Source of the DNA: a virus
DNA: 64,000 nucleotides
Virus record (IMG/VR): IMGVR_UViG_3300045988_078326
Direction: 5' to 3' (one strand)
In this document: in pieces, positions 1-64,000 of the stretch
Layout: every line of letters starts with the position of its first letter
How positions within the stretch are numbered: position 1 is the stretch's first letter
The notes under the pieces: generated by a model
What the model was told of the DNA's origin: nothing
Seen by the model: the letters and a program-made list of their open reading frames with translations, nothing else
Database searches by the model: none
Program-made: the position numbers and the translations under genes

Positions 1-3
1 TCC

Positions 4-32
4 TTGATTTTTTATCTATTTTATGATATAAT
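4..32 (+). promoter_or_regulatory. sigma-70-like promoter for the early operon
   Basis: -35 TTGATT at 4-9, 17-nt spacer, extended -10 TGaTATAAT at 24-32. It lies directly upstream of the first + strand gene. Confidence 0.5.
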
Positions 33-69
33 ATTTATATAAGATTGTTATGAAAGGAGAGCGTAATGT

Positions 70-603
70 ATGGCTAAGCACATGGTAAAATGTTTTTACT
101 GTGGAGAAGTATTTGATGCATCAACTACACCATACGTTAAACCAAATTCAAGACGTTACGCTCATAAGACCTGTGCGCAAACGGCCGAGGAAAATAAAAC
201 GCAAGAAGAAAAGGATAGACAACTATTAGAAAATTATATAAAGAAGTTATTTGGAATTAACTGTATTTCTCCAAAAATTAAAAAACAAATTGAAACCTTT
301 AGAAAAGATAATAATTATTCATATACTGGAATGTATAAAACTTTAAAATACTTTTTTGAGATAAAAGGTAATTCTATTGAAAAGGCTAATGGAGGAATAG
401 GAATAGTTCCTTTTGTCTATGATGAAGCATATCTTTATTGGAGAGCATTATGGGAAGCAAGAGAAAGAAATGAGCAAATAGATATAGGAAAGTTTATTTT
501 GCCTGTAAGAGAAGTCCATATAGAACCTCCTCAACGGCAACCAATGAAACATATACGAAAGCTATTTACTTTCTTAAATGAGGAGGAAGCGCATGAAGAG
601 TAA
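70..603 (+). CDS. N-terminal zinc-ribbon protein; possible replication-initiation or helicase-loading factor
   Basis: 177-aa ORF with an N-terminal CxxC...HxxC cluster. It is the first gene of the replication module and overlaps the dnaB-like start. The functional assignment is inferred. Confidence 0.35.
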   Translation: MAKHMVKCFYCGEVFDASTTPYVKPNSRRYAHKTCAQTAEENKTQEEKDRQLLENYIKKLFGINCISPKIKKQIETFRKDNNYSYTGMYKTLKYFFEIKGNSIEKANGGIGIVPFVYDEAYLYWRALWEARERNEQIDIGKFILPVREVHIEPPQRQPMKHIRKLFTFLNEEEAHEE

Positions 604-2131
604 TTATATAGATACAGCGGCGATTACTTAGGTAATTGGATGTGTATTCAATAATGCTTCTATTCTTGATGATACAGATAAGTATATAATTCATGAAGAT
701 GACTTCCAAGAAGATTTTCATAAGATAATTTTCGGTAGTATCTATAATATCCATCTAACAGGTAGTCAAGTTAATATAGACGCGATTATAGATTATCTAG
801 CAAACAGACCAAAGTTTGACGCCATATTTAAGCAAAACAAGGGTGTAGAATATCTCCTTGAAGCATCGCAAAATGCAAGGCAAGATACTTTTAATTATTA
901 TTATAATAGATTAAAGAAGTTTACTTTGTTAAGAGCATATAGCAATTTTGGTCTTGATGTTAGCTATCTTTATGATCCAAATAATATCCTCGATACCAAA
1001 AAACGCCAAATGCAAGAAGATTGGCTGGATAATACTAGCTTAGTTGAAATAGCTCATGCTATTGATACAAAAATAGATGAAATCAAAAGTAAGTACATAG
1101 AAGATGATCTTGGATTAGGCTATCAAGCCGGAGACGGAATCAATGAACTTATTAGTGATTTAGAACAGCATCCCGAAGTTGGTATTCCACTATATGGCCC
1201 GTTAATTAATACAGTAACAAGAGGAGCAAGATTGCGAAAATTTTATTTGCGGTCGGCGGCTACGGGAACCGGTAAAACTAGATCTATGATAGCGGATGCG
1301 TGTAATTTTGCGTGCAATGAAATCTATCATGACCAATTTGGATGGATTAAAAATGGAACCTCTCAACCAACTTTGTTTATTGCCACAGAGCAAGATAAAA
1401 GCGAAGTTCAAACAATGATGTTAGCTTTCCTATCTGACGTAGATGAAGAACATATCCTTAACGGTCAATACTTTGAGGGTGAAAAAGAGAGGGTGCTAAA
1501 GGCCGCAGAAATAATTAAACGCAGTCCAATTTGGATAGAAGAATTACCAGATTTTTCTTTACAAGATGTAGAGAATAAAATAAAAAAGAATATTAGAGAA
1601 AATGAAGTTAAATATGTTCTTTTCGACTATCTTCAAACGTCGCTTAAAATTCTTGAAGAAATTAGTAAGAAGTCTGGGGGAGTTAGATTAAGAGAGGATA
1701 ATATCTTATTTATGCTCTCCGCTAGATTGAAAGATTTAGCTAATAAATATGGTGTATTTATCATGTCTGCAACTCAATTAAACGCCGATTATTAGAGTAG
1801 TGAAACGCCAGATCAAAATCTATTAAGAGGCGCAAAAAGTATAGCCGATAGAATAGACGTTGGCATGATTCTACTAAGTGTTACAGATGAGGACTTAGTT
1901 AAGTTAGATCCAATACTAGAGGGTAACAAGAACTTATTGCGTCCGAATCTAAAATTATCTATCTATAAAAATAGACGAGGTTCGTACAAAGGAGTATATC
2001 TATGGTGTTCTGCTAACTTAGGAACTTGTAGAATTTTACCACAATTTTGTACTAATTGGAGACATGAGATGGTGGGCATTGAAGATATTCGAGTAATTGT
2101 CGATGAAGGGCCAGCAGCTTGGGAAAAATAA
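593..2131 (+). CDS. dnaB: DnaB-like replicative helicase
   Basis: ATG at 593 joins ORF fragments 926..1795 and 1865..2131 in one frame. In-frame TAGs sit at 629-631 and 1793-1795. The N-terminal domain reads ...IDYLANRPKFDAIFKQNKGVEYLLEAS..., and the Walker A is RSAATGTGKT. The C-terminal part is DnaB-like. Confidence 0.85.
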
Positions 2132-2322
2132 TGGAGGAATATATAATGAAGAATAGTCAAGGTTTAGAGTACAGAATGAGCAAGAAAATGTTTAATGAGC
2201 TTCTTTCAAGCAGAACAGAGGAAGAAAAGAAACAGAATCCTTATGTTTATGTGATACAAATTATCAATGAGCAATTTGGCTTGAAAGAAACAGTAAATAA
2301 AGTATCTTTCTATGATGCTTAA
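2119..2322 (+). CDS. hypothetical small protein
   Basis: 67-aa ORF with an RBS-like GGAGGAA upstream, sitting between the helicase and primase genes. Confidence 0.4.
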   Translation: MGKIMEEYIMKNSQGLEYRMSKKMFNELLSSRTEEEKKQNPYVYVIQIINEQFGLKETVNKVSFYDA

Positions 2323-2324
2323 TT

Positions 2325-3428
2325 ATGTCAAGATACTATGATAAAGATGAGTTAAAGAGTAAACTTGAATTAGAACAAATTTATGATTTACTCGAAGCGT
2401 GGGGTGGTGAGCCTGAATATGTAGATGGCGGGCTCATCTCCCAAACTATATGTCATAATCTTCCCGGTGAAGGATCAAGAAAGTTATATTATTACGAAAA
2501 TACAAAACTTTTTAGGTGCTATACTGGATGCATAGATCCTACTTTTGATATATTTGACCTATGTATAAAGGTTAAAAAAAAGCAAGAAGATAAGAAATGG
2601 GAATTGTATAATGCTATGGATTATATAGCAGGATACTTTGGCTTCAACGGAGTAGAATTAGAAGATGAAAAAGAAGAATTAGAAGATTGGGATATATTTA
2701 GAAGGCATAATATTCAACTTCCAAAGTCCAAACAACCTATTTCTTTGAAAGAATATAATCCAATTATTCTTACTCGTTTTGCCTATCCTAGAATTTCAGG
2801 ATGGGAAGCTGAGGGAATTTTACCAGAAGTTAATAGAAGAAATTTTATTGGTTACTATCCTGGCGGAGGGCAAATAACAATTCCTCATTTCGATATTGAT
2901 AATAGATTAGTTGGAATAAGAGGGAGAACATTATCTTCTGAGGATGCAGAAAGATATGGTAAATATAGACCTCTTATGGTAAATAGACAGTTATACAATC
3001 ATCCTTTGAGCATGAATTTGTATAATTTAAACCATAGTAAAGAAAATATAAAAAAGGTGAAAGCCGCAATTATATTTGAATCAGAAAAAAGCTGTCTTAT
3101 GTATCAGTCTTATTATGGGTATGATAATGATATATCTGTGGCTTGTTGCGGAAGTAGTGTATCTAGCTATCATATAGATTTACTTAGGTCTTTAGGAGTT
3201 AATGAAATTATAATTGCTTTTGATAGACAATTTGTTGAGATTAGCGATGATGAATTTAAGAGATTAAAAGCAAAACTAATTCATATTTATAATAAATATA
3301 GTAAAAATGTTCGTATATCAGCTATATTTGATAAAGGAATGATTTTGCCATATAAAGCAAGTCCTATAGATAGAGGGCCGCAAATCTTTGAGAAGCTATT
3401 AAACGAAAGGATAATCCCTTATGAGTAA
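2325..3428 (+). CDS. dnaG: DnaG-like DNA primase
   Basis: CHC2-type zinc finger CHNLPGEGSRKLYYYENTKLFRCYTGC, followed by a TOPRIM-like region (IIFESEKSCLM...IIAFDRQFVE). 367 aa. Confidence 0.75.
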   Translation: MSRYYDKDELKSKLELEQIYDLLEAWGGEPEYVDGGLISQTICHNLPGEGSRKLYYYENTKLFRCYTGCIDPTFDIFDLCIKVKKKQEDKKWELYNAMDYIAGYFGFNGVELEDEKEELEDWDIFRRHNIQLPKSKQPISLKEYNPIILTRFAYPRISGWEAEGILPEVNRRNFIGYYPGGGQITIPHFDIDNRLVGIRGRTLSSEDAERYGKYRPLMVNRQLYNHPLSMNLYNLNHSKENIKKVKAAIIFESEKSCLMYQSYYGYDNDISVACCGSSVSSYHIDLLRSLGVNEIIIAFDRQFVEISDDEFKRLKAKLIHIYNKYSKNVRISAIFDKGMILPYKASPIDRGPQIFEKLLNERIIPYE

Positions 3429-3705
3429 AGAAGTTCTAAACTTAGTACCTGCTATTAAATCAATAGAAAAAGAGCTAAATGAATTGGCGCAGAGATATAA
3501 TAAGAAAATTCAACCATATTTAGATAGTTTAGAAAAACTTAGAGAAATAAATCAAGCGTGTGAACATTGTAACGGTACAGGTCGTGTTCTAAGAAACAGA
3601 TCTTGCGCAGAGGATGATAGGCCAGACCCTAATGATCTAAGTGATTATATTAAATGTAGGGGCTGTAATGGAACAGGACTGGCGCATCAAAATAAAAGGG
3701 AGTGA
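3421..3705 (+). CDS. DnaJ-type zinc-finger protein
   Basis: 94 aa with two CxxCxGxG motifs (CEHCNGTGRV, CRGCNGTGLA). Confidence 0.5.
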   Translation: MSKEVLNLVPAIKSIEKELNELAQRYNKKIQPYLDSLEKLREINQACEHCNGTGRVLRNRSCAEDDRPDPNDLSDYIKCRGCNGTGLAHQNKRE

Positions 3706-3711
3706 TAAGGA

Positions 3712-5463
3712 TTGGAATATTCATTAATAAATCCAAGAAATTAGAATTATAGTGCTTTAGAGCAAGTATTAGTTAATAGGGGTATTTAGTATAATGATAT
3801 ATAGCATTATTTAACAGTATCAGAAAAAGATAATTTATCCCCCTTACTTCTCAATAACATTGAGGACGCTGCTAAATTAATTATTAAACATATTTTAAAG
3901 GACGATTCTTACATCTATATCTAGGTAGATAGCGACTGTGATGGATATACTTCTTCTGCGTTGTTATTAAACTACCTTCATGCACAATTTCCTTCGGCCA
4001 TTAACAAGTTTATTTATAACTTTCATTCTGGCAAGATTCATGGAATAAAACCAGAGTTAATCCCCGAAAATGTTTCACTTGTTATTGCGCCAGATTCTAG
4101 CTCCAATGATTATCAAGAGCATGAAGAACTAGCTAATCGCGGAATTGACGTACTGGTCATAGACCATCACTTAGCAGATAAAGTATCCGAATATGCCTGC
4201 GTTGTTAATAATCAGCTTTGCGATTATCCAACAAAATCATTATCTGGTGTAGGAGTAGTTTATAAGCTATGCCAATATATGGATAGTATTTGCGGAACCG
4301 CATATGCGGACGATTATCTTGATATTGTAGCAACTGGTCTTGTTGGAGACATGATGGATATTCGAGATTTTGAAACTCATTATCTTATCCAGTAGGGGCT
4401 ATAGAGATCGAGTCTCCGCAATCCATTTATTAAAGGTATGGCTGATAAAAATGTTTATTAGTTAGGGAAAGGAGATTTAACTCCTATAGGAGTAGCGTTC
4501 TATATTGTTCCTCTTGTTAATGCTATTACTCGTGTGGGTACTCAAGACGAAAAGTAGATTCTATTTGAAAGTATGCTTGAATGGAAAGCATATGATCTTA
4601 TTCCTTCTACTAAACGAGGATGTAAGGGACAAGAAGAAACAAGATTAGAACAAGCACTAAGAGTTTGTACTAATGTTAAAAATCGTTAGACTAGAACTAG
4701 AGATGCAGAAGTTGAATGTATAGAGAATATAATCTAGGAAAATAATCTTCTGGAGCATAAAGTTCTGGCAATTAAATTAGATAATATGTCTATTGATAGA
4801 GGTATTACTGGGTTAATTGCTAACGAGTTAATGAGTAAATATAAACGACCTGTAGTTCTTCTTTCTAAAACAGAGCATGAAGGATTGGAGGCTTGGGAAG
4901 GGTCTGCTAGAGGATATGAAAAATCTAAAATGAAAGACTTTAGATAGTTTGTTAAAGAATCAAACTTAGTATTCCTCGCCGAAGGACACGCCAATGCTTT
5001 CGGTTTTGGTATTTATGATAAAGATTTTGAAAGTTTTATTTCATGGTCAGATAAATAGCTAAAAGATATAGAATTTTCTCCAAGTTACAAGGTAGATTTT
5101 ATTTACTCTATGTCAGATATTAATTCTAAGGATATTCTCGATTTAGGCGATGCAAAATATCTTTGGGGTCAAAATATCGACGAGCCGCTTATCGCGGTGG
5201 AAAATGTTGCAGTAACAAATGATATGATTGGTCTCATGTCACGAGACAAGAATCCTACTTTGAAGATTCAATTACCAAATGGAGTTACTTGCATCAAGTT
5301 TAAATCAAGCGAAGAGGAGCTAGATAATTTATCTAGCGAATTAGGTTGCGTGAGTATAAATTTGATTGGTAAACCAGAAGTAAATAGATACTTCGGTAGT
5401 GTGACACCACAAATTATTATTACAGATTATGAAATTATAAGTAGATAGAAGTATTACTTTTAA
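3712..5463 (+). CDS. recJ: RecJ-like DHH-family single-strand DNA exonuclease
   Basis: Hand translation with TAG read as sense joins ORFs 3961..4395 and 5110..5448. DHH motif I is VDSDCDGYTSSALL, motif III is VLVIDHH, and a DHHA1-like EGHANAFGF follows. Several in-frame TAGs are present (for example 3745, 3787, 3802, 3922, 5056, 5446). Start at TTG 3712 or nearby; end at TAA 5461-5463. Confidence 0.65.
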
Positions 5464-5502
5464 TGATTGCGCAACCTCTTACTAAAGGAGGAAACAATCA
5501 CA

Positions 5503-6270
5503 ATGAGACGTTTTATGAGTATTATACTAAGTTTAATCATTTTATTATCTATAATATGTAGTTGCAATAGTCCTTTCATTTCTATTGCATCAGCATATTC
5601 AGTACCGTATAACAGCAGTATTAGTTATACCTATAATGATTTAGATACATTGGTTGAGCTTATTGCGGAACAAATCTCTAATATGAACGCCGCACATCAA
5701 ATGGCCGATGCTGCTAGACAGTTAGGCTATTCTGAAAATCATGATGTTATCGAACTAGCCGTGAATGAATATGATAAGGCGAATGAGCTAAGACAATCTT
5801 ATCAAGATGTATATGATAACCTCATGGAACATTGGCATCAAAAGGAAGAAGAGTACCCAGTGGCAACATATATTTGGAGCTATTTCAAAGACTTAGGTTA
5901 TAACGATCAAGTTTGTGCGGGCATACTTGGTAATATAATGACTGAAGTTGGTGGTAATACATTGAACATTCAATATGAATTAAGCAATTCTTCATATTAT
6001 GGAATGTGTCAGTGGAATAAAGCGTATTCTGAGGTTTGGGGAGCCTCATTAGAAGAGCAATGCAATTATTTGAAAAATACTATTGAATATGAATTTAATA
6101 CATTCGGTCACGCCTATAAGAAAGGGTTTGACTATAATGATTTTCTAAATATGACAAGTATAACTGATACCGCTTTGGCATTTGCGAAATGCTATGAGAG
6201 GTGTGGATCTGGAAGTTATACGACAAGACAAAATAATGCAATTATCGCGTATAATTATTTTGTAAGCTAA
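5503..6270 (+). CDS. secreted or membrane-anchored lysozyme-like protein (phage tail-lysozyme family-like)
   Basis: ATG 5503 has a strong RBS (AAGGAGG). N-terminal signal/TM is MRRFMSIILSLIILLSIICSC. A conserved block AGILGNIMTEVGG...YYGMCQWNKAYSEVWGAS resembles phage tail-lysozyme or glucosaminidase-like domains. Confidence 0.45.
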   Translation: MRRFMSIILSLIILLSIICSCNSPFISIASAYSVPYNSSISYTYNDLDTLVELIAEQISNMNAAHQMADAARQLGYSENHDVIELAVNEYDKANELRQSYQDVYDNLMEHWHQKEEEYPVATYIWSYFKDLGYNDQVCAGILGNIMTEVGGNTLNIQYELSNSSYYGMCQWNKAYSEVWGASLEEQCNYLKNTIEYEFNTFGHAYKKGFDYNDFLNMTSITDTALAFAKCYERCGSGSYTTRQNNAIIAYNYFVS

Positions 6271-6279
6271 AATAAATAT

Positions 6280-6315
6280 CTGCGGGCTGGCCGGAACCTA
6301 GACGACCGCCCGCAG
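6280..6315 (+). terminator. GC-rich stem-loop; putative terminator after the lysozyme-like gene
   Basis: ctgcgggc...gcccgcag is a perfect 8-bp GC stem with a 20-nt loop, conspicuous in an AT-rich genome. A T-run lies about 20 nt downstream, which is not classical spacing. Confidence 0.35.
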
Positions 6316-6380
6316 GAAACTAAAATGGCTTTAACTATTTTTTGAGGTAAAATCGTCGGTTACGCGGTTTTATAAAATTT

Positions 6381-6575
6381 TTGGACAAATCCTACGAATT
6401 ATACTATAATAATATTCAGATAAGATATAAGAAAATAGGAGGAATTATTATTATGGTAAATAAATGTGTTGTATGTGGGAAGGATTTTGAGGCCATAAAA
6501 TCCACAAAGAAATATTGCAGTAATGATTGCATGAATGCTGCCAGAAGAGCTAGATATGGAGAACGACAAATTTAG
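6381..6575 (+). CDS. small zinc-ribbon protein
   Basis: 64 aa with CVVCGK...CSNDC. Confidence 0.4.
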   Translation: MDKSYELYYNNIQIRYKKIGGIIIMVNKCVVCGKDFEAIKSTKKYCSNDCMNAARRARYGERQI

Positions 6576-6980
6576 ATGGTTACTAATTCAATGGATTTAC
6601 ATAATAAAAGCTGTCTTATTTGTGGGAAAGATTTTACGCCTAAAACCCCCGCCGCGAATAATCGTCAATGCTGTTATAATTGTATGCCAGATGGAGTTCA
6701 ACTAACTAGAGGAATGTTTCTAGCTAAAATAAAAGAGCACCTAGGTGGAAGATGTATAAAATGTGGATACGATAAATGTTTAAAAGCTCTAGAATTTCAT
6801 CATTTAGATCCCTCTAAAAAAGATTTTACTATTAGTAACGATCATTTTAAGTTAAAAGAAGCGGTTGAAGAAGTAAAAAAATGTATTTTAATATGTTCTA
6901 ATTGTCATAAAGAATTACATGATAATTTATGGACTATAGATGAACTAAATCTTGAAGAAAAGGAGGAAGTAGAACCATGA
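6576..6980 (+). CDS. HNH homing-type endonuclease
   Basis: Two Cys pairs and the HNH core (CIKCGYDKCLKALEFHHLDP...CSNCHKELH). Its stop overlaps the next start as ATGA. Confidence 0.7.
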   Translation: MVTNSMDLHNKSCLICGKDFTPKTPAANNRQCCYNCMPDGVQLTRGMFLAKIKEHLGGRCIKCGYDKCLKALEFHHLDPSKKDFTISNDHFKLKEAVEEVKKCILICSNCHKELHDNLWTIDELNLEEKEEVEP

Positions 6981-8157
6981 CTCTAACTAACATGCAAGAG
7001 CAAGGTTTGAAAATCGCTGTAGCCCGATACAAAGCTCATGAGCCCTATACTTGTATCGCTGGCTACGCCTGACCGGAACAGGGAAAAGCACCTTAATTAA
7101 ATTTATTGTGGCTGCTCTTAATATGTATGAGGAAGAGGTTGCTTATATCGCTTTTACTGGAAAGGCTTCAGAAGTACTGCGAGAAAAAGGGTGTCCTAAT
7201 GCTCAAACCGCGCATAGATTACTTTATTATAGTAAACAAATGCCTAATGGTAAGTTTGTTTATAAACCTCGGCCACATATTGAATATAGTCTTATTGTTG
7301 TAGACGAGGTATCTATGTTACCTATTGATATGTGGGAATTGTTACTTTCTCATGGAGTATATGTTATTGCTTGCGGCGACCCGTTCCAGTTGCCACCTGT
7401 AGACAAGACTAAAGAAAACCATATACTTGACAACCCGCATATTTTCTTAGATGAGGTAATGAGACAAGCTAAAGAAAGCGATATTATTGTTACAAGTATG
7501 AATATCAGAGAAGGCAAATCAATCGTTCCAATGCGAGGAAATGATACTCAAATATTTAGAAAACAAGAACTTGTAGCTGGGATGTACGGTTGGGCCGATG
7601 AAATTCTTGTTGCGACAAATAAGAATAGATTTGATATAAATTAGTTTATGAGACTTGATGCCGGAAGAAGCTCAGAACCAGAAAGAGACGATAAAGTTAT
7701 TTGTCTAAGAAATACGTGGGATATTTGTTCTGTTAAAGATGAAAACCCTCTTATCAACGGCACAATAGGTTACTTAAAAGATTTCTCTCTAGTTACTATG
7801 CAGTACAAAACTCTTACTGAATCTTTTACGGCTCAAATACTTCTTTCTAGTATTGAGACAACCTCTGGAGACACCTATCTTGATGTTCCTATTGATTATA
7901 ATTCGCTTTTAACAGGTAAGAAAACTTTTACTCCACAGCAAGAATATTATCTTAATAAAAGAAAGGATAATCCACCTCTCCCAATAGAGTTTAACTATGG
8001 GTACGCAATCACTACTCATAGAGCCTAGGGTTCACAATGGGACAATGTATTGGTTATAGAGGAAAATTTTCCTTTCGATAAAGAAGAGCATGCTAGATGG
8101 CTTTATACCGCCTGCACTAGAGCAGCAAAGAAACTAACATTGATTTTAAAGAAATAA
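6977..8157 (+). CDS. dda: Dda/RecD-like SF1B DNA helicase, frame-disrupted inside the Walker A motif
   Basis: N-terminus MTLTNMQEQGLKIAVARYKAHEPYTCIAGYA resembles the T4 Dda start and runs into TGA at 7070-7072. Frame -1 continues as LTGTGKSTLIKFIVAAL... through ORF 7051..7644. In-frame TAGs at 7642-7644 and 8026-8028 continue to TAA at 8155-8157. Motif V reads THRA(TAG)GSQ, matching HKSQGS, and motif VI reads YTACTRAAKKL. Confidence 0.7.
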
Positions 8158-8199
8158 TATAGTATAATATATTATATAGTAATATAAGAGAGGTATAAT

Positions 8200-11100
8200 A
8201 TGAGTTACTTTAACAATCATTCGCATACGGAGTTTAGTAACTTGCGTTTGCTTGACTGTATAAATAAACCAGAAGAGCTGATTGATAAAGCTATTGAAGT
8301 TGGATTAACGGGAATAGCTATCACGGACCACGAATCTCTCTCCGCGCATATGAGAGTAAATAAATATGCGAAAAAAATCAAAGAAACTAATCCCAGTTTT
8401 GTTATAGCTCTTGGTAATGAAATCTATCTTACAGATACTAGAGATTTAGGACAAAGATACTATCACTTTATCTTAATTGCTAAAGACGAAATTGGTTATA
8501 GGGGACTAAAGGAGTTATCTTCTATCGCCTGGATGAATGGTTATTATGATAGAAGAATGGAAAGAGTTCCTTTGCTTAAATCAGAATTAAAAGATGTAAT
8601 GCAGAGATTTAAAGGGCATATTATTGGCACTACTGCTTGTATTGGCGGTGAATTAGGTCAATCCATTTTAAATCTAAATAATTGTGAAGAAATAAAAGAT
8701 GAAGTAAACGCAAAGCGTTATCATCAACAGATTGTAGATTTTATTACTTTCTGTATAGATGTATTTGGTCAAGATGATTTTTATATTGAGTGCGCACCAG
8801 CGTCATATCCTGACCAGATTATTGCAAATAAAAGAATGTTAAAAATTGCAGAAGCGTTCTCTGTTAATATGTGTATCGGCACAGATGCCCACTATCTAAC
8901 AAAAGAAGATAGATATGTCCATAAAGCATATTTAAATTCTAAGGGCGGAGAAAGAGAAGTCGATAGCTTCTATGAATTTACTCGTCTTATGGACGAAACT
9001 GAAACTAGAGAATTACTTCGTTTGAGCTATGAAGATAATATTATTGATTGGATTTTTAATTGCTCAAACGAGATTAAAGATAAAATAGAATTTTACTCTC
9101 TGGAAAAGCATCAGTCTATTCCAGAAGTAGAAGTAACTGATTACCCTCCTACTGCATGGTGGGGAACTAACAATGATTATGCAGATGAAATGTCTAAGTA
9201 TCCAATCCTAAAATCACTTTTCACTTCCGATAATATTCAAGAGCGTTATTGGATAAATGAATGCTGGAAAGCGCTAGAAGCAAAAGGTATTGATTGGATT
9301 GATAGACCAGAATATCCAGAAAGACTTGAAGAAGAAGCAAGAGTAAAGAGAGTGATTGGAGAGAAATTACAAACTTGTATGTTCGCTTATCCAAATACAT
9401 TAAAACACTATGTTGATTTGTTTTGGGATTGCGGAAGTACGGTAGGTGCGGGTCGAGGTTCGGCTTGTGCAGCTCTTAATCATTATCTTCTTGGAATTAC
9501 TCAGCTGGATCCAATCGAATGGGATCTTCCTTTCTGGAGATATATCAATGACAAAAGAACAGAACTTGGAGATATTGATTTGGACTTGGCTCCATCTAAG
9601 ATTCAAAAAATCTTTGCTGAAATCAGAAAAGAACGAGGAGAATTAGGGCTAGTCCAAGTATGTACCTTCGGAACTGAGGGAACTAAATCTGCCATATTGA
9701 CAGCCTGTAGAGGTTATAGATCTGACGATTATCCAGAAGGTATTGATGTTGATATGGCTCAATATATGAGTTCCCTAATTCCGCAGGAAAGAGGCTTCTT
9801 GTGGCCCATTGAGGACGTCGTTAATGGAAACCCAGAAAAGGGACGTAAAGCAGTTACTACATTTGTAAATACTGTAAATCAATATCCCGGTCTTCTAGAT
9901 ATTATTACTAGAATTCAAGGGCTTGTAAATAAACGTTCTAGTCATGCATCCGGCGTTATTTTGTTTGATGAAAATATTTTCGACAGTGCCGCAGTTATGA
10001 GAACACCAAAGGGTGCATTAATTACTCAATGGGATTTGCATGACCAAGAGGCTGCTGGTTCTGTTAAGTATGACTTTCTCTTAACAGCAGTTCAAGATAT
10101 TATTATCCAAGCTGTTGAATTACTACAAGAAGATGGAGTTATCGAAAAAGATTTAACTTTAAGAGAAGTATATAATAAATATCTTCATCCATCTGTCTTG
10201 CCTCAAGATGATAAAAAAATGTGGGATGCTTTAGCTAATGGTGATGTTCTTGGATGTTTCCAATTTGACTCAAGCGTTGGTGCACAAGCCGCGAAGAAGA
10301 TTAAACCTCAAAATCCGCATGAGATGGCTGACGCGAATGGATTGATGCGCCTAATGACTTCCGAAAAAGGTGCTGAAACTCCAATGGAGAAGTATGTTCG
10401 ATTTAAGAATAATATTTCTCTTTGGTATCAAGAAATGGACAGAGAAGGATTAACAAAAGAAGAACAAAGGATTCTCGAACCGCATTTCTTACGTTCTTAT
10501 GGTGTTCCTCCTAGCCAAGAACAAATGATGACCATGTTACAAGACGAGAATATCTGCGGATTTACTCTTGAAGAAGCGAATGCTGCAAGAAAAATTGTTG
10601 GTAAAAAGCAAATGAATAAAATCCCAGAACTTAAAGAAAAGGTCTTAAACTCTGCGAAATCTCCCGCGTTAGGACATTATGTCTGGACTTATGGCATCGG
10701 CCCGCAAATGGGTTATTCGTTCAGTATTATCCATGCTCTTGCTTATAGTTTTGTTGGTATGCAAACTCTGTATCTTGCTACTCATTTTAATCCGGTATAT
10801 TGGAATACGGCGTATCTGATTGTAAATAGTGGTGCTATTGATGAAGAAGAAGGAGAACAATCAGATTATACAAAGATTGCAAAAGCAATAGGAGAAATTC
10901 GTAATGCAGGAATTAAGGTTTCCCTTGTGGATATTAATAATTCTGACTTTGGATTTAAGCCAGATGTAAAAAATAACTAGATTCTTTTCGGATTAAAGGG
11001 TTTGTCAAATGTTAATAATGAACTGATAAAAACTATTGTAGATAATCGACCCTATGTATCTCTTGTTGATTTCTATAACAGAGTTCATCCTAATAAACAA

Positions 11101-12102
11101 GCAATGATTTCTTTAATTAAAGGTGGAGGATTCGACCAGTTTAGTTCACGTATGGAGGCTATGATTCAATATATATGGATTACCTGCGATAAGAAAAAGA
11201 GAATTACTTTACAAAACCTTCCTGGGTTAATGAGATATGATCTTATCCCCTATGAAGAAAAGTTTGTGATGCCGAAAAGAGTGTATGAATTTAATAGGTA
11301 TCTAAAAGCAGAGTGTAAAGATCCTTACAATGTAGCAAAATATAAACTCGACGAAAGAGCAATCACCTTTCTCGTTGAAATTGATTGCGAGGATCTATTG
11401 GAAACAGATAATCTAGCATGGTATATTGACATAAAAGCCTGGGATAAAATTTATCAAAGTTACATGGACGTATTTAGAAATTGGATCTCTGAAAATAAAG
11501 AAACGATTTTAGATAATTTAAACACCACCATCTTTATGGAAGATTGGAAAAAGTATGCTTCAGGGAACATATCTTCTTGGGAAATGGAATCTCTATGTTT
11601 TTATTATCACGACCATGAGCTAGCGAATATTAACAATAGCAAATATGGATTTGTAGACTTCTTTAGCCTTCCAGAAGAACCTCAAGTAGATAAAGTATTT
11701 AAAAAAGGTGCTTCTTTAATTCCTATTTATAAACTGCATAAAATCTGCGGGACGTGCATTGCAAAAAATAAGGTGAAGAGTACTGTATATCTTCTTACAA
11801 CAACTGGAGTAGTAGCAGTTAAATTCAGACAAGAATACTTTGCTTTGTTTGATAAACAAACCTTCCAAAGAAACGCAGATGGAACAAAGAGAGTTGTAGA
11901 GAAGTCTTGGTTTAATAGAGGTAATATGATTGTTGTGCAAGGGATTAGACGAGGCGATGAATTTGTAACAAAGAAATATGCAAGTTCTGGAGGCCATCAA
12001 CTTTATCACATTGATGAAATTATCAATGGAACAGATCTAATCTTGAGAAGCGAAAGAAAACAAGGAGAAGATGAAGATGAAGATAGTAGCATTAATGGGT
12101 GA
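8200..12102 (+). CDS. dnaE: DNA polymerase III alpha subunit (DnaE-type), about 1300 aa
   Basis: ORF 8200..10980 has a PHP domain at the N-terminus, plus a polymerase core. It ends at TAG 10978-10980, and the same frame continues as ORF 11002..12102, which encodes the HhH/OB C-terminal region (ILFGLKGLSNVNNELIKTIVDNRPYVSLVDFYNRV...LIKGGGFDQF). It is therefore one gene with a sense TAG. Confidence 0.85.
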
Positions 12103-12622
12103 AGCAGGAAGCGGTAAGGATACTATTCTCCATAGAATTATGGAGAAGTATCCTTCCTATTTCAATGAAATTATTAGTTGTACGACTCGACCTCCTAGGC
12201 AGGGAGAGAAAGAAGGAGTTAATTATCACTTCTTATCCGTTGAAGATTTTATTAGAAAAATCTTAAATGGAGATATGCTAGAGGCTACTGAATTTAATGG
12301 TTGGCACTATGGAACAGATAGTCAAAGTCTAACAATAGATAAGATAAATATAGGAGTATTTAATCCAGAAGGAGTTAGATGCTTACAGGAAGATGAAAAC
12401 ATTGAACTGTATGTATTTTATGTGCGGGCCGCGGGTAAGTAGCGTCTTTTAAGATAGCTGAATAGAGAAGAAAATCCTGATGTAGACGAAATAATTAGAA
12501 GATACAAAGCGGATACAGAAGATTTTAGTTTTCTTAATGATATAAAATATATAACTCTTTAGAACAATACCTTAGATGATATTGATATAGCTGTTGATAC
12601 TATATTTGGACAATTCTATTAA
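12071..12622 (+). CDS. gmk: guanylate kinase-like nucleoside-monophosphate kinase
   Basis: P-loop GEAGSGKDT and motif SCTTRPPRQGEKEGVNYHF. The frame continues through three TAGs (12440, 12452, 12560) to TAA 12620-12622, giving a typical guanylate-kinase C-terminus. Confidence 0.65.
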
Positions 12623-12679
12623 ATAATTATATTAGAAATCACAATATATAGTGTTCAACAAAAAATATATTACAAGGAG

Positions 12680-14869
12680 TTGTATTATATGTTACAAATA
12701 AAGAAAAGAAATGGTATAGTAGTTCCATTTGATAGAGAACGAATTATCAACGCTATCAATAAAGCCTTCATCGAAGTAGATGGAGAATTATATGAAGATG
12801 ATACTGCAAATGATATTGCAGATGAAATTAAGTATGCAGTAAAAACTTCTGACGATGTGGTTTCTGTAGAAAAAATTCAAGACATGGTGGAAGATTTTCT
12901 TATGAAGTCTGAGCGGAGAGACGTTGCTAAAGCATACATTAGATATAGATATAAAAGAGAAATTGCCAGAAAAGGGCAAGACGATTTTATGAAAGCCTTT
13001 TCTGCCAAAGTGCAGGGTTCAGATATAGAGAATCAAAATGCTAATGTTGATGAAATGTCATTCGGCGGAAGAGTTGGTGCAGCTTCTGATTTGCAAATGA
13101 AGAAGTACGCTCTTGATTATCTTGTATCTAATAAATCACGCGCAAACCATGAGAATAATGAGATTTATATTCATGACTTAAATGCTTATGCAGTAGGTAT
13201 GCATAACTGTCTTTCTATTCCTTTTGATGATTTGCTTGCAAAAGGATTCAATACAAGACAAACTGATGTACGACCAGCGGGTTCAGTAAATACAGCTTTT
13301 CAACTTGTTGCTGTAATCTTTCAGCTTCAAAGTTTACAGCAGTTTGGTGGCGTTTCTGCTACACATCTTGATTGGACTATGATTCCTTATGTAAGAAAAA
13401 GTTTCTATAAACATTATATGGATGGATTGACATATATCGAACAAGTCATTAGCATGGATGATAGATTAAATAATCAACTGTCTATTGAAGATCCTATCTA
13501 TAAGGAATTTAAAGGCGCATATTCATATGCTATCGCTATGACAGAAAAGGAAGTTCATCAAGCGGTTGAGGGAATGTATCATAATCTAAATACTCTTCAA
13601 TCTCGTTCCGGCAATCAACTTCCATTTACTTCTATTAACTATGGAACTTGTACTCTTCCAGAAGGAAGAATGGTTACTAAAGCTCTTCTGGAAGTCTCTA
13701 TTGAAGGACTTGGTAGACTTCACAAGACTTCAATTTTCCCCTGTGGAATTTTCCAATGTATGAAAGGTGTAAATAGGAAGCCTGGAGATCCAAATTACGA
13801 TTTATTTAGATTAGCATTAAAGTCTACTGCCACTAGATTATATCCTAATTATGCTAATGTAGATTGGTCTGGCAATGCCGGATATGATGTAAACGATCCA
13901 AGTACATATTTCTCTACAATGGGATGTAGAACTGCTAATGGATTCGATATTAACGGCTTAAAGCAACAGAAAGACGGTAGAGGAAATATCTGTCCTGTTA
14001 CTATTATAATGCCAACAATAGCAATGGAAGCTAATGGTGACGTAGAAACTTTTATGAAACTTTTAGATATTAAGATCGAAGAAGCGAAAGATATGCTTCT
14101 TGAAAGATTTGAATATATCTGTGCGCAACCTGCGGATTCGGCAAAATTCATGTATGAAAATGGCTTAATGGCTGGATATGATGGAATTTCTACTCGAAGT
14201 GCTTTACAACATGGCACATTGAGTCTTGGGCAGATTGGATTGGCAGAAACTTTACAAATTCTTATTGGATGTGATCATACTGAGCCAGAGGGCATGAAAT
14301 TAGCAAAAAGAATAGAGCAGTTATTTAAAGATAGATGCGCAGAGTATAAAGAAAAATATAGACTTAATTTCGGAGTATATTATACTCCAGCCGAGAATCT
14401 TTGCTATACCTCTCTTAAAAAATTCCGTGATAAGTATGGTATCATTCCTAATGTAAGCGATAGAGAGTTCTTTACTAATTCTATGCACGTACCAGTATGG
14501 CACCAACTCTCTCCATTTGATAAAATTGATATTGAAAGTCAATTAACTGGATATTCTTCTGCTGGTTGTATTACTTATGTTGAGTTAGATACTGGCATGG
14601 AAAAGAATATTGATGCTATGGAGACATTAGTAAATTATGCTATGGATAAAGATATTCCATACTTTGCAATAAATGTTCCATGTGACACCTGCCTAAATTG
14701 CGGATATACTGGCGAGTTTAATGATAAGTGCCCTCAGTGCGGTAGTAAAGAAATTCAACAGTTAAGAAGGGTAACAGGCTATCTAACTGGTAACTACAAG
14801 ACCGCCTTTAATAAAGGAAAGCAGGATGAAGTAAACAATAGAGTTAAACATGTGGGGTATATGGAATGA
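12680..14869 (+). CDS. nrdD: anaerobic ribonucleoside-triphosphate reductase NrdD (class III)
   Basis: 729 aa with an N-terminal ATP-cone. The C-terminal zinc ribbon is CDTCLNCGYTGEFNDKCPQCGS, and the glycyl-radical motif is RRVTGYL. The real start is probably ATG 12689 after an AAGGAG RBS. No TAG codons. Confidence 0.85.
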   Translation: MYYMLQIKKRNGIVVPFDRERIINAINKAFIEVDGELYEDDTANDIADEIKYAVKTSDDVVSVEKIQDMVEDFLMKSERRDVAKAYIRYRYKREIARKGQDDFMKAFSAKVQGSDIENQNANVDEMSFGGRVGAASDLQMKKYALDYLVSNKSRANHENNEIYIHDLNAYAVGMHNCLSIPFDDLLAKGFNTRQTDVRPAGSVNTAFQLVAVIFQLQSLQQFGGVSATHLDWTMIPYVRKSFYKHYMDGLTYIEQVISMDDRLNNQLSIEDPIYKEFKGAYSYAIAMTEKEVHQAVEGMYHNLNTLQSRSGNQLPFTSINYGTCTLPEGRMVTKALLEVSIEGLGRLHKTSIFPCGIFQCMKGVNRKPGDPNYDLFRLALKSTATRLYPNYANVDWSGNAGYDVNDPSTYFSTMGCRTANGFDINGLKQQKDGRGNICPVTIIMPTIAMEANGDVETFMKLLDIKIEEAKDMLLERFEYICAQPADSAKFMYENGLMAGYDGISTRSALQHGTLSLGQIGLAETLQILIGCDHTEPEGMKLAKRIEQLFKDRCAEYKEKYRLNFGVYYTPAENLCYTSLKKFRDKYGIIPNVSDREFFTNSMHVPVWHQLSPFDKIDIESQLTGYSSAGCITYVELDTGMEKNIDAMETLVNYAMDKDIPYFAINVPCDTCLNCGYTGEFNDKCPQCGSKEIQQLRRVTGYLTGNYKTAFNKGKQDEVNNRVKHVGYME

Positions 14870-15339
14870 AGTATGCAGGTATTATAAAAAATGACTTTGC
14901 TGCTGCTCCCGGAGTATCCTTGAGTTTCTTTACTCAAGGATGCCCCCATAGATGTAAAGGGTGTCATAATCAAGAGACTTGGGATTTTGATAGTGGCAGA
15001 GAATTTACTCATGAAACTCTTAATTCAATCTTAGAAGGGCTAACTGCTAATGGAATTAAGAGAACTTTATGTATAATGGGCGGCGAACCATTATGTCCAG
15101 AAAATACATTTTTAACCCATCTAGTAATACAAACCGCAAAGGAGACAATTCCTGATTTGAAGGTTTATCTATGGACTGGATACTTGTATGAAGATTTAAG
15201 AAAAACAACAGATACAGTTATTTAGAATATACTTCAATTAACTGATGTGCTAATTGATGGGCCATATATTGAAAATGAAAGAGATATTACAGAGCCTCTA
15301 AGGGGTAGTCGTAATTAGAAGATAATCTACCTAAAATGA
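14866..15339 (+). CDS. nrdG: anaerobic RNR activating enzyme NrdG (radical SAM)
   Basis: CPHRCKGCHNQ (CxxxCxxC). The frame continues through TAGs at 15223 and 15319 to TGA 15337-15339, giving the conserved C-terminus ...LIDGPYIENERDITEPLRGSRNQKIIYLK. Confidence 0.8.
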
Positions 15340-15368
15340 TTTTCGTAAAAAGTATTTTTGGAGGAATA

Positions 15369-15878
15369 ATGATAGCAATAGCAAGCTATATCTATTTGTC
15401 TGTTGGTGGTATAGTTGGAGCTATTATGTTTTCCATTGGTTTATTAACCATACTAAATATGTAGTTTAAGTTGTTTACTGGTTCAGTTGGTTATATCAAG
15501 AGCAAAAATGATATAAAAGACAATCTTATTATTTTATCAGGAAATATCATTGGAGCGTGCGGGATTTTAGCTTTTCCGCACGCAGCAGCTCTATCTTTGG
15601 TCTCTGCTAAGATTGCAGTTCCGCTATATCTAGTTTTCCTAAAAGGAATTGTTTGTGGTATATTTATATATTCGGCAGTATCTTCATTTAAGAGAAATAA
15701 AGATTATATGGTGCCAGTTTGTGTAACAGGCTTTATATTATTCGGTGGAGAACATTGCATTGCCGATCTTTGTTATGCCTTGGCCGCTGGTGTGCTTTCT
15801 ATTGATATAATATTATTTCTAATAGTAGTTACATTGGGTAATTCTATAGGAGCAATAATTGTTGACAGAATACAATAA
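15369..15878 (+). CDS. short formate/nitrite transporter (FNT)-like membrane protein
   Basis: ATG 15369, with TAG at 15462. FNT-like blocks are LNMQFKLFTGS (compare LFTGN), NLIILSGNIIGA and FGGEHCIADLCYA (compare EHsIANmf). About 5 TM helices. It appears N-terminally truncated relative to FocA-type channels. Confidence 0.45.
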
Positions 15879-15914
15879 TTATGATATTATATTAAAAGAA
15901 AAGGAGGGCTAGAT

Positions 15915-16259
15915 ATGACTTTATATGAGTTAAATCAAGCTGGATATGCTTCTCTTCCAAAAATGACAAAAGCCGAGCTAGATACGGCTAAAGAAGATAT
16001 TATCACATTTTTAAAATCTCACAACTCACAATATTACATGATGCTTAATCATGATAATAAATACTTCACTTTATTTGTTTATGAAAATAATATAGACGTA
16101 GAAAAAATGGCACGTGAGATTATCTCAGTCTCCAAGTCTCTTGGAGAAATTAAATCAATAGAAGTAAATGGAGATATTATAGAAATTTGGATTCTATATG
16201 AAGGCAAATGTGATATGTACGCATTTTTCGACTATGCAAAAGGGGTGATACAAGTATGA
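15915..16259 (+). CDS. hypothetical protein
   Basis: 114-aa ORF with RBS AAGGAGGG, intact in the standard code. Confidence 0.45.
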   Translation: MTLYELNQAGYASLPKMTKAELDTAKEDIITFLKSHNSQYYMMLNHDNKYFTLFVYENNIDVEKMAREIISVSKSLGEIKSIEVNGDIIEIWILYEGKCDMYAFFDYAKGVIQV

Positions 16260-16522
16260 CAAATAGCATTATTGTTAATTATGATCCATTCGCGATGGAA
16301 TCTACTGTATATATCCTAGAAGATGGATTGCAAAAACAAATGAAAGTATGCTCTGATATTAACGGCCTGGCGGAAACTCTGGTTGGACTTTCTTACGGAA
16401 ACAATATATATAGCATACTAATTCATGCCCCTCTTGCAATTACAGGGGAAATAAAGAATTTTGTGCGAGATTTAGAAGCAAGTATGTATTCAAATAATAA
16501 AATTACAGTTGAGGGAATTTAA
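16256..16522 (+). CDS. hypothetical protein
   Basis: 88-aa ORF overlapping its neighbours by 4 nt. Confidence 0.4.
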   Translation: MTNSIIVNYDPFAMESTVYILEDGLQKQMKVCSDINGLAETLVGLSYGNNIYSILIHAPLAITGEIKNFVRDLEASMYSNNKITVEGI

Positions 16523-16766
16523 TATGGTTTATAATTTAAAGTCTACAAATACTTATAGAGTGCCAACCGTAGAAGATGCACTTAGACTGCGGAAATGGCT
16601 AGAAAAGACGGCAGTAGGAGAGTTAACCTCATTTAAATATGCTACTAAGTATATTAAGCAAAAGGGAGAAATAATTGAGGAGTATCAACTCGTTACTGCT
16701 ACAATGACTATCGACAATGAAAAAGAACCAGAAGGCGTTATGCCAATTACTATTACGGAGGAATAA
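16509..16766 (+). CDS. hypothetical protein
   Basis: 85-aa ORF. Confidence 0.4.
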   Translation: MREFNMVYNLKSTNTYRVPTVEDALRLRKWLEKTAVGELTSFKYATKYIKQKGEIIEEYQLVTATMTIDNEKEPEGVMPITITEE

Positions 16767-16767
16767 T

Positions 16768-17334
16768 ATGAGCGTATATTTCGAGAAAGTAAGTCGTTTT
16801 AATGACATTGATCTACCTATACCAACTCGCGCAACCGCAAATTCCGCAGGCTATGATTTTGTAGTTGCAGAAGATGTCGTTCTTCCTCCAATGAATTTTT
16901 TAACTTCTAAGATTCAAGATCATGTTTTTGAAAAAAATGCTGACAAGGATTTTTATGGGTTCGTAGACCCATTTACTCTTGATGATATGGCTAATCTTAC
17001 TAAAGAATTAAAATCCAAGATTACGCTAGTATCAACAGGAATGAAATGTCATTTAAATCCTGGGCAGTATTTAGAATTAAGCGTCCGCAGTTCTACTCCT
17101 CTTAAACACTGGATTATTTGCGGGAATAGCGTAGGTATTATTGATGCTGACTATTGCGATAATCCCGATAATGAAGGAGAGATTTTCTTTCAACTCGTTA
17201 ATCTATCTCCTTTTGCTATCCAACTGAAGCGAGGAGATAAGATTGGTCAAGGTATTATTAAAAGCTATGGGATTACAGATAATGATGCTGCGACTGGAGA
17301 AAGACTTGGCGGATTTGGAAGCACTTCTGTATGA
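16768..17334 (+). CDS. dut: dUTPase / dCTP-deaminase superfamily protein
   Basis: ATG 16768 after ACGGAGGAATAAT. Motifs ANSAGYDF and GIIDADYCDNPDNEGEIFFQLVN...GDKIGQGII match dUTPase motifs. Confidence 0.6.
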   Translation: MSVYFEKVSRFNDIDLPIPTRATANSAGYDFVVAEDVVLPPMNFLTSKIQDHVFEKNADKDFYGFVDPFTLDDMANLTKELKSKITLVSTGMKCHLNPGQYLELSVRSSTPLKHWIICGNSVGIIDADYCDNPDNEGEIFFQLVNLSPFAIQLKRGDKIGQGIIKSYGITDNDAATGERLGGFGSTSV

Positions 17335-17810
17335 GTAATTTATTATCATTAGACTAGAGCTCCAGAATCACGGGGTACGCGGTCTTTGAAGATAATAAGT
17401 TAAAAACATTTGGTAAATTTGTTGTCGAAGATAGTAATATAGATACTAGATTAGTAAAGATAAGACAAAAGATAAAAGATCTTATTATCTAGTTTAATAT
17501 AGATGAAGTCGTTTTTGAAGATATACAATAGCAAAATAATGTATCTAATAATGTATAGACCTTTAAAATTTTAGCGGAGGTCTATGGAGTTATTTCCGAA
17601 TTATTAGAAGAAGAGAAAATACCTCATTCAACGATTTTATCTACTTCATGGAAATCTCTTCTTGGGATAAAGGGTCGCACTAGACCAGAATAGAAAAAAA
17701 ATGCCCAGGATTATGTGTTAAATAACTATGGTACAAAACCAACTCAAGATGAAAGTGATGCGGTTTGTATCGGCCTTGCGCATATAAAATAGAATTAGTG
17801 CGCTTGGTAA
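17331..17810 (+). CDS. ruvC: RuvC-like Holliday-junction resolvase
   Basis: The ATGA overlap with dut gives the start. Translation with TAG as sense gives MSNLLSLD(Q)SSRITGYAVFEDNK...DESDAVCIGLAHIK..., with RuvC N- and C-terminal catalytic motifs. At least eight in-frame TAGs. Ends at TAA 17808-17810. Confidence 0.65.
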
Positions 17811-17824
17811 TTGGTCCAAATAAA

Positions 17825-17879
17825 AAAATCCTCCTTTCTTAACTTTAAAATACTTTGAGAAGTTAAGAAAGGAGGATTT
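17825..17879 (+). promoter_or_regulatory. 20-bp perfect inverted repeat sequestering the RBS of the downstream gene; terminator-like
   Basis: aaatcctcctttcttaactt (17825-17844), a 15-nt loop, then aagttaagaaaggaggattt (17860-17879). The right arm contains AGGAGG one nucleotide before ATG 17881. Confidence 0.55.
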
Positions 17880-17880
17880 T

Positions 17881-18312
17881 ATGTTTACATTTATAGCAGA
17901 ACATATAGTAGAAATTCTGTTTGGTCTAATTTCCGCAGGTGCTTTGGCTTTTTGTAGATATTTATATAAACAATTAATAGCTTACAAAAAGATGTTACAA
18001 GAGAAAGAGAATGATGATATAGCTGAATTGATTGACGAAAAGTTGAAACCTGTAGTAGAAGATATTGAAGAACTTCGAAGATATATACGGAGGATTGAAA
18101 ACAAAGAAAATCAAGACTTGACCTTAATTATAGCTTCGTATAGATTTCGACTTGTTCAACTGTGTAAAATATATATCAAACAAGGATATATGACGCAAGA
18201 TCAATATGACCAGTTAACAGAATTTTATAAACTCTATACCTCTCTTGGCGGAAACGGTTAGGCGAAAGAATATTACGAAAAAGCGATTGAGTTAGAAATT
18301 AAATCTGTATAA
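17881..18312 (+). CDS. membrane-anchored coiled-coil protein
   Basis: 126-aa ORF with an N-terminal TM and coiled coil. It continues through TAG 18259-18261 to TAA 18310-18312 (...GGNGQAKEYYEKAIELEIKSV). Confidence 0.45.
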
Positions 18313-18313
18313 T

Positions 18314-18348
18314 AAAAAAAATGGGGAACTCTTAATTGAGTTCCCCAT
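18314..18348 (-). terminator. bidirectional rho-independent terminator at the convergence of the + early and - late units
   Basis: Perfect 11-bp inverted repeat atggggaactc / gagttccccat with a 6-nt loop. It is flanked by an A7 run, which reads as U7 on the minus strand. It overlaps the stop codon of the minus-strand gene. Confidence 0.6.
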
Positions 18349-18658
18349 CCTTCTTTAAACGATTGAAAATTGAGTTAGTCATATTTATTATCTCTTGACC
18401 ATAAGTTGCTATCAAATCTGCTAGCAATTCCTCTTGTTCAAATGATAATTCTATCCCATAACTAAACATTGCAGCGTGTGTTAATTCATGACATAAAACT
18501 TTTTTCATCATCGTTGAAGATAATTCTTCATTGATATAAATACCTTTAGTTTTGCTATCGCAAGCTCCTATTGTTAATTGACCATCACTTCTAATTAACA
18601 TAGGATGAATAGGAGAAGTTAAGAATAATTTCCATTCTTCTCCATTTATATTAAGCAT
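18332..18658 (-). CDS. ImmA/IrrE-family (DUF955-like) zinc metallopeptidase
   Basis: 108 aa with HExxH in VLCHELTHAAMFSYG. Confidence 0.5.
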   Translation of the reverse strand: MLNINGEEWKLFLTSPIHPMLIRSDGQLTIGACDSKTKGIYINEELSSTMMKKVLCHELTHAAMFSYGIELSFEQEELLADLIATYGQEIINMTNSIFNRLKKDGELN

Positions 18659-19253
18659 GGTTTAAAGAAGATATTTTTGTAGCAAGAGCAGAGATCTTTT
18701 TCTCTAGGAGCTGTCTTTCTTCTGGACTTGCATCATCAATCATTTCTACTAAATCCTCACTTAATTCTTTCATATATTTGTCCAATTCTCTAATTTTAGT
18801 ATCCTTGTCTTTATGCAATTCTTTTGATTCCATATACATACGACGAGTAATTGGACTGCGGCCTTCGCGAGAATCTCTTAGTTCCATGGGATATTCTCTT
18901 TCGTTGTAATAGATTGGTTTTTCTCCATATCCTTTACGACTACCTGACATATCCTCCATGTATCTGCCTTGAGAATCTCTAGAGCGAGGATAATACATTC
19001 TGCCCCAATCGTCTCTATCCATATCTCTATCTGGAAGATAATATGGTGGCATCATTGGGATGTAATATTTCTTATGTTCCTCTTCTTTCTCCTCCATTGC
19101 CTTGACAATAGAACAGTAATACATCGCCTGTTCTAAGTCTTTTATCATATCAATAACTTCGCCTAATTCATGGGTATCTACATTATGAATATCGCTTAGC
19201 TATGATTGAACACATCCAATAAGAGTTTCTTTCATATGTTTAAGTCTTTCCAT
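18651..19253 (-). CDS. Tyr/Arg/Asp-rich low-complexity protein of unknown function
   Basis: ATG 19253 with RBS AAAGGGTGG. One in-frame TAG at 19200-19202. Extends ORF 18651..19148. The repetitive region reads ...YYPRSRDSQGRYMEDMSGSRKGYGEKPIYYNEREYPMELRDSREGRS... Confidence 0.4.
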
Positions 19254-19303
19254 AATTAAGCCACCCTTTCAATAATTAGATTTGCGTTTTGGACGTCGAT
19301 TGC

Positions 19304-19678
19304 CTAAGTAGAAATATTTTTTACGGCAATTTCAAAACAACATCCTCTTGGTACATCAATAAATATAGAACTTGCTACATTATTGTAGTCTCCTACTGCT
19401 GGAGCTGTAGATATCATAGTAGTAGAAGCTACACCTTCTCCGTTAATAGCAATAGCTAAAGAAATTGGGCCTATTGTTCCACCTGCGGCGATCGCAATAT
19501 TGCCGCTAAAGTGAGCTTTATATCTAGCTCTACACTGAGTAGATGTATTACCTTTTAATGTTACTAGTCCACTCCCAACGCGGTGTAGTAGGCTGTTGGA
19601 GCAGCCTACTACCGCATCGGTAAAAAGGACATTCTGATTAGCTTGTACTGTTTGTACGGCATTCGCAATAATTTCCAT
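19304..19678 (-). CDS. C1q/TNF-like (BclA C-terminal-like) jelly-roll domain protein
   Basis: 124 aa. The pattern NVLFTDAVVG...GLVTLKGNTSTQCRARYKAHFSG...ISLAIAINGEGVAS...SSIFIDVPRGCCFEIAVKN follows C1q-domain spacing. Confidence 0.35.
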   Translation of the reverse strand: MEIIANAVQTVQANQNVLFTDAVVGCSNSLLHRVGSGLVTLKGNTSTQCRARYKAHFSGNIAIAAGGTIGPISLAIAINGEGVASTTMISTAPAVGDYNNVASSIFIDVPRGCCFEIAVKNIST

Positions 19679-19707
19679 TGAACCAAATCTCTCCTTTTAA
19701 TTTCTAA

Positions 19708-20613
19708 TTAGCACCCGCAACTATTCATGCTATAGCAGCAGTTGGGGTTTGGTACTACGTAAGCGGGAATTGGATTATCACGACCTAATCTGCGGATGAG
19801 CTCGGCAGTTTGAGCTTCCTGATTAGCTGTAATAAAGTTATTCTGAGCCTGTTGAGATGCGGCAAGACGAAGAGCCTGATTCTCGTTTTGCAAATCAGAG
19901 ATTTTCTCCTGGCAGAGATAATCGAGAATTGCACGAGTTCCAGCGTTCTGGCTATCAATAATATCACGAGTATTATTAGCCATAGAAGTTTGAAGCGCAT
20001 TTGTATTAGTTGCTAGATTGTAGTTGACGTCGGCAAAACCTCTCTCAATCTAACGACCAGTCTCGCAGCAGCAATCTGCAATTTGGCGAGAAATAGCATT
20101 TTGATTTGTGAGATTATCAAAGCTTGCTTGCTGAATTGCAGATTTAGTATCGCAGCAACAGTTAGAGAGCTGTGTAGCCAAAGCATTTTGACCCTGCATT
20201 AAAGCTACATTAGTGCTGTTAAATCCTTGCTGTGTCTAATATCCGAGATTACATACTGCATTATCAACTCCATGGAATCCATTAGTTAAAGCATTATTCA
20301 GAGCATAAGTGCTGTCACAGATTCCCTGTTGAATAGCATTAATACCAGACTGGAGATTTTGGAAAGCAAAACCTTCATTAATGTCTGCGCGAGTTGCCCA
20401 GCCTTGGCCAGAAGGGGAGCCTAAACCATTGCTATTAGCTCCGTATCCACCAAAGCCTCCGAATCCGTTTCCCCATCCAGAGAAGCAGAATAGGAATAGA
20501 ATTATAATCCACCAAGCTCCTCCGTCATTCCAAATTCCGCCGTTGTTACGCTCATTACCACCTGTAGCAGCGGCGATGTCAGCTAAAGAGTATCCATTGT
20601 TAGAATTGAACAT
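19708..20613 (-). CDS. Gly-rich, single-TM, Cys-cluster protein of unknown function
   Basis: ORFs 20236..20613 and 19708..19983 share a frame. They are joined by sense TAGs at 20236-20238 and 20050-20052, with no other stops. It has a Gly-rich N-terminus, a TM segment WWIIILFLFCFSGW, repeated NALTNGF/NQNAI segments, and CCC motifs (SNCCCDTK, ADCCCETGR, NPNCCYSMNSCGC). Confidence 0.45.
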
Positions 20614-20637
20614 TTAAGTTCCTCCTTTAAGAAAATA

Positions 20638-20871
20638 TTAAAGGCCGAGCATTTTCTTAAAGTCAGCAAACTCCTTGTCATAGTCTAATCCTCTTTGGGA
20701 TAAAAGATTTCTAGCTATTTGTTCTATCTCTTCTGTTTTATTCTACTTGGCAAGATCTAACAAATTAGCTCCAAACGGATTATTCCCCATCTAGCTTTCT
20801 AGCATATTTAAAGTTAGTTGCTGAGGATTCTATCCATTCCTAATCATTTGAATTAACTACATTGGATTCAT
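20638..20871 (-). CDS. small hypothetical protein (about 77 aa)
   Basis: RBS GGAG 8 nt before ATG 20871. Two sense TAGs. Ends at TAA 20638-20640. Confidence 0.4.
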
Positions 20872-20883
20872 TTTATCGACTCC

Positions 20884-21309
20884 TTAAAAATCTAATTTTG
20901 GCTTTGATTCCTGCTATTGCGCTGTAGGCTACTTACTTGCCTATGGCGCAATTTTTTCTTTTAGTTGAGCAAGTACGGTTTCAAATTCTTCTCTAGTAAC
21001 ATACTGAGAAGGATTGACAACTGTTTCAACTGGAATATTCTTTAATTCATAAACATTAAGCGTTGAAGTTCCATCTAAATTTATCTATTTTGTATATATT
21101 TTTTTATTAGCTAAATCAGGAAAGAAAAATACAGAACCATCAAAGTCAATGCTAGTTGCCTTCACTTCTTCTATTGAAGAAACTGGGCGACCTTTAATTC
21201 CAATCTAGGGCTATTCCACATACTGCATCCTTTGTTGCGGTATATAAGGGACTGCCGCATACTAAGGCTGCTATTGTTGTGGCATATAGTATGGATAATT
21301 AACTGCCAT
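20884..21309 (-). CDS. Gln/Tyr-rich protein with very dense TAG usage
   Basis: RBS GGAGGTAAAACT before ATG 21309. Hand translation gives MAVNYPYYMPQQ(Q)QP(Q)YAAVPYIPQQRMQYVE(Q)P(Q)IGIKGRPV..., with about 9 TAG in roughly 140 codons and no TAA or TGA until 20884-20886. Confidence 0.45.
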
Positions 21310-21357
21310 AGTTTTACCTCCTTTAAAATATTCCCTTGGCCTTTCATTATTATATGA

Positions 21358-21407
21358 AATTTTGGCAAAGATAATTTTACTATTTTGCCAAAATTTTTGC
21401 CAATTTT
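21358..21407 (-). promoter_or_regulatory. promoter/operator region A with three copies of a TTGGCAAAA / TTTTGCCAA-type motif
   Basis: tttggcaaag (21361-21370), ttttgccaaaa (21383-21393) and tttttgccaatttt (21394-21407). On the minus strand this reads as TTGGCA, an 18-nt spacer, then TAAAAT upstream of the gene at 21309. Confidence 0.4.
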
Positions 21408-21416
21408 AGTGTAAAA

Positions 21417-21448
21417 ATATATAATGGGACATAGTAGTCCCATTATAT
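21417..21448 (-). terminator. rho-independent terminator after the holin gene
   Basis: Perfect 11-bp inverted repeat atataatggga / tcccattatat, followed on the minus strand by a U-run. The right arm overlaps the holin stop. Confidence 0.45.
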
Positions 21449-21837
21449 CATGATAGTCTGTGCTCATTAACAGCAGCTTCGATAAGGTTAGTTAAATAAG
21501 TATTTAAGTCACCAGTTGTCTCGATAATATACTGTTTTGCATCACTAGAAAGGATTTCCAATACAGAGTTCATAGTCTTATCAAATGCAATTTTCTATGC
21601 CTCTGCATCAAAAGCACCCTGTTCTTTTAAGCTATCTACATAGGTTTGATTTGTTGCTATTACACACTTAGTAATAGTATCAAATATCATAGTAGTATAT
21701 TTCTGAGCTGTTTCATTCTCTGTTTTAGAATTTAACTCATCTCGTTTTGCAGAGAGGAAATCTACGAGATATTTTGTTAGAATACCAAGCAGAGGAAGAA
21801 TACAAAGCTAGAATATTTGAATAACAATTTCAGGCAT
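21448..21837 (-). CDS. holin (LL-H / Firmicutes phage holin-like)
   Basis: RBS GGAGGAATTAAT before ATG 21837. N-terminal TM is IVIQIF(Q)LCILPLLGILTKYL. C-terminus is ...IETTGDLNTYLTNLIEAAVNEHRLS. Two sense TAGs. Ends at TGA. Confidence 0.5.
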
Positions 21838-21924
21838 ATTAATTCCTCCTTTATATTATATATAAAACAAGAGGAAGATGGTTTAACTTTATTTGACCTG
21901 CGGATTTCCATTCAAACGATCGTT

Positions 21925-22512
<588 letters not shown>

Positions 22513-22541
22513 CTTTATCACCTCATAGATATATGAAAAAA

Positions 22542-22585
22542 TGGCAATTTTATATAACAAAAATTGCCCAAAAATTTGGCAATTC
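22542..22585 (-). promoter_or_regulatory. promoter/operator region B with three copies of a TGGCAATTTT-type motif
   Basis: tggcaattttat (direct), aaaattgccc (inverted) and tttggcaattc (direct). Together they form a 26-bp imperfect palindrome GGCAATTTTATAT|AACAAAAATTGCC. It lies upstream of the recombinase and resembles region A. Confidence 0.4.
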
Positions 22586-22638
22586 GGCGTTTTGATTTAT
22601 ATAAAATTTTATTATATAATATATAAAGAAAGTGAAAA

Positions 22639-22890
22639 TTACCAGGGATAATCTCTTGCAATTAAAACATTACCTTTGGGCATAACAAAATACATTTTGC
22701 CTTGTCCAAATGAATAATCCACGGAACTTCCATCCTCTAATAAATAAAAAGAATCTGAAATACCTGGAGATATATTTTTACCACTATAAACTATCTCTCC
22801 TGGAGATGCTCTTAATGGGAATTCATATTTAAAGCCTGACTTATCTATTATAGAATATCTTTCCGTTTGAGCGCTTGAATTAAAAATCAT
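22639..22890 (-). CDS. hypothetical protein
   Basis: 83-aa ORF with RBS GGAGGTAGTAGAAA. Confidence 0.4.
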   Translation of the reverse strand: MIFNSSAQTERYSIIDKSGFKYEFPLRASPGEIVYSGKNISPGISDSFYLLEDGSSVDYSFGQGKMYFVMPKGNVLIARDYPW

Positions 22891-23287
22891 TTTCTACTAC
22901 CTCCTATAAAATAATATACAGTCGTATACTATCAGTTGGAGTTATTAATGCTTTAAAAGTTAATTCATCCAATCCTTGATTAATACATAATATCCCAGCA
23001 TTAAAATATACTTCTTGAGATTCAATAGTTGGCATTACATAAATTAGCTATTTGCTTTCATCTGCGAGTACACCTGGAACCATTACTGTGCAGGTGTCAT
23101 CAGACCATTCAGATTCAAGAATAGCAATAAGTATAGCCTTCGGTTTAAGAGCTGTATTTGCTAAAATTTCATTAAATTCTTGTTCAGTTCCAGTAAACCC
23201 TCCTTCTTTAGCTGTTTCATAAGCAGACTTTCCATTGAGACCGGGCTGACCTATTCCGGCTACTTTCTTACCATTTATTTTAATCAT
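22880..23287 (-). CDS. small tail-fibre protein with collagen-like GxxG segment and SAYE...GF.GTE motif
   Basis: ORF 23048..23287 is (MIKINGKKVAGIGQPGLNGKSAYETAKEGGFTGTEQEF...). It continues through a sense TAG to about 22880. RBS GGAGGTAAATATAT. The low-coordinate end is approximate. Confidence 0.45.
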
Positions 23288-23308
23288 AATATATTTACCT
23301 CCTAAATT

Positions 23309-23951
23309 TTAATTACTACTTCCACCACCGCCAGAAGTAATTGTAGCAGAGTCAATAATTTTATATGCTATAACTTGACTATTATTATTTATCTGTATAG
23401 CACCTAATGCTTTGTATGCAGACTAAGGAGTAATTTTAAGTCCTGAAGAAGAGCCGCCGTTTATAGTTAAAATACTATTTTTTATTACTTTATAATTATT
23501 TTTCTACACTACCCATACTGACATTGGTGCATTTTCATGTTCTATTATTACTGTGCATCCACTTACGCCTGATAATGATTCAAATGTAATATCTACTGTT
23601 TCTATTGGAGTTTCAGTCTCAATTTGACTTATATTTTCTGCCATCTATTGAAAGCTATCGGTCGCCGCAGTTTCTATTCCCTTGTCAGTGACTGCGGTCG
23701 CTATTAGGGTTTTGCCCTCACTGACATCTGTAAAAAGTTCATCTATGGCCTCCTAAACATTGGTAGCGGCCATGCTCGAGGTGCTATTGTTATACTCTAT
23801 CAACGATGCAGTTAGACTTTCATTTTCTTCTTCATCAAATTCGATAGTGTAAGGTCCAACTCCCAAAGATTCTCCCATTTCTGCAATACCACCGCCCGGC
23901 ACAGTAATGGCATCTTTGTTCTTAACCTATCCAGTTAAAATACATTCCATG
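23309..23951 (-). CDS. tail-fibre N-terminal-domain protein
   Basis: RBS GGAGAAATTTTC before ATG about 23951. Hand translation gives ...TASLIEYNNSTSSMAATNVQEAIDELFTDV..., the NVQ.A.DEL motif common in Firmicutes phage fibres. Ends ...SGGGGSSN with TAA. Several sense TAGs. Confidence 0.45.
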
Positions 23952-24267
23952 AAAATTTCTCCTTTCATTTTTAAAAAAGTACACTTTACTGAACTTGGTC
24001 AAACATATATAATCAATCTATACTCTTTTTCAAGTATATTTGAAAAGAGTAAGATACTCACTTTTGGGAAAAGGGTTTCTTACCCTTTTCCCAATTTTTT
24101 GTTATCTAGGAAGAAAAAGTATTTTTCCTGTTAAAAAGTGTACTTTTTCTCGGAAATTGTTTATGGCTTTCTAAAAGACTGGAGCGAAGATCGCTTCCAT
24201 CCTCGACCTTCTATCTAGTAGTTTAGATTTGTTTGAAACAATAGCTAGATAGAAGGAGGTAAATAAT
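23952..24267. promoter_or_regulatory. divergent control region between the minus-strand fibre/lysis unit and the + strand retroelement island
   Basis: Direct repeats aaaagtacacttt (about 23977) and aaaagtgtacttttt (about 24133). Perfect hairpin gggaaaagggt/acccttttccc (24066-24092) followed by a T6 run. Inverted repeat ctatctag...ctagatag (24211-24254). RBS GAAGGAGG before the target gene. Confidence 0.4.
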
Positions 24268-26034
24268 TTGCCTAAATGTATTTTAGCTGAATAGGGTGGA
24301 AAAGGTGGAGGTTCTCTTTCTCTTGTAAAAATTGAAGTAACCACTCCCCCTACTAAAACGAGCTATCTTGCTGGTGATACTTTTAATCCCGCGGGAATGG
24401 TAGTCACCGCATCTTACGGCGTGGACGGCGTTATTGTAACAACAGCAGAAGTAACTGGGTATCAAGTTACTCCAAACCCTTTAACTGATGGGGTTACTAA
24501 AGTAACAATTACTTACTCTGAATCAGGAGAAACTTGTTAGACCACTCAAGACATTACTGTTATTCATAAACTTCTTAGTATTTAGGTTACTACTAACCCA
24601 ACTAAGACAACTTATGAATATGGAGACACTCTCCAAACAACAGGAATGGTAGTTACAGCAAGTTATTCTGATAGTACATCATCCGCGGTTACCGGGTATA
24701 GTTGCTCTCCAACGTCATTAACTGCGGTTGGCACCTAGAAAATTACTGTTTCTTACACAGAAAATGGAGTAACTCAGTCTGCTTCTTTCAATGTTACTGT
24801 TGAAAGAAAATCGGTGCCGAAACCAACATGGAAGAATAATCTTACCTATACTGGTAGTAGCCAATCAGTAAGTGGTGCTTCCTATTGGAATAACTTTAAT
24901 ACCACTTATATGACGATTGGCGGGACAACTTCCGCGACTAACGCTGGAACCTATACTGCTACTTTCACACTAAATAGTAATTATAGATGGGCCGATGGAA
25001 CTACATCAAATCTTGATGTAAACTGGACTATCAATAAAGCTGCTGGGACTTTAACAGTAAGTCCAACTTCTGTAGCTCTTGATGGAGATAACTATAGTGC
25101 AGGCGTAAAAGTTACTATTACCCGTCCTGGAGATGGAGCTATTAGTTATAGCCCAACTAGCGTTTCTGGCTTAACTTTATCTTTAAGTGGGAACGTTCTT
25201 ACAATTAAAGGCGACGGTAGTACAGCTATTTCTTCTACAACTATTACTATCAAGGTTGCAGCAGGAACTAACTATACGGCTCCAAGTAATAAAACTGTTA
25301 CAGTAACAGCTAGCTATTGGGAGTGGGGATCTGAAACTGCTGTTGGTGATGCTAAATGGTGGGCTGGATTAAAAACATGGGCCGCTAAGGCATCATCTGG
25401 AGAGCGACAAAATTGCGTAGGTAAGACTAAAAGAGTAAGTTTATCATCTTCTGTTTTAGGTGGTAATCAAGTATTAATGAGATGCGTTGGCGCAGATTAG
25501 GATGGAACAGGAACTTTAGCTTTTAATGCTGTCTCCGCTCTTCCTAATTCTACAGATTTTGGTAGCAATGCAATATGGATTGGATCAACTGCTAGAGATC
25601 TATGTCAAGATTTCTATAACCGCTGTAGCGCGAAAGATTCTATTAAGACAGTAAAGAAGGGTACTTGTCCTAGTACAAATAGCTCTAGAAATGGTTCTGT
25701 AACCTATAATGATGAAACAGTATTCTTATTATCCGAAAGAGAATACGGATTAGATTCTTACTCTCCTATCTCCACTTCAAACAGTACTACCTCTAAAGCA
25801 GAGTGTACTCAAGGTTATAATGCTGCGTATAGTTACTACACAAGCAACTCTAGAAGGGTTATGTACTTAGGAGATGCAAACGGTAATCCAACTAGCTCAT
25901 ATGTGTATCAATGGGAGAGGTCCCGTTACTACAACTACTCGTACAACGTTTGCTATGTCGACACCGATGGTTCTGCGAACTACACCGGCTACAACATCAG
26001 CCGTGGGCTCGCGCCGGCTTTCGTTATCGGATAA
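24268..26034 (+). CDS. retroelement target protein: Ig-like (Big) repeats plus C-terminal C-type-lectin-fold domain carrying the variable repeat
   Basis: TTG 24268 after GAAGGAGG. The frame is continuous through sense TAGs (24292, 24538, 24583, 24736, 25498) and contains ORF 24814..25500. Repeated domains read VTT(N)PTKT.Y..GDT....GMVVTASY. The C-terminus ...ECTQGYNAAYSYYTSNSRRVMYLGD...YNYSYNVCYVDTDGSANYTGYNISRGLAPAFVIG ends with TAA at 26032-26034. Confidence 0.8.
25919..26017 (+). repeat. retroelement variable repeat
   Basis: 99 bp aligned without gaps to the template repeat. All 14 mismatches lie at template adenines. Ends in the GC-rich box gggctcgcgccgg, 15 nt before the target stop. 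Confidence 0.9.
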
Positions 26035-26115
26035 CACAATAAAATAACAATTCGGGACAGTTAAGATTAAATTGTCCAACTAAAATTTTATATATTCAAG
26101 TGAGGGAGATTTTAA

Positions 26116-26610
26116 ATGTCTGTAAAAGTAAAAGATAGACACATATCAAAGCAAGATTGTCTTTATAAAGCACGCGACTTAATGGGATATATTTTAGTCT
26201 TAACTCGTCCTAGAGAATATGATAAGGATGGAAAACAAATTTGTAAGCCTGGACTGCTTGGAGAGGGTCAACCTCTTCAAGCGTTCGGGTACGATATAAT
26301 TAAGTGCGGAAAGGGCTTACATGCTTGCTGTTATGAGGCATGTAAGATAAACTTGAAAGACAAAGAAACCCTTGCAAAGAGAAATGACTATCATAATAAA
26401 GCACTAGAATATTGTGATAGTATATTTCGACAAATCGACCTATGTATTTATTAGTATGCTCAGAACAGCAAAAAGAAAAGACGCTCTTTTGAACATCTAG
26501 CTAGATTGACAAAGAGAGTAAAAGAGTCAATCCAAGATAGAAAAAATAGAGATAAACTTATAACAGAGCATAGATATTCAGCTCCTAAGAGATATAGGAG
26601 AGGTCGATAA
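26116..26610 (+). CDS. avd: putative accessory variability determinant (Avd-like)
   Basis: About 164 aa from ORF 26116..26454 extended through sense TAG 26452-26454 to TAA 26608-26610. Basic C-terminus. It sits between the target and template repeat, as avd does in canonical cassettes. Sequence similarity to Avd is not clear by eye. Confidence 0.35.
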
Positions 26611-26641
26611 TATTTTTCTACGGTTAAGTTCTGTATCTTTC

Positions 26642-26740
26642 GGTCCCGTAACTACAACAACTCGAACAACGTTTGCAATGTCAACAACGATGGATCTGCG
26701 AACAACAACAACTACAACAACAGCAATGGGCTCGCGCCGG
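26642..26740 (+). repeat. retroelement template repeat
   Basis: ggtcccgtaactacaacaactcgaacaacgtttgcaatgtcaacaacgatggatctgcgaacaacaacaactacaacaacagcaatgggctcgcgccgg. It is AAC-rich, and the variable repeat differs only where this repeat has A. Confidence 0.9.
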
Positions 26741-27051
26741 ATTAGATGGAGCTATCATGTTGCGAGTTAAGCTGCGGAGCAGCGCAAACGAGCAACGCCT
26801 AAATAGTACCCCGGAGTATATTATTATCCATCTAATTAAGGTTTACTCTGGATTGCACTCACTTTATGTGGGGAAGAGATTGAGAGACCATTAAAGAGCT
26901 TTGCTCTACAACTATCGAATAATATACTATAGGTAGATCTGCCTTTTCATCTAAGGAGAACTTAACCATTTCACTGAAAAAGTGGATAAAGTAAGACTGT
27001 AGACGTGGAGCTCGAGTAGCTACCACTATAGCTACATGATAAGGAGAAAGT

Positions 27052-28176
27052 ATGTCTGAAATAAAACAAGATACTGCTTTCGAGCGTTTTTGTAGTTTTG
27101 ACGCTATGTATGAGGCGTCTTATAAGGTATGTCGAAACGTTCGATGGAAAGATAGTACAATTAATTTTGGAGAGAATAGGATAGAAACAATTTTAAAAAC
27201 AGAAGCTGACCTGCGAGCGTGTGAATACGAACAGCTTGTGTTTAGTTGTTTTTCGATAATCGAACGAGGCAAACCAAGAGATATAAGAGCGTGTCATATC
27301 AACGACAGACTGGTACAAAATGCGTTATGTGAACAAGTTTTGCTACCAGAATTAACTCCTAGATTTATCTATGATAATTGTGCAACCCTAAAAGGAAAGG
27401 GAATAGACTTCGCTCTGGAAAGAGTTAAGAAACATCTCCAATAGGCTCATAAAGAGTATGGGTTAGGAAAAGATTTTTATGGATTAAGAATTGATATACA
27501 GAAATATTTTGATTCTATTGACCATGAATCTTTAAAGAAAGCAGCTAAACGGCTAATAAAAGATAAACTTGTTTATTAGTTATGTTGTTACTTGATAGAT
27601 ACATTTTCTTTTAAGCTAACAAAAGACACTTCGCCTATACCCGGTAAAATATATTACACAAGTAAGCGACACAAGTATGAAAGAGTTAATGTTACTCATT
27701 TCTAGCCTGGTCGTAAGTATTATGAATATGAAAGAAAGAGCCTGGGATTAGGAAGTCAAACGTCACAATTATTCGCATTGCTAGCATTGAACGAAATTGA
27801 CCACTTCATAAAAGAAGAGTTACATATTAAGTATTATGGTCGTTATATGGATGATTTATACTTGCTCCATAATGACAGTAAATACTTGGCCGAATGTGAG
27901 AAACAAATAGAAATTCGCTTAAATAAACAAGGATTAAAGATGAATAAGAAGAAAACTACTATCACTAGAATTTCTCCTATTCACGCAGATGGCGAACGCC
28001 ACGCTCCTTTTAAATATTTAAAGTGGAATTTTCATCTCACAGAAACTAATCATATAATACAACTTCCTTTCAAGAAAAAAGTAGCTCATCAGCGCAGAAA
28101 ACTAAAGAAAATGTAGGCTTTATGGTTAGATAATAAAATTTCAACTGAAGAAGTTTAGAAATCTTATTAGGGCTGA
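27052..28176 (+). CDS. retroelement reverse transcriptase
   Basis: ORFs 27052..27444 and 27778..28116 share a frame and are joined through sense TAGs. Reverse-transcriptase motifs 1-2 sit in the N-terminal part, plus YYGRYMDDLYLL (YMDD). It continues past TAG 28114 to TGA 28174-28176. RBS AAGGAGA. A hairpin gtagcta/tagctac lies just upstream. Confidence 0.85.
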
Positions 28177-28268
28177 AGGGCGCATATTTCTAAAGGAACT
28201 TGCTTTTATATAATTCAGGACATGGACAATTATTTTCGTTCATTATTCAAAGGAGTTGAAATAAAGTA

Positions 28269-28931
28269 ATGTATATTCTATTAAATAGAGAGAATATAGT
28301 AGTTGATATTCTTTCAGAAGCACGTTACATTAAACTGCAATCCTCAAATGGTATTGTCGTTGCCTGCGAGGAAGAAGAGGGAACTGGGGTTATCGGCTCA
28401 GATAGTGATACTCATTACACTCTAGTCAAAGCCGATGTATTAAATCAACCTAATGCTGTTACAGTATTAGAGTTGGAAACAATTCCATCAAACGTCATTC
28501 CTAACTATTCAAAGTATAATCAAGAAGATGGTACTTTCATCGCTGATTTAGATTAGGCAAAATATGATAAACAAGAGGAAAACAAGAAACTATTCGCAGA
28601 GTATCTTGCTACCCACCCGTTAACTTGGGTCGATGGAAAAGAATATGGAATTACGTAGGAGGACCAATCTGAGATTAGCTTAAATCTCAATCAATTCTAG
28701 GTGGCTGTAGCTGCTGAAGTAGAAAATCCTACGCTTGAGTGGCACGCTCGACACGAAGAGTGTGTACCATGGACTTTAGAGCAATTATCCGCTCTAAGTT
28801 TAGCTATTTCTAATGCGGTATATCCAAAATACCACTTAATGCAAGAATATAAAACCTAGATATTTGGAGCTAATTCAATAGATGAATTAAAAGCTATTGA
28901 ATTGAGTTATGAAGACACAGACAGCGAATAA
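28269..28931 (+). CDS. hypothetical protein
   Basis: ORF 28269..28556 continues through several sense TAGs to TAA 28929-28931 (about 220 aa). Confidence 0.4.
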
Positions 28932-29367
28932 AAATATAATTCTATTCGTAGTAGGAGGAACTCTATATTACAGTATAGAGTTCCTCTATAAAACTTTTAT
29001 TAGCCTTGGAGTTTGTCATTGGTCTATGTTTTTGCTAGGTGGCTTATGCTTTCTATTAATTGGACTAATGAATGAGAATATTCTTTGGGAAGAATCTATC
29101 TTAACTCAAGGAGTAAAAGGATCTTTAATTATAACTGCTTTAGAATTAATTTTTGGATTAGTTTTAAATATAAGACTAGGTTTAGGTATTTGGGATTATT
29201 CTAACATTCCACTTAACTTTATGGGGCAGATTTGCTTGCCCTTCTCTATTGCATGGTTCTTCTTGAGCCTTTTAGCAATAGTGTTAGATGATTACCTTAG
29301 ATGGAAATGGTTTGGAGAAGAAAAACCGCATTATCACTTATACAGTAGACCTCCTTGCGAGGAATAA
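28909..29367 (+). CDS. polytopic membrane protein
   Basis: 152-aa ORF with 4-5 predicted TM helices. Confidence 0.45.
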   Translation: MKTQTANKNIILFVVGGTLYYSIEFLYKTFISLGVCHWSMFLLGGLCFLLIGLMNENILWEESILTQGVKGSLIITALELIFGLVLNIRLGLGIWDYSNIPLNFMGQICLPFSIAWFFLSLLAIVLDDYLRWKWFGEEKPHYHLYSRPPCEE

Positions 29368-29421
29368 AAAAAATAGGGAGAACCTTAATTAAAAGGTTCT
29401 CCCTATTTTTTTTTTATTTTA
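29366..29421. terminator. bidirectional rho-independent terminator
   Basis: Perfect 14-bp stem atagggagaacctt/aaggttctccctat, preceded by an A8 run and followed by a T10 run. It separates the + island from the minus-strand fibre gene. Confidence 0.65.
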
Positions 29422-30196
29422 CATCAATAATAACAATAGCAATATCGCTTTCTGGTTTATCTTTTGTGTAGAAAGTGATTCCAGATCCTACAGTTGCATC
29501 AGCATGATCAATTTTACTATATTCCTCTAAATTAGAAGTATAAGTAATGATAGGTGGCACATTTCCCGCTTTTCCGCAAGTTAAAGCAGTATTAGAGTAT
29601 GTCTATGTATACATATCTCCGTTCAATACCCATGATGCCGCGGCAAGAGTGGTTGTATAAGCTACAGATGTGCTACCAGTAATTTGGTTATCTGTTTCTG
29701 ACTTGCTATATACATCCAAATTAGTTCTGGCTCGCGCGGCTGTCGTGCCTCCAGTTCCTCCAACCTAGATTGGAAGTGTACCAAATGTAGGTGCACCCGC
29801 AGTAATCGCGTATAAAGCACCAGCACCTTGTAAACCAGCCACACCATTTTCCGCATTTCCGATTACTAAACTGCCGGCTGCAATTTCAATCATTTTTAAT
29901 GCTTCTGTTCCATTTCCTACTAGCAAAGCATTAACAGTTAATGTATCATGTCCAGTTCCACCCTACGCTACAGTAGCAGTCATATTTTTAAGAAAAATGT
30001 CGTCAATATCAATTTCAGTAACATTATTCTTTAAAACTTGAGCAGCATAGGCATTGACCTGTAGACGTCCGCCCTCTATATTACTTACATCAATAAATAA
30101 ATTTCCTGTGTCCTCGCAGAAATAGGCGTATCCTTCATGAAGAGGTACATCATTAAGATCCTCTTCTGCGCCTTTAAAAATCTTAAATAAAGCCAT
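29414..30196 (-). CDS. tail-fibre protein with GGTG..TAA.AR.NL motif
   Basis: ORF 29963..30196 (MALFKIFKGAEEDLNDVPL...) continues through sense TAGs to TAA 29414-29416. It contains ...PIQVGGTGGTTAARARTNLDVYSK... Confidence 0.5.
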
Positions 30197-30229
30197 TTTA
30201 GGCCCTCCTTTATACTCTCTAAATATAAA

Positions 30230-32140
30230 TTAAGGTATTAAATCACTAAAACTTCCCCAAGATAGTAATTCTTCAATCTATGTTGCAGAATATGTCTATC
30301 TATCCTTATTTGTAATAGTTCCACCTATTAAGCTATTAATATAGTGAATACTGTAAGTTTTATTTGTTACTTCTCCACCATCTTCACTATTATAACTATT
30401 ATCAATAAGGTTAGAAATACCGCCAGTTAGCTAGACTCTTCCCCACACTCCATCTGCGGCTTTATAATACCAGTAAGAAGTTTCTTGGTTAGTTTCATAT
30501 TCTACCCACGTAATAGAGAAAATATCCTACGCGCTAATTTCTCCATCATAGTTTTCTTCAATATAATCTACACCATTCTATAAAGAATCTTTTAGCGTGT
30601 CTGTCTCATTTATTGTGTAGCTCTTAACGATATTAAGAGCCTCGCCAACAGGGCCTTTTAAATTGCCGGAATTTTTCTCCCATATACCAGAAGAATTTAA
30701 TTCATATATATCTCCGGTTTCTGTATTTAAATATAAATCTCCAGCTTTCGCACCCTCAATAACAGTAGATGTTGTTGAATCAGAAATCTAAGTTCCAGAG
30801 TATAATTTTGATCCTCTAGGAATCTTAAAATCAATATTTATAGTGTCATCTGCTGTAATTTCATTGGATACAGAGCCAGTTTCGTCAATTCCAACAAAAG
30901 CAAATGAAGTAGTGTATTTAACCGCGGATGGCAGCCCAAAAACTAGCTTCCAGGCAGTTTGTTCTTCGTTAGTAAACTCCCTTGTAACCGTAGGAATTGT
31001 CGGCTCAAACTCAGAACCTTTATCTGTATATGGCTTTAATTCTGTAACTTCTATAGTAGGAAGAGGAGACTAAATACAAGCTATATACTAAAAAGTACAA
31101 GTGGTTCCAGTTTTATTGATTACTTTATAAATAAAACCGGTTGGTGCATTAATGTAATAATCACCAACATTATAATCCACAAAAGAATCATTAGTTTCTT
31201 CGTAAGTTCCTTCTGTTCTCTCGCCTAGTAACTCGCCATAGTAAAATTTAACCGCTTCTGGTAAACTAAATTTCAATACTGGCGCATTAATATTCGAATC
31301 ATCCATTACTACAGATGGATTCTCCTCGGGTCCCACTACCGTAGTTTCTGGATCTCCCATCACCTAACTTTGAGGCAAGAAGAAATTAATAATTGGATTG
31401 TTTATATCATCAAAATTTATTTCAAATCTAGGTTTTTCATTAGCATCTAAAGTTGTAGTAATACCTTCCTATAATGACTAAGATACAGGTAGATAAAACT
31501 TAATTGCCGGTTTGTTGATAGAATAATCTCCTGAAACTTCTAAAGATACTCTTGGATTTTCACCTACATCTAATAATTCTACTAATGCAGTATTAATTAC
31601 CTAAGATTGCGGTAAGGACAACTTTAAGCTAGGATTATTTATATCGGTCGTGTCTAAAGACGCTTCTGGAAGTTCATTACAATCCAGAATAGTAGTCTCT
31701 CCTAACTAGATATTCTAACTCTATGGTAACTGAAAAGTAAGCCAAAGTCTATCTAGATCGGTATTATCCCAAACCACGTTTGGATCTTCATCTGCATCCA
31801 AGACTTCTGTGTCATTTAAGCTAATTCTTGGTGTATTACCAGTCATGGAAGCTATCATCTTATAGTATAGGCCGCCCGCAGATCCGCTTCCATCTTTATC
31901 ATTATAACATTTTTGCCAAAGAGTAGAGTTATAGCTTTTCCCATAATTCTATAAATCTTCATTCTTATAAATATCATAGTTTGTATCGCTTGGCAAACCA
32001 TATGATACAACAACGAGATCACCTGGGAAGATAGAAGATGTCCAACCCTTTGATAAATCTCTATCCATCTAATATTTGCTAGTAAAGATTTCCTTAATAT
32101 CAAAATCTCTACCTTTAGGTCCTCCATAGAAACTTTCCAT
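30230..32140 (-). CDS. large tail fibre / baseplate repeat protein (about 636 aa)
   Basis: RBS GGAGGTGTCAAACT before ATG 32138-32140. Same frame as ORF 31088..31363. Repeat units ...LKLSLPQSQ / KFYLPVSQ / NFFLPQSQ / KFSLPEAV occur. Ends at TAA 30230-30232. Many sense TAGs. Confidence 0.45.
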
Positions 32141-32154
32141 AGTTTGACACCTCC

Positions 32155-34666
32155 TTATACATAGATAAAATCAATAATAACATTATACAAATCCTAATAG
32201 TTCTCTGGAGCATCAATATTATCAGGATTGGGTAACACATATATACCGTTTACACCCTAATTATACAAACTTAATGCTGTCTAATAAGCCTCTATATAGG
32301 TAGTCTAAATATTATTATATGAATCCCAGTAAGCTCTATATCCCTCTGGATCTGTATCCGGGTCTGGCATAACTGGATTTTCTTTATAAAATTGTTCCAA
32401 ATCGTCTGCTCGTTTTTTATCCGCAGCCTACATTCCTTCAGTTCCCTACTCAATCGCCTACTAGGAGGCTTCTTCATCTTTTTCATACTTTCTAGGTCTA
32501 ATAAAATACATATTAGTAATAGCTATGTCATCATCTAGTTCATATATTCCAGTTCTACCAACCATAATAGTCTTTGATTCATTCATAACTATTTTTGTGC
32601 CGGCAGGAGCCTATACCCCAACTTTATTAAATTGAGAGGCTCCTACCTAGGCAATAATATCACTAAATATATTCTACCCACTAGAGACGTAGCTACCACT
32701 GTTATTATCTATTACATTATAATATACTTGACCAACAGTTGGCATTATCTCCTACTCCTCCTTATACTCTCGTTAATACTTCCGTTGCAGTAATGCTCAT
32801 AGTTCCATTATAAGCAAGAGGCAAAGTAAACTGAGTTATCTAGTAATTTCCACTAATGCCGCTATCTTTATCTTCAATATAGAGAATATTATTTGGCTCC
32901 ATATAATACTTTGGTAAGCAAGTAATAGATATGGTTGTATTATAATTTAAATTCTAATACAACATTTCTCTAATCTTATCAAAACAACTCGCATTAGTAG
33001 AGCTTATTGAAAATAAATCATAGTATTCAGAAGTAAGAACAAAAAATCTCTAACCTATCCCTCGATATTCTGCTATCAAGTCCTAATCAAGTCCTTCAAT
33101 AAAAATAATATCAGGGGCTTCCATATTATATACGGAAGTTATATCAGAACCATTAACCACTTTAGTCCTTCTGCCTATTTCATTTATTGAATATTTTCCC
33201 ATCTCTGAACCCGTATCTATAAAATCTAACCAATAGTTCAAATTTTCTGGATTGTTAAAAACATCAGGGTTCCAATGATCGTATTCATCCCATTTCTCAT
33301 TCAATGGATCATATAAATTACGCCATTCCGCGATTAATTCGGAATCATAGTAGTTATCATATACGCTATTAGTTACCTGCGCATTTAATGCTCTACGGTA
33401 CAGCTCTTCTCGCCACTCATCACATGGAGACCCGATTAATTTTGTTTCATATCCAGATACAGAGTAATCACTAGCTATATTATTAAAATCATATCTTACT
33501 ATTAGTCCAGTTTCTTTATCACTAATAGCCCACATATAATACCCAGCCAAATCTATAATAGGTTTGGTATCAATAGCTAAATGGTATCTAATGTCCACTT
33601 CTACATCAGATGTAGTTTTTCTTTTACCCCAAACATAAAAATCATTTTTAATATTATCAAACTTTGGACTGCGGGTTATCGCAGTCGTGGTATCAAGCTC
33701 GGTTAAAGAATATAAGAATTTAGCATTATTATAACTCTTTACATAGTTTGCTGGCGTAAGTTCAGTTAAAGGGCTTCCAGTATTAAGATAGTTCTTTATC
33801 TCCTAAAAGATAAAACGACCGTTTATATCATAGAAATATTCAAAATTTCCAAGAACATCCACTATCTTATCTAGTAATGCAGTTACAGTATCACCAGCAT
33901 CTAAAATCAATTCACCGGGATATGTAAATTCTGTTTCTTTATATCCAGCATCCTATCCATAGCTTACCATATGCGGGAAGTCTGAGCTGGGAGAGAAATC
34001 CATACTCTCATAATTATTACTAAAATATACTGGTTTGTCACCAATATACTTAACCAACATTTTACAGGTTTCCTCTATATCTGTAATAATTATATTCTCT
34101 ATAGCTTCCCCTCCCCAGTGGTTTACCGCTTCATATATAATCTGGAATATGGTCGGATATACAATCTCTATATCTCCATCATTCTTCTATATGTAACTTT
34201 CATGGAGGGTAATAGAACCTGGAAAGGTACCTCCCGCAGTTCCATCTAATAAACACATCTTATCTTTTCCATTTATAGAAATTGTCCATCCAGAAGTCGA
34301 TCTTGCTATTGATGCATTAGACAAGACAAATAGTCCGCAAGGAAACCAAATTATATCTCCATAACTAGAATAAGATCTTAAGGGGTTATTATATCCAACA
34401 AACACTTTAACCTTTTTGTTTATCGAAATCTCGTTATCTATATTCTCTATATCGCTATTATTTCCATCGGCTAGCATAGTTAAACTAATTGTTCTGCGCA
34501 CTGAAGATGAACCATTAACACTTAAACTTCCTGCTGTTATGCGACCTTGTATCTCTCTAATAGGTTTTTCATCGAAAGAAAGCAAAATAATTTTCGCATA
34601 ATGGGTTTTAATGTTTAACTTATCAAGGGCAGTAAGAAATTCCATATCGTTTAAATAATCAAACAT
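32155..34666 (-). other. tail-associated protein region (prophage-tail / Tal-like N-terminal domain); gene boundaries unresolved
   Basis: ORF 34187..34666 (MFDYLNDMEF...DIIWFPCGLFVLSN...) and ORF 33083..33598 share a frame. The 3' end near 32155 lies in another frame, so this span holds one or two genes. Confidence 0.35.
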
Positions 34667-34670
34667 AATA

Positions 34671-37448
34671 CTATTCCACCTTCATACGCATTTGATTTGT
34701 TAAACACTTATAGTTTATTACACAGAATTGAGCGCTTTCTAGAGCGATATATTTAATCATATTATCCAATGGGTTAAGTGTATATCTCCCTGTGGGACCG
34801 ATTTTTACAGTAATAGGATTACTTCCATCAGCATTTGAGCTAAGAAGAATAGTAGTTCCTTCGTCTGCTTCTATATCGAACAAAGTAATATCACTAAAAG
34901 TGTAATAAATCTCTCCGTCTGTTAGCTGTCCATCGCTACTTAATTCAAAGTGTGTATTATATATAAGCTCAACTTGCTTTTGTGTCTCTTCTTTTATTAT
35001 CTCGTAGATATTTACCGTTTTATATAGATTAAAAGTCGTATTATCAACAATAATATCTCCTTGTTTATCCCTAACTAGAAATTTTTCCATATTCGCAGGA
35101 ACATTACTAAATATGCGATATGTGTCACTATTCTTATAATCATAGTTATAAAACTTTAAAACACCATCTGTTCCTGTAAATATTCCAGAAATCTAACCCC
35201 AAATACGAGAAGCATCAATAGCAGAAACAACTCCCACTGAAACATCTTCAACCTAATTTAACTGACAAACATAATTCACAATAATAGGAACTGTTGATGC
35301 AGATAGAGATAGAGAATTAACATTCTCACTTAAATGATACATTCTACCTGGTGCAACTAAGATCCTTGAACCATTAACATTAATTTCAATAGTCGCAGAT
35401 TCAGGCCCATCAAGAGCAAGAATTAAATTTTCACATTCCTCAATCTATCTATCATACTCAGAAGTATCTTCTTCATTACCTGCGGCTTCCGCTCTAAGAG
35501 CTTCTAATTCTAGTAGCTACGCGGTTAGATCTATCTTTGGGTATTGTTCAACTAGGATATCAGTAACCTAAACTAAGTTTAGTTTATACCCTCCACCTAT
35601 GCTAACCTCTTCCTATTCTCTTATCTTTGCGTATAAGTCTATATTTCGACCATAAATTCCGCTTATCTGCCCAAAGGAATTTATTCTATCTTCGCTTGCT
35701 AAACTCTCAAATTCACCAATATCAATTATATTAACTTCATTTAAATTTTCTATGGTGTTCTCTAATACTTCATATGCCGTAGCAGAAAAAGAATAGAGCA
35801 TGCGGCCGACCGTATTATTCGGAGTCAAAGAAATATTAAGCAAGCCTATAACTATATTCCCTTCGGTTGGAGACTTAAATAATTTATAGTTAAAATCATT
35901 TAAAAATTCTTCTACCTTTTCTCTAAAAGCTCTTTCAATGAAAACATTATCATCTGTTAAATCAGTTGAAATAGATAATTTACTCTCATTAGTTGAGACT
36001 TCTGAATGAGTTGTCTATCTCTCTTGACATTTTCCTCTAACCACATTTTTGATAGTAAACTTATCTTCTGGGATTGCAAGTTTGCCATTATAATAAAGGC
36101 CATCATCATCTAGAGAGAAGAATGTCTAATATTCATCCATCTAAAAACTAATCAAACCAGAAATAGGAAATTCTGCATAGTAAGCATTACCATTCTAAAT
36201 TAAATGAGGGTATTTATCTCCTAAAGTATCCTATTTACTTCTTAAAGTGGTATGTTTAAAGCTGGATAAGGTTTGATTGAGTGATAGTTTTAACTATACT
36301 CCATCTCTATAAATATAGCTGTGCTCAAAATCAACACTACGACCTTGGTTAGAGGTTTCATATACCTAGGAAGTCCGCAATCCTGCGGAGTTCTCTTGCT
36401 ATATAGCGTATTTGTATCTAATTCCGCTTTCAATAATAAAATCGGTATAGATTAGTGAATCGTTCAAAACCTAATTAGAAAATTTAAGATACTTCAAATC
36501 TTCCCATATCTAATAATTATCTTTCTCTGAACTTCTAGTTATTACATAACTTCCACTTAATCCATCTTTTGCTGTGCAAAAAATCTTTATACAACCATTC
36601 TCTTTGCAATATATATCGCTATCTTCAACTCTTATAGATACTCCTTCTAAATCACCTAGATAAGTTCGACTAACAGAAAAATTATACTAATCAGACTCTC
36701 CCTCATAACCATTGACGGTAATAATAGAGTACACAACAGTATAATCTTCACTATTAGTTAATACTGTTTTAAATCTATGAGTATCTGTATTATTAATAGA
36801 GCCATTATGCTAGATCCACCCAGAGCTTTCGATTAAATCACTGAGATCCTACGAAGAACCTTTGTATAAATCAAATTTATATTTATCCAATAATTCATTA
36901 CTACTAGATTCAATCTTGTAACTGCCAATAAATAGCGGTGTTAAAGTTGCTTCTACTCGTTCTGTAGATATAACATCTTCTCGCTTTGCCTCGTCGTTTT
37001 CTATAATAATAGTCGGAGTATCTATCGCTTTAATTACCATTACAGTAGACCATTCAGAGAAAGCTCCTTCATCTATTTGCTATTGTTTCCATGTTGCAAA
37101 TTCATCTACCGAGGTATACATAGGATTAATTCCAAAGCGCATCTGCACTTTATATAAATACCCTGGCTACCAAGATTCGAACAATTCATTTTTATTGATT
37201 GATACAAAATACTAATTGCCCAGGGAACCAATAGCAGAGGGTGCTTTATAGATTGTCCCATCTGGGTATTGATTTGTATTAACAATGCTTTTATTATTCG
37301 ACTAACGCACTATTCTTACCTATATATGTCCTATATCATTAAAAGATGTAATTGACTGTAAGGTAAAATAGATTTGATATACATTCACACTGGCTAGAAA
37401 CGCTGGCTATGTGCTCTACAGAGTAGGCGGGTAAATACTAATTGGCAT
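34671..37448 (-). CDS. large baseplate / structural protein (about 925 aa)
   Basis: RBS GGAGGCGTTAACT before ATG about 37448. ORFs 36849..37040, 35613..35843 and 34671..35090 all lie in this frame and are joined by sense TAGs, with no TAA or TGA. Confidence 0.5.
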
Positions 37449-37536
37449 AGTTAACGCCTCCTTTTTCTCATCTAAGATATTTAAAAAATCTTATATCATT
37501 AATAAAGATAATTGGCCAAAAGGCTGACGAGTTTTA

Positions 37537-37905
37537 TTCCTCGTCAGCCTCCACCATAAAGTATAGAATATTCATAACCTTTAAAGGAATATCATATCCC
37601 TACAAAATATCAATAGAAAAGGTAGCTAATGGAACGCTAGTATTTACAGCTAATAAGTTATTTAGTTCTTTATTCGCCGCGTCTCTTTTCTCTTCTGGGA
37701 TTGAATAAGTAATATCGTCTACTTGTTCTCCATACCTTTCAATAATTTTCTTGCGCTCATTATAAATATCCTCAGCAATAGAAGAAAGAATTTTTAAATT
37801 TCTTATCACCGAATATGACACACTTGCGGGAAGGCATGATTGATCTTGAACTATATTACTTAATCCCTCGGTTATTTCTAAAATATCCTTGTTTGACATT
37901 TTCAT
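37537..37905 (-). CDS. hypothetical protein
   Basis: ORF 37600..37905 continues through a sense TAG to about 37537. Confidence 0.35.
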
Positions 37906-37930
37906 AATTAAAACTCCTTTTTCTCTTATG

Positions 37931-38666
37931 GCGAAACCGCATCCGCCAATGCTTCAAATAATGCTGCACTAATCAAGGTTTCATCCGCAGTAACTCTTGA
38001 AGTCCCGCAGGCAGATGCCATAGAATTATAAATGCTTGCGGTTATCCAATCTCCACTTGAAACTTTCAAATAATCATATGAAGAATACTAACTTGATTGA
38101 TTGCGCCAACTTTTATATTTACCAACCTAATCGGCTAATTCATTCCAGTTAGCTGCGGTGGCATAATCTGCTATATAATCTCCCGGGCTACACCCAAAAG
38201 AAAAACCAGTTGGTTGTGTATATACAGTTACACTATCTGATGCAGACCCCAAGCTAACTGTTGTCCTAGATGTAGTCGGACCAGTTGTTGTTGTTACATC
38301 TTCATAAATTGGATTTCCTTCCTCGTCTTTTCCTACCTCTTCTCTATGGGTAGACCATCTAGTTACAGTAGTGGTTTTTGTGCATCTAGCACTCAACGTC
38401 CCTCTTACCGTATTTGCCCTGCCCGCAGTTAAACCAGTAAAGGTATGAGTTGGTTCTTTAGAGCTAGAAGTTCCTCCATCACTAAAACTCCAACTCCATA
38501 CTGTATTACTATAAGAGATAGTAGTTCTAGAACCATTTTTACTATCTCCGGTTGTGGTTGTTCCAGAATCGCTTGGATATACCCATCCTACCGCAGTACA
38601 ACTTATTGAAGCATATCTCTATCCAACACTAGAATAAGAGGGAGAGTGTAAGGTTACAGAACCCAT
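37931..38666 (-). CDS. hypothetical structural protein (about 245 aa)
   Basis: RBS GGAGTGATTATAT before ATG about 38664. Same frame as ORF 38127..38396. Ser/Thr-rich. Confidence 0.4.
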
Positions 38667-38679
38667 ATATAATCACTCC

Positions 38680-41600
38680 TTATGCAAACTAGGCATAAAT
38701 ACCTTTCTATCCAGATTTTGGTACATTCATGTTGAAATTTTCTGCATTTACCCAGATACCTGCTCCCTCAGCATTTAAAGCTATATTTCTTGCAGACTAA
38801 AGAATAATACTCTATCCCTAATCAAGTGTCCTAATACCAATATTGTCAGTAACACCATCATCATCTCTACCTGGTACATATCCTAAAAATCCAAGATAAG
38901 TATTCCAGCGACCATGATCATTATAATATATTTGTACCTATTCTGTCTATACTAAGCCGTTAAACAATCTTGTAGTACCATTCTCTAATCCATCTTCACT
39001 AATAGTCCACCCGCCGATTTCGCCATTATCACAGGTTAAAGTAGTCGCATTAATATCTCCACTAATATCTACGTTATCAGATTCAAAATCCTCACATACA
39101 ATCCTACCATTTGAATATAGAGTGGTTCCGCCTCCAGAGATTCTACTTGGACTAATAGTCCACCCGCCGATTTCGCCATCGTCTGCATAAATAGAGCCAT
39201 TAATCGTTGCATTTTTACACTACATCTCACCTGAACTGGTAACATAAAAATAAGAAGAACCAGAGAAAACAGGTCTATCTGCTGTGCTGCTAGAACTAGC
39301 TCCAGCCCAGAAACGATAAGTTCCTGAACTTGCTATACCGGTTCTGTAATTATCGCTAGTAAGTTTATTAGAAGAAAGAATCCATCCTCCAATATTTCCC
39401 TATTTAGCAGTAATTAATCCACCTTTAGAGACAGAAAACTTAGCGCTTGAAGCAGTTGCACTACCAGCCCACATAGCAAAATCATTATTATTTGTAGGTG
39501 TAGATGTATTAGTAGGCGACTGGCTATTCAATTCGACTCTTGTTGAACCAGAACCGCTATACAGTCTATTGGTTTCAATAGTCCAACCATTAGACCCAGT
39601 TTTTGTACCACCTATCTTGCCGGAAGAAGCATAAATAGTTCCTGAAATTTCAGCATTGGCCGCATTTACAGTACCATTATACTTTACTGTGAAAACACCG
39701 CCACCGATTTTAATAGCCTCTGTAGAGCCATCAGCTTTAAGATCTGCTAGTGTAATAGTCATTCCATTGGATGCGTCTCCACCTTCACCAGAAGAATTTC
39801 CTCCTCCATAAATTTCGGCAGAGGTACCATCAATAATAATCTACCCACCACCAGTTTTGGATCCAAAGAAGGCTGTACCATCTTCCATTAGACCAAAGGT
39901 ATTAACTCCTGCTTTATATCCATACAAACCAATTTTAGACTAGACACTATCTTTCCCCATTACTACACCAGTAAAACGATTAAAGCTATCTTTTTCTCCT
40001 GCGCCTATCTATGGTGCCAAAATATACTGACCATTTTCTTCATCAATTTCAAGCTATGTACCATCCCACCCATTGATTAATTCATTTCCATAGGTGTCAA
40101 GATACAAGATGATTGGATGATAAATATATTTCCCTTCATACTCACACTTTAATAATGCGATGCTATTATCTTCAAAGATAAAGCTAGAAGCTGGTTCCAA
40201 ATAGTAAAGACCATCCTATTCTTTTATTGTTAGTATTTCTTCTATAATAGAAGTAATATTCTTGCTCTAATCAACTTCGTTGACAATAAATTCAATATTA
40301 TTACTATAGAACTAGGGATTTACTCCAGAAGCAGTATATTTAATATAAGAAGGAATAGAGCTAATATCAATACTCTCTATTTCTTGATCAGAAAAATTAA
40401 CAGCGACATCAATAGGATAATTACTATAAATATCATAAGTTCTATTATTCTTATTATCATTAATAGTAACTTGTACTTTCACATAACCGCCAATGGGAGT
40501 AGATACCAGTTGATTATCTCCACTAATTATCTTGCGGTCATCCAAGGTGCTATCCCCAATATTAACATTAACCCCTGTCCATTTATAGGTCAATGTATAG
40601 TTTCCATTGTCGTTAATTAACTCTCCATCTTTATATACGTAACATCTTAAAGGTAAAGTATTTTGCCATGAGTTATCCCTATAGATAAGAGGAACCAGGC
40701 CAGAAAGTTTTAGACCAGTATTTTCATCAAAAGGACGAATTGCAGTAACATAGGTCGTACCATTAGTACCCTAATCTCCATCTTTTAAGAATAAAATCTC
40801 TTTCTAGAAAGAGTATCTCTATTCATCCATAGTAACTATACGAACTAAGATAGTATTATTATTAAAATTAACTTTATACTTCTATTTAATAGTATAATGT
40901 AAAATATTGCTATTGTCAACCCAAAGATTTTCTATCATAGATTCACTAGGATTATATCTTGAATTAGTGATATTTTTCCCATCTGGGCCAATCCATTCAA
41001 CCTTATAAGAAGTTCCAACTCCATCTTTCCAAGTTAAAACAACCTAAAGAGTTCGTTCCTTCTCAGCATCTTCTATTGTTATATCTCCGTTTGCATCATA
41101 TCTAAAGGTATCTTCTCCATTATAAATGATTGTAACATCTTCCTCGGAAGAACTATTTGTGACAAGATGCTCTAATACACAAATAATCTAGCTATGCTCT
41201 TTATTATAAACGCCGCAAACAAAAGTAACAGAAGAATATAGCAGTAAATTAGTTACAGTGATAGAATTTTGTTTTAACCCTACTGCGGTATAACTTCCAT
41301 CTGGATAAAGCATATACCAATCTCCAATTAAAACAGTATCATCTACATTGTTCTAAATTTGAATGATAATATCTTCACCAACCGTAGTTTGATCTAACTC
41401 AAAACTATAGTCACTTGTTAAGTTATAAATCGTTGTTTCTGCGCTTAATGTCACGCTATCATTATATACAACGATCAATTTATACTACTTTTGATACTCA
41501 ACCTATTCAGCATTAAGTGTCAGCGTATTGCTCTCGGACGCTGTGACGGGAGCCCATCCTACCCCAGCATTTTTGTCATACAAATCGCTCCCTAGTAAAA

Positions 41601-42600
41601 CGCTTACATCCCTCTCAAACCATTTACATTCACAGGTTTCTTCGTCCATAATATTATCGCCCTAATAAATCAATCTACCAACCAAATCAAGAGAAGAGAT
41701 CTCGTTAGTGAATGAGTTTCCTCGCGGGGTTGATATATCTAAGTAATATAAATTATCAGTTAAATCTTTCTATTCAACAAACTGAATCTCTATATCCTTT
41801 ACAAAAATATTAGGTACAGTTCTATTCTCTTTATCTGTAACTACACCAGATTCTACATAACGATCATAGACAAAGTTTTCTTCAAATAATTTAATCTGTT
41901 TAAGTCCAGTTAAATAATTCTTTTGAGTTTTTATGACTACAGATTGCGGGCTATAGACCTAAAAGCGATATGGATCTCCATTAAAAGAGCTTAGATCTAG
42001 TTTGTAAGAAACTATATCTCCACTTTTTGTGAAAAACTATATATCTAAACCATAATTTCCTTTTGTATGCTCACAGTGGAAGGTGGTCAAGAAAGAAGCC
42101 TTGATTCTAATAAGTTCATTATTGTTTGCGTATTGTTGGAATAATCCATGATAACCCTCTTCAGCACCATCATAAATAATCTATTGACTTAGATCACTAT
42201 CGGCAGGTGCTCCAGCTACAACGCCCCTTTCCGCACTCTTATCATATTCATACATAGTATCAAAGGTTGGACTTTTCTCTATTATTGAATTGGATAGGGA
42301 CAACATCTCTCCATATGATAGCGACTATTCACTTGTTTTACATACTATTCTTTTCCTTGCTGACAAATCGTCTTGAGGTATGGTAACGTATACGGTATCT
42401 CCCACTTTATATTGTTTCTTTACATCATCGGAAAAAGCAGATACTATATTACCAGAATATTTAACTTTATATTCTCCAGTATCCAAATTAACTATACTAT
42501 TAATCTCTGCTGAAACAGTTTTATCATAAGTTAATTTTGATAGTGCTTTATCAACAAGAATATCTATTGTCTAAAAGATAGATTCAGAAGCTGTATTCAT
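38680..42600 (-). CDS. giant tail fibre / tail spike with GEIGGWTI beta-helix-like repeats (about 1300 aa)
   Basis: RBS AAGGAGG before ATG 42598-42600. Same frame as ORFs 40312..40593 and 39400..39762. The C-terminal part has repeated ...DDGEIGGWTISPSRISGGG...DNGEIGGWTISEDGL... Ends at TAA 38680-38682. Dozens of sense TAGs. Confidence 0.5.
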
Positions 42601-42624
42601 ATTCTTCCTCCTTTTACTCATAGG

Positions 42625-42657
42625 GAATAATAGGGGAGATTTTCTCCCCTATTATTC
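42625..42657 (-). other. stable stem-loop at the 3' end of the tape-measure gene
   Basis: 15-bp perfect inverted repeat gaataataggggaga/tctcccctattattc with a 3-nt loop. It overlaps the tape-measure stop codon and has no adjacent U-run. Confidence 0.35.
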
Positions 42658-45600
42658 TTTTCTTCTATTCGCCCATTGAGTAGCATCATCCGCCAAACTA
42701 CGAATAGCATCTTGAATTTCATCAGAAGATGTCGCATTGGGGAATTCAACTCGTTCAATATTTATATTTGGCTAAACCACATTATCTGTCGGCGCAATCT
42801 AGGTATTAGTTCCCAATCTAGATGCCATAATACTAGAAATAGATAATGCATTTCCATCAAGAGTTTTCTCAATAGAGGCTATAAAACTAGGTCCAAAGGC
42901 TCTCATAGCAGAGACCGCCGCCAAGATATTTTTCGTATCCTCTTGATTTAAAACTAGCTCTTTTTCATGCAAGAAAGCTAATTTAGCATTATCAAATTCT
43001 CCGGTATATCCTCCAGTATCGAAACCACTTATCTAACTTTCTTTTAGCCATCCATAGGCAGAATTATTAGACTGCACATGGATTGGATATGGTCTACCCT
43101 TAGCTATATTTGTTATTCTAACCTTTTTACCTGGACCACGTCTACCAGCAGGATCAGTACCATAAGAGTCATGATAATAAGTTCCGCCAATATAAGTAAC
43201 TTCGTCTCCTACTTCGGGGATTCCATTACCCCCTCCGGTTCCACTGCTAGAAGACCCACTACCACTATTACCTGAGTTACCTTTATCAGTATCAGAAGAT
43301 TGACTTGAATCAGAAGAAGGTAAGTCATCTTTATCTATACTTCCTGCACTTTCTATTGTGCTACCAGCAGCTCTAGCGGCTTCTTCAAGCGCTCTTATAT
43401 ATTCTCTGACTGAATCGGCCATATCTAAATACTCTTGACTTAAATCTTGAATAGTGCTTATCTATTCTAACATCTAAGTAACGGCATTTGATCCAGCCTC
43501 AGAGCACAAATCAGTAGAAGTTGAAACATCGTCGATATAATCTTTTAAATCATCGAGACTTGTTCCAGTCTAATCGGCTACTCCAGAAACAGTAGTTTGA
43601 TAATCTTCCATCGCTCCGCTAGCTTCATCCATTGCATTAGATAAAAACTCTTCAAAGTTACCAGCATTAGCGGTCATATTGGCTAAGTCTTTCGCAAATA
43701 CATTATCAAATAGGTCAATAAGTTTTGTATTACTTCCTACTATATCTTGAATCTACTCGTTATCTGATAGTAACAAATCAATAATGCTAGAGCCAGAGTT
43801 AGCTATAATATCTTGAATTTCTTGACTTGTAATTCCAGTTAGGTCACTTACCTCGTCTCCCGCAACAATAGCCATATCAATTAAAGCTTTATTGCCGGCT
43901 TCGGTCATATCCTAAATAGCGATCTATTTTTCGTTCTCTAGGTCCTTAACCTTCTGCGTATAATAAGAATAGATTTCTTGCGCGCGGGCAGATCTTTCTT
44001 CATCAGTCAAGGTCATATCAGAATAGATTTCTTTTATCTTATCTTGACATTCTTGCCAAGTAGAAATAATCTCTCCTGTAACATCCTCTACCTACTGCTT
44101 TGCTATATTATACCACTCATTCTCCGCATCAAGCAAATTCTATTCTGCGTCAGCTATCTGGCTCGCATCTGCGGTGTATTGATAATTCCAGTTACCTTGA
44201 CTATCTCTCACTAGTCTAAGTTGATTTTTCGCATTTTGAGCATCTTCAAGTGCCATCTAAGCCTAAAGAACATTATACTTAGCTTCGAGAATTTCTAAAT
44301 CGTATTCAGATAAGGTATTGTTCTCTCTACGTATATCAATTTCCTCTTGTAGCTATTTTAACTAATCTTTCATCTTAGAGTTAGTAGCCTTATCAATATC
44401 CTGTTGTAGTTTATTATACCAAGAAGATACCTCATACGCTTCATTTACTTTATCTAAATATCTATCCTCTTGCTCGATATAATGATCAAACTTGTCTTGT
44501 AGTAGATCTAATCCTACTCCGCCAGAAACAGCCTATCCAAATTCATATACTGCTCTCTCAATAGCTTGAGTATACATCTCCTAGGCAGTTTCCATAGCGG
44601 CTTGCGCAGAACTTAACATAGCCTCTTGTGCTTCATTATATTCTTCTAGTAGAGCATCTCTATTAGCTTTTAGACCATCATATGCAGGATCCGTTTCATC
44701 TCCGCCTAATGCGTCTAGTGCAGCTTGAGCTTCCAATAGTTCTTGACGGATTCCATCGTACCATTGTTTATTTAGCTGCGCATTGGCGACCTGAGCCTTC
44801 ATAGTTTCTTCGCTTACTTCCTGAAGCTACTCAAATCCTTCCTCAGTCTTATATGTAACTCCCTAAAGAGCATATAGTTCTTTGATAAGTCCTAGAACGG
44901 ATTCATTATGGTCAAGCTAATCAGTAAAAGCTGCAAATCTTTCTGACGCGGCATCTAATGCATCTGGTAGCATTTCTTCAAGACCTTCTACCCAATCAAG
45001 CAAAGCTTCCGCAGTAGAAATCATTTTACCTTGCAAGTCAGATAACTTGCTTACAATCTCATCAATATTAGTCGCATCTGTGGCATTAGCTAATTCTTCC
45101 TGATAACTTTTAAGGGCTTCTTCATAGCTCTTGATGATTTCCTTATTCTCATTCATACTGTTTTCATCAATACGAGCGACTTCCATTCCATGAGTTAGTT
45201 CATCACCAAAAGATTCTGCTATTTGTCTTGTTAGCTCATTAACCGCATCTTTAGCATCTTTTATATCTATTGCAACTTCAAGTTTATATTCAATCTAATT
45301 TAATCTATTATCTGCAATATTTCTTTCTAGCTCTTCTTGCTCATCTTTTACATCTTGAATCTTGTCAAGAGTTTCTTCATATTGAGCTAAAGCGTCCTAA
45401 CGAGCCTAGAATAATTCATCAGCAACTTCTTTTTGTAATTGCCAACTATCATATTCTGCCTATCTAGCCTCCTATTCATCTTTAGTAAGACTGCTAAACA
45501 TTAATAAGAAAGCGTTGTAATCGGTTAAGAAGTTATTATTATAATCATCAACAATAGATTGAAGAACGTCTTGATAACCTTCAATTTCTCCATTTTCATC

Positions 45601-48600
45601 AAAAGTAAGAGAATTGTTGAATAATCCTTGAAGGTCTGATCTATCTTTCTCAAGATAGGTCTCAGCCTCATCAAGCATCTTATTATAATTAGCTTGCTGT
45701 TTTTCTAACTCTTGAAGCTCTTTCTAATAAGCCTATAATTTCTTCGCTCCATATGCTCTATCTATATTATTACCAATATCATCTAATAAATTATTCTAAT
45801 TCTCAATCTCACGAGTTATTTCATGGTATCTATCTTCTATATCTTCAAGAGTTTTTTCATCTTCGGCATCATATTTTGTACCTTCGTTATCTCCGCCAGA
45901 ATCTTTATTTCTAATATTGTCTGTTGCTATTCTATTCGGATCTAATGCTCCATCAGGATCAAATGCAAATGGCTCCTAACCATAATCAAAAATACCATTC
46001 TATCCAGATCCCGTACCCTAAGAAGATAAATATGAACCAGCTTCTTTTAGAGCATTAGTAAAATTACCAATAGCATCTCCGCCCTCGCCGGAAATTTTTA
46101 ATCCTAGAGTGGGAAGCTCAAAAGGAAGATCCGCTTTGCCAGCTAGCCAATCATCTATCTATAATTTTCCCCATGATTTTACATATGGAGTAAAACCTAA
46201 ATCATATTCAAAATTAGAAATTAAATCTCCTAGTGCTGTTAGAACAGCCCCAGCCGCCTATGAAGTTGAGCTAATTGTATTAGCACTCTCGGACATAGTA
46301 GAATTAATAACGGCTCCAGCGATACTAGCATCAGTGGACATTGCTTGCATTAAAGCATCGGCGCTTGTATCTAGTCCATTTGCTAGCGTTATTCCCTAAT
46401 CAAGAACACCCTAGAGAATCCTTTTATAAGATTCGTTATTAGTCTATTCTAGTCCTACGAGCTATTGTCCAATACTTGATACCATTGCCTAAAATTCTGT
46501 CGCAGTAGTATCGAAATTATTATCAATGGTAAAATCTATCGCTCCAAAGCTATCAGCATAGTTTAATAAGTAATCGTAATTATCTACTAAACTATTTACA
46601 ATTCCCATCATGTCTTGGGCATCGCTCACTTGTTTTTCCCAAGTATTTAAATTAGATATATCAGACATGGTTCTGGCATATTCTTCCTCAGAAATTGTAG
46701 TTTGATCTACTCCATCTTTGAGTTCCCAAACTCCGTCTGTATTTTTTGTAATATTCTAATTTAATTTAGACTAAGCCGTAATTAATGCTTTCGTGGCAGC
46801 GATTGTTCCCTCATAGTAATCATCCATATTGATGGTTCCAGATTTAAACTTTTTATTTAAATCTATCAGTCCATCCCCTATAGACCCGGTTGCAGCGACC
46901 AAAGTAGCTTCATATAAATCAGTTTCTTCTATATTATCGTCAATTTCTTCGTTTAATCTATGAAAGCCTGCATTTATATTACTTAATCTTTTATTAATCG
47001 TATCAAAATATTCTTGGGCAGATATTGCCCCCTCCTGATACGCTTTCGCATTATCACTAAGGGCCTATGTTCTCTCTTTAAACAATTCTACATCAGTTTC
47101 ACTTGTAAACGTATAATCATTTATTGCATTTGAATCACTGGCTCGCGATACTAATTCATCCCACATATTAATATAATTCTAGAGATAATCAGTATTTACC
47201 CCATATTTTTCTTTCATAGATTCTATTGTAGCATCAAGAATTTGCTCTTCTTGTCGTTCAGAATCTAAAAATGTCTAAAGAGACTAATTTGTTAGTTTAT
47301 ACGCATCTCCAACTTTAACAATATACTAAGCATATCTTTCATCTGCATTAATGAGTTCTTGAACTTGATCCATGGTTAGATAGCCTTCTTGATCCTTATA
47401 TGACTATAAGGCAGATTCAAGAGCACTCTAACTATTATTTAATTCTTCCAATATAGATTTTAAGTCGTCTATTCCCTTTACATTTATATTTATTTCATTA
47501 ATTTTATAATTATCTAAAAATTCCTATAATTCTTCAACCGTATCAAAATTATCTATATTGACATCCATAAGGATTTCCCAATCCTCATTTGATAGAGAAT
47601 CAAAATCAAAATCACTAAATTTACTTTCTACTTTTTCCTTTGCTTCATCTACTCTGCTATCTACAAAAGTTAAAAACTCATCTACGCTGACTCCAGCTAA
47701 CATTAATTCATTTTTAATGGATTCTGTTATCAAACCAGAGGCTGCACTAATATCACTACTAGCCAAAGTGCTATAAAGCTAAGTAGAAATCTATTTAACT
47801 GATTGGTTATCTAAAATTGGTTTTAATATAACCTCTTCATATTCACTTTGACTGCCATAAAGATTTTTACGAATAAGAGATAACTGCTCCTGCATTGAAG
47901 CTATCATTTCTGGATTATACTCAATAACCCCGTCAGTAACAGATTTAATATATGCAGCATAATCATCTTCTGCTTGCTATATAGCTTCAGAATTGTCAGT
48001 TACCCACTGTGCCGTAATCTATTCATTTTGAGTAACCCAATCTTGATACTCTACTAAGTAATCACGATAGGCATCAGAATTTTTATCAAGGCCCTAAGTA
48101 ATACTATTAAACCAAGTGTCTGCATCTACGTACTAATCTTTATAAGTATATCTATTCTATTCAAGTACAGATTGAGCATTTGGATCATTTAAATCCATGC
48201 TCTATTCTAACTCTTTAAACCAGTCCTAGTCTCCATTGTATTCATTCCAACTTCTCCACTAGGTTAAATCTGGTCCTCCTGCCAAACTCTTAGTAGATTT
48301 ATCATAATTCTCTTCGATAGTTTTTGCCTAGGCTTTTTGCGCTTCTTCTGTTAACTTCTCTTGTAACTCAACCTATCTCTACAAAGAAGATTCTGCCTAT
48401 TTAAGTTTTTCTAATTCTTCTTGTTCGACTATACTTAAAGAATCCTAATTATTTAATTCTTCTATTCTATCTTTCGTTGTCTATAATTCAGAATTTAAAG
48501 ATTCTAATGCAGATTTCTAATCCTCATAAGCCTAGGTAGCATTAGATATTTTTTCTCTAGCCTCTTCTTCCGTAACAATAATGAGAGAAATAACATTAAC

Positions 48601-51351
48601 AAGTAAGGTTACTCCCAAAGTGATTAACCCAATAAGTGGTAAAGCAGTTGAGATAGCCGCACCAACAGTAGTAATACCAGCAGCCGCAGTTTTAGCTGAA
48701 GCTCCAACTGTTAAATACGATATTGCAGTTAAACTATTTTGTAATGCCTGCTTTTTAAACAAGGTAGAGATTGTTGGTAATAACATTCCAAAGTTAGTAA
48801 GAATAACTGTAAAATCTTCAACAGTAAACTCTCCCTCTTTCACAGAATTTGTAAAAGTAGAGAACATGGAATTAATACTTGTCATTCCCATTGTAACTTG
48901 CGATAAAGTGGTTCCTACTTTAACCAATGTCTCAGCCCAGTCTAAAGTAGCATATCTGTTATTCTTTAACCCCTCACTAATTTCTTTTGTTTTCTACTGT
49001 AATAATTCTAATCCCTATCTAAAAGCCTCAGCACTAATTTCATTATTCTTAAAAGCTGCTACAAGACCACTTAGATCATTTTTAAATTTAACAGAACCAT
49101 CACCTAAAGAAGTAATAACTCTATTTAATGCAGCAACGTCTGATTCTGCCCCCTTTAATGCTTCCTAAAACTACTAAGAGGTAGTAAGATATTCTATTAT
49201 CTCCTAATTTGTTGCATCTTGAGCACCTTCAAAAAGATTTAGGCTTCTTACTAAATTAATAGTTTCTTGAGAGATTTCATTGGTTCCAGAACCAACTAAT
49301 TTCTATACTTGCTAAAACTTAGAAAGACTTACGCTCGCCACTTTTAATTTGTCAATTAAACTCTAAAGGGCTTGCTAATTTGTCTTTGAACTATAGAGAA
49401 TTTCTGTTTCTATGTCCTCATAAAAAGAAAATTTATTTTCATCTTCTAACACAAGCGCCGATAGTAGATTATCCTTCCATTTTTTATTGGGAACTAAACG
49501 CTCAGACAAACTATTTGTATAAGCTGTAATAAGTTCATCTGATTTGCTAACCTACTACCCAATTAAATTAACCTATGTCTATAAAACCTTTACTCTATCT
49601 AAATCTTGTTGTAAAATACCAGCCTAGCGCTCAGATAGTTGTGTGGCCGCAGCGGACGCTTCTCCTTCAAGCTAAACAATCTAAGCTTGAGTATTTACCA
49701 TCTATCCCTAAATAGTATTATCAAGTGCGGATTTCGCGATAATATCAGCCATCTATGCGGCTTCAGTTCTCAAAGTTTGCGCTCTATCCTTTTCTCTCTA
49801 TCCGATAATACCAAGATTAGAAGCAATATCTCTCATTCCTTGCGCAATCTTATCACCAAAAGCCTTATTCATCAGTAAAGCAGTTGTTGCTAAAACGCCA
49901 GACATTCCGCCTAAACCATCAATAATATCAGCAGTTGTACTTAAAATAGGACTAAGAACATCATCTACCCCAATATAAAAATCAGGATTTATTAAACTAT
50001 CATAAATATCTTCCGCGGATGCTCTTACTCTATCTCTTGCCGCCTCCCAAGATTCAGCATAAATATCTGCTTGTTCTTGTAGAGATCCTTCTGCTCCATA
50101 AGAACTCTCCAAATTTTCCTAGAAGAAATCCCAGTTATCCATAAGAGCAATAAGACGAGTATATTGACGTACTCCAGCTACAGTCTGTGCTAATGCAATC
50201 TATTGATCATTAGATAGAGTTTCCCATTTCTCTCCCATTTCATCTAATAAAGTATCCATAGTCTTGATTTCTCCATTAACGTCAAAGATGTTAATTCCAA
50301 CTTTATCAAGAGCCTAAGAATATTTATTTAGAGTAGTTCCATCATCAAGTGTTTCTCCAAGATTTAAGCCCTGAATACGTGCAAATAATGTTCTAAATGC
50401 AGTACCTACAGTATTCGCAGATTCACGAGTTGTAGCAGTAACAGTAGCAAGCGCAGATGCGGCATACTCATAACTCAAACCTACCGTCTCTGCAACTGCG
50501 GCAAACTGCTAGATACCTTCTGAAATTTCATCAGAGCTTGATGCAGTATCTGCACCTAAGCGCACCATGACGTCTGCATAATACTCAAGACTTTTACTTC
50601 CATCATAGAAGTTATTCCATACCGCAGTTAACTAGTCAGATGCAGTCTAAGCGCTAACACCCGCGGCGTTTGCCATTTTTATAGTAGTTTCAGTTCTATC
50701 TAAAACTTCCTACTCAGTAAGGCCCTACTGATAGTAAATCAGAGCTGCGTCAGTATAATCTACTGTAGTTGTACTCAATGCCTTAGCTGCTTCGTTAGCC
50801 TACTTAGCAAAAACAGCCATATCCTCGGCAGAATTTTCAGTAACTATACGAATGTTTGTCAGAGATTCATTTAAATCTTTTGCATAACCATAAGCTGTCT
50901 CTAAAGAGCCAATAAAACCCTATAAAGTGCTTGCTGTAATCTACCAACGAACCGTATTTTTCATTGTAATCCACAAATCAGACATTAACTTATTAGTTCT
51001 GATTAACGGAGTTTCCGCCGCCATAATAGCCTGAGAAAGATTTAAGAATGTTTCTTGCCCCTAAATTCCCAGTTTGCTTAGTTGATTATAATAGTCTGTT
51101 AAAGTCTTTCCGCTTTTTACTAAACTATCATTAAAAGCAGTCAAATCTAACTTACCTGAATTTCCATTAGTAGCCATCTAAAGATTACGGCTCAATTCAA
51201 GGGCCGCCAAAGATGCCTACTGAAGTTCACTAGAAATAGATGGCTAATTGCCTAATTTCTATAAACTATTTATAACTTCATTAACAGAGGTTTTTAGCTG
51301 ACTCGCGTCAGCGGTAAACCCAATCTAATAGTTTAATCTTTTATTAGCCAC
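42652..51351 (-). CDS. tape measure protein (about 2900 aa) with a C-terminal globular domain
   Basis: GTG 51349-51351 after AAAGGAGGAAAAGGACT. Seven ORF fragments (49798..50112, 48532..48927, 47524..47766, 45472..45678, 44917..45186, 44581..44802, 43033..43422) all lie in the same frame and are joined by sense TAGs. It is a coiled-coil-rich protein with TM-like segments. The C-terminal region is ...VTYIGGTYYHDSYGTDPAGRRGPGKKVRITN... Ends at TAA 42652-42654. Confidence 0.6.
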
Positions 51352-51388
51352 AGTCCTTTTCCTCCTTTATCTCTACGATAAAACAAAT

Positions 51389-51423
51389 AAGGCTCTTGAG
51401 AATTATATCTTCTCAAGAGCCTT
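51389..51423 (-). terminator. rho-independent terminator/attenuator between the chaperone and tape-measure genes
   Basis: Perfect 14-bp stem aaggctcttgagaa/ttctcaagagcctt with a 7-nt loop, followed on the minus strand by AUUUGUUUUAU. Confidence 0.5.
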
Positions 51424-51461
51424 TTAATTCTCTATCTAATTTGTAAATTTTATTAGATTTA

Positions 51462-51992
51462 TTAATCTTTTCCAACCACATCTTTAATTACTGATAGTGT
51501 TTCAAGATTTTCACCATTCTTAATCTTTTCTAGCATATCAGTAATATATGTATCAAGACCAGAAGCATTTTTATTCATCATCTGAATAATGCCGGCCGCA
51601 GAACTATTATATCTTGAAATATCGCTTATAGTATCCTTAACTAAATCCTCAATAAAAGATAGTTCCTCCACCGGAATAATATCACGAATTGCATCAATTA
51701 CACCGTTTGTCTCAAGAGTGTCATAGGTTTTTGCGATATTTTCATGCACATCTTCTGGCTCAAAAGTAATTCCGCCATACCATCTGCATATAGCAATAGC
51801 AAAATAGGTCTCCACTCTAACTGGACTAAAACAGCCAGTTGCCTCATCTATTGATAAATCAGTGACAAACATAATAAGATTTGTTTTATCAGCAATAGGA
51901 AGATAATTAGCCACAGACAAAATCTTATCTGCTCCAACCTTTACTTCTGTATATTTAACTTTAGGCTCAAGCCCCAAATCTTTAAAAGTCAT
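51462..51992 (-). CDS. XkdN-like tail assembly chaperone
   Basis: 176 aa with RBS GGAGATTTTACA. It sits immediately before the tape-measure gene, in the same position and size class as PBSX XkdN-family chaperones. No TAG codons. Confidence 0.5.
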   Translation of the reverse strand: MTFKDLGLEPKVKYTEVKVGADKILSVANYLPIADKTNLIMFVTDLSIDEATGCFSPVRVETYFAIAICRWYGGITFEPEDVHENIAKTYDTLETNGVIDAIRDIIPVEELSFIEDLVKDTISDISRYNSSAAGIIQMMNKNASGLDTYITDMLEKIKNGENLETLSVIKDVVGKD

Positions 51993-52055
51993 TGTAAAAT
52001 CTCCTTTATCTCATTTATATTTTTATTATACTAGAAAAATTAACTATTGTCAAGT

Positions 52056-53492
52056 TTAATATGCGTATTTAGATAGTATATTATTATTTAAAGTTGCTGC
52101 AATAGTTAATTTATTTATAACTCCATTGACTATATCACTACGAGTAATTGCATCTAATATGTTTGCTCCAGAATTACCATACCACTTATTACCTAAAACG
52201 CCTTCTCCACCGATAGAAACCACTTCATGAGCACTATTTCTAACAATATCATCACAGATATTATTAATAATTCGCTAGATAGAAAATACTCTACCATTAA
52301 CTATGATAAACTATCCTAAATGGCCTTTCTATGAGCTAAACTCTCCTGACTAAATCCACTAATTAAAGAAAGATGCCGCGACAGAGGCTCGTATATTATT
52401 AAATGATTCTTCAAAATCAGCTCCAGTATATCTGTGAGCAATCATATTATAAGCAAGATATTTTTCTGGCTAACCAGAAAAATATTCTCCAACATTCATA
52501 CTTGAAGAAGCAGAAATTTTATTCTAAGATACTTTCTTATTTTGCCATCTTGCATTTACATTTGTCCCTATTTCTATATTAAAAGTCTAATTACCCTTGG
52601 TTACTTGTAAACTAAAAGTATCATTATTAAATATATTTGTAGTACCTTTAGACTTAGAGACATTATTCTATCCTTTATCAGCCCATCTCAATTTCCCACC
52701 AGATTGCGCGATTACCTTATCTAATATACTATCCGCGGTATTAACTCCTATTGATATACCTTCTGCTACTATCGCCTAGCTAATCTAATTTCCAATAACT
52801 TTTCTAAATATATAAGCAATAGTATTAGCAAAAGAACGAGAATTTACTGATCCCTATTCACTTAAACGAGTAACAGCTCTATTTAAAGAATCTATTACAT
52901 CTTTCGCGATATTTATATCCCCTTCCCCAACTGCCATAACATAACTTTGCTATGCCTAATCTATCTAAAAACTAGTTCCTATTAGCTATCTTCCAATCTA
53001 TGTTAAAGCATCAAGAACATTAACATTTATCATATTCGCTTTCGTTAAAGCTGATATAAGTAATCTAAAGAAATCATTCACTCTCTATATTTCCGGTGTA
53101 CCAGTTGATAACAAGTTATTAAAACTTCCAGCCTATTGCAATATAGTATTATAGTTTTCAAAATCTACCTATCCGCCAGCTAATTCAATACCTTCATTAA
53201 TACCAGCGGCAATCTAATCAAGAGTAGAATCCAATAGAGTTCCCATTTCTAGATCACTTAGAATCTTTAATCCACTTGCTGCGGAAGGCGCCTTTAGCTG
53301 CATCTATTCTTGAATTGAGGAGATCTAAGCCTCAATTCCCGCGGTCTATGCTTTATTTACTGCCTATTGATACTATGCGCTGAATAAGGTATTCGCTGAT
53401 TCTACGTCGCCATATTCTCTCAAATGGCTACTGTGATATACAATATAGTTAATAGACCAACGCTAAACATAATCATAAATATCAATATCCAT
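52056..53492 (-). CDS. extremely TAG-rich structural protein in the tail-tube position (about 478 aa)
   Basis: RBS GGAGTAATTGGAGTT before ATG 53490-53492. Hand translation is continuous (MDIDIYDYV(Q)RWSINYIVYHSS...LTIAATLNNNILSKYAY), with about 40-45 sense TAGs against about 8 CAA/CAG codons. Ends at TAA 52056-52058. No standard-code ORF longer than 60 aa is seen here. Confidence 0.5.
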
Positions 53493-53520
53493 AACTCCAA
53501 TTACTCCTTATAAAAAGAAA

Positions 53521-53545
53521 AAGGGAGGACATTAAGTCCTCCCTT
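53521..53545 (-). terminator. rho-independent terminator/attenuator after the sheath gene
   Basis: aagggaggac/gtcctccctt is a perfect 10-bp stem, followed on the minus strand by UUUUCUUUUU. Confidence 0.5.
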
Positions 53546-53549
53546 TAGA

Positions 53550-54944
53550 TTAAATTCCGTCATCCTCGGTGACAGAGACTAACTTATTGCGGGTGCTAGT
53601 CTTAGCTTTTGCTGCGGCAGATGTAGCAAAGCTAAGTTTGTTATTAATGGTATAAGTCTTTTCAAAATCACCATTAATCTTATTAATCTTTGCGGTAATA
53701 GGAGTTGCCTGATCTTCGCTAGTAAGAATTACAAGCAATCCTTGAGCTAACTCTTCGCCGCTAACGGTTTGAGTCTTTGTATTACCTTCAATTCTTGGGT
53801 CTGTAGAGAAGTATCTCTCATAAGCTGGGTTTGTAGTTACCACATTATATTGGGTACTATCACTCTCTACTGGGATTTGCAGGCTGATCTGAGCAGCTTC
53901 TGCTATAGTATCGCCATAAGCCTCAGTGTCATAAGCCTTTCCTGTTACACTACCAGTAACATCAAGCTCTGCGGCTGTAGCACTATTAGATACGAAACTT
54001 ACAGTCACATCAGCAGCTTCGCTCTCATAAGTACCTACATTCTCAGAGCATGGCTCACGAGTTTCCTCGGTTTCACCGCTTTCATCAGTGATTACTTGAA
54101 TTGCAGCCAATACCTTATGGGTTTGGTCGAACTTGGTGTAATCAGGGAAAGCGTCCATTGTAAAGGTAAAGGTAGAAGGATCTCCGTTAGCTGCCATGCT
54201 GAATGTGAAGTTACTCTGAACTTTACAGTTAGGAATAATAAATTCAGCAGGCATATCTACGCCATCGCTCTCACGACGGAATAGAGTTGAAGCCTCAAGA
54301 TAATAGTTACCACCAAACTTATCAGCAGTAATTTCAATCATCTGTGCTCCACCGGTACGCTTTACATAGTAGTCAACTAAAACAATGGTTCCCGCAGGAA
54401 GTACGCCAGCATGAGAATAACAAGTTAAAGTTGTTTTGCCATCTTCTGTGTAACTTACAGAAACAGGAATACAAGGCTCGGCATTAACTTGACCATCATC
54501 GCCTAACACCATCACAAAGATGTCGGCAGAACGGTGATACATTTCATTATCATGGTCAGTAAATCCATTCCAGCAAGCCTTGTCTGGAACAATAATAGTA
54601 TTGGCAGTCTCAACTTCAATCTGAGAAGTCTGGTGAACATAGATAGGAGCTTCTTTTGTTGCATCAAGTAGGCCAGCACCAGAAAGAATAGAGAAGCTTT
54701 CTGGAGAAAGTAGAGCATCTTCCATTGTAAAGGTTAGAGTACGCTCACCTTCCCAAGCAATCAATCTAGAATATCCACGTCCGCCCTGCGCATATACTGT
54801 TGTTGCAGCACCCTCAAGAGTAGAGGTTCTTAAAGTGTCGAAATATAAAACTGGTTCATTTTTGTAGAACTTACGATTACCAAGGGTTTGATAACTCTTC
54901 GCACGAAGCACTACATCGCAAATCTCACGAATACCAAAACGCAT
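53550..54944 (-). CDS. contractile tail sheath protein
   Basis: 464 aa. The N-terminus ...SYQTLGNRKFYKNEPVLYFDTLRTSTLEGAATTVYAQGGRGYSRLIAWEGERTLTF resembles PBSX XkdK-type sheath proteins. RBS GGAGGAATTAGCTC. No TAG codons. Confidence 0.75.
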   Translation of the reverse strand: MRFGIREICDVVLRAKSYQTLGNRKFYKNEPVLYFDTLRTSTLEGAATTVYAQGGRGYSRLIAWEGERTLTFTMEDALLSPESFSILSGAGLLDATKEAPIYVHQTSQIEVETANTIIVPDKACWNGFTDHDNEMYHRSADIFVMVLGDDGQVNAEPCIPVSVSYTEDGKTTLTCYSHAGVLPAGTIVLVDYYVKRTGGAQMIEITADKFGGNYYLEASTLFRRESDGVDMPAEFIIPNCKVQSNFTFSMAANGDPSTFTFTMDAFPDYTKFDQTHKVLAAIQVITDESGETEETREPCSENVGTYESEAADVTVSFVSNSATAAELDVTGSVTGKAYDTEAYGDTIAEAAQISLQIPVESDSTQYNVVTTNPAYERYFSTDPRIEGNTKTQTVSGEELAQGLLVILTSEDQATPITAKINKINGDFEKTYTINNKLSFATSAAAKAKTSTRNKLVSVTEDDGI

Positions 54945-54958
54945 GAGCTAATTCCTCC

Positions 54959-55684
54959 TTAATTTTTAGGATGTATATCTCGCATCCATGATTCAACTGG
55001 TTTATCCGGTTTGCCGCCTGCAAGACGAATCCGCAGATCAACATCCCATTCAATAAATGCATTATATCTTTCCATCAAGTCAAATATCTAAAACATATTG
55101 AGATTAAGGCAATCCTCCAAGCTCATTGTCTAAGATCCAACTGTTAGGATAGATACATAACGTGTTAAAACACTTTCATTATTTCCCTTATTCTTTATTT
55201 CCGCTACTTTACGACGTCCCCGCATTAACTTCTCTGCTATTTCTTTTGCTCTATCATTCGCAGGATTATAGATAACATTATTACCTTGAAATATGCTATT
55301 TACACATAAGACCTCTTTTAATGTATCTTGGAAAATATCAAAGTTATTATCATCTATCAAAATAGGTTGCTTTTCATTCTATTTTGTTAAAATAATAGAA
55401 TTTCTCGTAAATAGTGGTATATAGTCAGGAAATAATAACGTAAGAAGCATGATAATTGCATCTTTCTTATCCTTATCCTAAGATTGTTCTAACACCTTCA
55501 TCAATACTTGAAAATTAGTTAAGGATGATGAAAGAATTTCGTCCTATATTAATGATTCTTTGTCTAAACAAAGATATTGAACTGCCATAAAAAATTTTGT
55601 CTCGCCTATAAGAGCTATTTCTTTAATGGTGGGAACATGAATAATAAGTTGTAATTCAGGAATGGGAATATCAATCCCAGCCAT
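54959..55684 (-). CDS. hypothetical virion protein upstream of the sheath gene (about 241 aa)
   Basis: ATG 55682-55684. It contains ORF 55130..55360 in frame and is joined through sense TAGs to TAA 54959-54961. Confidence 0.4.
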
Positions 55685-55700
55685 TAAAGCTAATCTATAA

Positions 55701-56237
55701 TCAGACAAGTGGATTTACCTTATCCTCATTACCACGAATTGCAAGATAGGTAAGAGACAAACCGGCAAACTCTTCATCATAAATATACGGAACAGCGGAT
55801 ACAAATTCAAGTTCTCCTATCCCAGTTAAATGAGTTTTATCCAACATTGAATCTATCTCTCCGGCTATCCTATAAGGACGCAAATCATAATCTCCTAAAT
55901 CCCAATTATCATAATGACATATAATATCTATTCCAAAGGTATTATCTCTATATTCAGGATTAGTAGAATTTCTAACCATCGTACCATAAATTAATCGCAA
56001 ATATGATTTTTCTGGCCTATCTACTTTAATTTTAGGCACAGGAGAAATTTGCTATGTTTCAATCATTTCCTTTATCATATCTCCGGTAACCGCAGGTTTA
56101 CTTTTCCAATCTCTAGTATTATAAGCTAATAACTTTAAAACATTCTAATTAGAAAGTATCCTCTCCATAATCAATGAAGCGTCTTTCTAAATTCCCAATA
56201 AACTAGATTTAGGATATTTATAGGTATTCTTTTTCAT
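55701..56237 (-). CDS. hypothetical head-tail or tail-completion protein (about 178 aa)
   Basis: RBS GGGGTGAAATTA before ATG 56235-56237. Contains ORF 55701..56039 in frame. Three sense TAGs. Confidence 0.4.
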
Positions 56238-56249
56238 TAATTTCACCCC

Positions 56250-57050
56250 TTAGAACAAAGACTCTACCACAATAACTTTTTCTAGCGTAATATTTTCTTT
56301 TTCCCATATTAGAGTGAATTGACCATGAGTAGATTTATTCCATACTAAATCTACTGCTTTATTTCCATTCGGACATAAAGTTACAGGGAAATCTTTTTCT
56401 AGTATTGACCAAGTTCCATTAGGTTCTTCAACAGAATAAGTCTCTTTTATTAAGGGCTTAATGAAAGTTTCACCTAATATTCCACTTTCTGGAGTAGGAT
56501 CAACAGGCTCAAAAACTAATCCATCTTTCATACTATTCTCAATATCGTCTGTATCTCTATTGATATAGTCCTCTTCTGCATTGACTTCAATAACATTTCT
56601 CATGCTAATATCGTCTGGAGCCTAGACTTTCCAGCACCGTCCCGCAAATAGAAATTCTTTATATCTATCAAAAGCATGAATTGTTTTCTCATTTCTTGGC
56701 ATGAGGATATTTAAACTTAAATTAGGTTTATCTAATCTCTCTTGATTTTTCTGAATAGATTCTATCTAAGTTTCAACTGGCCCTCTAATTGCCGCCCATG
56801 TTTCACACCATTTTCCATCCTAATCTTTAAATTTAATCTTATATCTACAACGTCTTATTTCTCCTCTAAAGTAAGCATCCTCGGTTATTTCTTCTAAATA
56901 GATAATCCAATAAGTCCCAGTTCTTTTCCACTCAAAGACATCTCCCGGTTCATATTTTGCCATATGATCTATTGAAATTATCTTATCATCATAATCTTGT
57001 TTTACTTTATCGGGATTAATAAGCGCTCTATATATAGGATAAATACCCAT
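56250..57050 (-). CDS. hypothetical head-tail connector region protein
   Basis: ORFs 56820..57050 and 56250..56603 share a frame and are joined by sense TAGs. It may start further upstream, near 57198. Confidence 0.35.
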
Positions 57051-57218
57051 TTCATTATCAATAGCATCTAAAGATGCATCTAATACCTAAGATGATTTTT
57101 GTACCATCTAAACTGAACAACTTTGATAAGAATACTATAACGCTTTTTGAAGAGTGCGCCATTTATCCTTTATCATTCTATCTTCTTGCCGAACGCCGCC
57201 TTGCCACTCGAGTCTTTT

Positions 57219-57453
57219 CCTCATTAATTCAAGATTCGTCATCTTTTATTACCTATGCCAATAAATCTATACATCTAAAGACTGTTTTTCGATAAATCAT
57301 AAAATCTTCTTTACATACACTTGAAGTTAAACCTTCTAATTTAGATAATAAGATAAGACCTTCGACTTTATCTTTATATATCCTAACCAAACCACTAATT
57401 TCCTCTATCATAGTATTTAAATGATTTATCCAGTCTTCATCGTTTTCCTTCAT
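57219..57453 (-). CDS. small hypothetical protein
   Basis: ORF 57253..57453 extended through a sense TAG to TGA about 57219. Confidence 0.3.
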
Positions 57454-57538
57454 TGGTATTAACTTCCATAACTAATTGATTAGCCTCTTTAAGTCTTGCT
57501 CTCTAGTATCTAATGGAAAATCAATTTCATATTTATCC

Positions 57539-58069
57539 ATCAAAAACACTCGTTTCTCTAAGAGTAGACCAATTCGACTTATAAGACCCTTCATTATCAA
57601 TTAGTTTTCTTCTTTTATAAAGACGTTGCATATGGTGGCTTTGACGCTCAGCTTCCTTCTTTAGCTCTATCAATTTTGCTAAATGATTAGCCTAAGAAGT
57701 CATTTTAAAATCTGTACCAGAATATTTCATTCTCGTCTACTCTATTGATGCTACCTAACGCTATAACCAAGTATTATACATCAATAATGCAAGAATGTTT
57801 ATTTCTTCAGTTGTTAAATGTGCGGAAAAGGCTGGAACAGCAACCGTCCCAGTCTCTTCACTAGCTATCTCAACATTGGTAAAACTATATAATGGAAATC
57901 TAGGAAATTCAAACCCTGGGAGCGCATCCATTAAAATATTATACAAATCTTTCTCGGTATCTTCCTTAGTCCATTCCATATACATATCATCAGTAATTTT
58001 ACCAAAAAATCTATCGTACACTTCTTCAAAAAGGGTAGGATCGCCCTAAATTGGATACTTATTATCCAT
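57539..58069 (-). CDS. hypothetical head-tail connector region protein (about 176 aa)
   Basis: Strong RBS TAAGGGAGGTTATAGCC before ATG 58067-58069. Contains ORF 57761..58021 in frame. Sense TAGs. Ends at TAA about 57539. Confidence 0.4.
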
Positions 58070-58088
58070 GGCTATAACCTCCCTTATC

Positions 58089-58646
58089 TTACTCGGATAT
58101 AGTTACTCTACGCTTTGGAGTATCATCACTTGCAACCGATGCTCTTCTAACAGGCTTAACCTCATTTTTAGAATTTTTTCCTTCGTCCGCGGTTAATTCC
58201 AACGCTTTAGTAACGTTAAAACCTAATTGTTTTTCTATCGCATCTCGCTTTGAAATATCATTCAAAGGAAGAGAAACCGCGTGAGCCTTAATCAAATCTT
58301 TTGTCCCATCAGGGGCAAAATCAAGAGCATCCTTGAATTCATCCAAAGAGCATGACTGCATCCACGAATCAATATCTTTCTCTTTTAACCAATATTCTGG
58401 TTCAACTTTCCCATTAATAAGATATTCAATAATTTCTTTATCATCAATTAATAGATAATTATAAATCAGCTTGCGGCCTCCGGGTGTTTGAACCAACTTT
58501 TCAAGCTCAGATACACTAATCTCTTTATGCTCACCTGGATAGAACATACGACGTACACCAAGCTCAGGCAGTTTATATACCGCGCGGCCCGCACTTTTAT
58601 TATAAACAATACACTTATCTTTCATATTATATCTCCTTTTTCTCAA
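58089..58646 (-). CDS. hypothetical protein downstream of the major capsid gene
   Basis: 185-aa ORF. The likely true start is the internal ATG about 58625 after AAAAGGAGATATAAT. Confidence 0.4.
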   Translation of the reverse strand: MRKRRYNMKDKCIVYNKSAGRAVYKLPELGVRRMFYPGEHKEISVSELEKLVQTPGGRKLIYNYLLIDDKEIIEYLINGKVEPEYWLKEKDIDSWMQSCSLDEFKDALDFAPDGTKDLIKAHAVSLPLNDISKRDAIEKQLGFNVTKALELTADEGKNSKNEVKPVRRASVASDDTPKRRVTISE

Positions 58647-58651
58647 TAAAT

Positions 58652-58684
58652 AAAGGGGATAGGGATATTTCCCTATCCCCTTTT
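58652..58684 (-). terminator. rho-independent terminator/attenuator after the major capsid gene
   Basis: Perfect 14-bp stem aaaggggataggga/tccctatccccttt with a 5-nt loop, and a U-rich run on the minus strand. Confidence 0.5.
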
Positions 58685-58686
58685 AA

Positions 58687-59739
58687 TTAACCATTATTTG
58701 GATTTGGGTTAGTATTATCAAGCTCACCTTGAAGTTCAGTATCAACGTAAGAGAAAATGTTATTTGCCATCATTACGCCAACTCCGACCTTGCGGTAAAC
58801 CTGAATATCACGAGACCAGTCGTCGTTATCATCGCGCTCGCGCACGTGAGTAGTACCCTCAAAAGCAACTTTAACAGGACGAGTATCTGCTCCACCGGGG
58901 ATAACCCAAGCATAACCAGGGTCAATCATCTTTCTAGAGTTAGTCTCATCCTCAAGGGTTTGAGGTAGAATTACCACTCTAGTTCCCTTGTAGTTAGCAA
59001 GGTATCCAGTTCCCCAATACTGATCTCTCATGTTATCAGAAATCCAAGCCTCGTTGTCTGGAATCATCTTTACTGCAAACTCACGAGTACAGTAAATAGT
59101 GGGCTGACCATAAGCACTAGCAGTATTTACAAGATAATCCATAGTAGCTTCATCAAAACCAGCAACGGCACAACGGTTTGCCGCGGGAAGCTGATTAATA
59201 GAACCCATAAGAGCTTGAGCAATCTCTCTATAAATAAGCTCTTGCATACCCTCAGTTACAATCTGAGTAAGTTCTGCGAAGTTTACTCTTCCGTCGAGGA
59301 ACTCCTCGAATCCGATACGAGCAGCTCCGCCGATAGCACTTGTACCAACTTCGAAGCTCTCAGAACCGAGCTTAAAGGTCTCGTATACGCCAGCAAGTCC
59401 CACACGAGTGATGAATTGCTTAGCACGGGTAAGTCCAGTTCTACGAGTAAATACAGGTTTATCTCCCTGTCCGAAAGTTCTAATCTCGGCAAAATTGCCA
59501 TAAGAATTGAGTAAACGATTAGGAACAACTTCATCCATAGTTTGCTCAATTAAAGAGAATAGAGTATGTTTATTTTCTCTATAAAGTTCATCTGTGCCAA
59601 CAAGCTCATTTAACTCATTGCGCAAAGTGGTGTTCAAAGCGTCGTAGCTAAAGGATTCTCCTTGATAGCTATAGGTACCAGAAGGATTTGCATTGGCGAC
59701 AGTCTTCATTAAACTAAGTAAATTAGCTTTATCTAACAT
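58687..59739 (-). CDS. major capsid protein (HK97-fold family)
   Basis: 350 aa. It sits between the scaffold and head-completion genes, with composition and length typical of Firmicutes myophage/siphophage major capsid proteins. No TAG codons. Followed by a strong terminator hairpin. Confidence 0.65.
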   Translation of the reverse strand: MLDKANLLSLMKTVANANPSGTYSYQGESFSYDALNTTLRNELNELVGTDELYRENKHTLFSLIEQTMDEVVPNRLLNSYGNFAEIRTFGQGDKPVFTRRTGLTRAKQFITRVGLAGVYETFKLGSESFEVGTSAIGGAARIGFEEFLDGRVNFAELTQIVTEGMQELIYREIAQALMGSINQLPAANRCAVAGFDEATMDYLVNTASAYGQPTIYCTREFAVKMIPDNEAWISDNMRDQYWGTGYLANYKGTRVVILPQTLEDETNSRKMIDPGYAWVIPGGADTRPVKVAFEGTTHVRERDDNDDWSRDIQVYRKVGVGVMMANNIFSYVDTELQGELDNTNPNPNNG

Positions 59740-59758
59740 TCTTCTTCACTCCTTCCAA

Positions 59759-60448
59759 TTAACCTACACGCTGTACTTTTACACCGGGTTGAAGATCGGG
59801 CATGGTGTATACTTTTACTACTGTAAAGATAGGATCTAAATCTCCACCCTTAGCAGAAGATTCAGTATCCTCGGTTAAATAACCATCAGTACCAATCTTT
59901 AAACGATCTCCAACAGCAAGTGAACCGGCATCAGCCTTAATAGTATTAGTTGTCCAAATATCACCAATACTAATCTTAATTACACGTGGAACCATTTTAG
60001 TTCCTTCTGGCATCAAAGCTGGATAAGTAAATGTTTCCATATTCTTTTTATATGCTACGTTACTACCTTCACGTACAGCTTCACCAGTATAGTCATTAAT
60101 GGTAGCGAGTGTAGAAACGGTCTGTCCGATTGGGCTATAAACACGAGCGTTATAGTTATCTTTAATCATAGCAAAATCGGCATCAGTCTCACGATCTCTA
60201 TAAATTTTTACCTCATTGAATACCATCATCCAAGCACCAGAAGTAGCCTCTGTGCTAAAATCACATACACCCTTAGCATAGTCATACTTTACGAATTGAC
60301 CATTCTCAAGAAGGGTGATTGTGCTAGCAGCAGGAAGCTGGGCATATACCTGACCATTTCTTGGAGCGGAAAGATGGTTTGGTTCTACTTGACCATATCC
60401 ATATTGGACAAAAGTAGCATTACCTAATCTTTTAGAACTCTTAGCCAT
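59759..60448 (-). CDS. capsid-associated protein of unknown function
   Basis: 229-aa ORF between the scaffold and major capsid genes. No TAG codons. Confidence 0.4.
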   Translation of the reverse strand: MAKSSKRLGNATFVQYGYGQVEPNHLSAPRNGQVYAQLPAASTITLLENGQFVKYDYAKGVCDFSTEATSGAWMMVFNEVKIYRDRETDADFAMIKDNYNARVYSPIGQTVSTLATINDYTGEAVREGSNVAYKKNMETFTYPALMPEGTKMVPRVIKISIGDIWTTNTIKADAGSLAVGDRLKIGTDGYLTEDTESSAKGGDLDPIFTVVKVYTMPDLQPGVKVQRVG

Positions 60449-60461
60449 TCTTTAATCCTCC

Positions 60462-61589
60462 TTAAATACTGCTCTTAGCAGTCTCACGAATTGCTTTTAC
60501 CCAATCAGGAACATTATCTGTCTCTGGATGCTCCAAATTGAAAAGTCCTTTTGGGGTCTTATCATCCTCTTCATGTTTATCCTCAAGGTTAAAGTTTACC
60601 TTATTTCTAACACAAAGAATAGATAACTTAGCTTCAATATCATCTAAAGAATAAGTGTCAATATGCTCCACGACGTCTTTCTTATCATCATCGCTAAGCA
60701 TATAGAAACTATCAATCATTTGTTGCTTATTTTGACGTTCAGCTTTGAGCTTAAACTCTTTCAATTCATCAACTTCGGTATCTAGAGTATTCTTCTCTTG
60801 CTCAAGAGCAGAATATTTACTCTCTAATTCATTAAATTTAGCAAGCAACTCTGTATATTCAGTTACATCTTCGAGATTATACTTGCCTTTCTTATCCTTA
60901 TCCTCTTTTCCCTCTTTCTCAGGGGCAGGAGTTCCAGAAGAATTTTCTTTCTCCTTGTTTTTATCCTCTGGATTAGGATTATTTTTCTCGAATTCGGTAA
61001 GTGCTTTATTCTCATTATCCATAGGTTCTTGAGAGCCTCCTTTATTAAAAGTTTCTTTTAATTGATCCATCATAGAGTATACCATAGTTTTAAGTTTCTA
61101 AAACTCTTGATTACCCTCTAAAGAAAATTGAGAACTAAATTGAGCTCCCTCGAAACAAGGCTCAACATTTTCTCCGAGAACACATAATTTCTCAATCAAT
61201 GCTTCATTGTAGATAAAGATTCTTTCATTTGTTTTTTCATCTTTTGTCCAAAATCCTGACTGATTTTTTTCATTTAATTCCATAGAATGGTTGTTTCCAT
61301 TTTCTAAAATTCTCTTAGATTCTGGATAAACACCAGTCCAAATATATACATCAGTAACTAGATATTCTCTTTCTACACCTTCATCATTGAACTTCTAAAA
61401 CCATACATTAGCGTTATCTGGAACAAATCCATAAGGTCTTGTTACATCAACAATAGCAAACTTGCCGTCTTTAATATCAATCGCTCTATTGTGACCTTCA
61501 AAATCCTTTGTCTCTTGATTAAAATAGCCAACAATAGGACTTCCCGGCAATTTACGCCCCATCTCTACAGCTACTTCCTTAGTAATCAC
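60462..61589 (-). CDS. scaffolding-like protein (acidic coiled-coil C-terminal half)
   Basis: ORFs 61395..61589, 61098..61283 and 60462..61085 share one frame and are joined by sense TAGs at 61395-61397 and 61098-61100. GTG start 61587-61589 overlaps the portal stop as GTGA. The C-terminal half is Glu/Lys-rich coiled coil. Confidence 0.5.
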
Positions 61590-63358
61590 TGTATGATTGC
61601 GGTTTGGCTGTTGACCGACATAACAAACTTTACAAACGCCTTTGCTAACTAGAGGAGAAATCTAAGTGTTCTAAATATATTCCATTGTGTTTAAAATAGG
61701 AACACTAATATGCAAGTTCAATCCCTCCTTTATGACGAACTTTCTTGATTAGCTATTGTCTTATCAGACTTTTCGCCATCTTCCTTCTTTGGCCTTCCGG
61801 CTCCATTATTGTTAGTTGAACTTGTCTATTTATTCTAAGAATTAGTATTAGATGACTAATTATTATTACCCAAATCTTTTCCGCTTCTGGTATTAGAACT
61901 CATAGGAGGAATCATAATCTCCGCCAAGTTCAATACTTCATTCTCAAACGTTAATGTAGCTAAAATGCTTGATTGAGAATGCCCTAAAGCGATTTGTGGC
62001 AACATCTTAGAATATCCTAACTGAGCGTGTTCTTTATACAACTTTGATAATTCTTTATAATTAAACTATGTTGTTTCTAACATCTCAGCTCTAAATTCAT
62101 AATGATTCTTGCGATTGAATTTTTCTACCACTCTATTTAGTAATTCTGTAAACATGAGAGGTATATCTCTAACGCTAGATTCATCAGTCAATATAGAATT
62201 TGTTACAGCAATATTTCCATCGGCATTAAACAAATTATGAGTTACACCTGAATTGTTGTAAACTGTACGTTCAACCTTTTCCAAATCGTCGGTTGTTGTA
62301 TTGGAGTTATTGTCTTTTGTATCAATTTTTTCAATATCCGCAAAAGTTGTCAATACATCTACTCCAATAGCTCTTTTAAGCATTGCAACTGCGTTATTAT
62401 GAATATCTCTGGCTTCATCAACGTCAAAAATTAAATCACCATTCTTATCAAGAGGCAACTTCTAAATGATGATTTTCAATAGTTGCTACATTGTTTTTTG
62501 ACGATCCAATTCTTGCGCCTAATCCAAATCAATAATAGAAGGAATAACTCCCGCAAGAAAGGGAAATTCATTATCGTTTAAGCTAAACTTAACTGAAACA
62601 CTAGGATCTAGAGGATACCAAACAGTTGTACTCCCCGGGTAATCTCCCTTTAATTTCCCCTACTTATAAAGAATATAAGCCTTCTATATATCTTGAGGAA
62701 AAATCTTTAATATCTGAACCTTATACTGTGGGTTTGGGAAATAAACATCAAAAAACTCAAGATTTAATTCAACAATAGGATTAGGGCCTTGGAAATATCT
62801 ATTGCGACAATATGAAGCAGGTAGCTTCTAAATGGCAAACCTATCTCCGAAGTCAACAATTATACCATAATATGCCCCTTCTTTGATGATATCTAATGAT
62901 ATATTACCAAACATTCTCTTTATATTAGATTTATCAAGATAAAGCAATACTTTAGAAAAGTCTTTTAATAACTTCTCCTTATCTTTCTGCGCGCTTACGG
63001 TATATGGGGTTATATACCAATCAAATCTGTATAAGAAAGCTAGGTATTTACATAATCTGTAATATATACCGCTACTTTCATAGAAATAATTAGAGATTTC
63101 TCTTAGAGTTCTATAATCATGCTTATAAATAGCATTTAATACGAACTTCTTATCTCCATAATTTCTATTTATTTTCTTATATGTACCTAGATTAATAAGC
63201 GCATCATCTACCGAGCGAAGCCCCACCCGCATCTTAGCATAATCAATGCTCTTATAATCTAAGTCATCTTCTTCCTCTTGCTGCTAATAGCGAGTAACGT
63301 CTTGATTTAATAAATCAAAACCTTTGGCTCTAATACTTTCTTGTCTACTCTTTAACAA
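61586..63358 (-). CDS. portal protein (about 590 aa)
   Basis: TTG 63356-63358 after GGAGGTGA. ORFs 62828..63232, 62066..62458 and 61856..62041 share a frame. It continues through sense TAGs (61856, 61835, 61826, 61749) to TGA 61586-61588. Ser/Asn-rich acidic C-terminal tail. Confidence 0.5.
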
Positions 63359-63377
63359 AATATCACCTCCCGGATTC

Positions 63378-63738
63378 AGTATCCAGCCTTGCTCATTAAG
63401 TAATCATAAGAGATGATATTTTCCTCGGTATAGGGAACTTCTATAAGCGTAATTCCTTTTAAGGCACAAAATCTACGCTTTTGATTATCATTATATTTCT
63501 ATTGATATAATCCTCTATTTCCACCAAATTTACTTACAGCCTAATAGTGCTATTTTCCTTGATATTCAATTAAAAAATCAAGATTTCCATCGTCATCAAA
63601 AACAGCAAAATCAAAACGAAGTGGTCTACCGCTTGGCGCTTTTAACCCAGGAAATTCATACTCTTCTTTAAAGTTTATGCCATTTTGCTCTAGTATTTCA
63701 TGAATTTTAATTTCTCCACGACTAGCTTTCATACTCAC
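63378..63738 (-). CDS. Vsr-like / DUF559-type PD-(D/E)XK endonuclease domain protein
   Basis: ORF 63550..63738 extended through sense TAGs. Motif GRPLRFDFAVFDDDGNLDFLIEYQGKQHY...DNQKRRFCALKGITLIEV. Confidence 0.4.
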
Positions 63739-63803
63739 ACCTCGCTCATAAACATAAAGTCTGAAAATCTTCTACTTTTACGCTTGCGTTTACTATCTTC
63801 TTC

Positions 63804-63986
63804 CTATTTAATATAATACAACCCATATTCAAGCGCAGAGAATTTATCTTTAGGCACGGATTTATTTGCTTGTTTCAAAATAATATTCACGCCTTCATTT
63901 TCTTCTCGCAAATTCAGCATTTCTTCTCTTAATATAGAAGTTAAAGTGAACGGTTTTAAATATTCTGCCCGTTCTTCTGGTTTCAT
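63804..63986 (-). CDS. hypothetical protein; may continue upstream beyond the window
   Basis: 60-aa ORF at the window edge. The upstream frame is open to the window end. Confidence 0.25.
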   Translation of the reverse strand: MKPEERAEYLKPFTLTSILREEMLNLREENEGVNIILKQANKSVPKDKFSALEYGLYYIK

Positions 63987-64000
63987 AGCCTAACCTTTTT

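Follow-up and report, generated by a model that had tools for sequence, protein, structure and literature searches.

A conserved mobile six-gene cassette behind the holin gene of a TAG-recoded siphovirus

Background

What could six consecutive minus-strand genes of odd composition be doing directly behind the holin gene of a large phage? The genes (G1 to G6, 18332-21309) lie in the window analysed here, a 64-kb stretch of a viral genome of ~148 kb; two close relatives (L010 and L011) are found on ~148-kb contigs. The original prediction, made from the sequence alone, regarded them as a moron-like accessory block in which no gene resembles a standard phage function, and suggested that they encode phage-borne spore coat or exosporium components. 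Here we report that G1 to G6 are a conserved mobile cassette and not random cargo, and we weigh several explanations of what it makes, among which we tentatively favour a membrane-anchored assembly acting on the cell envelope at lysis.

Results

TAG recoding and organization of the locus

The phage of the window is a TAG-recoded siphovirus, probably kin to the phAss-1 group by likeness of genome features. Once TAG is read as Gln (genetic code 15), all six predicted genes are confirmed (Table 1). In alignments, the in-frame TAG of G4 pairs with the Q of STQAIDVQNANLI in standard-code homologues and the first TAG of G3 with Q in LGYQTQQGF, while the second TAG of G3 pairs with Q in close homologues (ETGRQIERGF) at a position where the wider consensus is variable. 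The same TAG-versus-Gln criterion picked out five more recoded loci. In-frame TAG codons number eight in G1, four in G2, two in G3, one in G4 and two in the holin gene. Neither a tRNA, and hence no suppressor tRNA(CUA), nor an integrase was seen in the 64-kb window of the ~148-kb genome. Since G1 and G2 are untranslatable in the standard code, they should become translatable only once the phage has changed the code, i.e. in lytic growth. Recoded TAGs are reported to occur chiefly in late genes and in lysis genes (PMC10607447; bioRxiv 10.1101/2021.08.26.457843); some replication genes of the window phage also carry them, and TAG density alone is thus no clean marker of late expression.

G1 to G6 look like one transcription unit. 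Strong ribosome-binding sites precede the genes, a hairpin and then a promoter-like site follow the holin gene, and past G6 lies a bidirectional terminator hairpin that the cassette has in common with a convergent plus-strand gene (17881-18312). The overlap of G5 and G6 suggests translational coupling. Possession of its own promoter-like site and terminator hairpin agrees with the description of the locus as a moron-like block; in this AT-rich region promoter-like sites were not enriched relative to shuffled sequences, and the candidate ahead of G1 is weak and indistinguishable from background.

Table 1. Genes and predicted transcription signals of the cassette and its holin-proximal flank (positions in the window)
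Feature	Position	Strand	Description
Holin gene	21448..21837	-	129 aa, 2 in-frame TAG; phrog_13712 holin, E=1.5e-33; directly upstream of the cassette
Terminator-like hairpin with T-run, end of holin gene	21419..21448	-	Predicted by consensus scan: 12-bp stem, then ATTTTTAC
Sigma-70-like promoter candidate ahead of G1	21374..21403	-	TTGGCA-18-TAAAAT, 10/12 positions (scan)
G1	20884..21309	-	141 aa; phrog_21718, E=2e-9; RBS AAAGGAGG upstream; alignment A3
G2	20638..20871	-	77 aa; Met/Gln/Asn-rich helical protein
G3, hallmark gene	19708..20613	-	301 aa; phrog_16490, E=8e-68
G4	19256..19678	-	140 aa; stand-alone TNF/C1q-like jelly roll; alignment A1
G5	18651..19253	-	200 aa; alignment A5
G6	18332..18658	-	108 aa; minimal zincin (predicted); start overlaps G5 stop by 8 nt
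Bidirectional intrinsic-terminator hairpin	18321..18348	.	Predicted; 11-bp stem, 6 GC pairs; on the minus strand, stem then TTTTTTTTATT

The cassette proteins

G1, G2 and G5 are low-complexity proteins. The TAG-dense, Gln/Tyr-rich G1 begins with a Gln/Pro/Tyr-rich prion-like N-terminus, continues with a small beta domain that is conserved and a short coiled coil, and ends in a basic tail. In G5 a helical pair at each end, N- and C-terminal, flanks a disordered centre that accounts for the Tyr/Arg/Asp/Met-rich composition and contains the conserved motif R-(R)-D-S-x-G-R-Y; neither PDB nor Pfam yielded a relative of G5.

G3, which has more than 8000 homologue clusters, runs from an acidic N-tail through a short Trp-flanked hydrophobic anchor and a Gly-rich linker into an Asn/Gln-rich hendecad coiled coil of ~200 residues and a Cys-rich tail. 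The Gly-rich N-terminus, the repeats and the Cys clusters originally noted for this protein are all present, the 14 Cys including two CCC motifs in the coiled coil and those of the C-terminal tail PxPAYVVPNPNCCY..CGC; the single hydrophobic segment (WWIIILFLFCF), originally read as a transmembrane helix, is short, only ~12-14 residues. Its flanking charges give no clear topology, the N-tail averaging 3.4 D/E versus 0.95 K/R. Internal repeats are offset by multiples of 11 plus 29, a hydrophobic period of 3.65 residues is dominant (power 114 versus 32 for the next), and the composition is 13% N, 12% Q and 1% K. The AF2 monomer is a near-continuous helix over residues 75-276 (DSSP segments 75-148 and 153-276), predicted with low confidence (pLDDT 52). 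The Cys-rich tail is kept in 80/80 G3 homologues, with 9-18 Cys each. No G3-G4 fusions occurred among the top G3 homologues, and the type of G3 tail did not covary with the occupant of the G4/cluster 5 slot.

For G4 the proposed C1q/TNF-like character was upheld but the length of 124 aa was not: that ORF (19304-19678) stops at a TAG where non-recoded homologues have a genuine Gln codon. The AF2 model (pLDDT 87.4, pTM 0.82) is a jelly roll whose strand pattern fits the ten-strand TNF/C1q fold, to which we confidently assign it. Its best Foldseek matches in the PDB are the exosporium proteins F-BclA CTD, ExsFA, BxpB and BclA (9h38, 7r1m, 8d02, 9h3d and 1wck; E=6e-8 to 6e-6, TM 0.64-0.77), as the original intuition had it, with a similarity at the level of the fold only. 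Further PDB matches are TNF ligands (4-1BBL, EDA), C1q domains and phage fibre tips, and stand-alone phage proteins in BFVD align with TM 0.80-0.87. The family phrog_20016 aligns with G4 end to end (positions 3-141 of 141). G4 has 6746 homologues and conserved Cys (C49, C113 and C114); non-recoded homologues show an invariant C-terminus, VQNANLIxERVA. Trimerisation is also a defining feature of the TNF/C1q superfamily. Going by the strand order of the model and canonical TNF topology, the three invariant Cys would sit where strand C begins and in the F-G turn, probably at the base of the trimer, which in BclA and C1q is the site of stalk attachment.

Judging from its HELTH...E signature, G6 is a minimal M78 (formerly DUF955) zincin, and its earlier placement as an HExxH peptidase of the ImmA/IrrE family is borne out by matches to PF06114 Peptidase_M78 (29.4 bits, cut-off 22), DUF6782 (30.1 bits) and phrog_1233 (E=8e-17). 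Its 1180 homologues measure 103-112 aa, and most have a precomputed PF06114 assignment. No XRE/ImmR-type repressor lies beside G6 in the window, and neither G5 nor the convergent gene encodes an HTH domain. In other phages the G6 slot is taken by a non-homologous Cys-His protein, which suggests a substrate internal to the cassette rather than a repressor. G6 shows no peptidoglycan-hydrolase fold.

Pfam, NCBIfam, PADLOC, PDB sequence matches and the literature offered nothing that explains the six-gene set. The claim that none of the genes resembles a standard phage function stands only as far as function is concerned, but the genes do belong to recurrent phage families, represented here by phrog_21718, phrog_16490, phrog_20016 and phrog_1233.

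Distribution and synteny

The cassette recurs in thousands of gut phages. G1 to G6 are not chance ORFs: hundreds to thousands of homologues exist for each gene, and the synteny is conserved. Among the 80 genome loci with G3, 67 from Clostridia prophages and phages had enough flanking sequence for counting; there, G3 is accompanied by a G5-type gene in 67, G1 in 63, a G4-type gene in 62, a G2-type gene in 55 and a peptidase-type gene in 46, and all four partners are present jointly with G3 in 48/67. Conversely, 15 of 16 G4-bearing phage records also carry G3. Order and co-occurrence are kept over very different phage backbones, with divergence down to ~30% identity.

Several positions accept non-homologous occupants. 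G4 alternates with a Cys-rich beta protein (cluster 5) and G6 with the Cys-His protein (cluster 6) or with cluster 12; the G5 slot holds cluster 2 in 62 of the 80 loci and a DUF7841 protein in 15, and the slot between G1 and G3 holds cluster 3 or, as an alternative, cluster 7 (phrog_22984), together in 55/67 loci. Such swaps at fixed positions suggest functional slots.

Genomes of sipho-, myo-, podo- and crAss-type contain the cassette or its core, as do prophages and the ~148-kb lineage of the window. Carriers belong mostly to Clostridia; one is a phage that infects Butyrivibrio fibrisolvens. Bacteroides and crAss-like phages have diverged versions, and for a crAss-like homologue the depositors' annotation reads 'spike protein/glycoprotein'. 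Accompanying the cassette in many loci are a small sigma-region-4-like HTH gene and a gene for a single-pass membrane protein. The usual place of the cassette is right behind the endolysin and holin genes, and in one locus (L089) and in a Vescimonas megaplasmid prophage it lies behind lysis genes at the prophage boundary. Sometimes it is located within the head module, as in Dulem virus 35 and several prophages, between the gene of a MuF-like minor head protein and the scaffold and major capsid genes. This location inside the head-gene block would also fit a role in the virion.

Lysis context

The nearest large upstream gene encodes a peptidoglycan hydrolase in ~20 of 35 representatives, and the holin family of the window (cluster 17) precedes the cassette in eight related loci. 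In a non-recoded relative (L090) the order is holin, CHAP+CW_7 endolysin, then G1 to G6. As originally noted, no peptidoglycan-hydrolase domain adjoins the holin of the window; an adjacent endolysin is likewise absent from two relatives (L091 and L092). Pfam and PHROG searches found no canonical endolysin domain (amidase, muramidase, CHAP, M15 or M23) in G1 to G6; elsewhere in the window (5467-6270, plus strand) lies a gene for a Phage_lysozyme2 protein that bears a signal anchor at its N-terminus. A two-component spanin, in which a type II membrane coiled-coil protein is paired with a lipoprotein of the outer membrane in a diderm host, was considered and rejected: G3 has an anchor and a coiled coil, but a signal peptide with a lipobox is found in none of the cassette proteins, and most carriers are Clostridia.

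Discussion

Our preferred reading, held tentatively and at somewhat less than even confidence, is that G1 to G6 form an autonomous, horizontally mobile, late-lytic operon that builds a membrane-anchored stalk-plus-head assembly acting on the envelope at lysis. It draws on the gene models, TAG=Gln, the family sizes, synteny and alternative modules, the G4 fold, the periodicity and composition of G3 and the adjacency to lysis genes. The operon, at the far end of the lysis module in many gut phages, would be expressed late in lytic growth, and its two constant components would be G3 and a small Cys-bearing beta protein, here G4. With its N-terminal hydrophobic anchor, a predicted ~30-nm Asn/Gln-rich hendecad coiled-coil stalk and a Cys/Gly-rich C-terminal tail, G3 would form oligomers, probably trimers, and thereby a stalk anchored in the cytoplasmic membrane. 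Trimers of G4 may dock on the Cys-rich end of the stalk via thiol contacts (disulfide or metal), and G3 and G4 together would represent a two-polypeptide version of the 'stalk plus gC1q/TNF head' design of BclA, C1q and many phage fibres. The prion-like Gln/Tyr-rich G1, the Met/Gln-rich G2 and the Arg/Tyr/Asp-rich G5 might serve as assembly or matrix partners, one of which the small zincin G6 would mature or release; in other phages a Cys-His peptidase-like protein takes the place of G6. We infer that the assembly acts on the envelope of the infected cell and is neither a part of the spore nor an obligatory part of the virion. As G1, G2, G4, G5 and G6 lack signal peptides, extracellular assembly would need holin lesions, or else the stalk would be cytoplasmic.

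An unlikely alternative is an accessory fibre or whisker of the virion, with G3 as a fibritin-like trimeric coiled coil on the head or neck, G4 as its distal knob, G1, G2 and G5 as chaperones or scaffolds and G6 as the maturation protease. TNF/C1q-like knobs are common at the tips of phage fibres; PDB and BFVD matches include the cyanophage A-1(L) short tail fibre, the phi812 central spike knob, a 'fibritin neck whiskers' protein and collagen/C1q phage proteins; and the cassette genes are late and TAG-recoded, as structural genes are, and lie among head genes in Dulem virus 35 and several prophages. Yet a strongly hydrophobic Trp-flanked segment is atypical of a soluble virion fibre, structural-protein PHROG and Pfam matches are lacking, and the conserved partners are all encoded inside the cassette. 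Moreover, unrelated virion types share it, mostly behind lysis genes or at the prophage end, whereas a fibre would need a lineage-specific attachment site. That phage-borne coat or exosporium components alter host spores is highly improbable, despite the folds nearest to G4 (BclA-CTD, ExsFA, BxpB), a Cys-, Tyr- and Gln-rich composition like that of coat proteins and the many sporulating Clostridia among the carriers. A Pfam check for CotJB, Coat_F and C1q gave G1 to G5 no match to any coat family at E<=1, nor was there an NCBIfam match; no cassette protein has a collagen-like run of >=4 GXY triplets; and expression is tied to the recoded, lytic state. The genes were never met in sporulation loci: 80/80 loci have phage-type neighbours (lysins, holins, MuF, capsid), and the two studied in detail reach a prophage boundary. 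The hosts of Butyrivibrio, Bacteroides and crAss-like phages are non-sporulating, and Butyrivibrio phages such as Ceridwen have the cassette, Bacteroides and crAss-like phages a diverged core. Of the original interpretation, then, the structural intuition, the G6 family, the moron-like block and the missing adjoining endolysin survive, and the spore coat or exosporium biology does not. There is a slim chance that the cassette is a cross-linkable 'exosporium-like' coat or fibre system assembled in non-sporulating infected cells at lysis, with TNF-like heads, Cys-rich coiled-coil stalks, Gln/Tyr/Arg-rich matrix proteins and a maturation protease as its parts. If so, its material would serve to tether or cloak progeny virions or cell remnants in the gut or to stabilise them, and would be the bacterial-virus counterpart of protective structures formed by occlusion or derived from the envelope.

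It is quite unlikely that the cassette is a third lysis component, in which G3, like an i-spanin, a class-I fusion protein or the phiX174 H pilot protein, follows holin and endolysin and ruptures or remodels the membrane or envelope, while the others assist. The position directly behind holin or endolysin in most loci, the lack of an adjoining endolysin in the window, L091 and L092, the architecture and hendecad periodicity of G3 and the depositors' 'spike protein/glycoprotein' label would fit, but most hosts are monoderm Clostridia that need no spanin, no lipoprotein partner with a lipobox is encoded, G6 is no peptidoglycan hydrolase by fold, the cassette also occurs away from lysis genes in head modules, and no known lysis system has a TNF-like protein, prion-like proteins or an M78 peptidase. 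We find it very doubtful that the genes are a prophage-expressed surface or conversion moron (superinfection exclusion, defence, anti-defence or adhesion), attR-proximal in temperate phages. The prophage-boundary loci, the cassette's own promoter-like site and terminator hairpin, the accompanying HTH and membrane protein genes and the predicted membrane anchor of G3 point that way; against it, a large TAG-recoded phage has the cassette, with G1 and G2 untranslatable in an uninfected standard-code cell, a crAss-like phage has it too, no integrase was seen in the 64 kb covered of the ~148-kb genome, a conserved six-gene set is unusual for exclusion functions, and PADLOC gave no match save an insignificant one of the G3 coiled coil to ZorA tails (E ~0.01). 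Scarcely credible, finally, is a hitch-hiking set of six unrelated small accessory genes with no joint function: individual slots are swappable or missing and the G3-G4 contact is only presumed, but the conserved order and co-occurrence across diverged backbones and the G5/G6 overlap speak for a common function.

Comparison with known systems

The genome around the cassette resembles those of the TAG-recoded gut siphoviruses phAss-1/'Phassvirus' (PMC10607447) in its TAG=Gln recoding, in a tape-measure gene of ~2900-3200 aa, in having recoded genes for holin and dUTPase and in a predicted Clostridia host; the G1-G6 cassette is not described there. Like the ImmA/IrrE (Peptidase_M78) anti-repressor proteases, G6 exceeds the Pfam gathering threshold and combines HExxH with a downstream Glu, but it consists of the core only. 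G3 resembles i-spanins, class-I fusion proteins and phiX174 H in that a hydrophobic, Gly-rich segment at the N-terminus leads into a long coiled coil. H, too, has hendecads and an Asn/Gln-rich surface, and Rz forms intermolecular Cys links such as the Cys of G3 could allow. G3 nevertheless has no sequence relation to these proteins and no o-spanin partner, its hosts are mostly monoderm, it is ~2x as long as Rz and, unlike H, it does not belong to a microvirus.

Phage fibres with C1q/TNF-like knobs and fibritin-type shafts (T4 fibritin, A-1(L) 8ke9, phi812 9eul) likewise combine a long coiled-coil shaft with a jelly-roll knob. In the cassette, however, separate genes encode shaft and knob, a membrane-type hydrophobic segment is present in the shaft, low-complexity proteins and a putative zincin accompany them, and the whole is independent of virion lineage and usually outside the tail and head modules.

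The BclA CTD and ExsFA/BxpB, the nap and anchor of the Bacillus exosporium (1wck, 7r1m, 8d02, 9h38, 9h3d), share with G4 a TNF/C1q jelly roll of ~135-150 residues. Identity is only 14-16%, G4 has no Pfam membership, and the cassette genes are phage-encoded near lysis genes, also in phages of non-sporulating hosts. To our knowledge, a conserved Cys triad like that of G4 is not a feature of BclA or ExsF. The BclA/ExsFA systems join a trimeric head or platform to a fibrous stalk, as the proposed G3 stalk and G4 head would do, but where BclA has a collagen-like GXY stalk, the candidate stalk here is a separate, hydrophobically anchored hendecad coiled coil.

Gene models and genetic code

Under the standard code the cassette region falls into short ORFs, with in-frame TAG codons throughout its minus-strand translation. 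When TAA and TGA are taken as the sole stops, the window becomes a coherent phage genome in which the six unusual minus-strand genes of the original prediction are confirmed (G1 to G6, collectively the cassette; see table). Judged from alignments, TAG is a glutamine codon in this phage, since the TAG closing the 124-aa ORF originally proposed for G4 aligns with a true Gln codon in standard-code homologues. The 16 residues past it (AIDVQNANLIIERVA) form the best-conserved stretch of the G4 family and phrog_20016 aligns to G4 end to end, so that the length of this protein is corrected to 140 aa. One TAG of G3 lies at a consensus Gln and the other at a Gln in close homologues. G1 and G2 cannot be translated in a standard-code cell. 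No tRNA, suppressor tRNA included, was found within the 64-kb window.

Recoded TAGs have been reported chiefly in late and lysis genes (PMC10607447; bioRxiv 10.1101/2021.08.26.457843). In the window, several abundant structural proteins (53550-54944, 58687-59739) and NrdD contain none, and some replication genes carry them too (seven in RuvC, 13 in the gene at 3712-5463). In its ~3000-aa tape measure, its recoded holin and dUTPase genes and its predicted Clostridia host, the window phage is similar to the TAG-recoded gut siphoviruses of the phAss-1 group (PMC10607447).

Features of the window phage, with positions in the window
Feature	Position	Strand	Remarks
Replication and nucleotide-metabolism module	1-18300	+	helicase, primase, Pol III alpha, NrdD/NrdG, dUTPase, RuvC
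Phage_lysozyme2-domain protein	5467-6270	+	E=4e-17; N-terminal signal anchor; early/replication module, far from holin
Formate/nitrite-transporter-family protein	15336-15878	+	polytopic membrane; PF01226 E=2.6e-15; one in-frame TAG; among nucleotide-metabolism genes
G6	18332-18658	-	108 aa
G5	18651-19253	-	200 aa
G4	19256-19678	-	140 aa
G3	19708-20613	-	301 aa
G2	20638-20871	-	77 aa
G1	20884-21309	-	141 aa
Holin	21448-21837	-	phrog_13712, E=1.5e-33
Small serine recombinase	21889-22560	-	Resolvase domain E=7.5e-31; 5 in-frame TAGs; directly upstream of holin
DGR target gene	24229-26034	+	Big_3 + DUF6273 protein
DGR VR	25919-26020	+	102 nt
DGR accessory gene	26116-26610	+	Avd-like
DGR TR	26642-26743	+	102 nt
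DGR RT	27052-28176	+	RVT_1 reverse transcriptase
ABC_trans_CmpB-like protein	28909-29367	+	polytopic membrane; adjoins DGR
Structural module, long		-	includes the 2899-aa gene
Tape-measure-like gene	42652-51351	-	2899 aa; 104 in-frame TAGs

Sequence signals predict that G1 to G6 form a discrete transcription unit. A hairpin with a T-run at the end of the holin gene is followed by a TTGGCA-18-TAAAAT site, AAAGGAGG-type ribosome-binding sites precede G1, G3 and G4, G6 and G5 overlap by 8 nt, and between G6 and the convergent gene at 17881-18312 lies a GC-rich hairpin (18321-18348) that has a T-run on each strand. The terminator hairpins are more convincing than the promoter ahead of G1, a weak call because such sites are not enriched over shuffled sequences.

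Distribution and gene order of the cassette

The six genes make up a conserved, mobile cassette, uncharacterised and very widespread among gut phages. By tblastn, G3 was detected in 30 phage records, including the cultured Butyrivibrio virus Ceridwen, Bacteroides phage C3_41T2LP and the crAss-like cr116_1; G4 occurs in 16 phage records, 15 of which also carry G3. A scan limited to one genome per species yielded 80 loci, nearly all of them in Clostridia MAGs or prophages (Oscillospiraceae, Lachnospiraceae, Acutalibacteraceae), with Anaerotruncus colihominis DSM 17241, Lachnospira intestinalis and Enterocloster hominis among the cultured carriers and two ~148-kb contigs closely related to the window phage and likewise TAG-recoded. 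Plasmids are essentially free of the cassette: only two matches were found, one of which belongs to a prophage carried by a megaplasmid. Because the cassette-bearing MT83xxxx small contigs are unverified scaffold fragments rather than small circular genomes, we abandoned the notion that the cassette is a small virus or satellite embedded in its hosts. The source databases, RefSeq included, name the cassette proteins solely "hypothetical protein", and no description of the cassette was found in the searchable literature (BclA/TNF-like in phage, DUF7841, PHROGs, C1q-like Clostridia prophages, Bacteroides uniformis phages).

Clustering of neighbouring proteins revealed a fixed order of six slots. 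Slots 1 and 3 hold G1 and G3; slot 2 holds G2 or an alternative small Gln-rich protein, slot 4 holds G4 or an unrelated ~135-aa Cys-rich beta protein (cluster 5), slot 5 holds G5 or a DUF7841 protein (the latter always with cluster 5), and slot 6 holds G6, a ~105-aa protein (cluster 12) or a ~126-aa Cys-His peptidase-like protein (cluster 6). Among the 67 loci with enough flanking sequence, G3 is accompanied by a G5-type protein in all 67, by G1 in 63, by a G4-type protein in 62, by a G2-type protein in 55 and by a peptidase-type protein in 46, and all four partners occur together with it in 48. The cassette is hence a multi-protein module whose functional slots accept non-homologous replacement. 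An apparent fusion of G3 to cluster 5 in one locus (L089) proved to be an alternative-frame artefact.

G3 persists in the Bacteroides and crAss versions (HMM E=1e-38 and 7e-29), and downstream of it lie a different beta-rich protein that bears Cys, charged proteins of low complexity and a peptidase with an HExxH motif. The universal core is an anchored Cys-rich coiled coil together with a small Cys-bearing beta protein.

Many loci carry upstream genes for a single-pass membrane protein and a small sigma-region-4-like HTH protein, both lacking in the window. The former (cluster 10) is always followed by the ~69-aa sigma-70-region-4-like HTH protein (clusters 8, 15) just before G1, as in L014, L017, L023, L012, L026 and others; the two genes may be a cassette-specific regulator pair.

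Predicted structure of the cassette proteins

Pfam, NCBIfam, PADLOC and PHROGs were run on all six proteins and the alternative cassette members, and informative matches were limited to M78 (G6), DUF7841 (the G5 alternative), sigma-r4/HTH (the upstream gene of other loci) and PHROGs of unknown function. G1, G2, G3 and G5 have no relatives in Pfam, NCBIfam, PADLOC or PDB sequences, profile searches against PDB sequences with G1, G3, G5 and cluster 5 returned nothing significant, and signal peptides are absent from cassette proteins other than G3.

No Pfam family matches G4. Its homologues number 6746 at E<=1e-3; almost all are 139-140 aa long, and Cys49, Cys113 and Cys114 are invariant. Its AlphaFold2 model is confidently all-beta (pLDDT 87.4, pTM 0.82). 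The best Foldseek matches in the PDB are the F-BclA C-terminal domain, ExsFA, BxpB, the ExsF anchoring complex and BclA (E=6e-8 to 6e-6, TM 0.64-0.77), followed by TNF ligands, C1q domains and phage fibre knobs; in BFVD the top ranks go to uncharacterised proteins of 130-142 aa that stand alone and come from uncultured sipho-, myo- and podoviruses (TM 0.80-0.87), with collagen/C1q proteins next. The original description of G4 as C1q/TNF-like and BclA-CTD-like is therefore correct at the level of the fold. No homology between G4 and cluster 5 was detected by hhalign.

G3, with more than 8000 homologue clusters and a match to phrog_16490 (E=8e-68), begins with an acidic tail of ~30 residues, a short Trp-flanked hydrophobic core (WWIIILFLFCF) and a Gly-rich linker. 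AlphaFold2 predicts a near-continuous helix (75-148 and 153-276) at low confidence (pLDDT 52), as expected where the monomer of an oligomeric coiled coil is modelled alone, and only its secondary structure was used. Over residues 75-276, alignment-averaged hydrophobicity has a single dominant period of 3.65 residues (power 114, against 32 for the next), from which G3 is predicted to be a hendecad (11/3) coiled coil of ~30 nm. Internal repeats are offset by 11, 22, 29, 40, 51 and 62 residues, and the helix is rich in Asn (13%), Gln (12%) and Ala (12%), with just 1% Lys. Every G3 homologue has at least one CCC motif, a P-x-P-A-Y...Cys/Gly-rich tail and 9-18 Cys. Charge statistics did not settle the membrane topology of G3, and no covariation was found between its C-terminal tail type and the downstream partner type.

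With 29.4 bits on PF06114 (cut-off 22), G6 is an M78 zincin of minimal size, and its 1180 homologues span 103-112 aa. In G1, a Gln/Pro/Tyr-rich N-terminus leads into a small conserved domain (~50 aa), after which come a short coiled coil and a basic tail; G2 is helical and rich in Met, Gln and Asn; and G5 is helical at both ends and disordered in its Tyr/Arg/Asp-rich centre, where an RDSxGRY motif is conserved.

Genomic context

The nearest large gene upstream of the cassette encodes a peptidoglycan hydrolase in ~20 of 35 representative loci (Amidase_2 in 10, CHAP in 4, GH25 in 3, plus Amidase_3, M23 and M15), and in several prophages the cassette is the final phage block before host genes. 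In another lineage it lies between a MuF-like minor head protein and the scaffold and capsid genes. The cassette is co-located, and probably co-expressed, with terminal (lysis) genes.

As originally noted, the window has no lysin beside the holin. Non-recoded relatives share its layout, one of them with a CHAP+CW_7 endolysin between holin and G1. The Phage_lysozyme2-domain protein may be an endolysin, secreted or of SAR type, or else a lysin of the virion. The serine recombinase, whose position is kept in the relative L010, may serve as an invertase or resolvase and not as an integrase.

The window also contains a complete diversity-generating retroelement (DGR; 24229-28176, plus strand), whose VR and TR are 85% identical with all mismatches at A of TR. 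Relative L090 (14670-19099) carries a gene for a PFL-like glycyl-radical enzyme besides NrdD in its nucleotide-metabolism block.

Discussion

The cassette had been read as spore-coat or exosporium-like cargo; apart from the fold resemblance of G4 this failed our tests, and a role in sporulation is not supported. Our best model, held tentatively and with slightly less than even confidence, is that two polypeptides would build a stalk with a TNF-like head, that the low-complexity partners would help this assembly, that the small peptidase would mature it, and that it would act on the envelope of the infected cell as infection ends. What limits our confidence is that the charge statistics leave the topology of G3 ambiguous, that no other cassette protein has a signal peptide, that tail type in G3 shows no covariation with partner type, and that the siting of the cassette within the head module of some phages also fits a role in the virion. 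The main rival is a virion whisker or fibre; behind it we rank a lysis factor resembling spanins or fusion proteins, and a prophage module for surface functions or exclusion.

Whichever holds, the cassette is among the more abundant unexplained gene content of gut phages, G3 and G4 each comprising thousands of 90%-identity clusters, and it spans phage families and host phyla. Its fixed order and interchangeable non-homologous parts are a pattern typical of a real multi-protein machine, located where phages keep their last-acting genes. In Gram-positive anaerobes the end-game of infection, and what it needs beyond holin and endolysin, is poorly known; solving the cassette could bring to light a step in virion release, a structure on the infected-cell surface or a type of virion appendage that would be new in each case. 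Butyrivibrio phage Ceridwen, a carrier, is in culture on B. fibrisolvens DSM 3071, which makes the question directly testable, and the cassette merits experimental follow-up in that phage.

We found no description of a counterpart in which a stand-alone TNF/C1q-like protein is paired with a hendecad coiled coil anchored in the membrane and with a zincin dedicated to the set, and the design would represent a new variant of stalk-plus-C1q/TNF-head assemblies. If G4 follows the usual order of TNF strands, its invariant cysteines would sit at the base of the trimer, facing what would be the Cys-rich tail of G3, and it is at the trimer base that the stalks of BclA and C1q attach.

Follow-up and report, generated by a model that had tools for sequence, protein, structure and literature searches.

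Diversity-generating retroelements (DGRs) diversify proteins by a well-established mechanism, in which a reverse transcriptase (RT) makes cDNA from the RNA of a template repeat (TR), with errors confined to adenines, and this cDNA takes the place of the variable repeat (VR). The locus described here has the same order as the DGR of Bordetella phage BPP-1 (mtd-avd-TR-brt): target, four-helix-bundle accessory protein, TR and RT. Both show adenine-specific mutagenesis and a VR that ends in a GC-rich stretch, placed at the C-terminus of a (here putative) receptor-binding protein adjoining tail-fibre genes. The BPP-1 target Mtd is built from a beta-prism, a beta-sandwich and a C-lectin domain, whereas ours consists of an Ig-like rod and a DUF6273 domain. 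Our locus also differs in an Avd that is undetectable by sequence, in-frame TAG codons, two extra genes after the RT and an invertible element upstream. The gut Firmicutes phage setting is shared by Faecalibacterium phages and prophages, whose DGR targets likewise have the VR at the C-terminus of DUF6273 and Ig-like (Big_3-type) domains N-terminal of it (PMC11792537, PMC10743442). The phage backbone is different here (distantly phAss-1-related), and the TAG recoding, shared N-terminal tag and inverton of our locus are undescribed in PMC11792537 and PMC10743442. [quoted passage not shown]

The invertible element has its own precedents. As in the Gin/G-segment of Mu and the Cin/C-segment of P1, a phage small serine recombinase is encoded next to tail-fibre genes, the inverted repeats are short and two virion types are a plausible outcome. 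In Mu and P1 about 3 kb of coding DNA is inverted and fibre C-termini are swapped, whereas here a non-coding promoter and terminator cassette of ~160 bp lies between two divergent complete genes. Gut bacteria carry short invertible elements of 150-230 bp, among them the Mpi-dependent promoters of Bacteroides and the cwpV and flgB switches of Clostridioides difficile, which have short inverted repeats. Their cargo is a promoter or a terminator whose effect depends on orientation, and the outcome is ON/OFF heterogeneity. Our element resembles them in length range, short inverted repeats and promoter or terminator cargo, but it belongs to a phage genome of lytic type and holds promoter and terminator together; its position between two divergent genes means it could select between them rather than switch ON/OFF. 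A further parallel is lambda PR'-tR' (Q antiterminator), where a constitutive-looking sigma70 promoter and a close intrinsic terminator likewise precede late structural genes. The likeness is one of architecture only; neither a Q-like protein nor a qut site was identified here. On balance, we lean towards an explanation that joins an active DGR, an adhesin of the fibre family and an orientable promoter switch.

A retroelement island in a TAG-recoding phage

The window, by which we mean the whole 64,000-nt stretch analysed, comes from a gut phage of roughly 147 kb in which TAG stands for glutamine, as judged from relatives in which Q stands opposite window TAG codons at 763 of 1993 informative positions (runner-up E, 263). 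Beyond 18 kb, coding coverage is about 0.4-0.5 and rises above 1.1 once TAG is recoded; the island ORFs are likewise unbroken solely with TAG read as sense. The backbone is distantly related to phAss-1 (35% portal identity), and strong Shine-Dalgarno sites together with the phAss-like portal point to a Clostridia-type host. Minus-strand genes fill 18332..23968 and 29414..64000, plus-strand genes 24229..29367. The first-pass annotation had placed all fibre genes on the minus strand and the target, Avd-like gene, TR, RT and two extra genes in one plus-strand unit. Both observations stand: fibre and tail genes with PHROG matches (23309..23950, 29414..30196 and 32762..34666) are all on the minus strand, and the unit is present once TAG is taken as sense. 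The cassette is, however, co-directional with the structural genes in the related loci L033, L037, L038 and L044, which makes the opposite-strand layout a lineage-specific one.

By its gene content the island is a complete, canonical DGR, and its adenine-only mismatch pattern indicates that it is currently active. The VR (25919..26020, plus strand) has its GC-rich 3' end (GGGCTCGCGCCGG) in common with the TR (26642..26743, plus strand; 102 nt, 36 A). All 15 VR/TR mismatches in the window fall at TR adenines (chance about 2e-7). Across 29 distinct VR/TR pairs, 471 mismatches lie at TR adenines and 26 elsewhere, 20 of the latter coming from a single mis-registered pair. The RT (27052..28176, plus strand; Pfam RVT_1 1.5e-16, phrog_1423 5.6e-76) contains six in-frame TAG codons, and its translation shows an LGSQTSQ motif. 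Sequence-family searches with the Avd-like accessory protein (26116..26610, plus strand), which has a basic C-terminus, gave no match; its AF2 model is a four-helix bundle (pLDDT 87.7) with 2rld as top PDB match (prob 1.0, TMt 0.68-0.71, E 0.05). Judging by the adenine-only mismatches, the RT would here turn TR RNA into cDNA with errors at adenines, and this cDNA would take over from the VR in the 3' part of the target gene, at its very end. TAG density reaches 2.2 per 100 codons in the RT and 2.9 in orthologues of the recombinase discussed below. Since RT, Avd and recombinase are rich in in-frame TAG, they would be translatable only in the late, recoded phase, along with the structural genes.

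Two further genes follow the RT. The first (28269..28931, plus strand; phrog_1348 'tail fiber protein' 1.4e-4) encodes a DUF4376-like protein and putative fibre/adhesin chaperone. Its own DUF4376 match (2.6e-4) is under the Pfam cut-off, and five of eight orthologues match the family (best 6.9e-7). A DUF4376-type gene follows the RT in all relatives, and in Alteromonas phages this domain marks tail-fibre chaperones (PMC10579305). The second encodes a PF06541 polytopic membrane protein (28909..29367, plus strand; 4e-12) with four hydrophobic/TM segments. Earlier regarded as an odd passenger, it is indeed there, but comparison with related ~125-kb phages, where the gene stands beside NeuB, cupin and radical-SAM genes and the DGR is absent, identifies it as a resident of the post-fibre locus that is not DGR-specific.

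The intergenic control region and its predicted promoter

Between the target and the divergent fibre gene lies a 320-bp control region containing an element of ~160 bp bounded by 14-nt inverted repeats. The left repeat (23974..23987, AAAAAGT-AC-ACTTT) is a dyad with an asymmetric central dinucleotide; the right one (24135..24148) reads AAAGT-GT-ACTTTTT. Inside the element, facing the DGR target, is the sigma70-like promoter P1 (23985..24013, plus strand; TTTACT-17-TATAAT, 10/12 match). P1 and a weaker, overlapping match, both on the plus strand, are the only two hits in the 320 bp of a scan for sigma70-like promoters. The P1 hexamers are conserved across clades.

The promoter is followed by a strongly folded leader (24021..24100, plus strand; MFE -30.9 kcal/mol, z = -6.4), for which an Rfam search found no family match. 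It forms a hairpin at 24021-24051 and an intrinsic-terminator hairpin at 24064-24094, with a 13-bp stem and T6; the T-run is on one strand only, making this terminator unidirectional. Both leader hairpins are conserved in relatives. At the far end of the cassette, at the convergent junction with a minus-strand fibre gene, lies a bidirectional intrinsic terminator (29366..29413) with a 21-bp perfect stem and A8 and T8+ flanks, conserved in position with differing stem sequences in L008 and L030. A generic terminator scan was not enriched (11 found vs 8.2 +/- 2.9 expected); the hairpins at 24064-24094 and 29366-29413 were its strongest and are both positionally conserved in relatives. The proposal that terminators bracket the island survives at its 3' end and fails at its 5' end, where no plus-strand gene lies upstream of the hairpin and the hairpin is part of the invertible control element. 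These data support the cassette as an autonomous plus-strand unit ending at a conserved bidirectional terminator.

We infer that the element acts as an orientable cassette of late promoter and attenuator. In the usual orientation, that of the window and of about 95% of assemblies, P1 would drive the DGR operon; flipped, it would drive the alternative fibre gene. In L028 the repeats lie so near the two start codons (about 25 nt or less) that a promoter for either gene must be inside the element. The L037 hairpin adjoins the RBS, and transcripts therefore have to run through it. The terminator comes after P1 in every case, and P1 on its own would give a strongly structured RNA of about 80 nt. 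Because promoter and terminator flip together, either gene needs read-through or antitermination, which counts against the model; an antiterminator was not found in the scanned part of the early region. Separate regulation of the target, suggested at the outset, is probably right, although the mechanism proposed here, an invertible control element, was unforeseen.

A possible but doubtful alternative is that the element is a terminator switch of the cwpV/flgB type or an orientable small-RNA gene, which governs the leftward fibre cassette only, or nothing downstream, while the DGR operon is transcribed in either orientation from an unrecognised phage-specific late promoter. The one-sided T-run and the short structured RNA made by P1 and terminator alone would suit this, TTGGTCAA, a conserved motif, and further conserved blocks could bind a phage factor, and such a promoter would fall outside a sigma70 scan. 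However, L028 has too little space beside the element, left or right, for an external promoter, the scan gave no minus-strand sigma70-like promoter in the stretch from the right repeat to the target, and P1 predominantly points at a highly expressed-looking DGR target.

The target protein and its fibre-like neighbours

The DGR target (24268..26034, plus strand) has the tag MPKCILAEQ at its N-terminus, then a Gly-rich linker and four Ig-like domains, and ends in DUF6273, which bears the VR. Its start is most likely the TTG at 24268, judged by its position 8 nt after AGGAGG. Pfam recognises two Big_3 domains and DUF6273. The tandem Ig-like domains already noted in the first-pass annotation are borne out by the AF2 model for a homologue of 67% identity, in which four beta-sandwich domains are confident; confidence was low for the C-lectin fold of its VR domain. 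Homologues of the target number more than 4,900 and include large clusters at 90% identity.

Fibre-like genes flank the island on both sides. Divergent from the target is a variable gene (23309..23950, minus strand; phrog_26419 'tail fiber protein' 5.5e-13) whose product begins MECILTGQ and whose counterparts in other lineages are unrelated fibre-like genes, indicating replacement. Two small minus-strand genes of this hypervariable fibre cassette (22639..22890 and 22880..23287, ORFs under TAG=Q) are not conserved in most relatives. On the structural-operon side lies a further fibre-like gene (29414..30196, minus strand; phrog_1591 'tail fiber protein' 2.3e-6).

A tag of the form [K/Q]-C-[I/V]-L opens only the target and the divergent fibre neighbour, at every locus and across the whole window, and is kept at the protein level, not at the DNA level. 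In L028 the N-terminal 190 residues of the target are 54% identical to the neighbouring fibre (2e-56), a match that makes the two paralogous, and this N-terminal part also matches the 29414..30196 protein of the window through GGTG repeats (2e-14). The shared tag, the L028 identity, the fibre genes on both sides, the DUF4376-type gene after the RT and the co-directional cassettes of some lineages all argue against the earlier view that the target stands outside the fibre system. We read the target as a receptor-binding adhesin from the phage's own fibre family, presumably virion-attached. In the build we propose, the K-C-I-L tag would dock the protein, the Gly linker would give flexibility, the four Ig domains would form a rod and DUF6273 a diversified, lectin-like head.

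It is unlikely that the target instead decorates the capsid or tail as Hoc does, or acts as a free adhesin that binds mucus or other environmental ligands, in an island unrelated to the fibres. Four tandem Ig-like domains with a disordered N-terminus, as modelled here, are also typical of monomeric decoration proteins, a Hoc-like role has been suggested for a comparable DGR target in a Faecalibacterium phage (PMC11792537), and the island of the window runs opposite to the structural genes. Fold searches, a check suggested earlier for the Ig repeats, returned cadherins, S-layer proteins and RTX adhesins, in keeping with decoration, and 'tail collar fiber protein' as best viral match (1.8e-19), which speaks against it; the results do not discriminate between fibre and decoration. 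Against decoration stand the tag confined to target and neighbouring fibre, the fibre-type N-terminal half of the L028 target, the flanking fibre genes with a chaperone-like gene inside the island, and the lineages with co-directional cassettes. Targets combining Ig domains and a VR were, moreover, reinterpreted as tail fibres by Roux et al. (PMC8144416).

Inversion of the element and a candidate recombinase

Comparison of public contigs shows precise, site-specific inversion of the ~160-bp element. L096 and L097 have flanks that are 99.95% and 99.6% identical, enclosing a 175-bp segment that is 100% identical on the opposite strand. L074 aligns to L011 in three HSPs, plus, minus and plus, which overlap by 13 nt at the repeats. 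The left repeat coincides with the inversion junctions in L074 and L097, and in L030 and L044 the two repeats co-vary, staying reverse complements. A search pattern for the predicted inverted junction matched two metagenome contigs; none of 28 junction matches in IMG/VR contigs was inverted. Few assemblies show the inverted state (about 2 of roughly 40 distinct contigs). L075, which would be the third, is a fold-back and may have arisen as an artefact of library preparation or assembly.

At 1.4 kb from the element, a heavily TAG-recoded gene (21889..22560, minus strand) encodes a small serine recombinase of the resolvase/invertase type (Pfam Resolvase 7.5e-31). Its closest solved structures are Sin/Bin3 (2r0q, 7e-36), gamma-delta resolvase and Gin, and sub-threshold NCBIfam matches are to XisF and the Mpi invertase family. 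This candidate invertase presumably catalyses the switch. L041-L043 keep the element with no recombinase within 2 kb and a leftward ORF of only 63 aa, which counts against the switch model.

That the inverted contigs are artefacts or rare dead-end rearrangements, and that the repeats serve as operators or pair into a long-range RNA helix within the leftward gene's 5' UTR, is highly improbable: the lack of inverted IMG/VR junctions, the resemblance of the L075 fold-back to amplification chimeras and compensatory repeat changes, which would equally preserve an RNA helix, are outweighed by two independent clean inversions in two different clades, with exact junctions at both ends and intact flanks, one of them on a 155-kb contig, by repeats (12-14 nt) shorter than assembler k-mers, so that junction reads should exist, and by sites with dyad and central dinucleotide which, with the adjacent serine recombinase, fit site-specific recombination.

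Under the orientable-promoter model, the phage population would comprise virions that carry either a DGR-diversified adhesin or a fibre of fixed specificity.

Recoding and the DGR cassette

The window has a GC content of about 34% and a phage-like genome, in which ORF calling under the standard genetic code breaks up almost all genes past about 18 kb. Reading TAG as sense raised the coding coverage between 18 and 64 kb from about 0.45 to above 1.1 and lengthened the longest ORF from 931 to 2905 codons. When the TAG codons of the window were compared with relatives of less than 85% identity, glutamine stood at 763 of 1993 informative positions, with glutamate as runner-up at 263. TAG is a sense codon from about 18 kb onward, with glutamine as its best-supported meaning. 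We dropped the standard-code ORF set in favor of TAG=Q calling, as genes are fragmented otherwise. ARAGORN detected no tRNA in the window, thus any suppressor tRNA must be encoded elsewhere in the ~147-kb genome; related contigs are as long as 147-155 kb.

The plus-strand block 1-18312 uses a largely standard code and encodes functions in nucleotide metabolism and replication, and the minus-strand block 29414-64000 encodes portal, capsid-like and tail proteins. The portal shares 35% identity with its phAss-1 counterpart; phAss-1 is a gut phage with TAG-to-Gln recoding and a predicted Clostridia host (PMC10607447). Strong Shine-Dalgarno sites in the window agree with a Firmicutes-type host. No INPHARED phage gave a megablast match to window positions 20-33 kb. 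At the convergent junction of the early block and the minus-strand block, a hairpin at 18314-18355 with an A-run upstream is probably a further terminator between transcription units. Nearby minus-strand ORFs include 18332..18658, a small protein with an M78/IrrE-like metallopeptidase domain (7.6e-7), and 21448..21837, in which a hydrophobic N-terminal helix precedes a coiled-coil-like region; the latter ORF matches no family and looks holin-like by eye. Also on the minus strand, 19708-20613 encodes a nearly TAG-free protein of 301 aa. Its N-terminus is rich in Gly and Asn and its C-terminus, ending in NPNCCYSMNSCGC, is rich in Cys; it also has repeated CCC/CC motifs and a single hydrophobic segment. 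It is kept in all relatives and has no family match.

Under TAG=Q calling, the first-pass annotation's plus-strand island amid minus-strand genes holds, spanning 24229..29367. Pfam and PHROGs likewise confirm a target with Big-type Ig-like domains (two Big_3, followed by a C-terminal DUF6273) and a reverse transcriptase (RT; RVT_1 1.5e-16, phrog_1423 5.6e-76), whose translation contains L-G-SQT-S-Q, a DGR-type [LIV]GxxxSQ motif. The variable repeat (VR, 25919-26020, plus strand) ends 14 nt upstream of the target stop codon and pairs with the template repeat (TR, 26642-26743, plus strand). All 15 mismatches between them fall at TR adenines. Over 29 distinct VR/TR pairs, TR adenines account for 471 mismatches and other positions for 26, 20 of the latter stemming from one mis-registered pair. 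TRs are almost invariant inside clades and each VR is different. A GC-rich, IMH-like stretch, GGGCTCGCGCCGG, is identical in TR and VR, with divergence beginning beyond it. Many metagenome contigs (L088-L095, L099-L101) stop just upstream of the Avd-like gene, in the VR/target, consistent with assembly breaking at a hypervariable site.

Searching with the RT retrieved 40 IMG/VR loci (RT identity 58-91%), all of which carry the target, the Avd-like gene, the TR, the RT and a DUF4376-like gene, and most of which carry the membrane protein. Databases contain more than 4,900 members of the target family, which forms very large 90%-identity clusters. Taken together, these sequence patterns indicate that the DGR of the island is active and conserved. 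The Avd-like protein, encoded between target and TR, has no sequence match in Pfam, NCBIfam or PDB. Its AF2 model is a confident four-helix bundle, for which Foldseek found chains of 2rld, annotated as 'S23 ribosomal protein family', as the best match (prob 1.0, E 0.05). We take this to be the 23S-rRNA-IVS protein family, the one including bAvd. An Rfam search of the island returned nothing beyond sub-threshold generic hairpins. With 2.2-2.9 TAG per 100 codons, the RT, Avd and recombinase genes are among the most TAG-rich, and their translation would depend on a late suppressor state. For Zeta crAss-like phages, the presence of amber codons in the genes of DGR reverse transcriptases was noted previously (PMC12386605). 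Standard-code gene callers and DGR finders will overlook the cassette wholly.

The two further plus-strand genes downstream of the RT are also present. The first, 28269..28931, matches DUF4376 weakly, and five of eight orthologs match the family (best 6.9e-7). DUF4376 marks tail-fiber chaperones in Alteromonas phages (PMC10579305). A PDB profile search with this protein gave nothing useful, and BLASTP found no DUF4376-like paralog behind the leftward fiber genes. The second, 28909..29367, encodes a membrane protein of family PF06541 that has four hydrophobic segments and had been regarded as an odd passenger. It is not DGR-specific, as a 61% identical homolog occupies the same post-fiber, pre-lysis position in related ~125-kb phages that have no DGR. 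In these (L078-L087), the tail module closes with NeuB, cupin/mannose-6-P isomerase-like and radical-SAM/SPASM genes and after them the PF06541 gene, ahead of the lysis genes NAGPA and Amidase_2+SH3; the cluster looks like phage-borne sugar modification. Apparent TAG avoidance by the membrane protein was discarded, because the protein simply has few Q residues, with a TAG fraction much like those of the target and 29414..30196.

The predicted strong bidirectional terminator at the 3' end was recovered at 29366-29413 as a 21-bp stem without mismatches, flanked by an A-run and a T-run. The hairpin is kept at the same convergent junction with differing stem sequences in relatives, which argues for a genuine bidirectional terminator. 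Opposite-strand placement, noted earlier for the island, does not extend to the relatives L033, L037, L038 and L044, where the cassette is co-directional with the structural genes. In L028, another relative, the segment inverted against the window is larger. When L033, L037, L038, L028 and L044 were set against window 18332-29367, a block with the DGR cassette, the variable fiber genes, the recombinase and 21448..21837 was found turned around with respect to the structural operon in some lineages, to an extent that differs from one to the next. No convincing long-range pair of boundary inverted repeats was found in the window for the 5.4-kb island or the ~8-kb block, and the block inversion between lineages looks evolutionary, not dynamic.

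Probable kinship of the target with fiber genes

The first-pass annotation proposed that the target, with its Ig-like domains, may be a separately regulated adhesin or a decoration protein rather than the primary receptor-binding fiber. Its start is most likely TTG 24268, preceded by AGGAGG. We modeled the homolog P0077, which is 67% identical to the window target, with AF2. In the model, a disordered N-terminus of ~21 residues leads into four beta-sandwich domains in tandem, all of them confident, and a C-terminal domain of lower confidence. Fold searches, as had been suggested for the Ig-like repeats, returned generic Ig rods (cadherins, S-layer proteins, RTX adhesins), and the top viral match was a 'tail collar fiber protein' (1.8e-19). 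The predicted Ig rod is thus upheld, but the structure alone does not discriminate a fiber from a decoration protein.

The neighboring genes are more informative. The island is flanked on both sides by fiber-like genes, and the target (MPKCILAEQGG...) shares a start-proximal tag, [K/Q]-C-[I/V]-L, with the divergent gene 23309..23950 to its left (MECILTGQ...). Scanning six frames of the window and of every locus showed the tag to be confined to these two genes per locus. Its codons change synonymously or conservatively and the peptide stays, which identifies it as a peptide feature rather than a DNA repeat; one clade carries the variants K-A-I-L and K-V-I-L. Past the tag, the leftward genes are hypervariable across lineages and fiber-like, and in some relatives contain GGTG or 'SGGTMTG' fiber motifs. 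The tagged, hypervariable fiber gene of one relative (L010:5579-6949, minus strand) encodes a type I dockerin (PF00404, 9.2e-5) directly after its KCIL tag, which hints at cohesin-bearing (Ruminococcus-like) hosts or at attachment via cohesin. In L028 the target itself has a fiber-type N-terminal half, 54% identical (2e-56) to the adjoining fiber gene and also related to the protein encoded at 29414..30196 in the window.

From the tag, the flanking fiber genes and the L028 target, we conclude that the target is probably a member of the phage's tagged receptor-binding protein family, which would combine an interchangeable shaft with, in the target, a DGR-diversified head. The tandem Ig-like domains of the earlier reading stand, and a place outside the fiber system is not supported. 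Previous work has already read Ig-plus-VR targets as tail fibers (PMC8144416) and described targets with DUF6273 plus Big_3 (PMC11792537, PMC10743442). A tentaclin was rejected, as in tentaclins the VR-bearing C-lectin domain is N-terminal and followed by Ig-like domains (PMC10743442), and here the topology is reversed, with N-terminal Ig-like domains and a C-terminal VR domain. A Hoc-like capsid decoration protein, which the Ig-like tandem would suit, is less likely: such a protein would have a capsid-binding domain at its C-terminus and a gene apart from the tail module, but here the C-terminus is a DUF6273 VR domain and the gene lies between fiber genes.

An invertible element between target and fiber gene

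The hairpin that had been read as the 5' border of the island (24064-24094) is real and conserved in relatives, but it lies within an invertible element. This element lies in the divergent intergenic region of 320 bp, which is conserved across clades. It is delimited by a left repeat at 23974-87 (AAAAAGT-AC-ACTTT, with the dyad core AAAGT-AC-ACTTT at 23976-87) and a right repeat at 24135-48 (AAAGT-GT-ACTTTTT, with the core AAAGT-GT-ACTTT at 24135-46). The two 14-nt sites are exact reverse complements, unique in the window, and each is a dyad about an asymmetric central dinucleotide, the site form of serine recombinases. In most relatives the repeats lie 159-161 bp apart and, where they differ, co-vary so as to stay reverse complements (ACACCTT/AAGGTGT in L030, GCACAC/GTGTGC in L044). 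The GTGTAC dyad was discarded as a general late-promoter motif, as in the window it is present solely at the two repeat sites.

The 147-bp interior is non-coding, and the two flanking genes are complete and do not extend into the repeats. Between the repeats are a sigma70-like promoter (P1, 23985..24013, plus strand, TTTACT-17-TATAAT), a leader hairpin and a unidirectional terminator hairpin, in this order. The only sigma70-like matches in the intergenic region are P1 and one weaker, overlapping match on the same strand. The leader folds with -30.9 kcal/mol (z = -6.4), and RNAalifold showed weak covariation in an alignment that is poorly registered. The most conserved sequence of the element across all relatives is TTGGTCAA (TTG-GT-CAA, a dyad with an asymmetric center) at 23996-24003, in the P1 spacer, which could be a binding site for a recombinase or regulator.

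A search pattern for the predicted inverted junction was run on IMG/VR and on metagenome contigs. In IMG/VR it had no match, and the normal junction occurred in 28 stretches; in the metagenome contigs it matched two, L074 and L075. Aligned to L011 and L009, L074 keeps both flanks in place and has its interior reversed, with HSPs in plus, minus, plus order and 13-nt overlaps at the repeats. L075 folds back at that junction, which leaves it ambiguous. Sampling via Avd homologs independently gave a second case, L096 and L097, two contigs from sister samples that encode the same Avd protein. Across the flanks they are 99.95% and 99.6% identical, and the 175-bp element matches at 100% identity in reverse orientation. 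Inversion thus occurs in at least two clades, and contigs display both orientations with exact repeat junctions, as expected of an inverton. With duplicate contigs included, promoter and terminator point toward the target in 60 loci and away from it in 2.

A small serine recombinase gene lies 1.4 kb from the element (Pfam Resolvase 7.5e-31). The closest solved structures of its product are Sin/Bin3, gamma-delta resolvase and Gin, making it a candidate invertase of the element. Apparent decayed variants of the switch exist: L041-L043 (about 1960-2320) retain the element with a leftward ORF of just 63 aa (MSVKCVLQ...) and no recombinase nearby, and L021 is without the left repeat, its recombinase being truncated as well.

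A possible switch between receptor-binding proteins

In L028 no more than about 25 nt separate the repeats from the two start codons, and the hairpin of L037 directly adjoins the RBS. From this spacing we infer that transcription of either gene starts inside the element and crosses the hairpin. The element would be an orientable cassette of late promoter and attenuator, serving the DGR operon in its usual orientation and the alternative fiber gene when flipped. As both proteins carry the same tag, we propose that the switch picks the receptor-binding protein of the virion; it would also decide whether the DGR machinery gets made. That the inverton is such a selector, directing one late promoter to the DGR operon or the fiber cassette, with same-tag products competing for one virion site and hypermutation being phase-variable, is a tentative reading that we regard as rather doubtful in its entirety. 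A weak point of the proposed cassette is that promoter and terminator always move together, so that read-through must be regulated. A Pfam scan of ten early-region proteins found no antiterminator or sigma factor, only functions in nucleotide metabolism and recombination. Alternatives are a switch acting through the terminator only, an orientable small-RNA gene, or late promoters of a non-sigma70 type.

Under the selector reading, one orientation would express the diversified adhesin along with the machinery that mutates it, the other a hypervariable, horizontally exchangeable fiber cassette. If true, every burst would be a hedge that mixes 'exploring' with 'fixed-specificity' virions.

The DGR alone is ordinary and of a known class. 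Invertons are well known from gut bacteria; in phages, to our knowledge, they are known almost solely as the coding-segment inversions of Mu and P1. There, the G-segment of Mu and the C-segment of phage P1 hold alternative C-terminal coding sequences of fibers, in contrast to the non-coding interior found here. A 2026 survey arrives at only 16 viral inverton candidates, and cataloging outside the Mu/P1 type has barely begun (PMC13501310). We found no report of a link between a DGR and an inverton in the searchable literature, whose coverage is limited, and novelty is therefore provisional.

The point of interest is that three layers meet at a single locus for host recognition, in a gut phage group that is abundant and uncultured: DGR hypermutation, a site-specific inversion switch and stop-codon recoding. 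A promoter/terminator inverton between a DGR target and a fiber gene makes the timing of receptor-binding diversification a testable question. The same holds for whether a short N-terminal tag lets several receptor-binding proteins use a single docking site, and for phase variation of DGR activity and host range within phage populations.

Follow-up and report, generated by a model that had tools for sequence, protein, structure and literature searches.

A diversity-generating retroelement in the tail-fibre module of a TAG-recoded human-gut phage and its proposed mechanism

The diversity-generating retroelement (DGR) of the Bordetella phage BPP-1 comprises, in this order, the variable repeat (VR) of mtd, avd, the template repeat (TR) and the reverse transcriptase (RT) gene brt, and the same gene order is found in the stretch of virus DNA analysed here (64,000 nucleotides, IMG/VR record IMGVR_UViG_3300045988_078326; hereafter the window). 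Further common properties are TR-to-VR differences confined to adenines, a VR located in the last codons of a lectin-fold protein of receptor-binding type, a GC-rich box at the 3' ends of the repeats after which the copies diverge in an IMH/IMH*-like manner, an accessory protein that is basic and of the four-helix-bundle kind, an RT 25% identical to Brt (E 4e-17) whose IGxxxSQ and YxDD motifs align with those of Brt and, on the RNA level, a duplex at the TR 3' end, a stem-loop following TR and a duplex between upstream and downstream sequence. Unlike BPP-1, the window encodes an accessory protein without sequence similarity to bAvd, an RT with an insertion of ~35 residues between motifs 3 and 4 and, instead of Mtd, a target of 588 residues with Big_3 and DUF6273 domains; its genes contain in-frame TAG codons and the host is probably a member of the Clostridia. 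The spacer between TR and the RT gene measures 140 nt in BPP-1 and ~310 nt in the window.

DGRs of TAG-recoded phages were reported by Lou et al. (bioRxiv 10.1101/2023.08.07.552389) for persistent gut phages, whose RT genes, as that of the window, contain several in-frame TAG codons and adjoin the recoded gene of a tail-protein target, VR being located at the 3' end; here VR was found to change over time, with stasis following the loss of RT. These are however other genomes, the quoted RT sequence is not similar at sight to the window RT, and the RT lesion described is a 502-nt deletion, whereas that of the window is a point nonsense change. The variable domain of the window is of the type found in DUF6273 DGRs of Clostridia phages (the nd4/nd12 'tentaclins', Faecalibacterium and Roseburia phages), DUF6273 having been described as a C-type-lectin-like DGR target domain and the tentaclin-type domain being C-type-lectin-like by modelling (PMC10743442). 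The RTs of these phages are the nearest among cultured or deposited phages (28-35% identical to the window RT), but this amounts to only about a third of the residues, the genomes are small (33-60 kb), and the tentaclin VR domain is N-terminal whereas that of the window is C-terminal. Judged by the major capsid protein (51% identity), the nearest described phage is found in the Phassvirus group (phAss-1, OQ749652), TAG-recoded gut phages of ~135 kb, for which Clostridia are the predicted hosts and where TAG likewise encodes Gln, mainly in genes of the virion. The terms 'DGR', 'reverse transcriptase' and 'retroelement' do not occur in the phAss-1 paper, and megablast of 24 kb of the window against deposited phage genomes gave no match and no DNA-level similarity to phAss-1.

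With a probability of about 93%, the stretch 24268-28269 is a DGR within the tail-fibre module of a gut phage (~147 kb) which reads TAG as Gln, and for which a mechanism is proposed below. This reading is directly based on the adenine pattern of TR and VR, a hypervariation restricted to VR and there to adenines, the co-variation of TR and VR at non-adenine positions, the RT type, protein folds and RNA covariation. The complete element claimed in the earlier note, with the order target-VR, accessory gene, TR and RT, is hence supported. Its features and their immediate surroundings are the following:

24268-26034, plus strand: DGR target gene, 588 codons, with a TTG start 8 nt after AAGGAGG
25300-26031, plus strand: C-terminal C-type-lectin-fold variable domain of the target (Pfam DUF6273 match 25561-26028)
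25919-26017, plus strand: VR, the last ~33 target codons, followed by APAFVIG and the stop codon
26005-26017, plus strand: GC-rich box GGGCTCGCGCCGG, IMH-like, at the VR 3' end
26116-26610, plus strand: accessory gene in the Avd position, 164 codons, one in-frame TAG at 26452
26622-26632, plus strand: GGTTAAGTTCT, upstream arm of the long-range duplex bracketing TR, pairs with 26957-26967
26642-26740, plus strand: TR with 35 adenines and, in the VR frame, 15 AAY codons
26741-26750, plus strand: ATTAGATGGA, directly 3' of TR (IMH* side), candidate template strand of a template:primer duplex
26759-26796, plus strand: covarying stem-loop GTTGCGAG..GCTGC-GGA-GCAGC..CGAGCAAC just downstream of TR
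26827-26836, plus strand: TCCATCTAAT, complement of 26741-26750, candidate primer strand (96% of cells paired)
26945-26967, plus strand: invariant TTTCATCTAAGG, alternative partner of 26742-26751, then AGAACTTAACC, downstream arm of the TR-bracketing duplex
26998-27036, plus strand: covarying hairpin, followed directly by the ribosome-binding site of RT
27052-28176, plus strand: RT as read in the window, 374 codons, six in-frame TAG, ending at a private TGA (RVT_1 match)
27748-27768 and 27844-27855, plus strand: RT motifs LGSQTSQ and YMDD
28177-28269, plus strand: rest of the RT gene, intact in frame, 30 codons and TAA, RAHISKGTCFYIIQDMDNYFRSLFKGVEIK and stop
28269-29367, plus strand: two co-oriented genes, kept beside RT in relatives
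29366-29413, no strand assigned: bidirectional terminator, a 21-bp inverted repeat without mismatches, bordered by runs of A and T

VR and TR align without gaps at an offset of 723 nt and differ at 14 positions, at each of which TR carries A and VR carries T, C or G. With 35 adenines among the 99 nt of TR, the hypergeometric probability for all 14 to fall on A is 6.1e-8, which confirms the two gapless repeats with adenine-only mismatches claimed before; careful realignment, named in the earlier note as the point at which this claim might fail, yielded no mismatch away from TR adenines. The Asn-codon design read from the pair holds as well, but the number of substitutions supporting it had been put at 12, while 13 of the 14 affect position 1 or 2 of AAC or AAT codons, the remaining one being a silent GGA>GGT exchange. 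Beyond the borders of the repeats the flanks of TR and VR are unrelated, and an independent repeat search returned the pair as the sole long direct repeat in 18000-30500; in the 64-kb window no second VR-like copy of TR was found next to the known pair (A treated as N, up to 12 mismatches). Among 40 IMG/VR relatives, 33 possess a TR/VR pair of their own with adenine-only or nearly adenine-only mismatches. Both repeats end with the GC-rich box (TR 26728-26740) and diverge directly thereafter, as had been described, the following base being A in TR and C in VR for the window and all 20 relatives listed. In the comparison of conspecific contigs, one of them (L047) has C in TR. Where the box differs between lineages, it is identical in the cognate TR and VR of each lineage. 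A DNA hairpin or cruciform just 3' of VR, which is a requirement in BPP-1, has in contrast no conserved counterpart here: a weak AT-rich hairpin (26055-26077) is not conserved, and fold z-scores for the region 3' of VR range from -0.75 to +0.31 in four lineages. Such a hairpin is not known to be universal among DGRs.

Comparison with ten conspecific contigs (99.0-99.8% identical to the window) revealed 174 variable sites, 36 of which lie inside the 99-bp VR, corresponding to 36 variable sites per 100 bp as against 0.3-1.7 elsewhere. The confinement to template-adenine positions that had been expected of population data was recovered in these assembled contigs, as 34 of the 36 VR sites coincide with TR adenines. 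Twelve relatives with identical TR all possess VRs different from one another, with variation at 36 of 38 TR-adenine positions as compared to 2 of 65 other positions. TR itself is constant in the 11 conspecific genomes, save for a change at 26727 which is private to the window and mirrored by an equally private change in VR at 26004. This comparison of assembled contigs indicates that mutagenic homing is ongoing in this DGR lineage.

The target is a protein of the tail-fibre module whose tip is rewritten by the DGR; both genes adjoining it match tail fibre proteins in PHROGs. It starts with an N-terminal (M)xKCILxxQ motif common to the homologues P0109-P0119, followed by two Big_3 Ig-like domains, further beta-rich repeats and the C-terminal lectin-fold domain, with VR located at the 3' end of the gene within this domain. 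The C-type-lectin-like variable region assigned earlier is thus corroborated by the DUF6273 match and by a lectin fold in the predicted structure of a homologue, the model having been made on a protein 65-68% identical to the target and not on the window protein. By analogy with BPP-1, the target would function in receptor binding. The product of the accessory gene, which lies between target and TR, is basic (pI 9.7) and predicted to form a four-helix bundle, and the structure model of a close homologue shows four long helices (pLDDT 88.8), a kind of fold that comes with many unspecific matches. The Avd-position gene of the earlier note is therefore retained as to position, and agrees in fold and charge too, but not as a member of the Avd sequence family: searches of Pfam, NCBIfam, PHROGs and PDB profiles gave no match even at E 10, so that it is placed neither in the Pfam 23S-rRNA-IVP nor in the NCBIfam four-helix-bundle family, hhalign against bAvd gave a probability of 0.2%, and its most distant relatives, retrieved by an exhaustive profile search of 1.84 billion representatives, have no Pfam or NCBIfam match either. 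The family of the protein comprises no more than 26 clusters at 50% identity, and its resemblance to Avd is limited to fold, charge and position; by analogy with BPP-1, it would take part in mutagenesis.

By the criteria of its sequence the phage reads TAG as Gln (genetic code 15): ORFs of 2905, 1324 and 944 codons are obtained only with TAG left open, the longest containing 104 TAG, the long-ORF total doubles, and alignment columns with TAG hold Gln in 34% of cells as compared to a background of 3.2%. Recoding was overlooked in the earlier note; the three genes of the DGR are open only if TAG is a sense codon. Five in-frame TAGs locate to the target gene (24292, 24538, 24583, 24736 and 25498), one to the accessory gene and six to the RT gene; since all three carry them, their translation needs amber suppression, like that of the phage's other late genes. 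ARAGORN found no tRNA, and hence no suppressor tRNA(CUA), in the 64 kb of the ~147-kb genome covered by the window. The phage is a very common one of the human gut, the exact sequence of a neighbouring protein being on record in 1158 data blocks, mostly contigs of 50-200 kb. Downstream of RT follow a gene of 220 codons with four in-frame TAG and a weak DUF4376 / tail-fibre PHROG match and one for a membrane protein of 152 codons, after which the terminator closes the plus-strand unit.

By its sequence the RT is of the DGR type, as it shows [ILV]GxxxSQ in motif 4 and YxDD and is nearest to DGR RTs. Among cultured phages the closest RTs include those of Roseburia, Faecalibacterium and Vibrio phages (27-35% identity), several of which presumably carry DGRs, and 35% is the highest identity anywhere in the phage collection. 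The YMDD noted earlier is present together with LGSQTSQ, and the best PDB match of the RT family profile is the BPP-1 DGR RT (8ub7_A, 7.7e-18; group II intron RTs, 6e-11). These data bear on the alternative that the 99-bp copies arose by simple duplication and came to differ through point mutation or recombination, an unrelated RT of retron, group II intron or defence type lying alongside. NCBIfam models of group II, Drt and retron RTs give weak sub-threshold matches that can be quoted in its favour, but these matches reflect only the common RT fold and score far below the cut-offs (group II 72 versus 300 bits, retron 31 versus 235), while Rfam gave no matches at all in the 64-kb window, RNAs of group II introns and retrons included; the group II or retron type against which the earlier note had cautioned is accordingly not what was found. 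The adenine-only asymmetry (P 6e-8), its recurrence in 33 relatives and the confinement of variation to VR among 99% identical genomes speak against a duplication too, and true recombination in the vicinity looks different: the neighbouring gene at 30400-31300, which was considered as second hypermutation target and rejected, holds a recombination tract of two haplotypes and not a unique sequence per genome. An ordinary duplication is hardly credible. Somewhat less remote, yet still very improbable, is the idea that a serine recombinase (21889-22596, minus strand) inverts the 328-bp segment between the repeats 23926-23946 and 24275-24295 and so switches target expression, the DGR target and a divergently transcribed fibre-like gene being alternative products. 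Indeed the divergent intergenic region is bordered by a 21-nt inverted repeat (90% complementary) with its arms reaching into the first codons of the two genes, and the resolvase/invertase-like ORF lies 1.3 kb away; however, the segment is oriented alike in over 30 related loci with no inverted copy among them, for which reason an invertible promoter at 23926/24275 was rejected, the repeat is explained by the common N-terminal peptide xCILxxQ that is present in homologues as well, and repeats of similar quality arise by chance in the same region.

A more serious alternative concerns the state of the window copy, whose RT may be inactive (W375>TGA). The end of the RT gene had been placed at 28176, which does not hold true: this is a premature TGA preceding the stop codon of the family by 31 codons, while the ORF of every intact relative reaches the position equivalent to 28269, where its TAA overlaps the ATG of the next gene. 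The window copy accordingly does not possess an intact RT frame, and the DGR could have been freshly inactivated, with the last 31 RT residues lost, no new cDNA being formed and VR representing a frozen record of earlier homing; the chances for this fall only a little short of even. The TGG>TGA exchange at 28174-28176 is private to the window, with TGG in all ten conspecific contigs and, in the family alignment shown, Trp in all other lineages except L030, which has Phe; the 30 codons downstream are in frame and unchanged, as expected of a very recent lesion, and of the 31 residues lost, 17 do not vary in the family, although its overall identity is only 62-79%. RT lesions arose independently in the relatives L005 (CGA>TGA at codon 55) and L036/L039 (1-nt insertion), and the loss of RT followed by stasis of VR is already reported for a TAG-recoded gut phage (bioRxiv 10.1101/2023.08.07.552389). 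An exact-pattern scan of IMG/VR for the TGA/TGG site gave no match. On the other hand, one G>A exchange seen in an assembly could reflect erroneous sequencing or a minority variant. TGA is a leaky stop codon, and some full-length RT could still arise by readthrough. The C-terminal 31 residues did not align to Brt, and the TR change at 26727 still reached VR, therefore RT worked until very recently.

The reading preferred here, a DGR with a putative priming RNA, is detailed by the sequence around TR. An RNA model of 37 pairs has 94.8% of cells paired with compensatory changes in 21 pairs, none of 500 shuffles being as good and slid controls reaching 27-50%. The TR-bracketing duplex recurs in six lineages, where its sequence differs but its relative position does not (combined P 6e-9, per-lineage shuffle test); compensatory changes affect 8 of 11 pairs in the stem-loop 26759-26796 (helices 2 and 3) and 9 of 11 in the hairpin 26998-27036 (helices 5 and 6). 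GATTAGAT, within the segment 3' of TR, is invariant in all relatives, and the candidate duplex 26741-26750/26827-26836, with TR118-129:Sp47-56 as BPP-1 template:primer counterpart, would abut G26740, the last base common to TR and VR. Covariation thus recovers the three kinds of element, namely TR 3'-end duplex, post-TR stem-loop and upstream-downstream duplex, which were described for BPP-1 and 207 other DGRs; by its position the post-TR stem-loop would correspond to the one bound by Avd in other DGR RNAs, and the functions of these elements, including candidate priming, are proposed by analogy. The suggested mechanism assumes that an RNA beginning ~20 nt upstream of TR and including the ~310-nt spacer forms a scaffold, in which TR is bracketed by the 26622-26632/26957-26967 duplex, the stem-loop follows TR, and 26741-26750 pairs with 26827-26836 or alternatively with 26945-26954. 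Next, RT together with the accessory protein would copy TR from G26740, presumably by cis-priming, thereby misincorporating opposite adenines. Finally, the cDNA would replace VR, and this replacement would re-randomise up to 15 Asn (AAY) codons and four other codons at the lectin-fold tip, giving ~1e20 possible peptides.

DGRs are common in gut phages and already reported in TAG-recoded ones, and the general picture of DGRs is unchanged. A doubtful idea, not described for DGRs, is that two control layers, amber suppression and an RNA conformational switch, act on this element. If true, hypermutation would take place only late in infection, when TAG is read, and the 10 nt beside the TR 3' end would take part in two mutually exclusive covarying pairings, of which that with 26827-26836 poises priming while that with 26945-26954 stacks on the TR-bracketing duplex and clamps it shut, so that cDNA initiation would be switched by the conformation of the ~310-nt spacer; the recurrent RT knock-outs (window, L005, L036/L039) would add a third off switch at the level of the population. 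Irrespective of this, a natural DGR is seen at work in an abundant gut phage, where the differences between near-identical genomes are almost confined to the 99-bp VR and a mutation of the template is seen to reappear in the target. The natural RT knock-outs allow a receptor-binding protein to be studied after its diversification stops, the accessory-protein family, missed by annotation pipelines, is now usable, and with the covarying helices the BPP-1 RNA model now covers a distant DGR from phages whose hosts are probably Clostridia.

At the positions reported in the earlier note, the variable repeat (VR) and the template repeat (TR) of the diversity-generating retroelement (DGR) were found to align without gaps at an offset of 723 nt, whereby the sequences flanking both repeats are unrelated. 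The cassette and its surroundings comprise the following features.

21889-22596 (-): resolvase/invertase-like serine recombinase gene with in-frame TAGs
24064-24094: terminator-like hairpin and subsequent T run, within the intergenic region between the target gene and the divergent gene 5' of it
24268-26034 (+): target gene, with the VR (25919-26017) at its 3' end
26116-26610 (+): accessory gene in the Avd position
26622-26632 with 26957-26967: long-range duplex of GGTTAAGTTCT, which precedes TR by about 20 nt, with AGAACTTAACC
26642-26740: TR
26759-26796: composite stem-loop directly after TR
26998-27036: hairpin just 5' of the ribosome-binding site of the reverse transcriptase (RT)
27052-28176 (+): RT as read in the window
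27600-27740: RT insertion, FKLTKDTSPIPGK...YYEYERKS, kept throughout the whole RT family
28269-28931: gene after RT, conserved in intact relatives, where it overlaps the RT stop (TAATG)
29366-29413: perfect 21-bp bidirectional terminator, ending the plus-strand unit past 29367

At all 14 mismatches the downstream copy, TR, reads A and the upstream copy, VR, reads T, C or G, which bears out the adenine-only pattern described before; given 35 A per 99 nt, the probability that 14 random differences would all land on TR adenines is 6e-8. The mismatches were also rightly said to locate mostly to position 1 or 2 of AAC or AAT codons, but their count is 13 of 14 instead of 12, the remaining one being a silent GGA>GGT exchange in the target-gene frame. 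Read in this frame, TR comprises 15 Asn codons, making about 1e20 peptides possible. Both repeats terminate in GGGCTCGCGCCGG, the shared box noted earlier, and because TR then continues with A and VR with C in the window and in all 20 relatives listed, this difference marks a fixed boundary and not mutagenesis; the conspecific contig L047 has the VR-type base C in its TR at the first position past the GC box. No further VR-like copy of TR was found within the 64-kb window.

Diversification was compared among 40 IMG/VR loci with RTs 58-90% identical to that of the window, 33 of which each possess a TR/VR pair whose differences are confined, or nearly so, to adenines. Twelve relatives share one identical TR and possess 12 different VRs, whereby variation affects 36 of 38 TR-adenine positions versus 2 of 65 other positions and falls, without exception, on codon positions 1 or 2. 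Lineage-specific changes of the GC box are identical between each cognate TR and VR. Compared with the cognate TR, the VR of locus L046 (about 3035-3110) contains an insertion of 3 nt, and in that of locus L009 (4845-4947) two non-adenine changes created an in-frame TAG. Close contigs were obtained via the exact product of gene 28909-29367, which is recorded in 1158 data blocks; ten contigs with this product are 99.0-99.8% identical to the window across 12.5 kb. Within the resulting 11 genomes 174 columns vary, 36 of them inside the 99-bp VR and 34 of these at TR-adenine positions, corresponding to a density of 36 variable sites per 100 bp for VR and 0.3-1.7 elsewhere. Their TR is constant apart from one C>T at 26727 that only the window has; at the corresponding VR position, 26004, T is likewise confined to the window. 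Template information was therefore transferred from TR to VR in the recent ancestry of the window itself. A second variable patch (30400-31300), residing in gene 30230-32170 (-), comprises about 60 variable sites among these 99% identical genomes. Hypermutation was rejected for this patch, as it forms two haplotypes (window and L045 versus the other nine contigs) and represents a recombination tract. The gene itself, an ORF lacking annotation, belongs to the late-gene cluster and adjoins a tail-fibre-like gene.

The RT belongs to Pfam RVT_1 and possesses YMDD as well as LGSQTSQ, which corresponds to the DGR-type motif [ILV]GxxxSQ. With Brt, the RT of Bordetella phage BPP-1, it shares 25% identity and motifs in register, but differs from it by about 35 extra residues between motifs 3 and 4. 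Comparison of the RT family profile with solved structures identified the BPP-1 DGR RT as top match (7.7e-18) versus 6e-11 for group II intron RTs. An identity as group II, retron or defence RT was rejected, since matches to these models are far under their cut-offs, and Rfam identified no intron or retron RNA. The RT end at 28176, as assumed earlier, required correction: the codon located there is TGA, while the RTs of relatives continue for 30 codons. TGG occupies this position in 10 of 10 conspecific contigs, and Trp, or Phe in locus L030, in the other lineages of the family alignment; the relatives' stop is a TAA overlapping the next gene's ATG, yielding intact RTs of 392-409 residues. The 30 codons past the window TGA (28177-28269) are in frame and intact; of the 31 residues that the truncation removes, 17 do not vary within the RT family. 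Being private to the window and followed by an intact frame, the TGA is thus either a just-acquired nonsense mutation or a contig error or minority allele, and the odds that the window DGR copy is switched off are about even. Independent RT lesions were identified in relatives.

L005:6001-7218: CGA>TGA at codon 55
L036:6001-7219 and L039:1077-2296: 1-nt insertion at nt 483, leading to a stop at codon 166

The VRs of these three are still well diversified (21-22 adenine mismatches). For a recoded gut phage, RT loss and then VR stasis were reported (bioRxiv 10.1101/2023.08.07.552389).

The TR-RT spacer of about 310 nt is conserved and structured. RNAalifold identified 37 pairs, and compensatory changes occur in 21 of these; on this structure the paired share is 94.8% of cells versus 27-50% for slid controls, and 0 of 500 shuffles matched the observed pairing or covariation. 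The stem-loop after TR and the hairpin preceding RT are the best-supported helices. For the invariant GATTAGAT(GG) after TR, TCCATCTAAT (26827-26836) and TTTCATCTAA (26945-26954) are alternative partners; both pairings are retained in 96-99% of cells and the data favour neither. Only pairing with 26827-26836 gives a duplex beginning exactly at A26741, beside G26740, the last base common to TR and VR. The long-range duplex, whose AGAACTTAACC strand is located immediately 3' of an invariant TAAGG, occupies the same positions with differing sequences in six lineages (combined P 6e-9). The pairing at the TR 3' end, the stem-loop behind it and the long-range duplex have their respective counterparts in three elements of the BPP-1 DGR RNA, namely the template:primer duplex, a stem-loop shortly 3' of TR and the 'stop' duplex between upstream and downstream segments, which were also predicted in 207 other DGRs; purely by analogy, their functional roles may be those found in BPP-1.

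In the standard-code ORF list the target, the accessory gene and RT are each fragmented. With TAG left open long genes emerge (e.g., 2905 codons with 104 TAG, 1324 with 33 and 944 with 27), while opening TGA instead changed little, and in the alignment of the window RT with its relatives Gln fills 34% of the other cells of TAG-containing columns versus a 3.2% background. TAG is therefore a sense codon in this phage, most likely for Gln (code 15); no tRNA genes were found in the 64-kb window. In-frame TAGs number five in the target, one in the accessory gene and six in RT, and as their counts in relatives span 0 to 17 per gene, they look like a trait of the genome's late genes and not like a DGR-specific device. 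Virion genes (e.g., 42652-51366, 38680-42651 and 34659-37490, all on the minus strand) possess up to 104, replication genes (578-14869) mostly 0-2 with the exception of the RecJ-like gene 3709-5463 (13).

Judged by eye, the translations comprise DnaB-, primase-, RecJ-, Pol III alpha- and NrdD-like proteins and a 2904-residue tape-measure-like, a portal-like and a capsid-like protein. The putative major capsid protein was assigned indirectly via its nearest described relative (51% identity) in phAss-1, a TAG-recoded gut phage of about 135 kb with a predicted Clostridia host, whose paper leaves a DGR unmentioned. RTs 86-89% identical also occur on contigs of 147-149 kb that were assigned to MAGs of Oscillospiraceae and Eubacterium, which weakly suggests Clostridia as host. 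Whole-genome-sized, MAG-binned members of the window's phage group are:

L053, CALWOP010000177.1: 148,971 bp
L054, CALCFD010000051.1: 147,780 bp

Their binning reflects phage contigs contaminating MAG bins. Next to the cassette, the serine recombinase gene is 1.3 kb away from an inverted repeat of 21 nt (23926-23946 / 24275-24295), which borders the 328 bp separating the DGR target from a divergently oriented tail-fibre-like gene and codes for a common N-terminal xCILxxQ motif; an inverted copy was seen in none of more than 30 related loci. Gene 28269-28931, with weak DUF4376 and tail-fibre PHROG matches, may encode a fibre assembly or accessory protein tied to the cassette.

Gut phages very commonly carry DGRs, with a TR-VR pair in 85.7% of RT-bearing high-quality genomes, and examples with TAG-recoded RTs and tail targets were known before (bioRxiv 10.1101/2023.08.07.552389). 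The window DGR is hence of a kind already known, yet real, well supported and instructive, and what is modestly new about it is the orphan Avd-like family, the covariation-supported RNA elements and the natural RT knock-outs.

Follow-up and report, generated by a model that had tools for sequence, protein, structure and literature searches.

We report that a canonical DGR, consisting of a target gene, an Avd-like gene, a template repeat (TR), a structured spacer RNA and a reverse transcriptase (RT), is very probably present in a phage that has fully reassigned TAG to glutamine, with mutagenesis that is independent of the genetic code and with an RT that is probably truncated in this particular copy. 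The window that was analyzed is the entire 64,000-nucleotide stretch of IMG/VR record IMGVR_UViG_3300045988_078326. DGRs whose RT is recoded and contains TAGs have already been published (PMC12386605; bioRxiv 10.1101/2023.08.07.552389) and no new mechanism is described; what is new here is the 405-amino-acid extent of the RT (27052-28269) and a TGA at its invariant Trp375.

Organization of the retroelement

The element and its surroundings comprise the following features.

24268..26034, plus strand: DGR target gene, 588 aa, start TTG, stop TAA
Target domains: Big_3 Ig-like (Pfam E 2.8e-12) and C-terminal, C-type-lectin-like DUF6273 (Pfam E 3.3e-11, residues 432-587)
25919..26018, plus strand: variable repeat (VR), final ~33 codons of the target, within DUF6273
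26116..26610, plus strand: gene for an Avd-like accessory protein, 164 aa with a basic C-terminus, a single sense TAG (26452, codon 113)
26642..26741, plus strand: TR, non-coding, 35 A in 99 nt
26742..27051, plus strand: TR-RT spacer, structured non-coding RNA (RNAalifold on 9 diverse relatives)
27052..28269, plus strand: DGR RT, 405 codons, start ATG 27052, stop TAA 28267-28269
28174..28176, plus strand: in-frame TGA at the RT Trp375 codon, private to the window
28269..28931, plus strand: downstream gene, 220 aa, 4 sense TAGs, weak tail-fibre and DUF4376 similarity

The TR and VR form a 102-nt direct repeat that is 85% identical, and all 15 of its 15 mismatches fall at adenines of the TR, an outcome with a chance probability of ~1.7e-7 for a repeat with 35 adenines in 99 nt. 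Both repeats close with the same 13-nt GC box, GGGCTCGCGCCGG, an IMH-like box at 26005-26017 of the VR and an IMH*-like box at 26728-26740 of the TR, and divergence starts right past it. The VR lies at the 3' end of the target, in its presumed ligand-binding domain (within Pfam DUF6273), as is typical of DGRs; DUF6273 is a known DGR target domain (PMC11792537, PMC10743442) that resembles C-lectin (PMC10743442). The 3' flank of the VR holds no convincing hairpin (z = -0.13). Translation of the target begins at TTG 24268, located 8 nt 3' of an AAGGAGG at 24253-24259, and continues through five in-frame TAGs (24292, 24538, 24583, 24736 and 25498), in agreement with the five or more counted in the first-pass annotation of this DNA; one further TAG, at 24250, precedes the ribosome-binding site.

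The accessory protein is a basic four-helix bundle adjoining the TR and RT, as expected of Avd, with no detectable sequence similarity to Avd families, and its reading frame does run through TAG 26452 as had been proposed. The RT is recognized by Pfam RVT_1 (E 1.8e-16), has the Bordetella DGR RT 8ub7_A as its best solved-structure match (E 8e-14), and carries the motifs GxxxSQ (as GSQTSQ, residues 234-239) and YMDD (residues 265-268). It has 1071 homologues, many of which are 405 amino acids long. Exactly six TAGs are in frame, at 27442, 27577, 27703, 28114, 28156 and 28168; the earlier list had the number and five of the coordinates right, with 27568 to be replaced by 27577. That annotation also ended the gene at 28176, which must be revised, as this is the TGA at the invariant Trp and the conserved reading frame runs to the TAA at 28267-28269, which overlaps the ATG of the next gene in a TAATG junction. 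The product of this next gene matches Pfam DUF4376 with an E of 2.6e-4, below the curated cutoff, and the tail fiber family phrog_1348 with an E of 1.4e-4. We treat it as context and at most as a putative part of the DGR.

The spacer is predicted to fold through a long-range helix that pairs 26742-26751 with 26945-26954 and through hairpins at 26759-26796 and 26998-27036. In this fold the share of paired cells is 92.5%, compared with 34-49% for slid controls, compensatory changes occur at 21 pairs versus 4-8 in controls, and none of 500 shuffles attained the observed values. The TAG at 26743-26745, in frame and just past the 13-nt IMH-like box, is inside the family-invariant GAUUAGAU, which constitutes the 5' strand of the long-range helix.

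By analogy with the DGR of Bordetella phage BPP-1, the TR-spacer RNA would be reverse-transcribed by an RT-Avd complex with misincorporation opposite adenines, and the resulting cDNA would replace the VR at the 3' end of the target. Such rewriting would hit 15 AAY and five other A-containing codons of the C-type-lectin-like DUF6273, giving ~4.5e20 possible proteins. Expression timing, RT-Avd interaction, priming by the spacer RNA and retrohoming are all modeled on the BPP-1 system.

TAG as a glutamine codon

Using our own ORF calls and no gene caller, we counted 347 sense TAGs across 57 ORFs of the window. These ORFs terminate with TAA (45) or TGA (12) and never with TAG, once the RT stop is corrected to TAA. 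TAG makes up 38% of the glutamine codons of the window, and where a TAG is exchanged for another codon in close relatives, the replacement is CAA or CAG in 50 of 65 cases window-wide. Counting TAG as sense doubles the ORF space and, in the longest case, yields a 2899-codon ORF with 104 TAGs that is devoid of TAA or TGA. TAG occurs at the invariant glutamine positions Q61, Q236 and Q239 of the RT. Both glutamines of GxxxSQ are written TAG in some relatives, and a standard-code relative has glutamine there. Comparison with L001, an 89%-identical relative, indicates that five of eight RT TAG sites swap with CAA or CAG, including invariant Q61 and near-invariant Q347; the target is likewise colinear with its L001 homologue, in which TAG is exchanged for glutamine or lysine. 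Judged from these codon exchanges and gene ends, TAG is glutamine throughout the window and never a gene end, as in a genetic code 15 phage.

The distribution of TAG across the genome is that of a code 15 phage as well, with early and replication genes that the standard code could also read and with recoding in the late genes. The primase, DnaE polymerase, NrdD, YonB-family protein and YomU-like tube contain 0-1 TAG each, and TAG constitutes 40-79% of the glutamine codons in most tail and other late genes; the recoded tail and structural block has exceptions in the TAG-free YonB-family protein and the tail tube. The phage itself, SPbeta/Phass-like and tailed with a genome of ~147 kb, comes from human metagenomes, is common in the gut and probably has a host among the Bacillota. 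A serine recombinase and an M78 peptidase encoded nearby hint at a temperate lifestyle.

UAG is most likely decoded by a phage-encoded Gln-like tRNA(CUA). Such a tRNA, with a U1-U72 mismatch and G73, is present in two related lineages (L135:1677-1752 and L193:4407-4497) within a conserved Ser-Sup-Leu-Cys tRNA cluster, and one of these lineages has an RT 91% identical to that of the window. It is surrounded by mostly TAG-free ORFs in the TAG-poor early region of the related genomes. No suppressor tRNA was found in the window, nor in ~30 kb upstream and ~6 kb downstream of it in relatives; by extension from the related lineages, the window phage presumably carries tRNA(CUA) too.

There is virtually no chance that the TAGs are artefacts of pseudogenes or frameshift-compensated ORFs read under the standard code. 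Translation table 11 does split the region into short ORFs, as that reading would have it, but homology and population data refute it. The RT, Avd-like and target proteins align colinearly, without gaps or frameshifts, to hundreds of full-length homologues, which bears out the earlier placement of these TAGs in frame, and the RT has no TAA in 405 codons versus ~14 expected from base composition. The TAGs at invariant glutamines, the exchange spectrum toward CAA and CAG, the 2899-codon ORF and the VR turnover of a working system, described below, also contradict it.

A different matter is whether diversification is specifically coupled to UAG decoding, as the first-pass annotation had proposed. 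This claim stands to the extent that the RT, the Avd-like gene and the target all need UAG to be decoded, their first TAGs being at RT codon 131 (ahead of YMDD), Avd codon 113 of 164 and target codon 9, so that none of the three would be functional until then. It fails in that nothing about this is special to the element, as suppressor dependence is real yet common to most genes of the genome. Because functional RT, Avd and target require decoded UAG, expression of the DGR proteins is gated like that of most late genes. We consider it unlikely that the TAGs go beyond this and represent a selected regulatory device that confines retrohoming to the suppressor-tRNA phase or silences the DGR in the lysogen. 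Each of the three DGR proteins does contain one or more TAGs, both here and in the ~99%-identical relatives, the Avd TAG at codon 113 is kept in L001, and every recoded relative that was examined retains at least one TAG in its RT. The location of tRNA(CUA) among mostly TAG-free ORFs, the hints of temperate life and a late-gene gating model for recoded phages already in the literature would also fit a device of this kind. Against it, the DGR genes are not enriched in TAG and are, if anything, TAG-poorer than average (12 TAGs in 1156 codons versus 335 in 19242 elsewhere in the window; odds ratio 0.59, p = 0.08), with 0.85, 0.61 and 1.49 TAGs per 100 codons in the target, Avd and RT genes, respectively, and 1.70 window-wide. 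Only one of eight RT TAG sites is held in common with L001, RT TAG counts among relatives span 0 to 17, and some relatives have a target gene with no TAG. Furthermore, the standard-code relative, with no TAG in its RT, operates the same DGR, and most window ORFs are equally dependent on UAG decoding, which leaves nothing specific to retrohoming. TAG positions turn over fast, drifting between TAG and CAA or CAG among relatives. Since TAG is glutamine genome-wide and the DGR merely follows the code of its genome, its TAGs play no part in its mutagenesis; in all three genes they are ordinary glutamine codons and not a feature of the retroelement.

Mutagenesis, activity and a private TGA

In the target frame the TR contains 15 AAY codons (13 AAC and 2 AAT), TAC twice, GAT twice, AGC and GGA, the AAY-rich makeup of a stop-avoiding TR. 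It had been noticed before that the TR (26642-26741) contains no TAG in the target frame and that a TAG follows directly past the IMH-like box, and both observations are correct. At the TAG rate of the whole window, 33 codons would lack TAG with a probability of 0.57, and at the rate of the target itself with one of 0.75; a TAG-free TR is expected by chance and is not significant. The earlier statement that mutagenesis of AAC cannot yield TAG is also right and applies to AAT. Its suggestion that TAC, as one step from TAG, may create an interplay with the recoded stop codon does not survive, as this step would need C to become G at a TR position other than adenine, and changes at such positions account for none of 160 mismatches in 10 near-identical genomes. 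The enumeration of adenine-reachable codons that it had called for reveals no stop under either code: TAA, TAG and TGA are unreachable from any codon of the window's TR or of 12 distinct family TRs. Because no stop codon can be reached from any of these TRs, the interplay is null and mutagenesis does not depend on the genetic code. A stop-proof TR of the classical type is retained even where TAG would be harmless.

Activity was assessed by comparing the VR of the window with those of 9 near-identical (~99%) genomes that align in register. The flanks of these nine are 99.4-99.9% identical, and their VRs are mutually different. Each of the 10 genomes exhibits 10-20 VR-TR mismatches, with 160 of 160 located at TR adenines and none elsewhere. 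Because the VRs of ~99%-identical genomes differ only at TR adenines, the element is to all appearances active in the population, and this turnover indicates that the TAG-containing RT should be functional in vivo, which would make it a clean natural demonstration of such an enzyme at work. The standard-code relative has 20 adenine mismatches plus one non-adenine mismatch and no TAG whatsoever.

The copy in the window differs in its RT. Trp375 is at least 90% conserved in the RT homologue alignment A1, its codon is TGG in every one of 49 readable relatives, among them 11 of 11 in the set L001-L011, and 35 of 39 IMG/VR loci read Trp at this motif, without an in-frame TGA there. As for the other four loci, L178 and L179 are unmatched by the motif pattern and have an RT without in-frame TGA or TAA, and L172 and L173 carry a frameshift. 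Over 17.7 kb the window shows only 10 differences from its nearest relative, L007, outside the VR, one of which is the TGA at 28174. This TGG-to-TGA change probably truncates the RT by 31 residues. Alternatively, the TGA could stem from an error in assembly or sequencing, or belong to an allele that is in the minority and not fixed. That the RT of this copy is not intact bears on current activity and not on membership among DGRs. A private C-to-T change at TR 26727 is mirrored at VR 26004. Inactivation of the element may be very recent, and one or more rounds of retrohoming would have preceded it and carried this private mutation into the VR.

UGA is the leakiest bacterial stop and can be misread by tRNA-Trp. 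It is nevertheless highly unlikely that TGA 28174 is read through or decoded as tryptophan to give a full-length, perhaps attenuated, RT and a still active element. The 30 codons past the TGA are identical in protein to homologue P0001, the ORF ends in the tight TAATG junction, and the private TR variant in the VR implies that the element worked recently, all of which would suit readthrough; conservation past the TGA is uninformative, however, because the change is recent. The TGA is private to the window, TGA terminates 12 of the 57 window ORFs (including ATGA overlaps), and the related tRNA clusters contain no tRNA(UCA). Relatives also have disruptive RT lesions, namely a TGA in place of R55 in L145 and, in L172 and L173, a +1 frameshift, and a recoded DGR RT is reported to have been lost elsewhere (bioRxiv 10.1101/2023.08.07.552389). 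Truncation is thus the reading that we prefer. It is quite unlikely that the sense TAGs act as a time-lock, by which RT-Avd would form only after the phage-encoded tRNA(CUA) accumulates and retrohoming would occur late in infection or in induced and not lysogenic cells, with recurrent RT knock-outs (the W375 and R55 stops and the frameshift) reflecting selection for shutting down the mutator after a favourable receptor-binding variant has arisen.

Relation to known systems

The element resembles the BPP-1 DGR (mtd-avd-TR-brt) in its order of target, small basic four-helix-bundle accessory protein, TR, spacer and RT, in adenine-specific TR/VR mismatches, in an AAY-rich TR and in a VR at the C-terminus of a lectin-type domain. 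A GC-rich IMH-like box ending both repeats and a structured RNA 3' of the TR are also shared, and bRT is the best solved-structure match of the window RT. Unlike BPP-1, the window RT is 405 amino acids long with a ~65-residue insertion relative to bRT, the accessory protein is without detectable similarity to Avd families, the target is Big_3 plus DUF6273 and not Mtd, there is no clear post-VR hairpin, and all three proteins contain sense TAGs.

Among recoded phages, persistent code 15 phages of the infant gut encode an RT with multiple in-frame TAGs beside a recoded tail-protein target, with a VR that changes over time and samples and with RT function lost in some lineages (Lou et al., bioRxiv 10.1101/2023.08.07.552389). 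The window element is similar in its TAG-containing RT, in VR variation across samples and in probable RT loss, although the loss in Lou et al. is a 502-nt deletion and that of the window a point nonsense change. Those phages are ~100 kb, one being assigned to Bacteroides, unlike the ~147-kb SPbeta/Phass-like, probably Bacillota-infecting, window phage. The zeta crAss-like phages have seven RT genes that need amber suppression, GxxxSQ, and C-lectin tail-fibre targets (PMC12386605), and thus also combine a DGR with a stop-codon-recoded gut phage. They differ in being Crassvirales of Bacteroidota hosts, most without Avd, and there is no close sequence relation, with the best phage-database RT matches being at most 35% identical.

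The target architecture of DUF6273 with Ig-like domains is shared with Faecalibacterium prophages and with phages nd4 and nd12. [quoted passage not shown] Unlike the window phage these genomes are small (33-60 kb), RT identity is ~27-35%, the closest GenBank RT being that of nd12 (35% identity), and accounts of these phages make no mention of recoding (PMC11792537, PMC10743442). The closest named phage, by a YonB-family homologue that is 51% identical, is phAss-1 (Phassvirus), likewise a large TAG-to-Gln gut phage; it has a ~136 kb genome, TAG-to-Gln structural genes and tRNA-Sup(CTA) genes, and has been compared with Spbetavirus genomes in a similarity matrix (PMC10607447). It is distant from the window, with no megablast match, and the phAss-1 paper does not mention a DGR or reverse transcriptase (PMC10607447).

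In practice these results matter chiefly for annotation. Gene callers and DGR finders that rely on table 11 will break the RT, Avd-like gene and target into pieces and will overlook a very widespread DGR of gut phages. For one neighbouring protein, the exact sequence is indexed in over 1000 blocks of a public assembly collection.

Architecture of the retroelement cassette

A 102-nt direct repeat pairs positions 25919-26020, at the 3' end of the target gene, with positions 26642-26743 in a non-coding stretch. The two copies mismatch at 15 positions and the downstream copy carries A at 15 of 15, an outcome with a probability of ~1.7e-7 given 35 A in 99 nt (our own arithmetic). Mismatches confined to adenines in this way are the hallmark of a diversity-generating retroelement (DGR), in which the downstream copy is the template repeat (TR) and the upstream copy is the variable repeat (VR). 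The 3' ends of VR and TR both carry a 13-nt GC box, GGGCTCGCGCCGG.

Features of the DGR cassette (24268-28269)
From TTG 24268 (8 nt after AAGGAGG), + strand: target gene, 588 aa, first in the cassette
25919-26018, + strand: VR, at the 3' end of the target gene
26116-26610, + strand: Avd-like gene, 164 aa, second in the cassette, before the non-coding stretch
26642-26741, + strand: TR, within the non-coding stretch between the Avd-like gene and the reverse transcriptase (RT) gene
26742-27051, + strand: TR-RT spacer, a structured RNA with a long-range helix joining 26742-26751 to 26945-26954, plus two hairpins (26759-26796, 26998-27036)
ATG 27052 to TAA 28267-28269, + strand: RT gene, 405 codons, last in the cassette

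The RT matches RVT_1, contains GSQTSQ at residues 234-239 as well as YMDD, and has the Bordetella DGR RT as its best solved-structure match (8ub7_A, E 8e-14). The target combines Ig-like Big_3 domains with a DUF6273 domain at its C-terminus, and the VR lies within the latter; DUF6273 is an established DGR target domain with a resemblance to C-type lectins (PMC11792537, PMC10743442). The 164-aa ORF matches no family in Pfam, NCBIfam or PHROG, and its fold was modelled on a 92%-identical database homologue in place of the window sequence, which gave a confidently predicted four-helix bundle (pLDDT 88). We call it Avd-like on the basis of this predicted fold, its position and its charge, with the caveat that many proteins form helical bundles. 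A megablast search with the cassette returned no match among GenBank phages.

The spacer matches no Rfam family but shows strong covariation. Among nine diverse relatives its proposed pairs are formed in 92.5% of cells, as compared to 34-49% in slid controls, with compensatory changes at 21 pairs versus 4-8 in controls. By analogy, it may be the counterpart of the spacer RNA that the Bordetella phage BPP-1 element needs for priming. We also considered a BPP-1-style hairpin or cruciform after the VR, where there is only an 8-bp stem ~35 nt downstream that is no better than shuffles. The first-pass annotation correctly described the TR as having no TAG in the target frame, with one appearing just past the GC box, where it lies one codon beyond the box at 26743. 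This TAG falls inside the family-invariant GAUUAGAU, which pairs with CAUCUAAGG ~200 nt downstream, and is thus a strand of an RNA helix and not a codon.

In-frame TAG codons and their decoding

Each of the three DGR genes had been described as reading through TAG codons. The count of six in the RT is exact, as are positions 27442, 27703, 28114, 28156 and 28168, with 27568 being a miscount for 27577. The target, credited with five or more, has five (24292, 24538, 24583, 24736 and 25498), and the Avd-like ORF reads through one at 26452. Alignments of the three proteins to full-length homologues span their whole lengths and show no frameshift, and therefore the TAGs do not lie outside their reading frames.

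Recoding extends across the genome. We delimited 57 window ORFs by hand, not with a gene caller; together they contain 347 sense TAGs, which make up 38% of Gln codons (1.70 per 100 codons), and they terminate with TAA (45) or TGA (12) and never with TAG. When TAG is treated as sense, total ORF space (counting ORFs of 100 aa or more) rises to 78 kb from 36 kb, and the longest ORF extends to about 2900 codons from 931. In a tape-measure-like ORF of 2899 codons (42652-51351, - strand) there are 104 sense TAGs and neither TAA nor TGA; PhageMin_Tail is matched in the relative L014. Additionally, the ORFs 3421-3705 and 3712-5463 (+ strand) share a frame with just a TGA and two codons between them, and 13 TAGs fall in the second ORF.

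The amino acid inserted at TAG is indicated by codon exchanges. Comparison of the RT with that of an 89%-identical relative (L001) yields 8 codons that are TAG in one or both genomes, with 5 exchanging TAG with CAA or CAG, 1 with AAG, and 1 being TAG in both; Q61 and Q347 are two of these swap sites. Among seven lineages, TAG turns up at Gln positions that are invariant, both Q's of the hallmark GxxxSQ being examples, and a standard-code relative has Q there. Comparison with close relatives across the window gives 65 distinct TAG exchanges, 50 of them to CAA (29) or CAG (21). The long variable arm of one related tRNA(CUA) suggested decoding as Ser, Leu or Tyr, which is rejected on the exchanges (Q 50, S 2, Y 1 and L 0 of 65); the acceptor stem of that same tRNA is Gln-like as well. 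Use of TGA as a second sense codon, for Trp, is likewise rejected given that TGA terminates 12 ORFs (ATGA overlaps occur at several of them), that no readable relative has TGA at RT codon 375, and that tRNA(UCA) is absent from the related tRNA clusters.

The window has no tRNA and no Rfam match, and the flanks of its relatives contain no tRNA in ~30 kb upstream or ~6 kb downstream. However, IMG/VR contig 3300045988_084596, whose RT is 91% identical to that of the window, has a Ser(UGA), tRNA(CUA), Leu(CAA), Cys(GCA) cluster ~37 kb upstream amid mostly TAG-free ORFs. This cluster recurs in a second lineage, on an ENA contig of 147,161 bp, where tRNA(CUA) has an extra variable arm, and the Ser-Sup-Leu-Cys order is conserved between the clusters of loci L135 and L193. 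Both tRNA(CUA)s have a U1-U72 mismatch and G73, which by comparison to E. coli tRNA-Gln would be Gln-like identity features. We infer the suppressor of the window's own genome from these related lineages. The tRNA(CUA) occurs in two forms, one of 76 nt (L135:1677-1752) and one of 91 nt with a ~15-nt hairpin in the variable region (L193:4407-4497). Beside the cluster (L135:3785-8176, L193:6001-10355) lie a DUF2828/DUF7788 protein and a ~800-aa match to MVP_shoulder, the major-vault-protein shoulder, a pairing that is unusual for a phage.

Retroelement activity and the role of the recoded stop

The exact sequence of a neighbouring 152-aa protein occurs in 1158 blocks of an assembly index, and over the 1.4 kb upstream of the VR the window shares 99.4-99.9% identity with each of ten fetched genomes. 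We compared the VRs of nine, leaving out the tenth as a 3-nt indel breaks its alignment register. All nine are mutually different, each with 10-20 differences from the TR and 0 at non-adenine positions. Compared with its nearest relative, L007, the window shows only 26 differences over 17.7 kb, and 16 of these lie in the VR, position 26004 among them. The TR also has a private C-to-T change at 26727 (AAC to AAT) that is mirrored at VR position 26004, with all relatives having C at both. Thus the VR here was copied from the TR of this same genome, and retrohoming in this lineage occurred after the TR had mutated. As judged from these sequences the DGR is active in nature. VR turnover among near-identical genomes implies that the TAG-containing RT is functional in vivo, which is further evidence for UAG decoding.

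The first-pass annotation proposed that diversification occurs only where UAG is decoded, thereby tying the retroelement to suppressor availability. The dependence holds, since without UAG decoding translation ends at codon 131 of the RT (before the catalytic site), at codon 113 of the 164 in the Avd-like gene, and at codon 9 of the target. What does not hold is that this is peculiar to the retroelement. TAG density in the DGR genes is 0.85, 0.61 and 1.49 per 100 codons against 1.70 overall, so there is no enrichment (odds ratio 0.59, p = 0.08). Positions of TAG are not kept between lineages (RT versus L001), and relatives' RT genes have from 0 to 17 TAGs with some targets having 0. For example, L169/L051 (IMGVR_UViG_3300045988_145614) has no TAG in either RT or target, and as reading TAG as sense leaves its ORF space unchanged it appears to be standard-code; it has the same DGR type (20 adenine mismatches, 1 non-adenine). 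Absence of TAG from the TR is not a sign of design, as P(0) for 33 codons is 0.57-0.75 by chance and the TR is untranslated.

An interplay between adenine mutagenesis and the recoded stop had also been suggested. In the target frame the TR is composed of 15 AAY, two TAC, two GAT, AGC, GGA and adenine-free codons, and enumeration of adenine substitutions finds TAA, TAG and TGA all unreachable, as they also are in 20 related loci with 12 distinct TRs. Conversion of TAC to TAG would need a change at C, which adenine mutagenesis does not make (0 non-A changes seen). With no reachable stop and no non-A change, the interplay is null, and this mechanistic idea is refuted by direct enumeration. Nor have TRs of recoded phages relaxed their avoidance of stops, as AAG, AAA or similar codons occur in 0 of the 20 loci (12 distinct TRs); the classical stop-proof TR design is kept, with a possible protein diversity of ~4.5e20.

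The RT had been assigned an end at 28176, which is really a TGA (28174-28176) at the codon for Trp375, with the conserved ORF continuing to TAA 28267-28269. Trp375 is at least 90% conserved in a 20-sequence alignment, and the 30 residues after the TGA are identical to the homologue P0001 in that alignment and include 13 invariant positions. All 11 fetched relatives have TGG at codon 375; among IMG/VR loci W is present at the motif in 35 of 39, the others being 2 without an in-frame TGA that the motif pattern missed and 2 that are frameshifted. Since TGA functions as a stop in this genome, the RT of this copy is most likely truncated, probably by 31 residues. For the TGA at 28174 the alternatives are an assembly error and a knock-out that arose very recently. 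An RT gene at L145:3501-4715 has R55 replaced by TGA, and those of L172 and L173 are frameshifted by one extra A within an A-run. Loss of the RT seems to be recurrent in the family, and loss of a recoded DGR RT is already on record (bioRxiv 10.1101/2023.08.07.552389).

The phage lineage

Pfam families YorH, YorF, YonB, YonD, YonG and YomU/V/W are present in the ~147 kb phage, which is thus SPbeta-like. Among named phages the closest is Phass-1, a TAG-recoded gut phage with a YonB-family homologue 51% identical to that of the window. Matches among GTDB genomes are confined to stand-alone ~148-kb contigs binned with Oscillospiraceae and Eubacterium MAGs, and none of these contigs has an integration junction. 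DGRs of code-15 infant-gut phages, in which TAG is read as Gln, have been described with an RT containing multiple in-frame TAGs, an adjoining recoded tail-protein target and a VR that changes over time (bioRxiv 10.1101/2023.08.07.552389), and Zeta crAss-like phages have amber-suppressed DGR RT genes (PMC12386605). The window DGR is a further case of this published combination of DGR and recoded RT, a tidy example that is not surprising, and we found no DGR description for its phage lineage.

TAG-poor genes (0-1 TAG)
53550-54944, 58089-60448, 2325-3428 and 8200-14869: YomU-like tail tube, YonB-family protein, primase, DnaE polymerase and NrdD

In genes beside this set TAG makes up 40-79% of Gln codons, and most other late genes are TAG-rich, a split that fits the published model of recoded phages in which late genes are recoded. 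Primase, DnaE and NrdD are the replication genes of the TAG-poor set, and the YonB-family protein is taken to be the major capsid protein. The two abundant structural proteins, tail tube and YonB-family protein, avoid TAG even within the late block.
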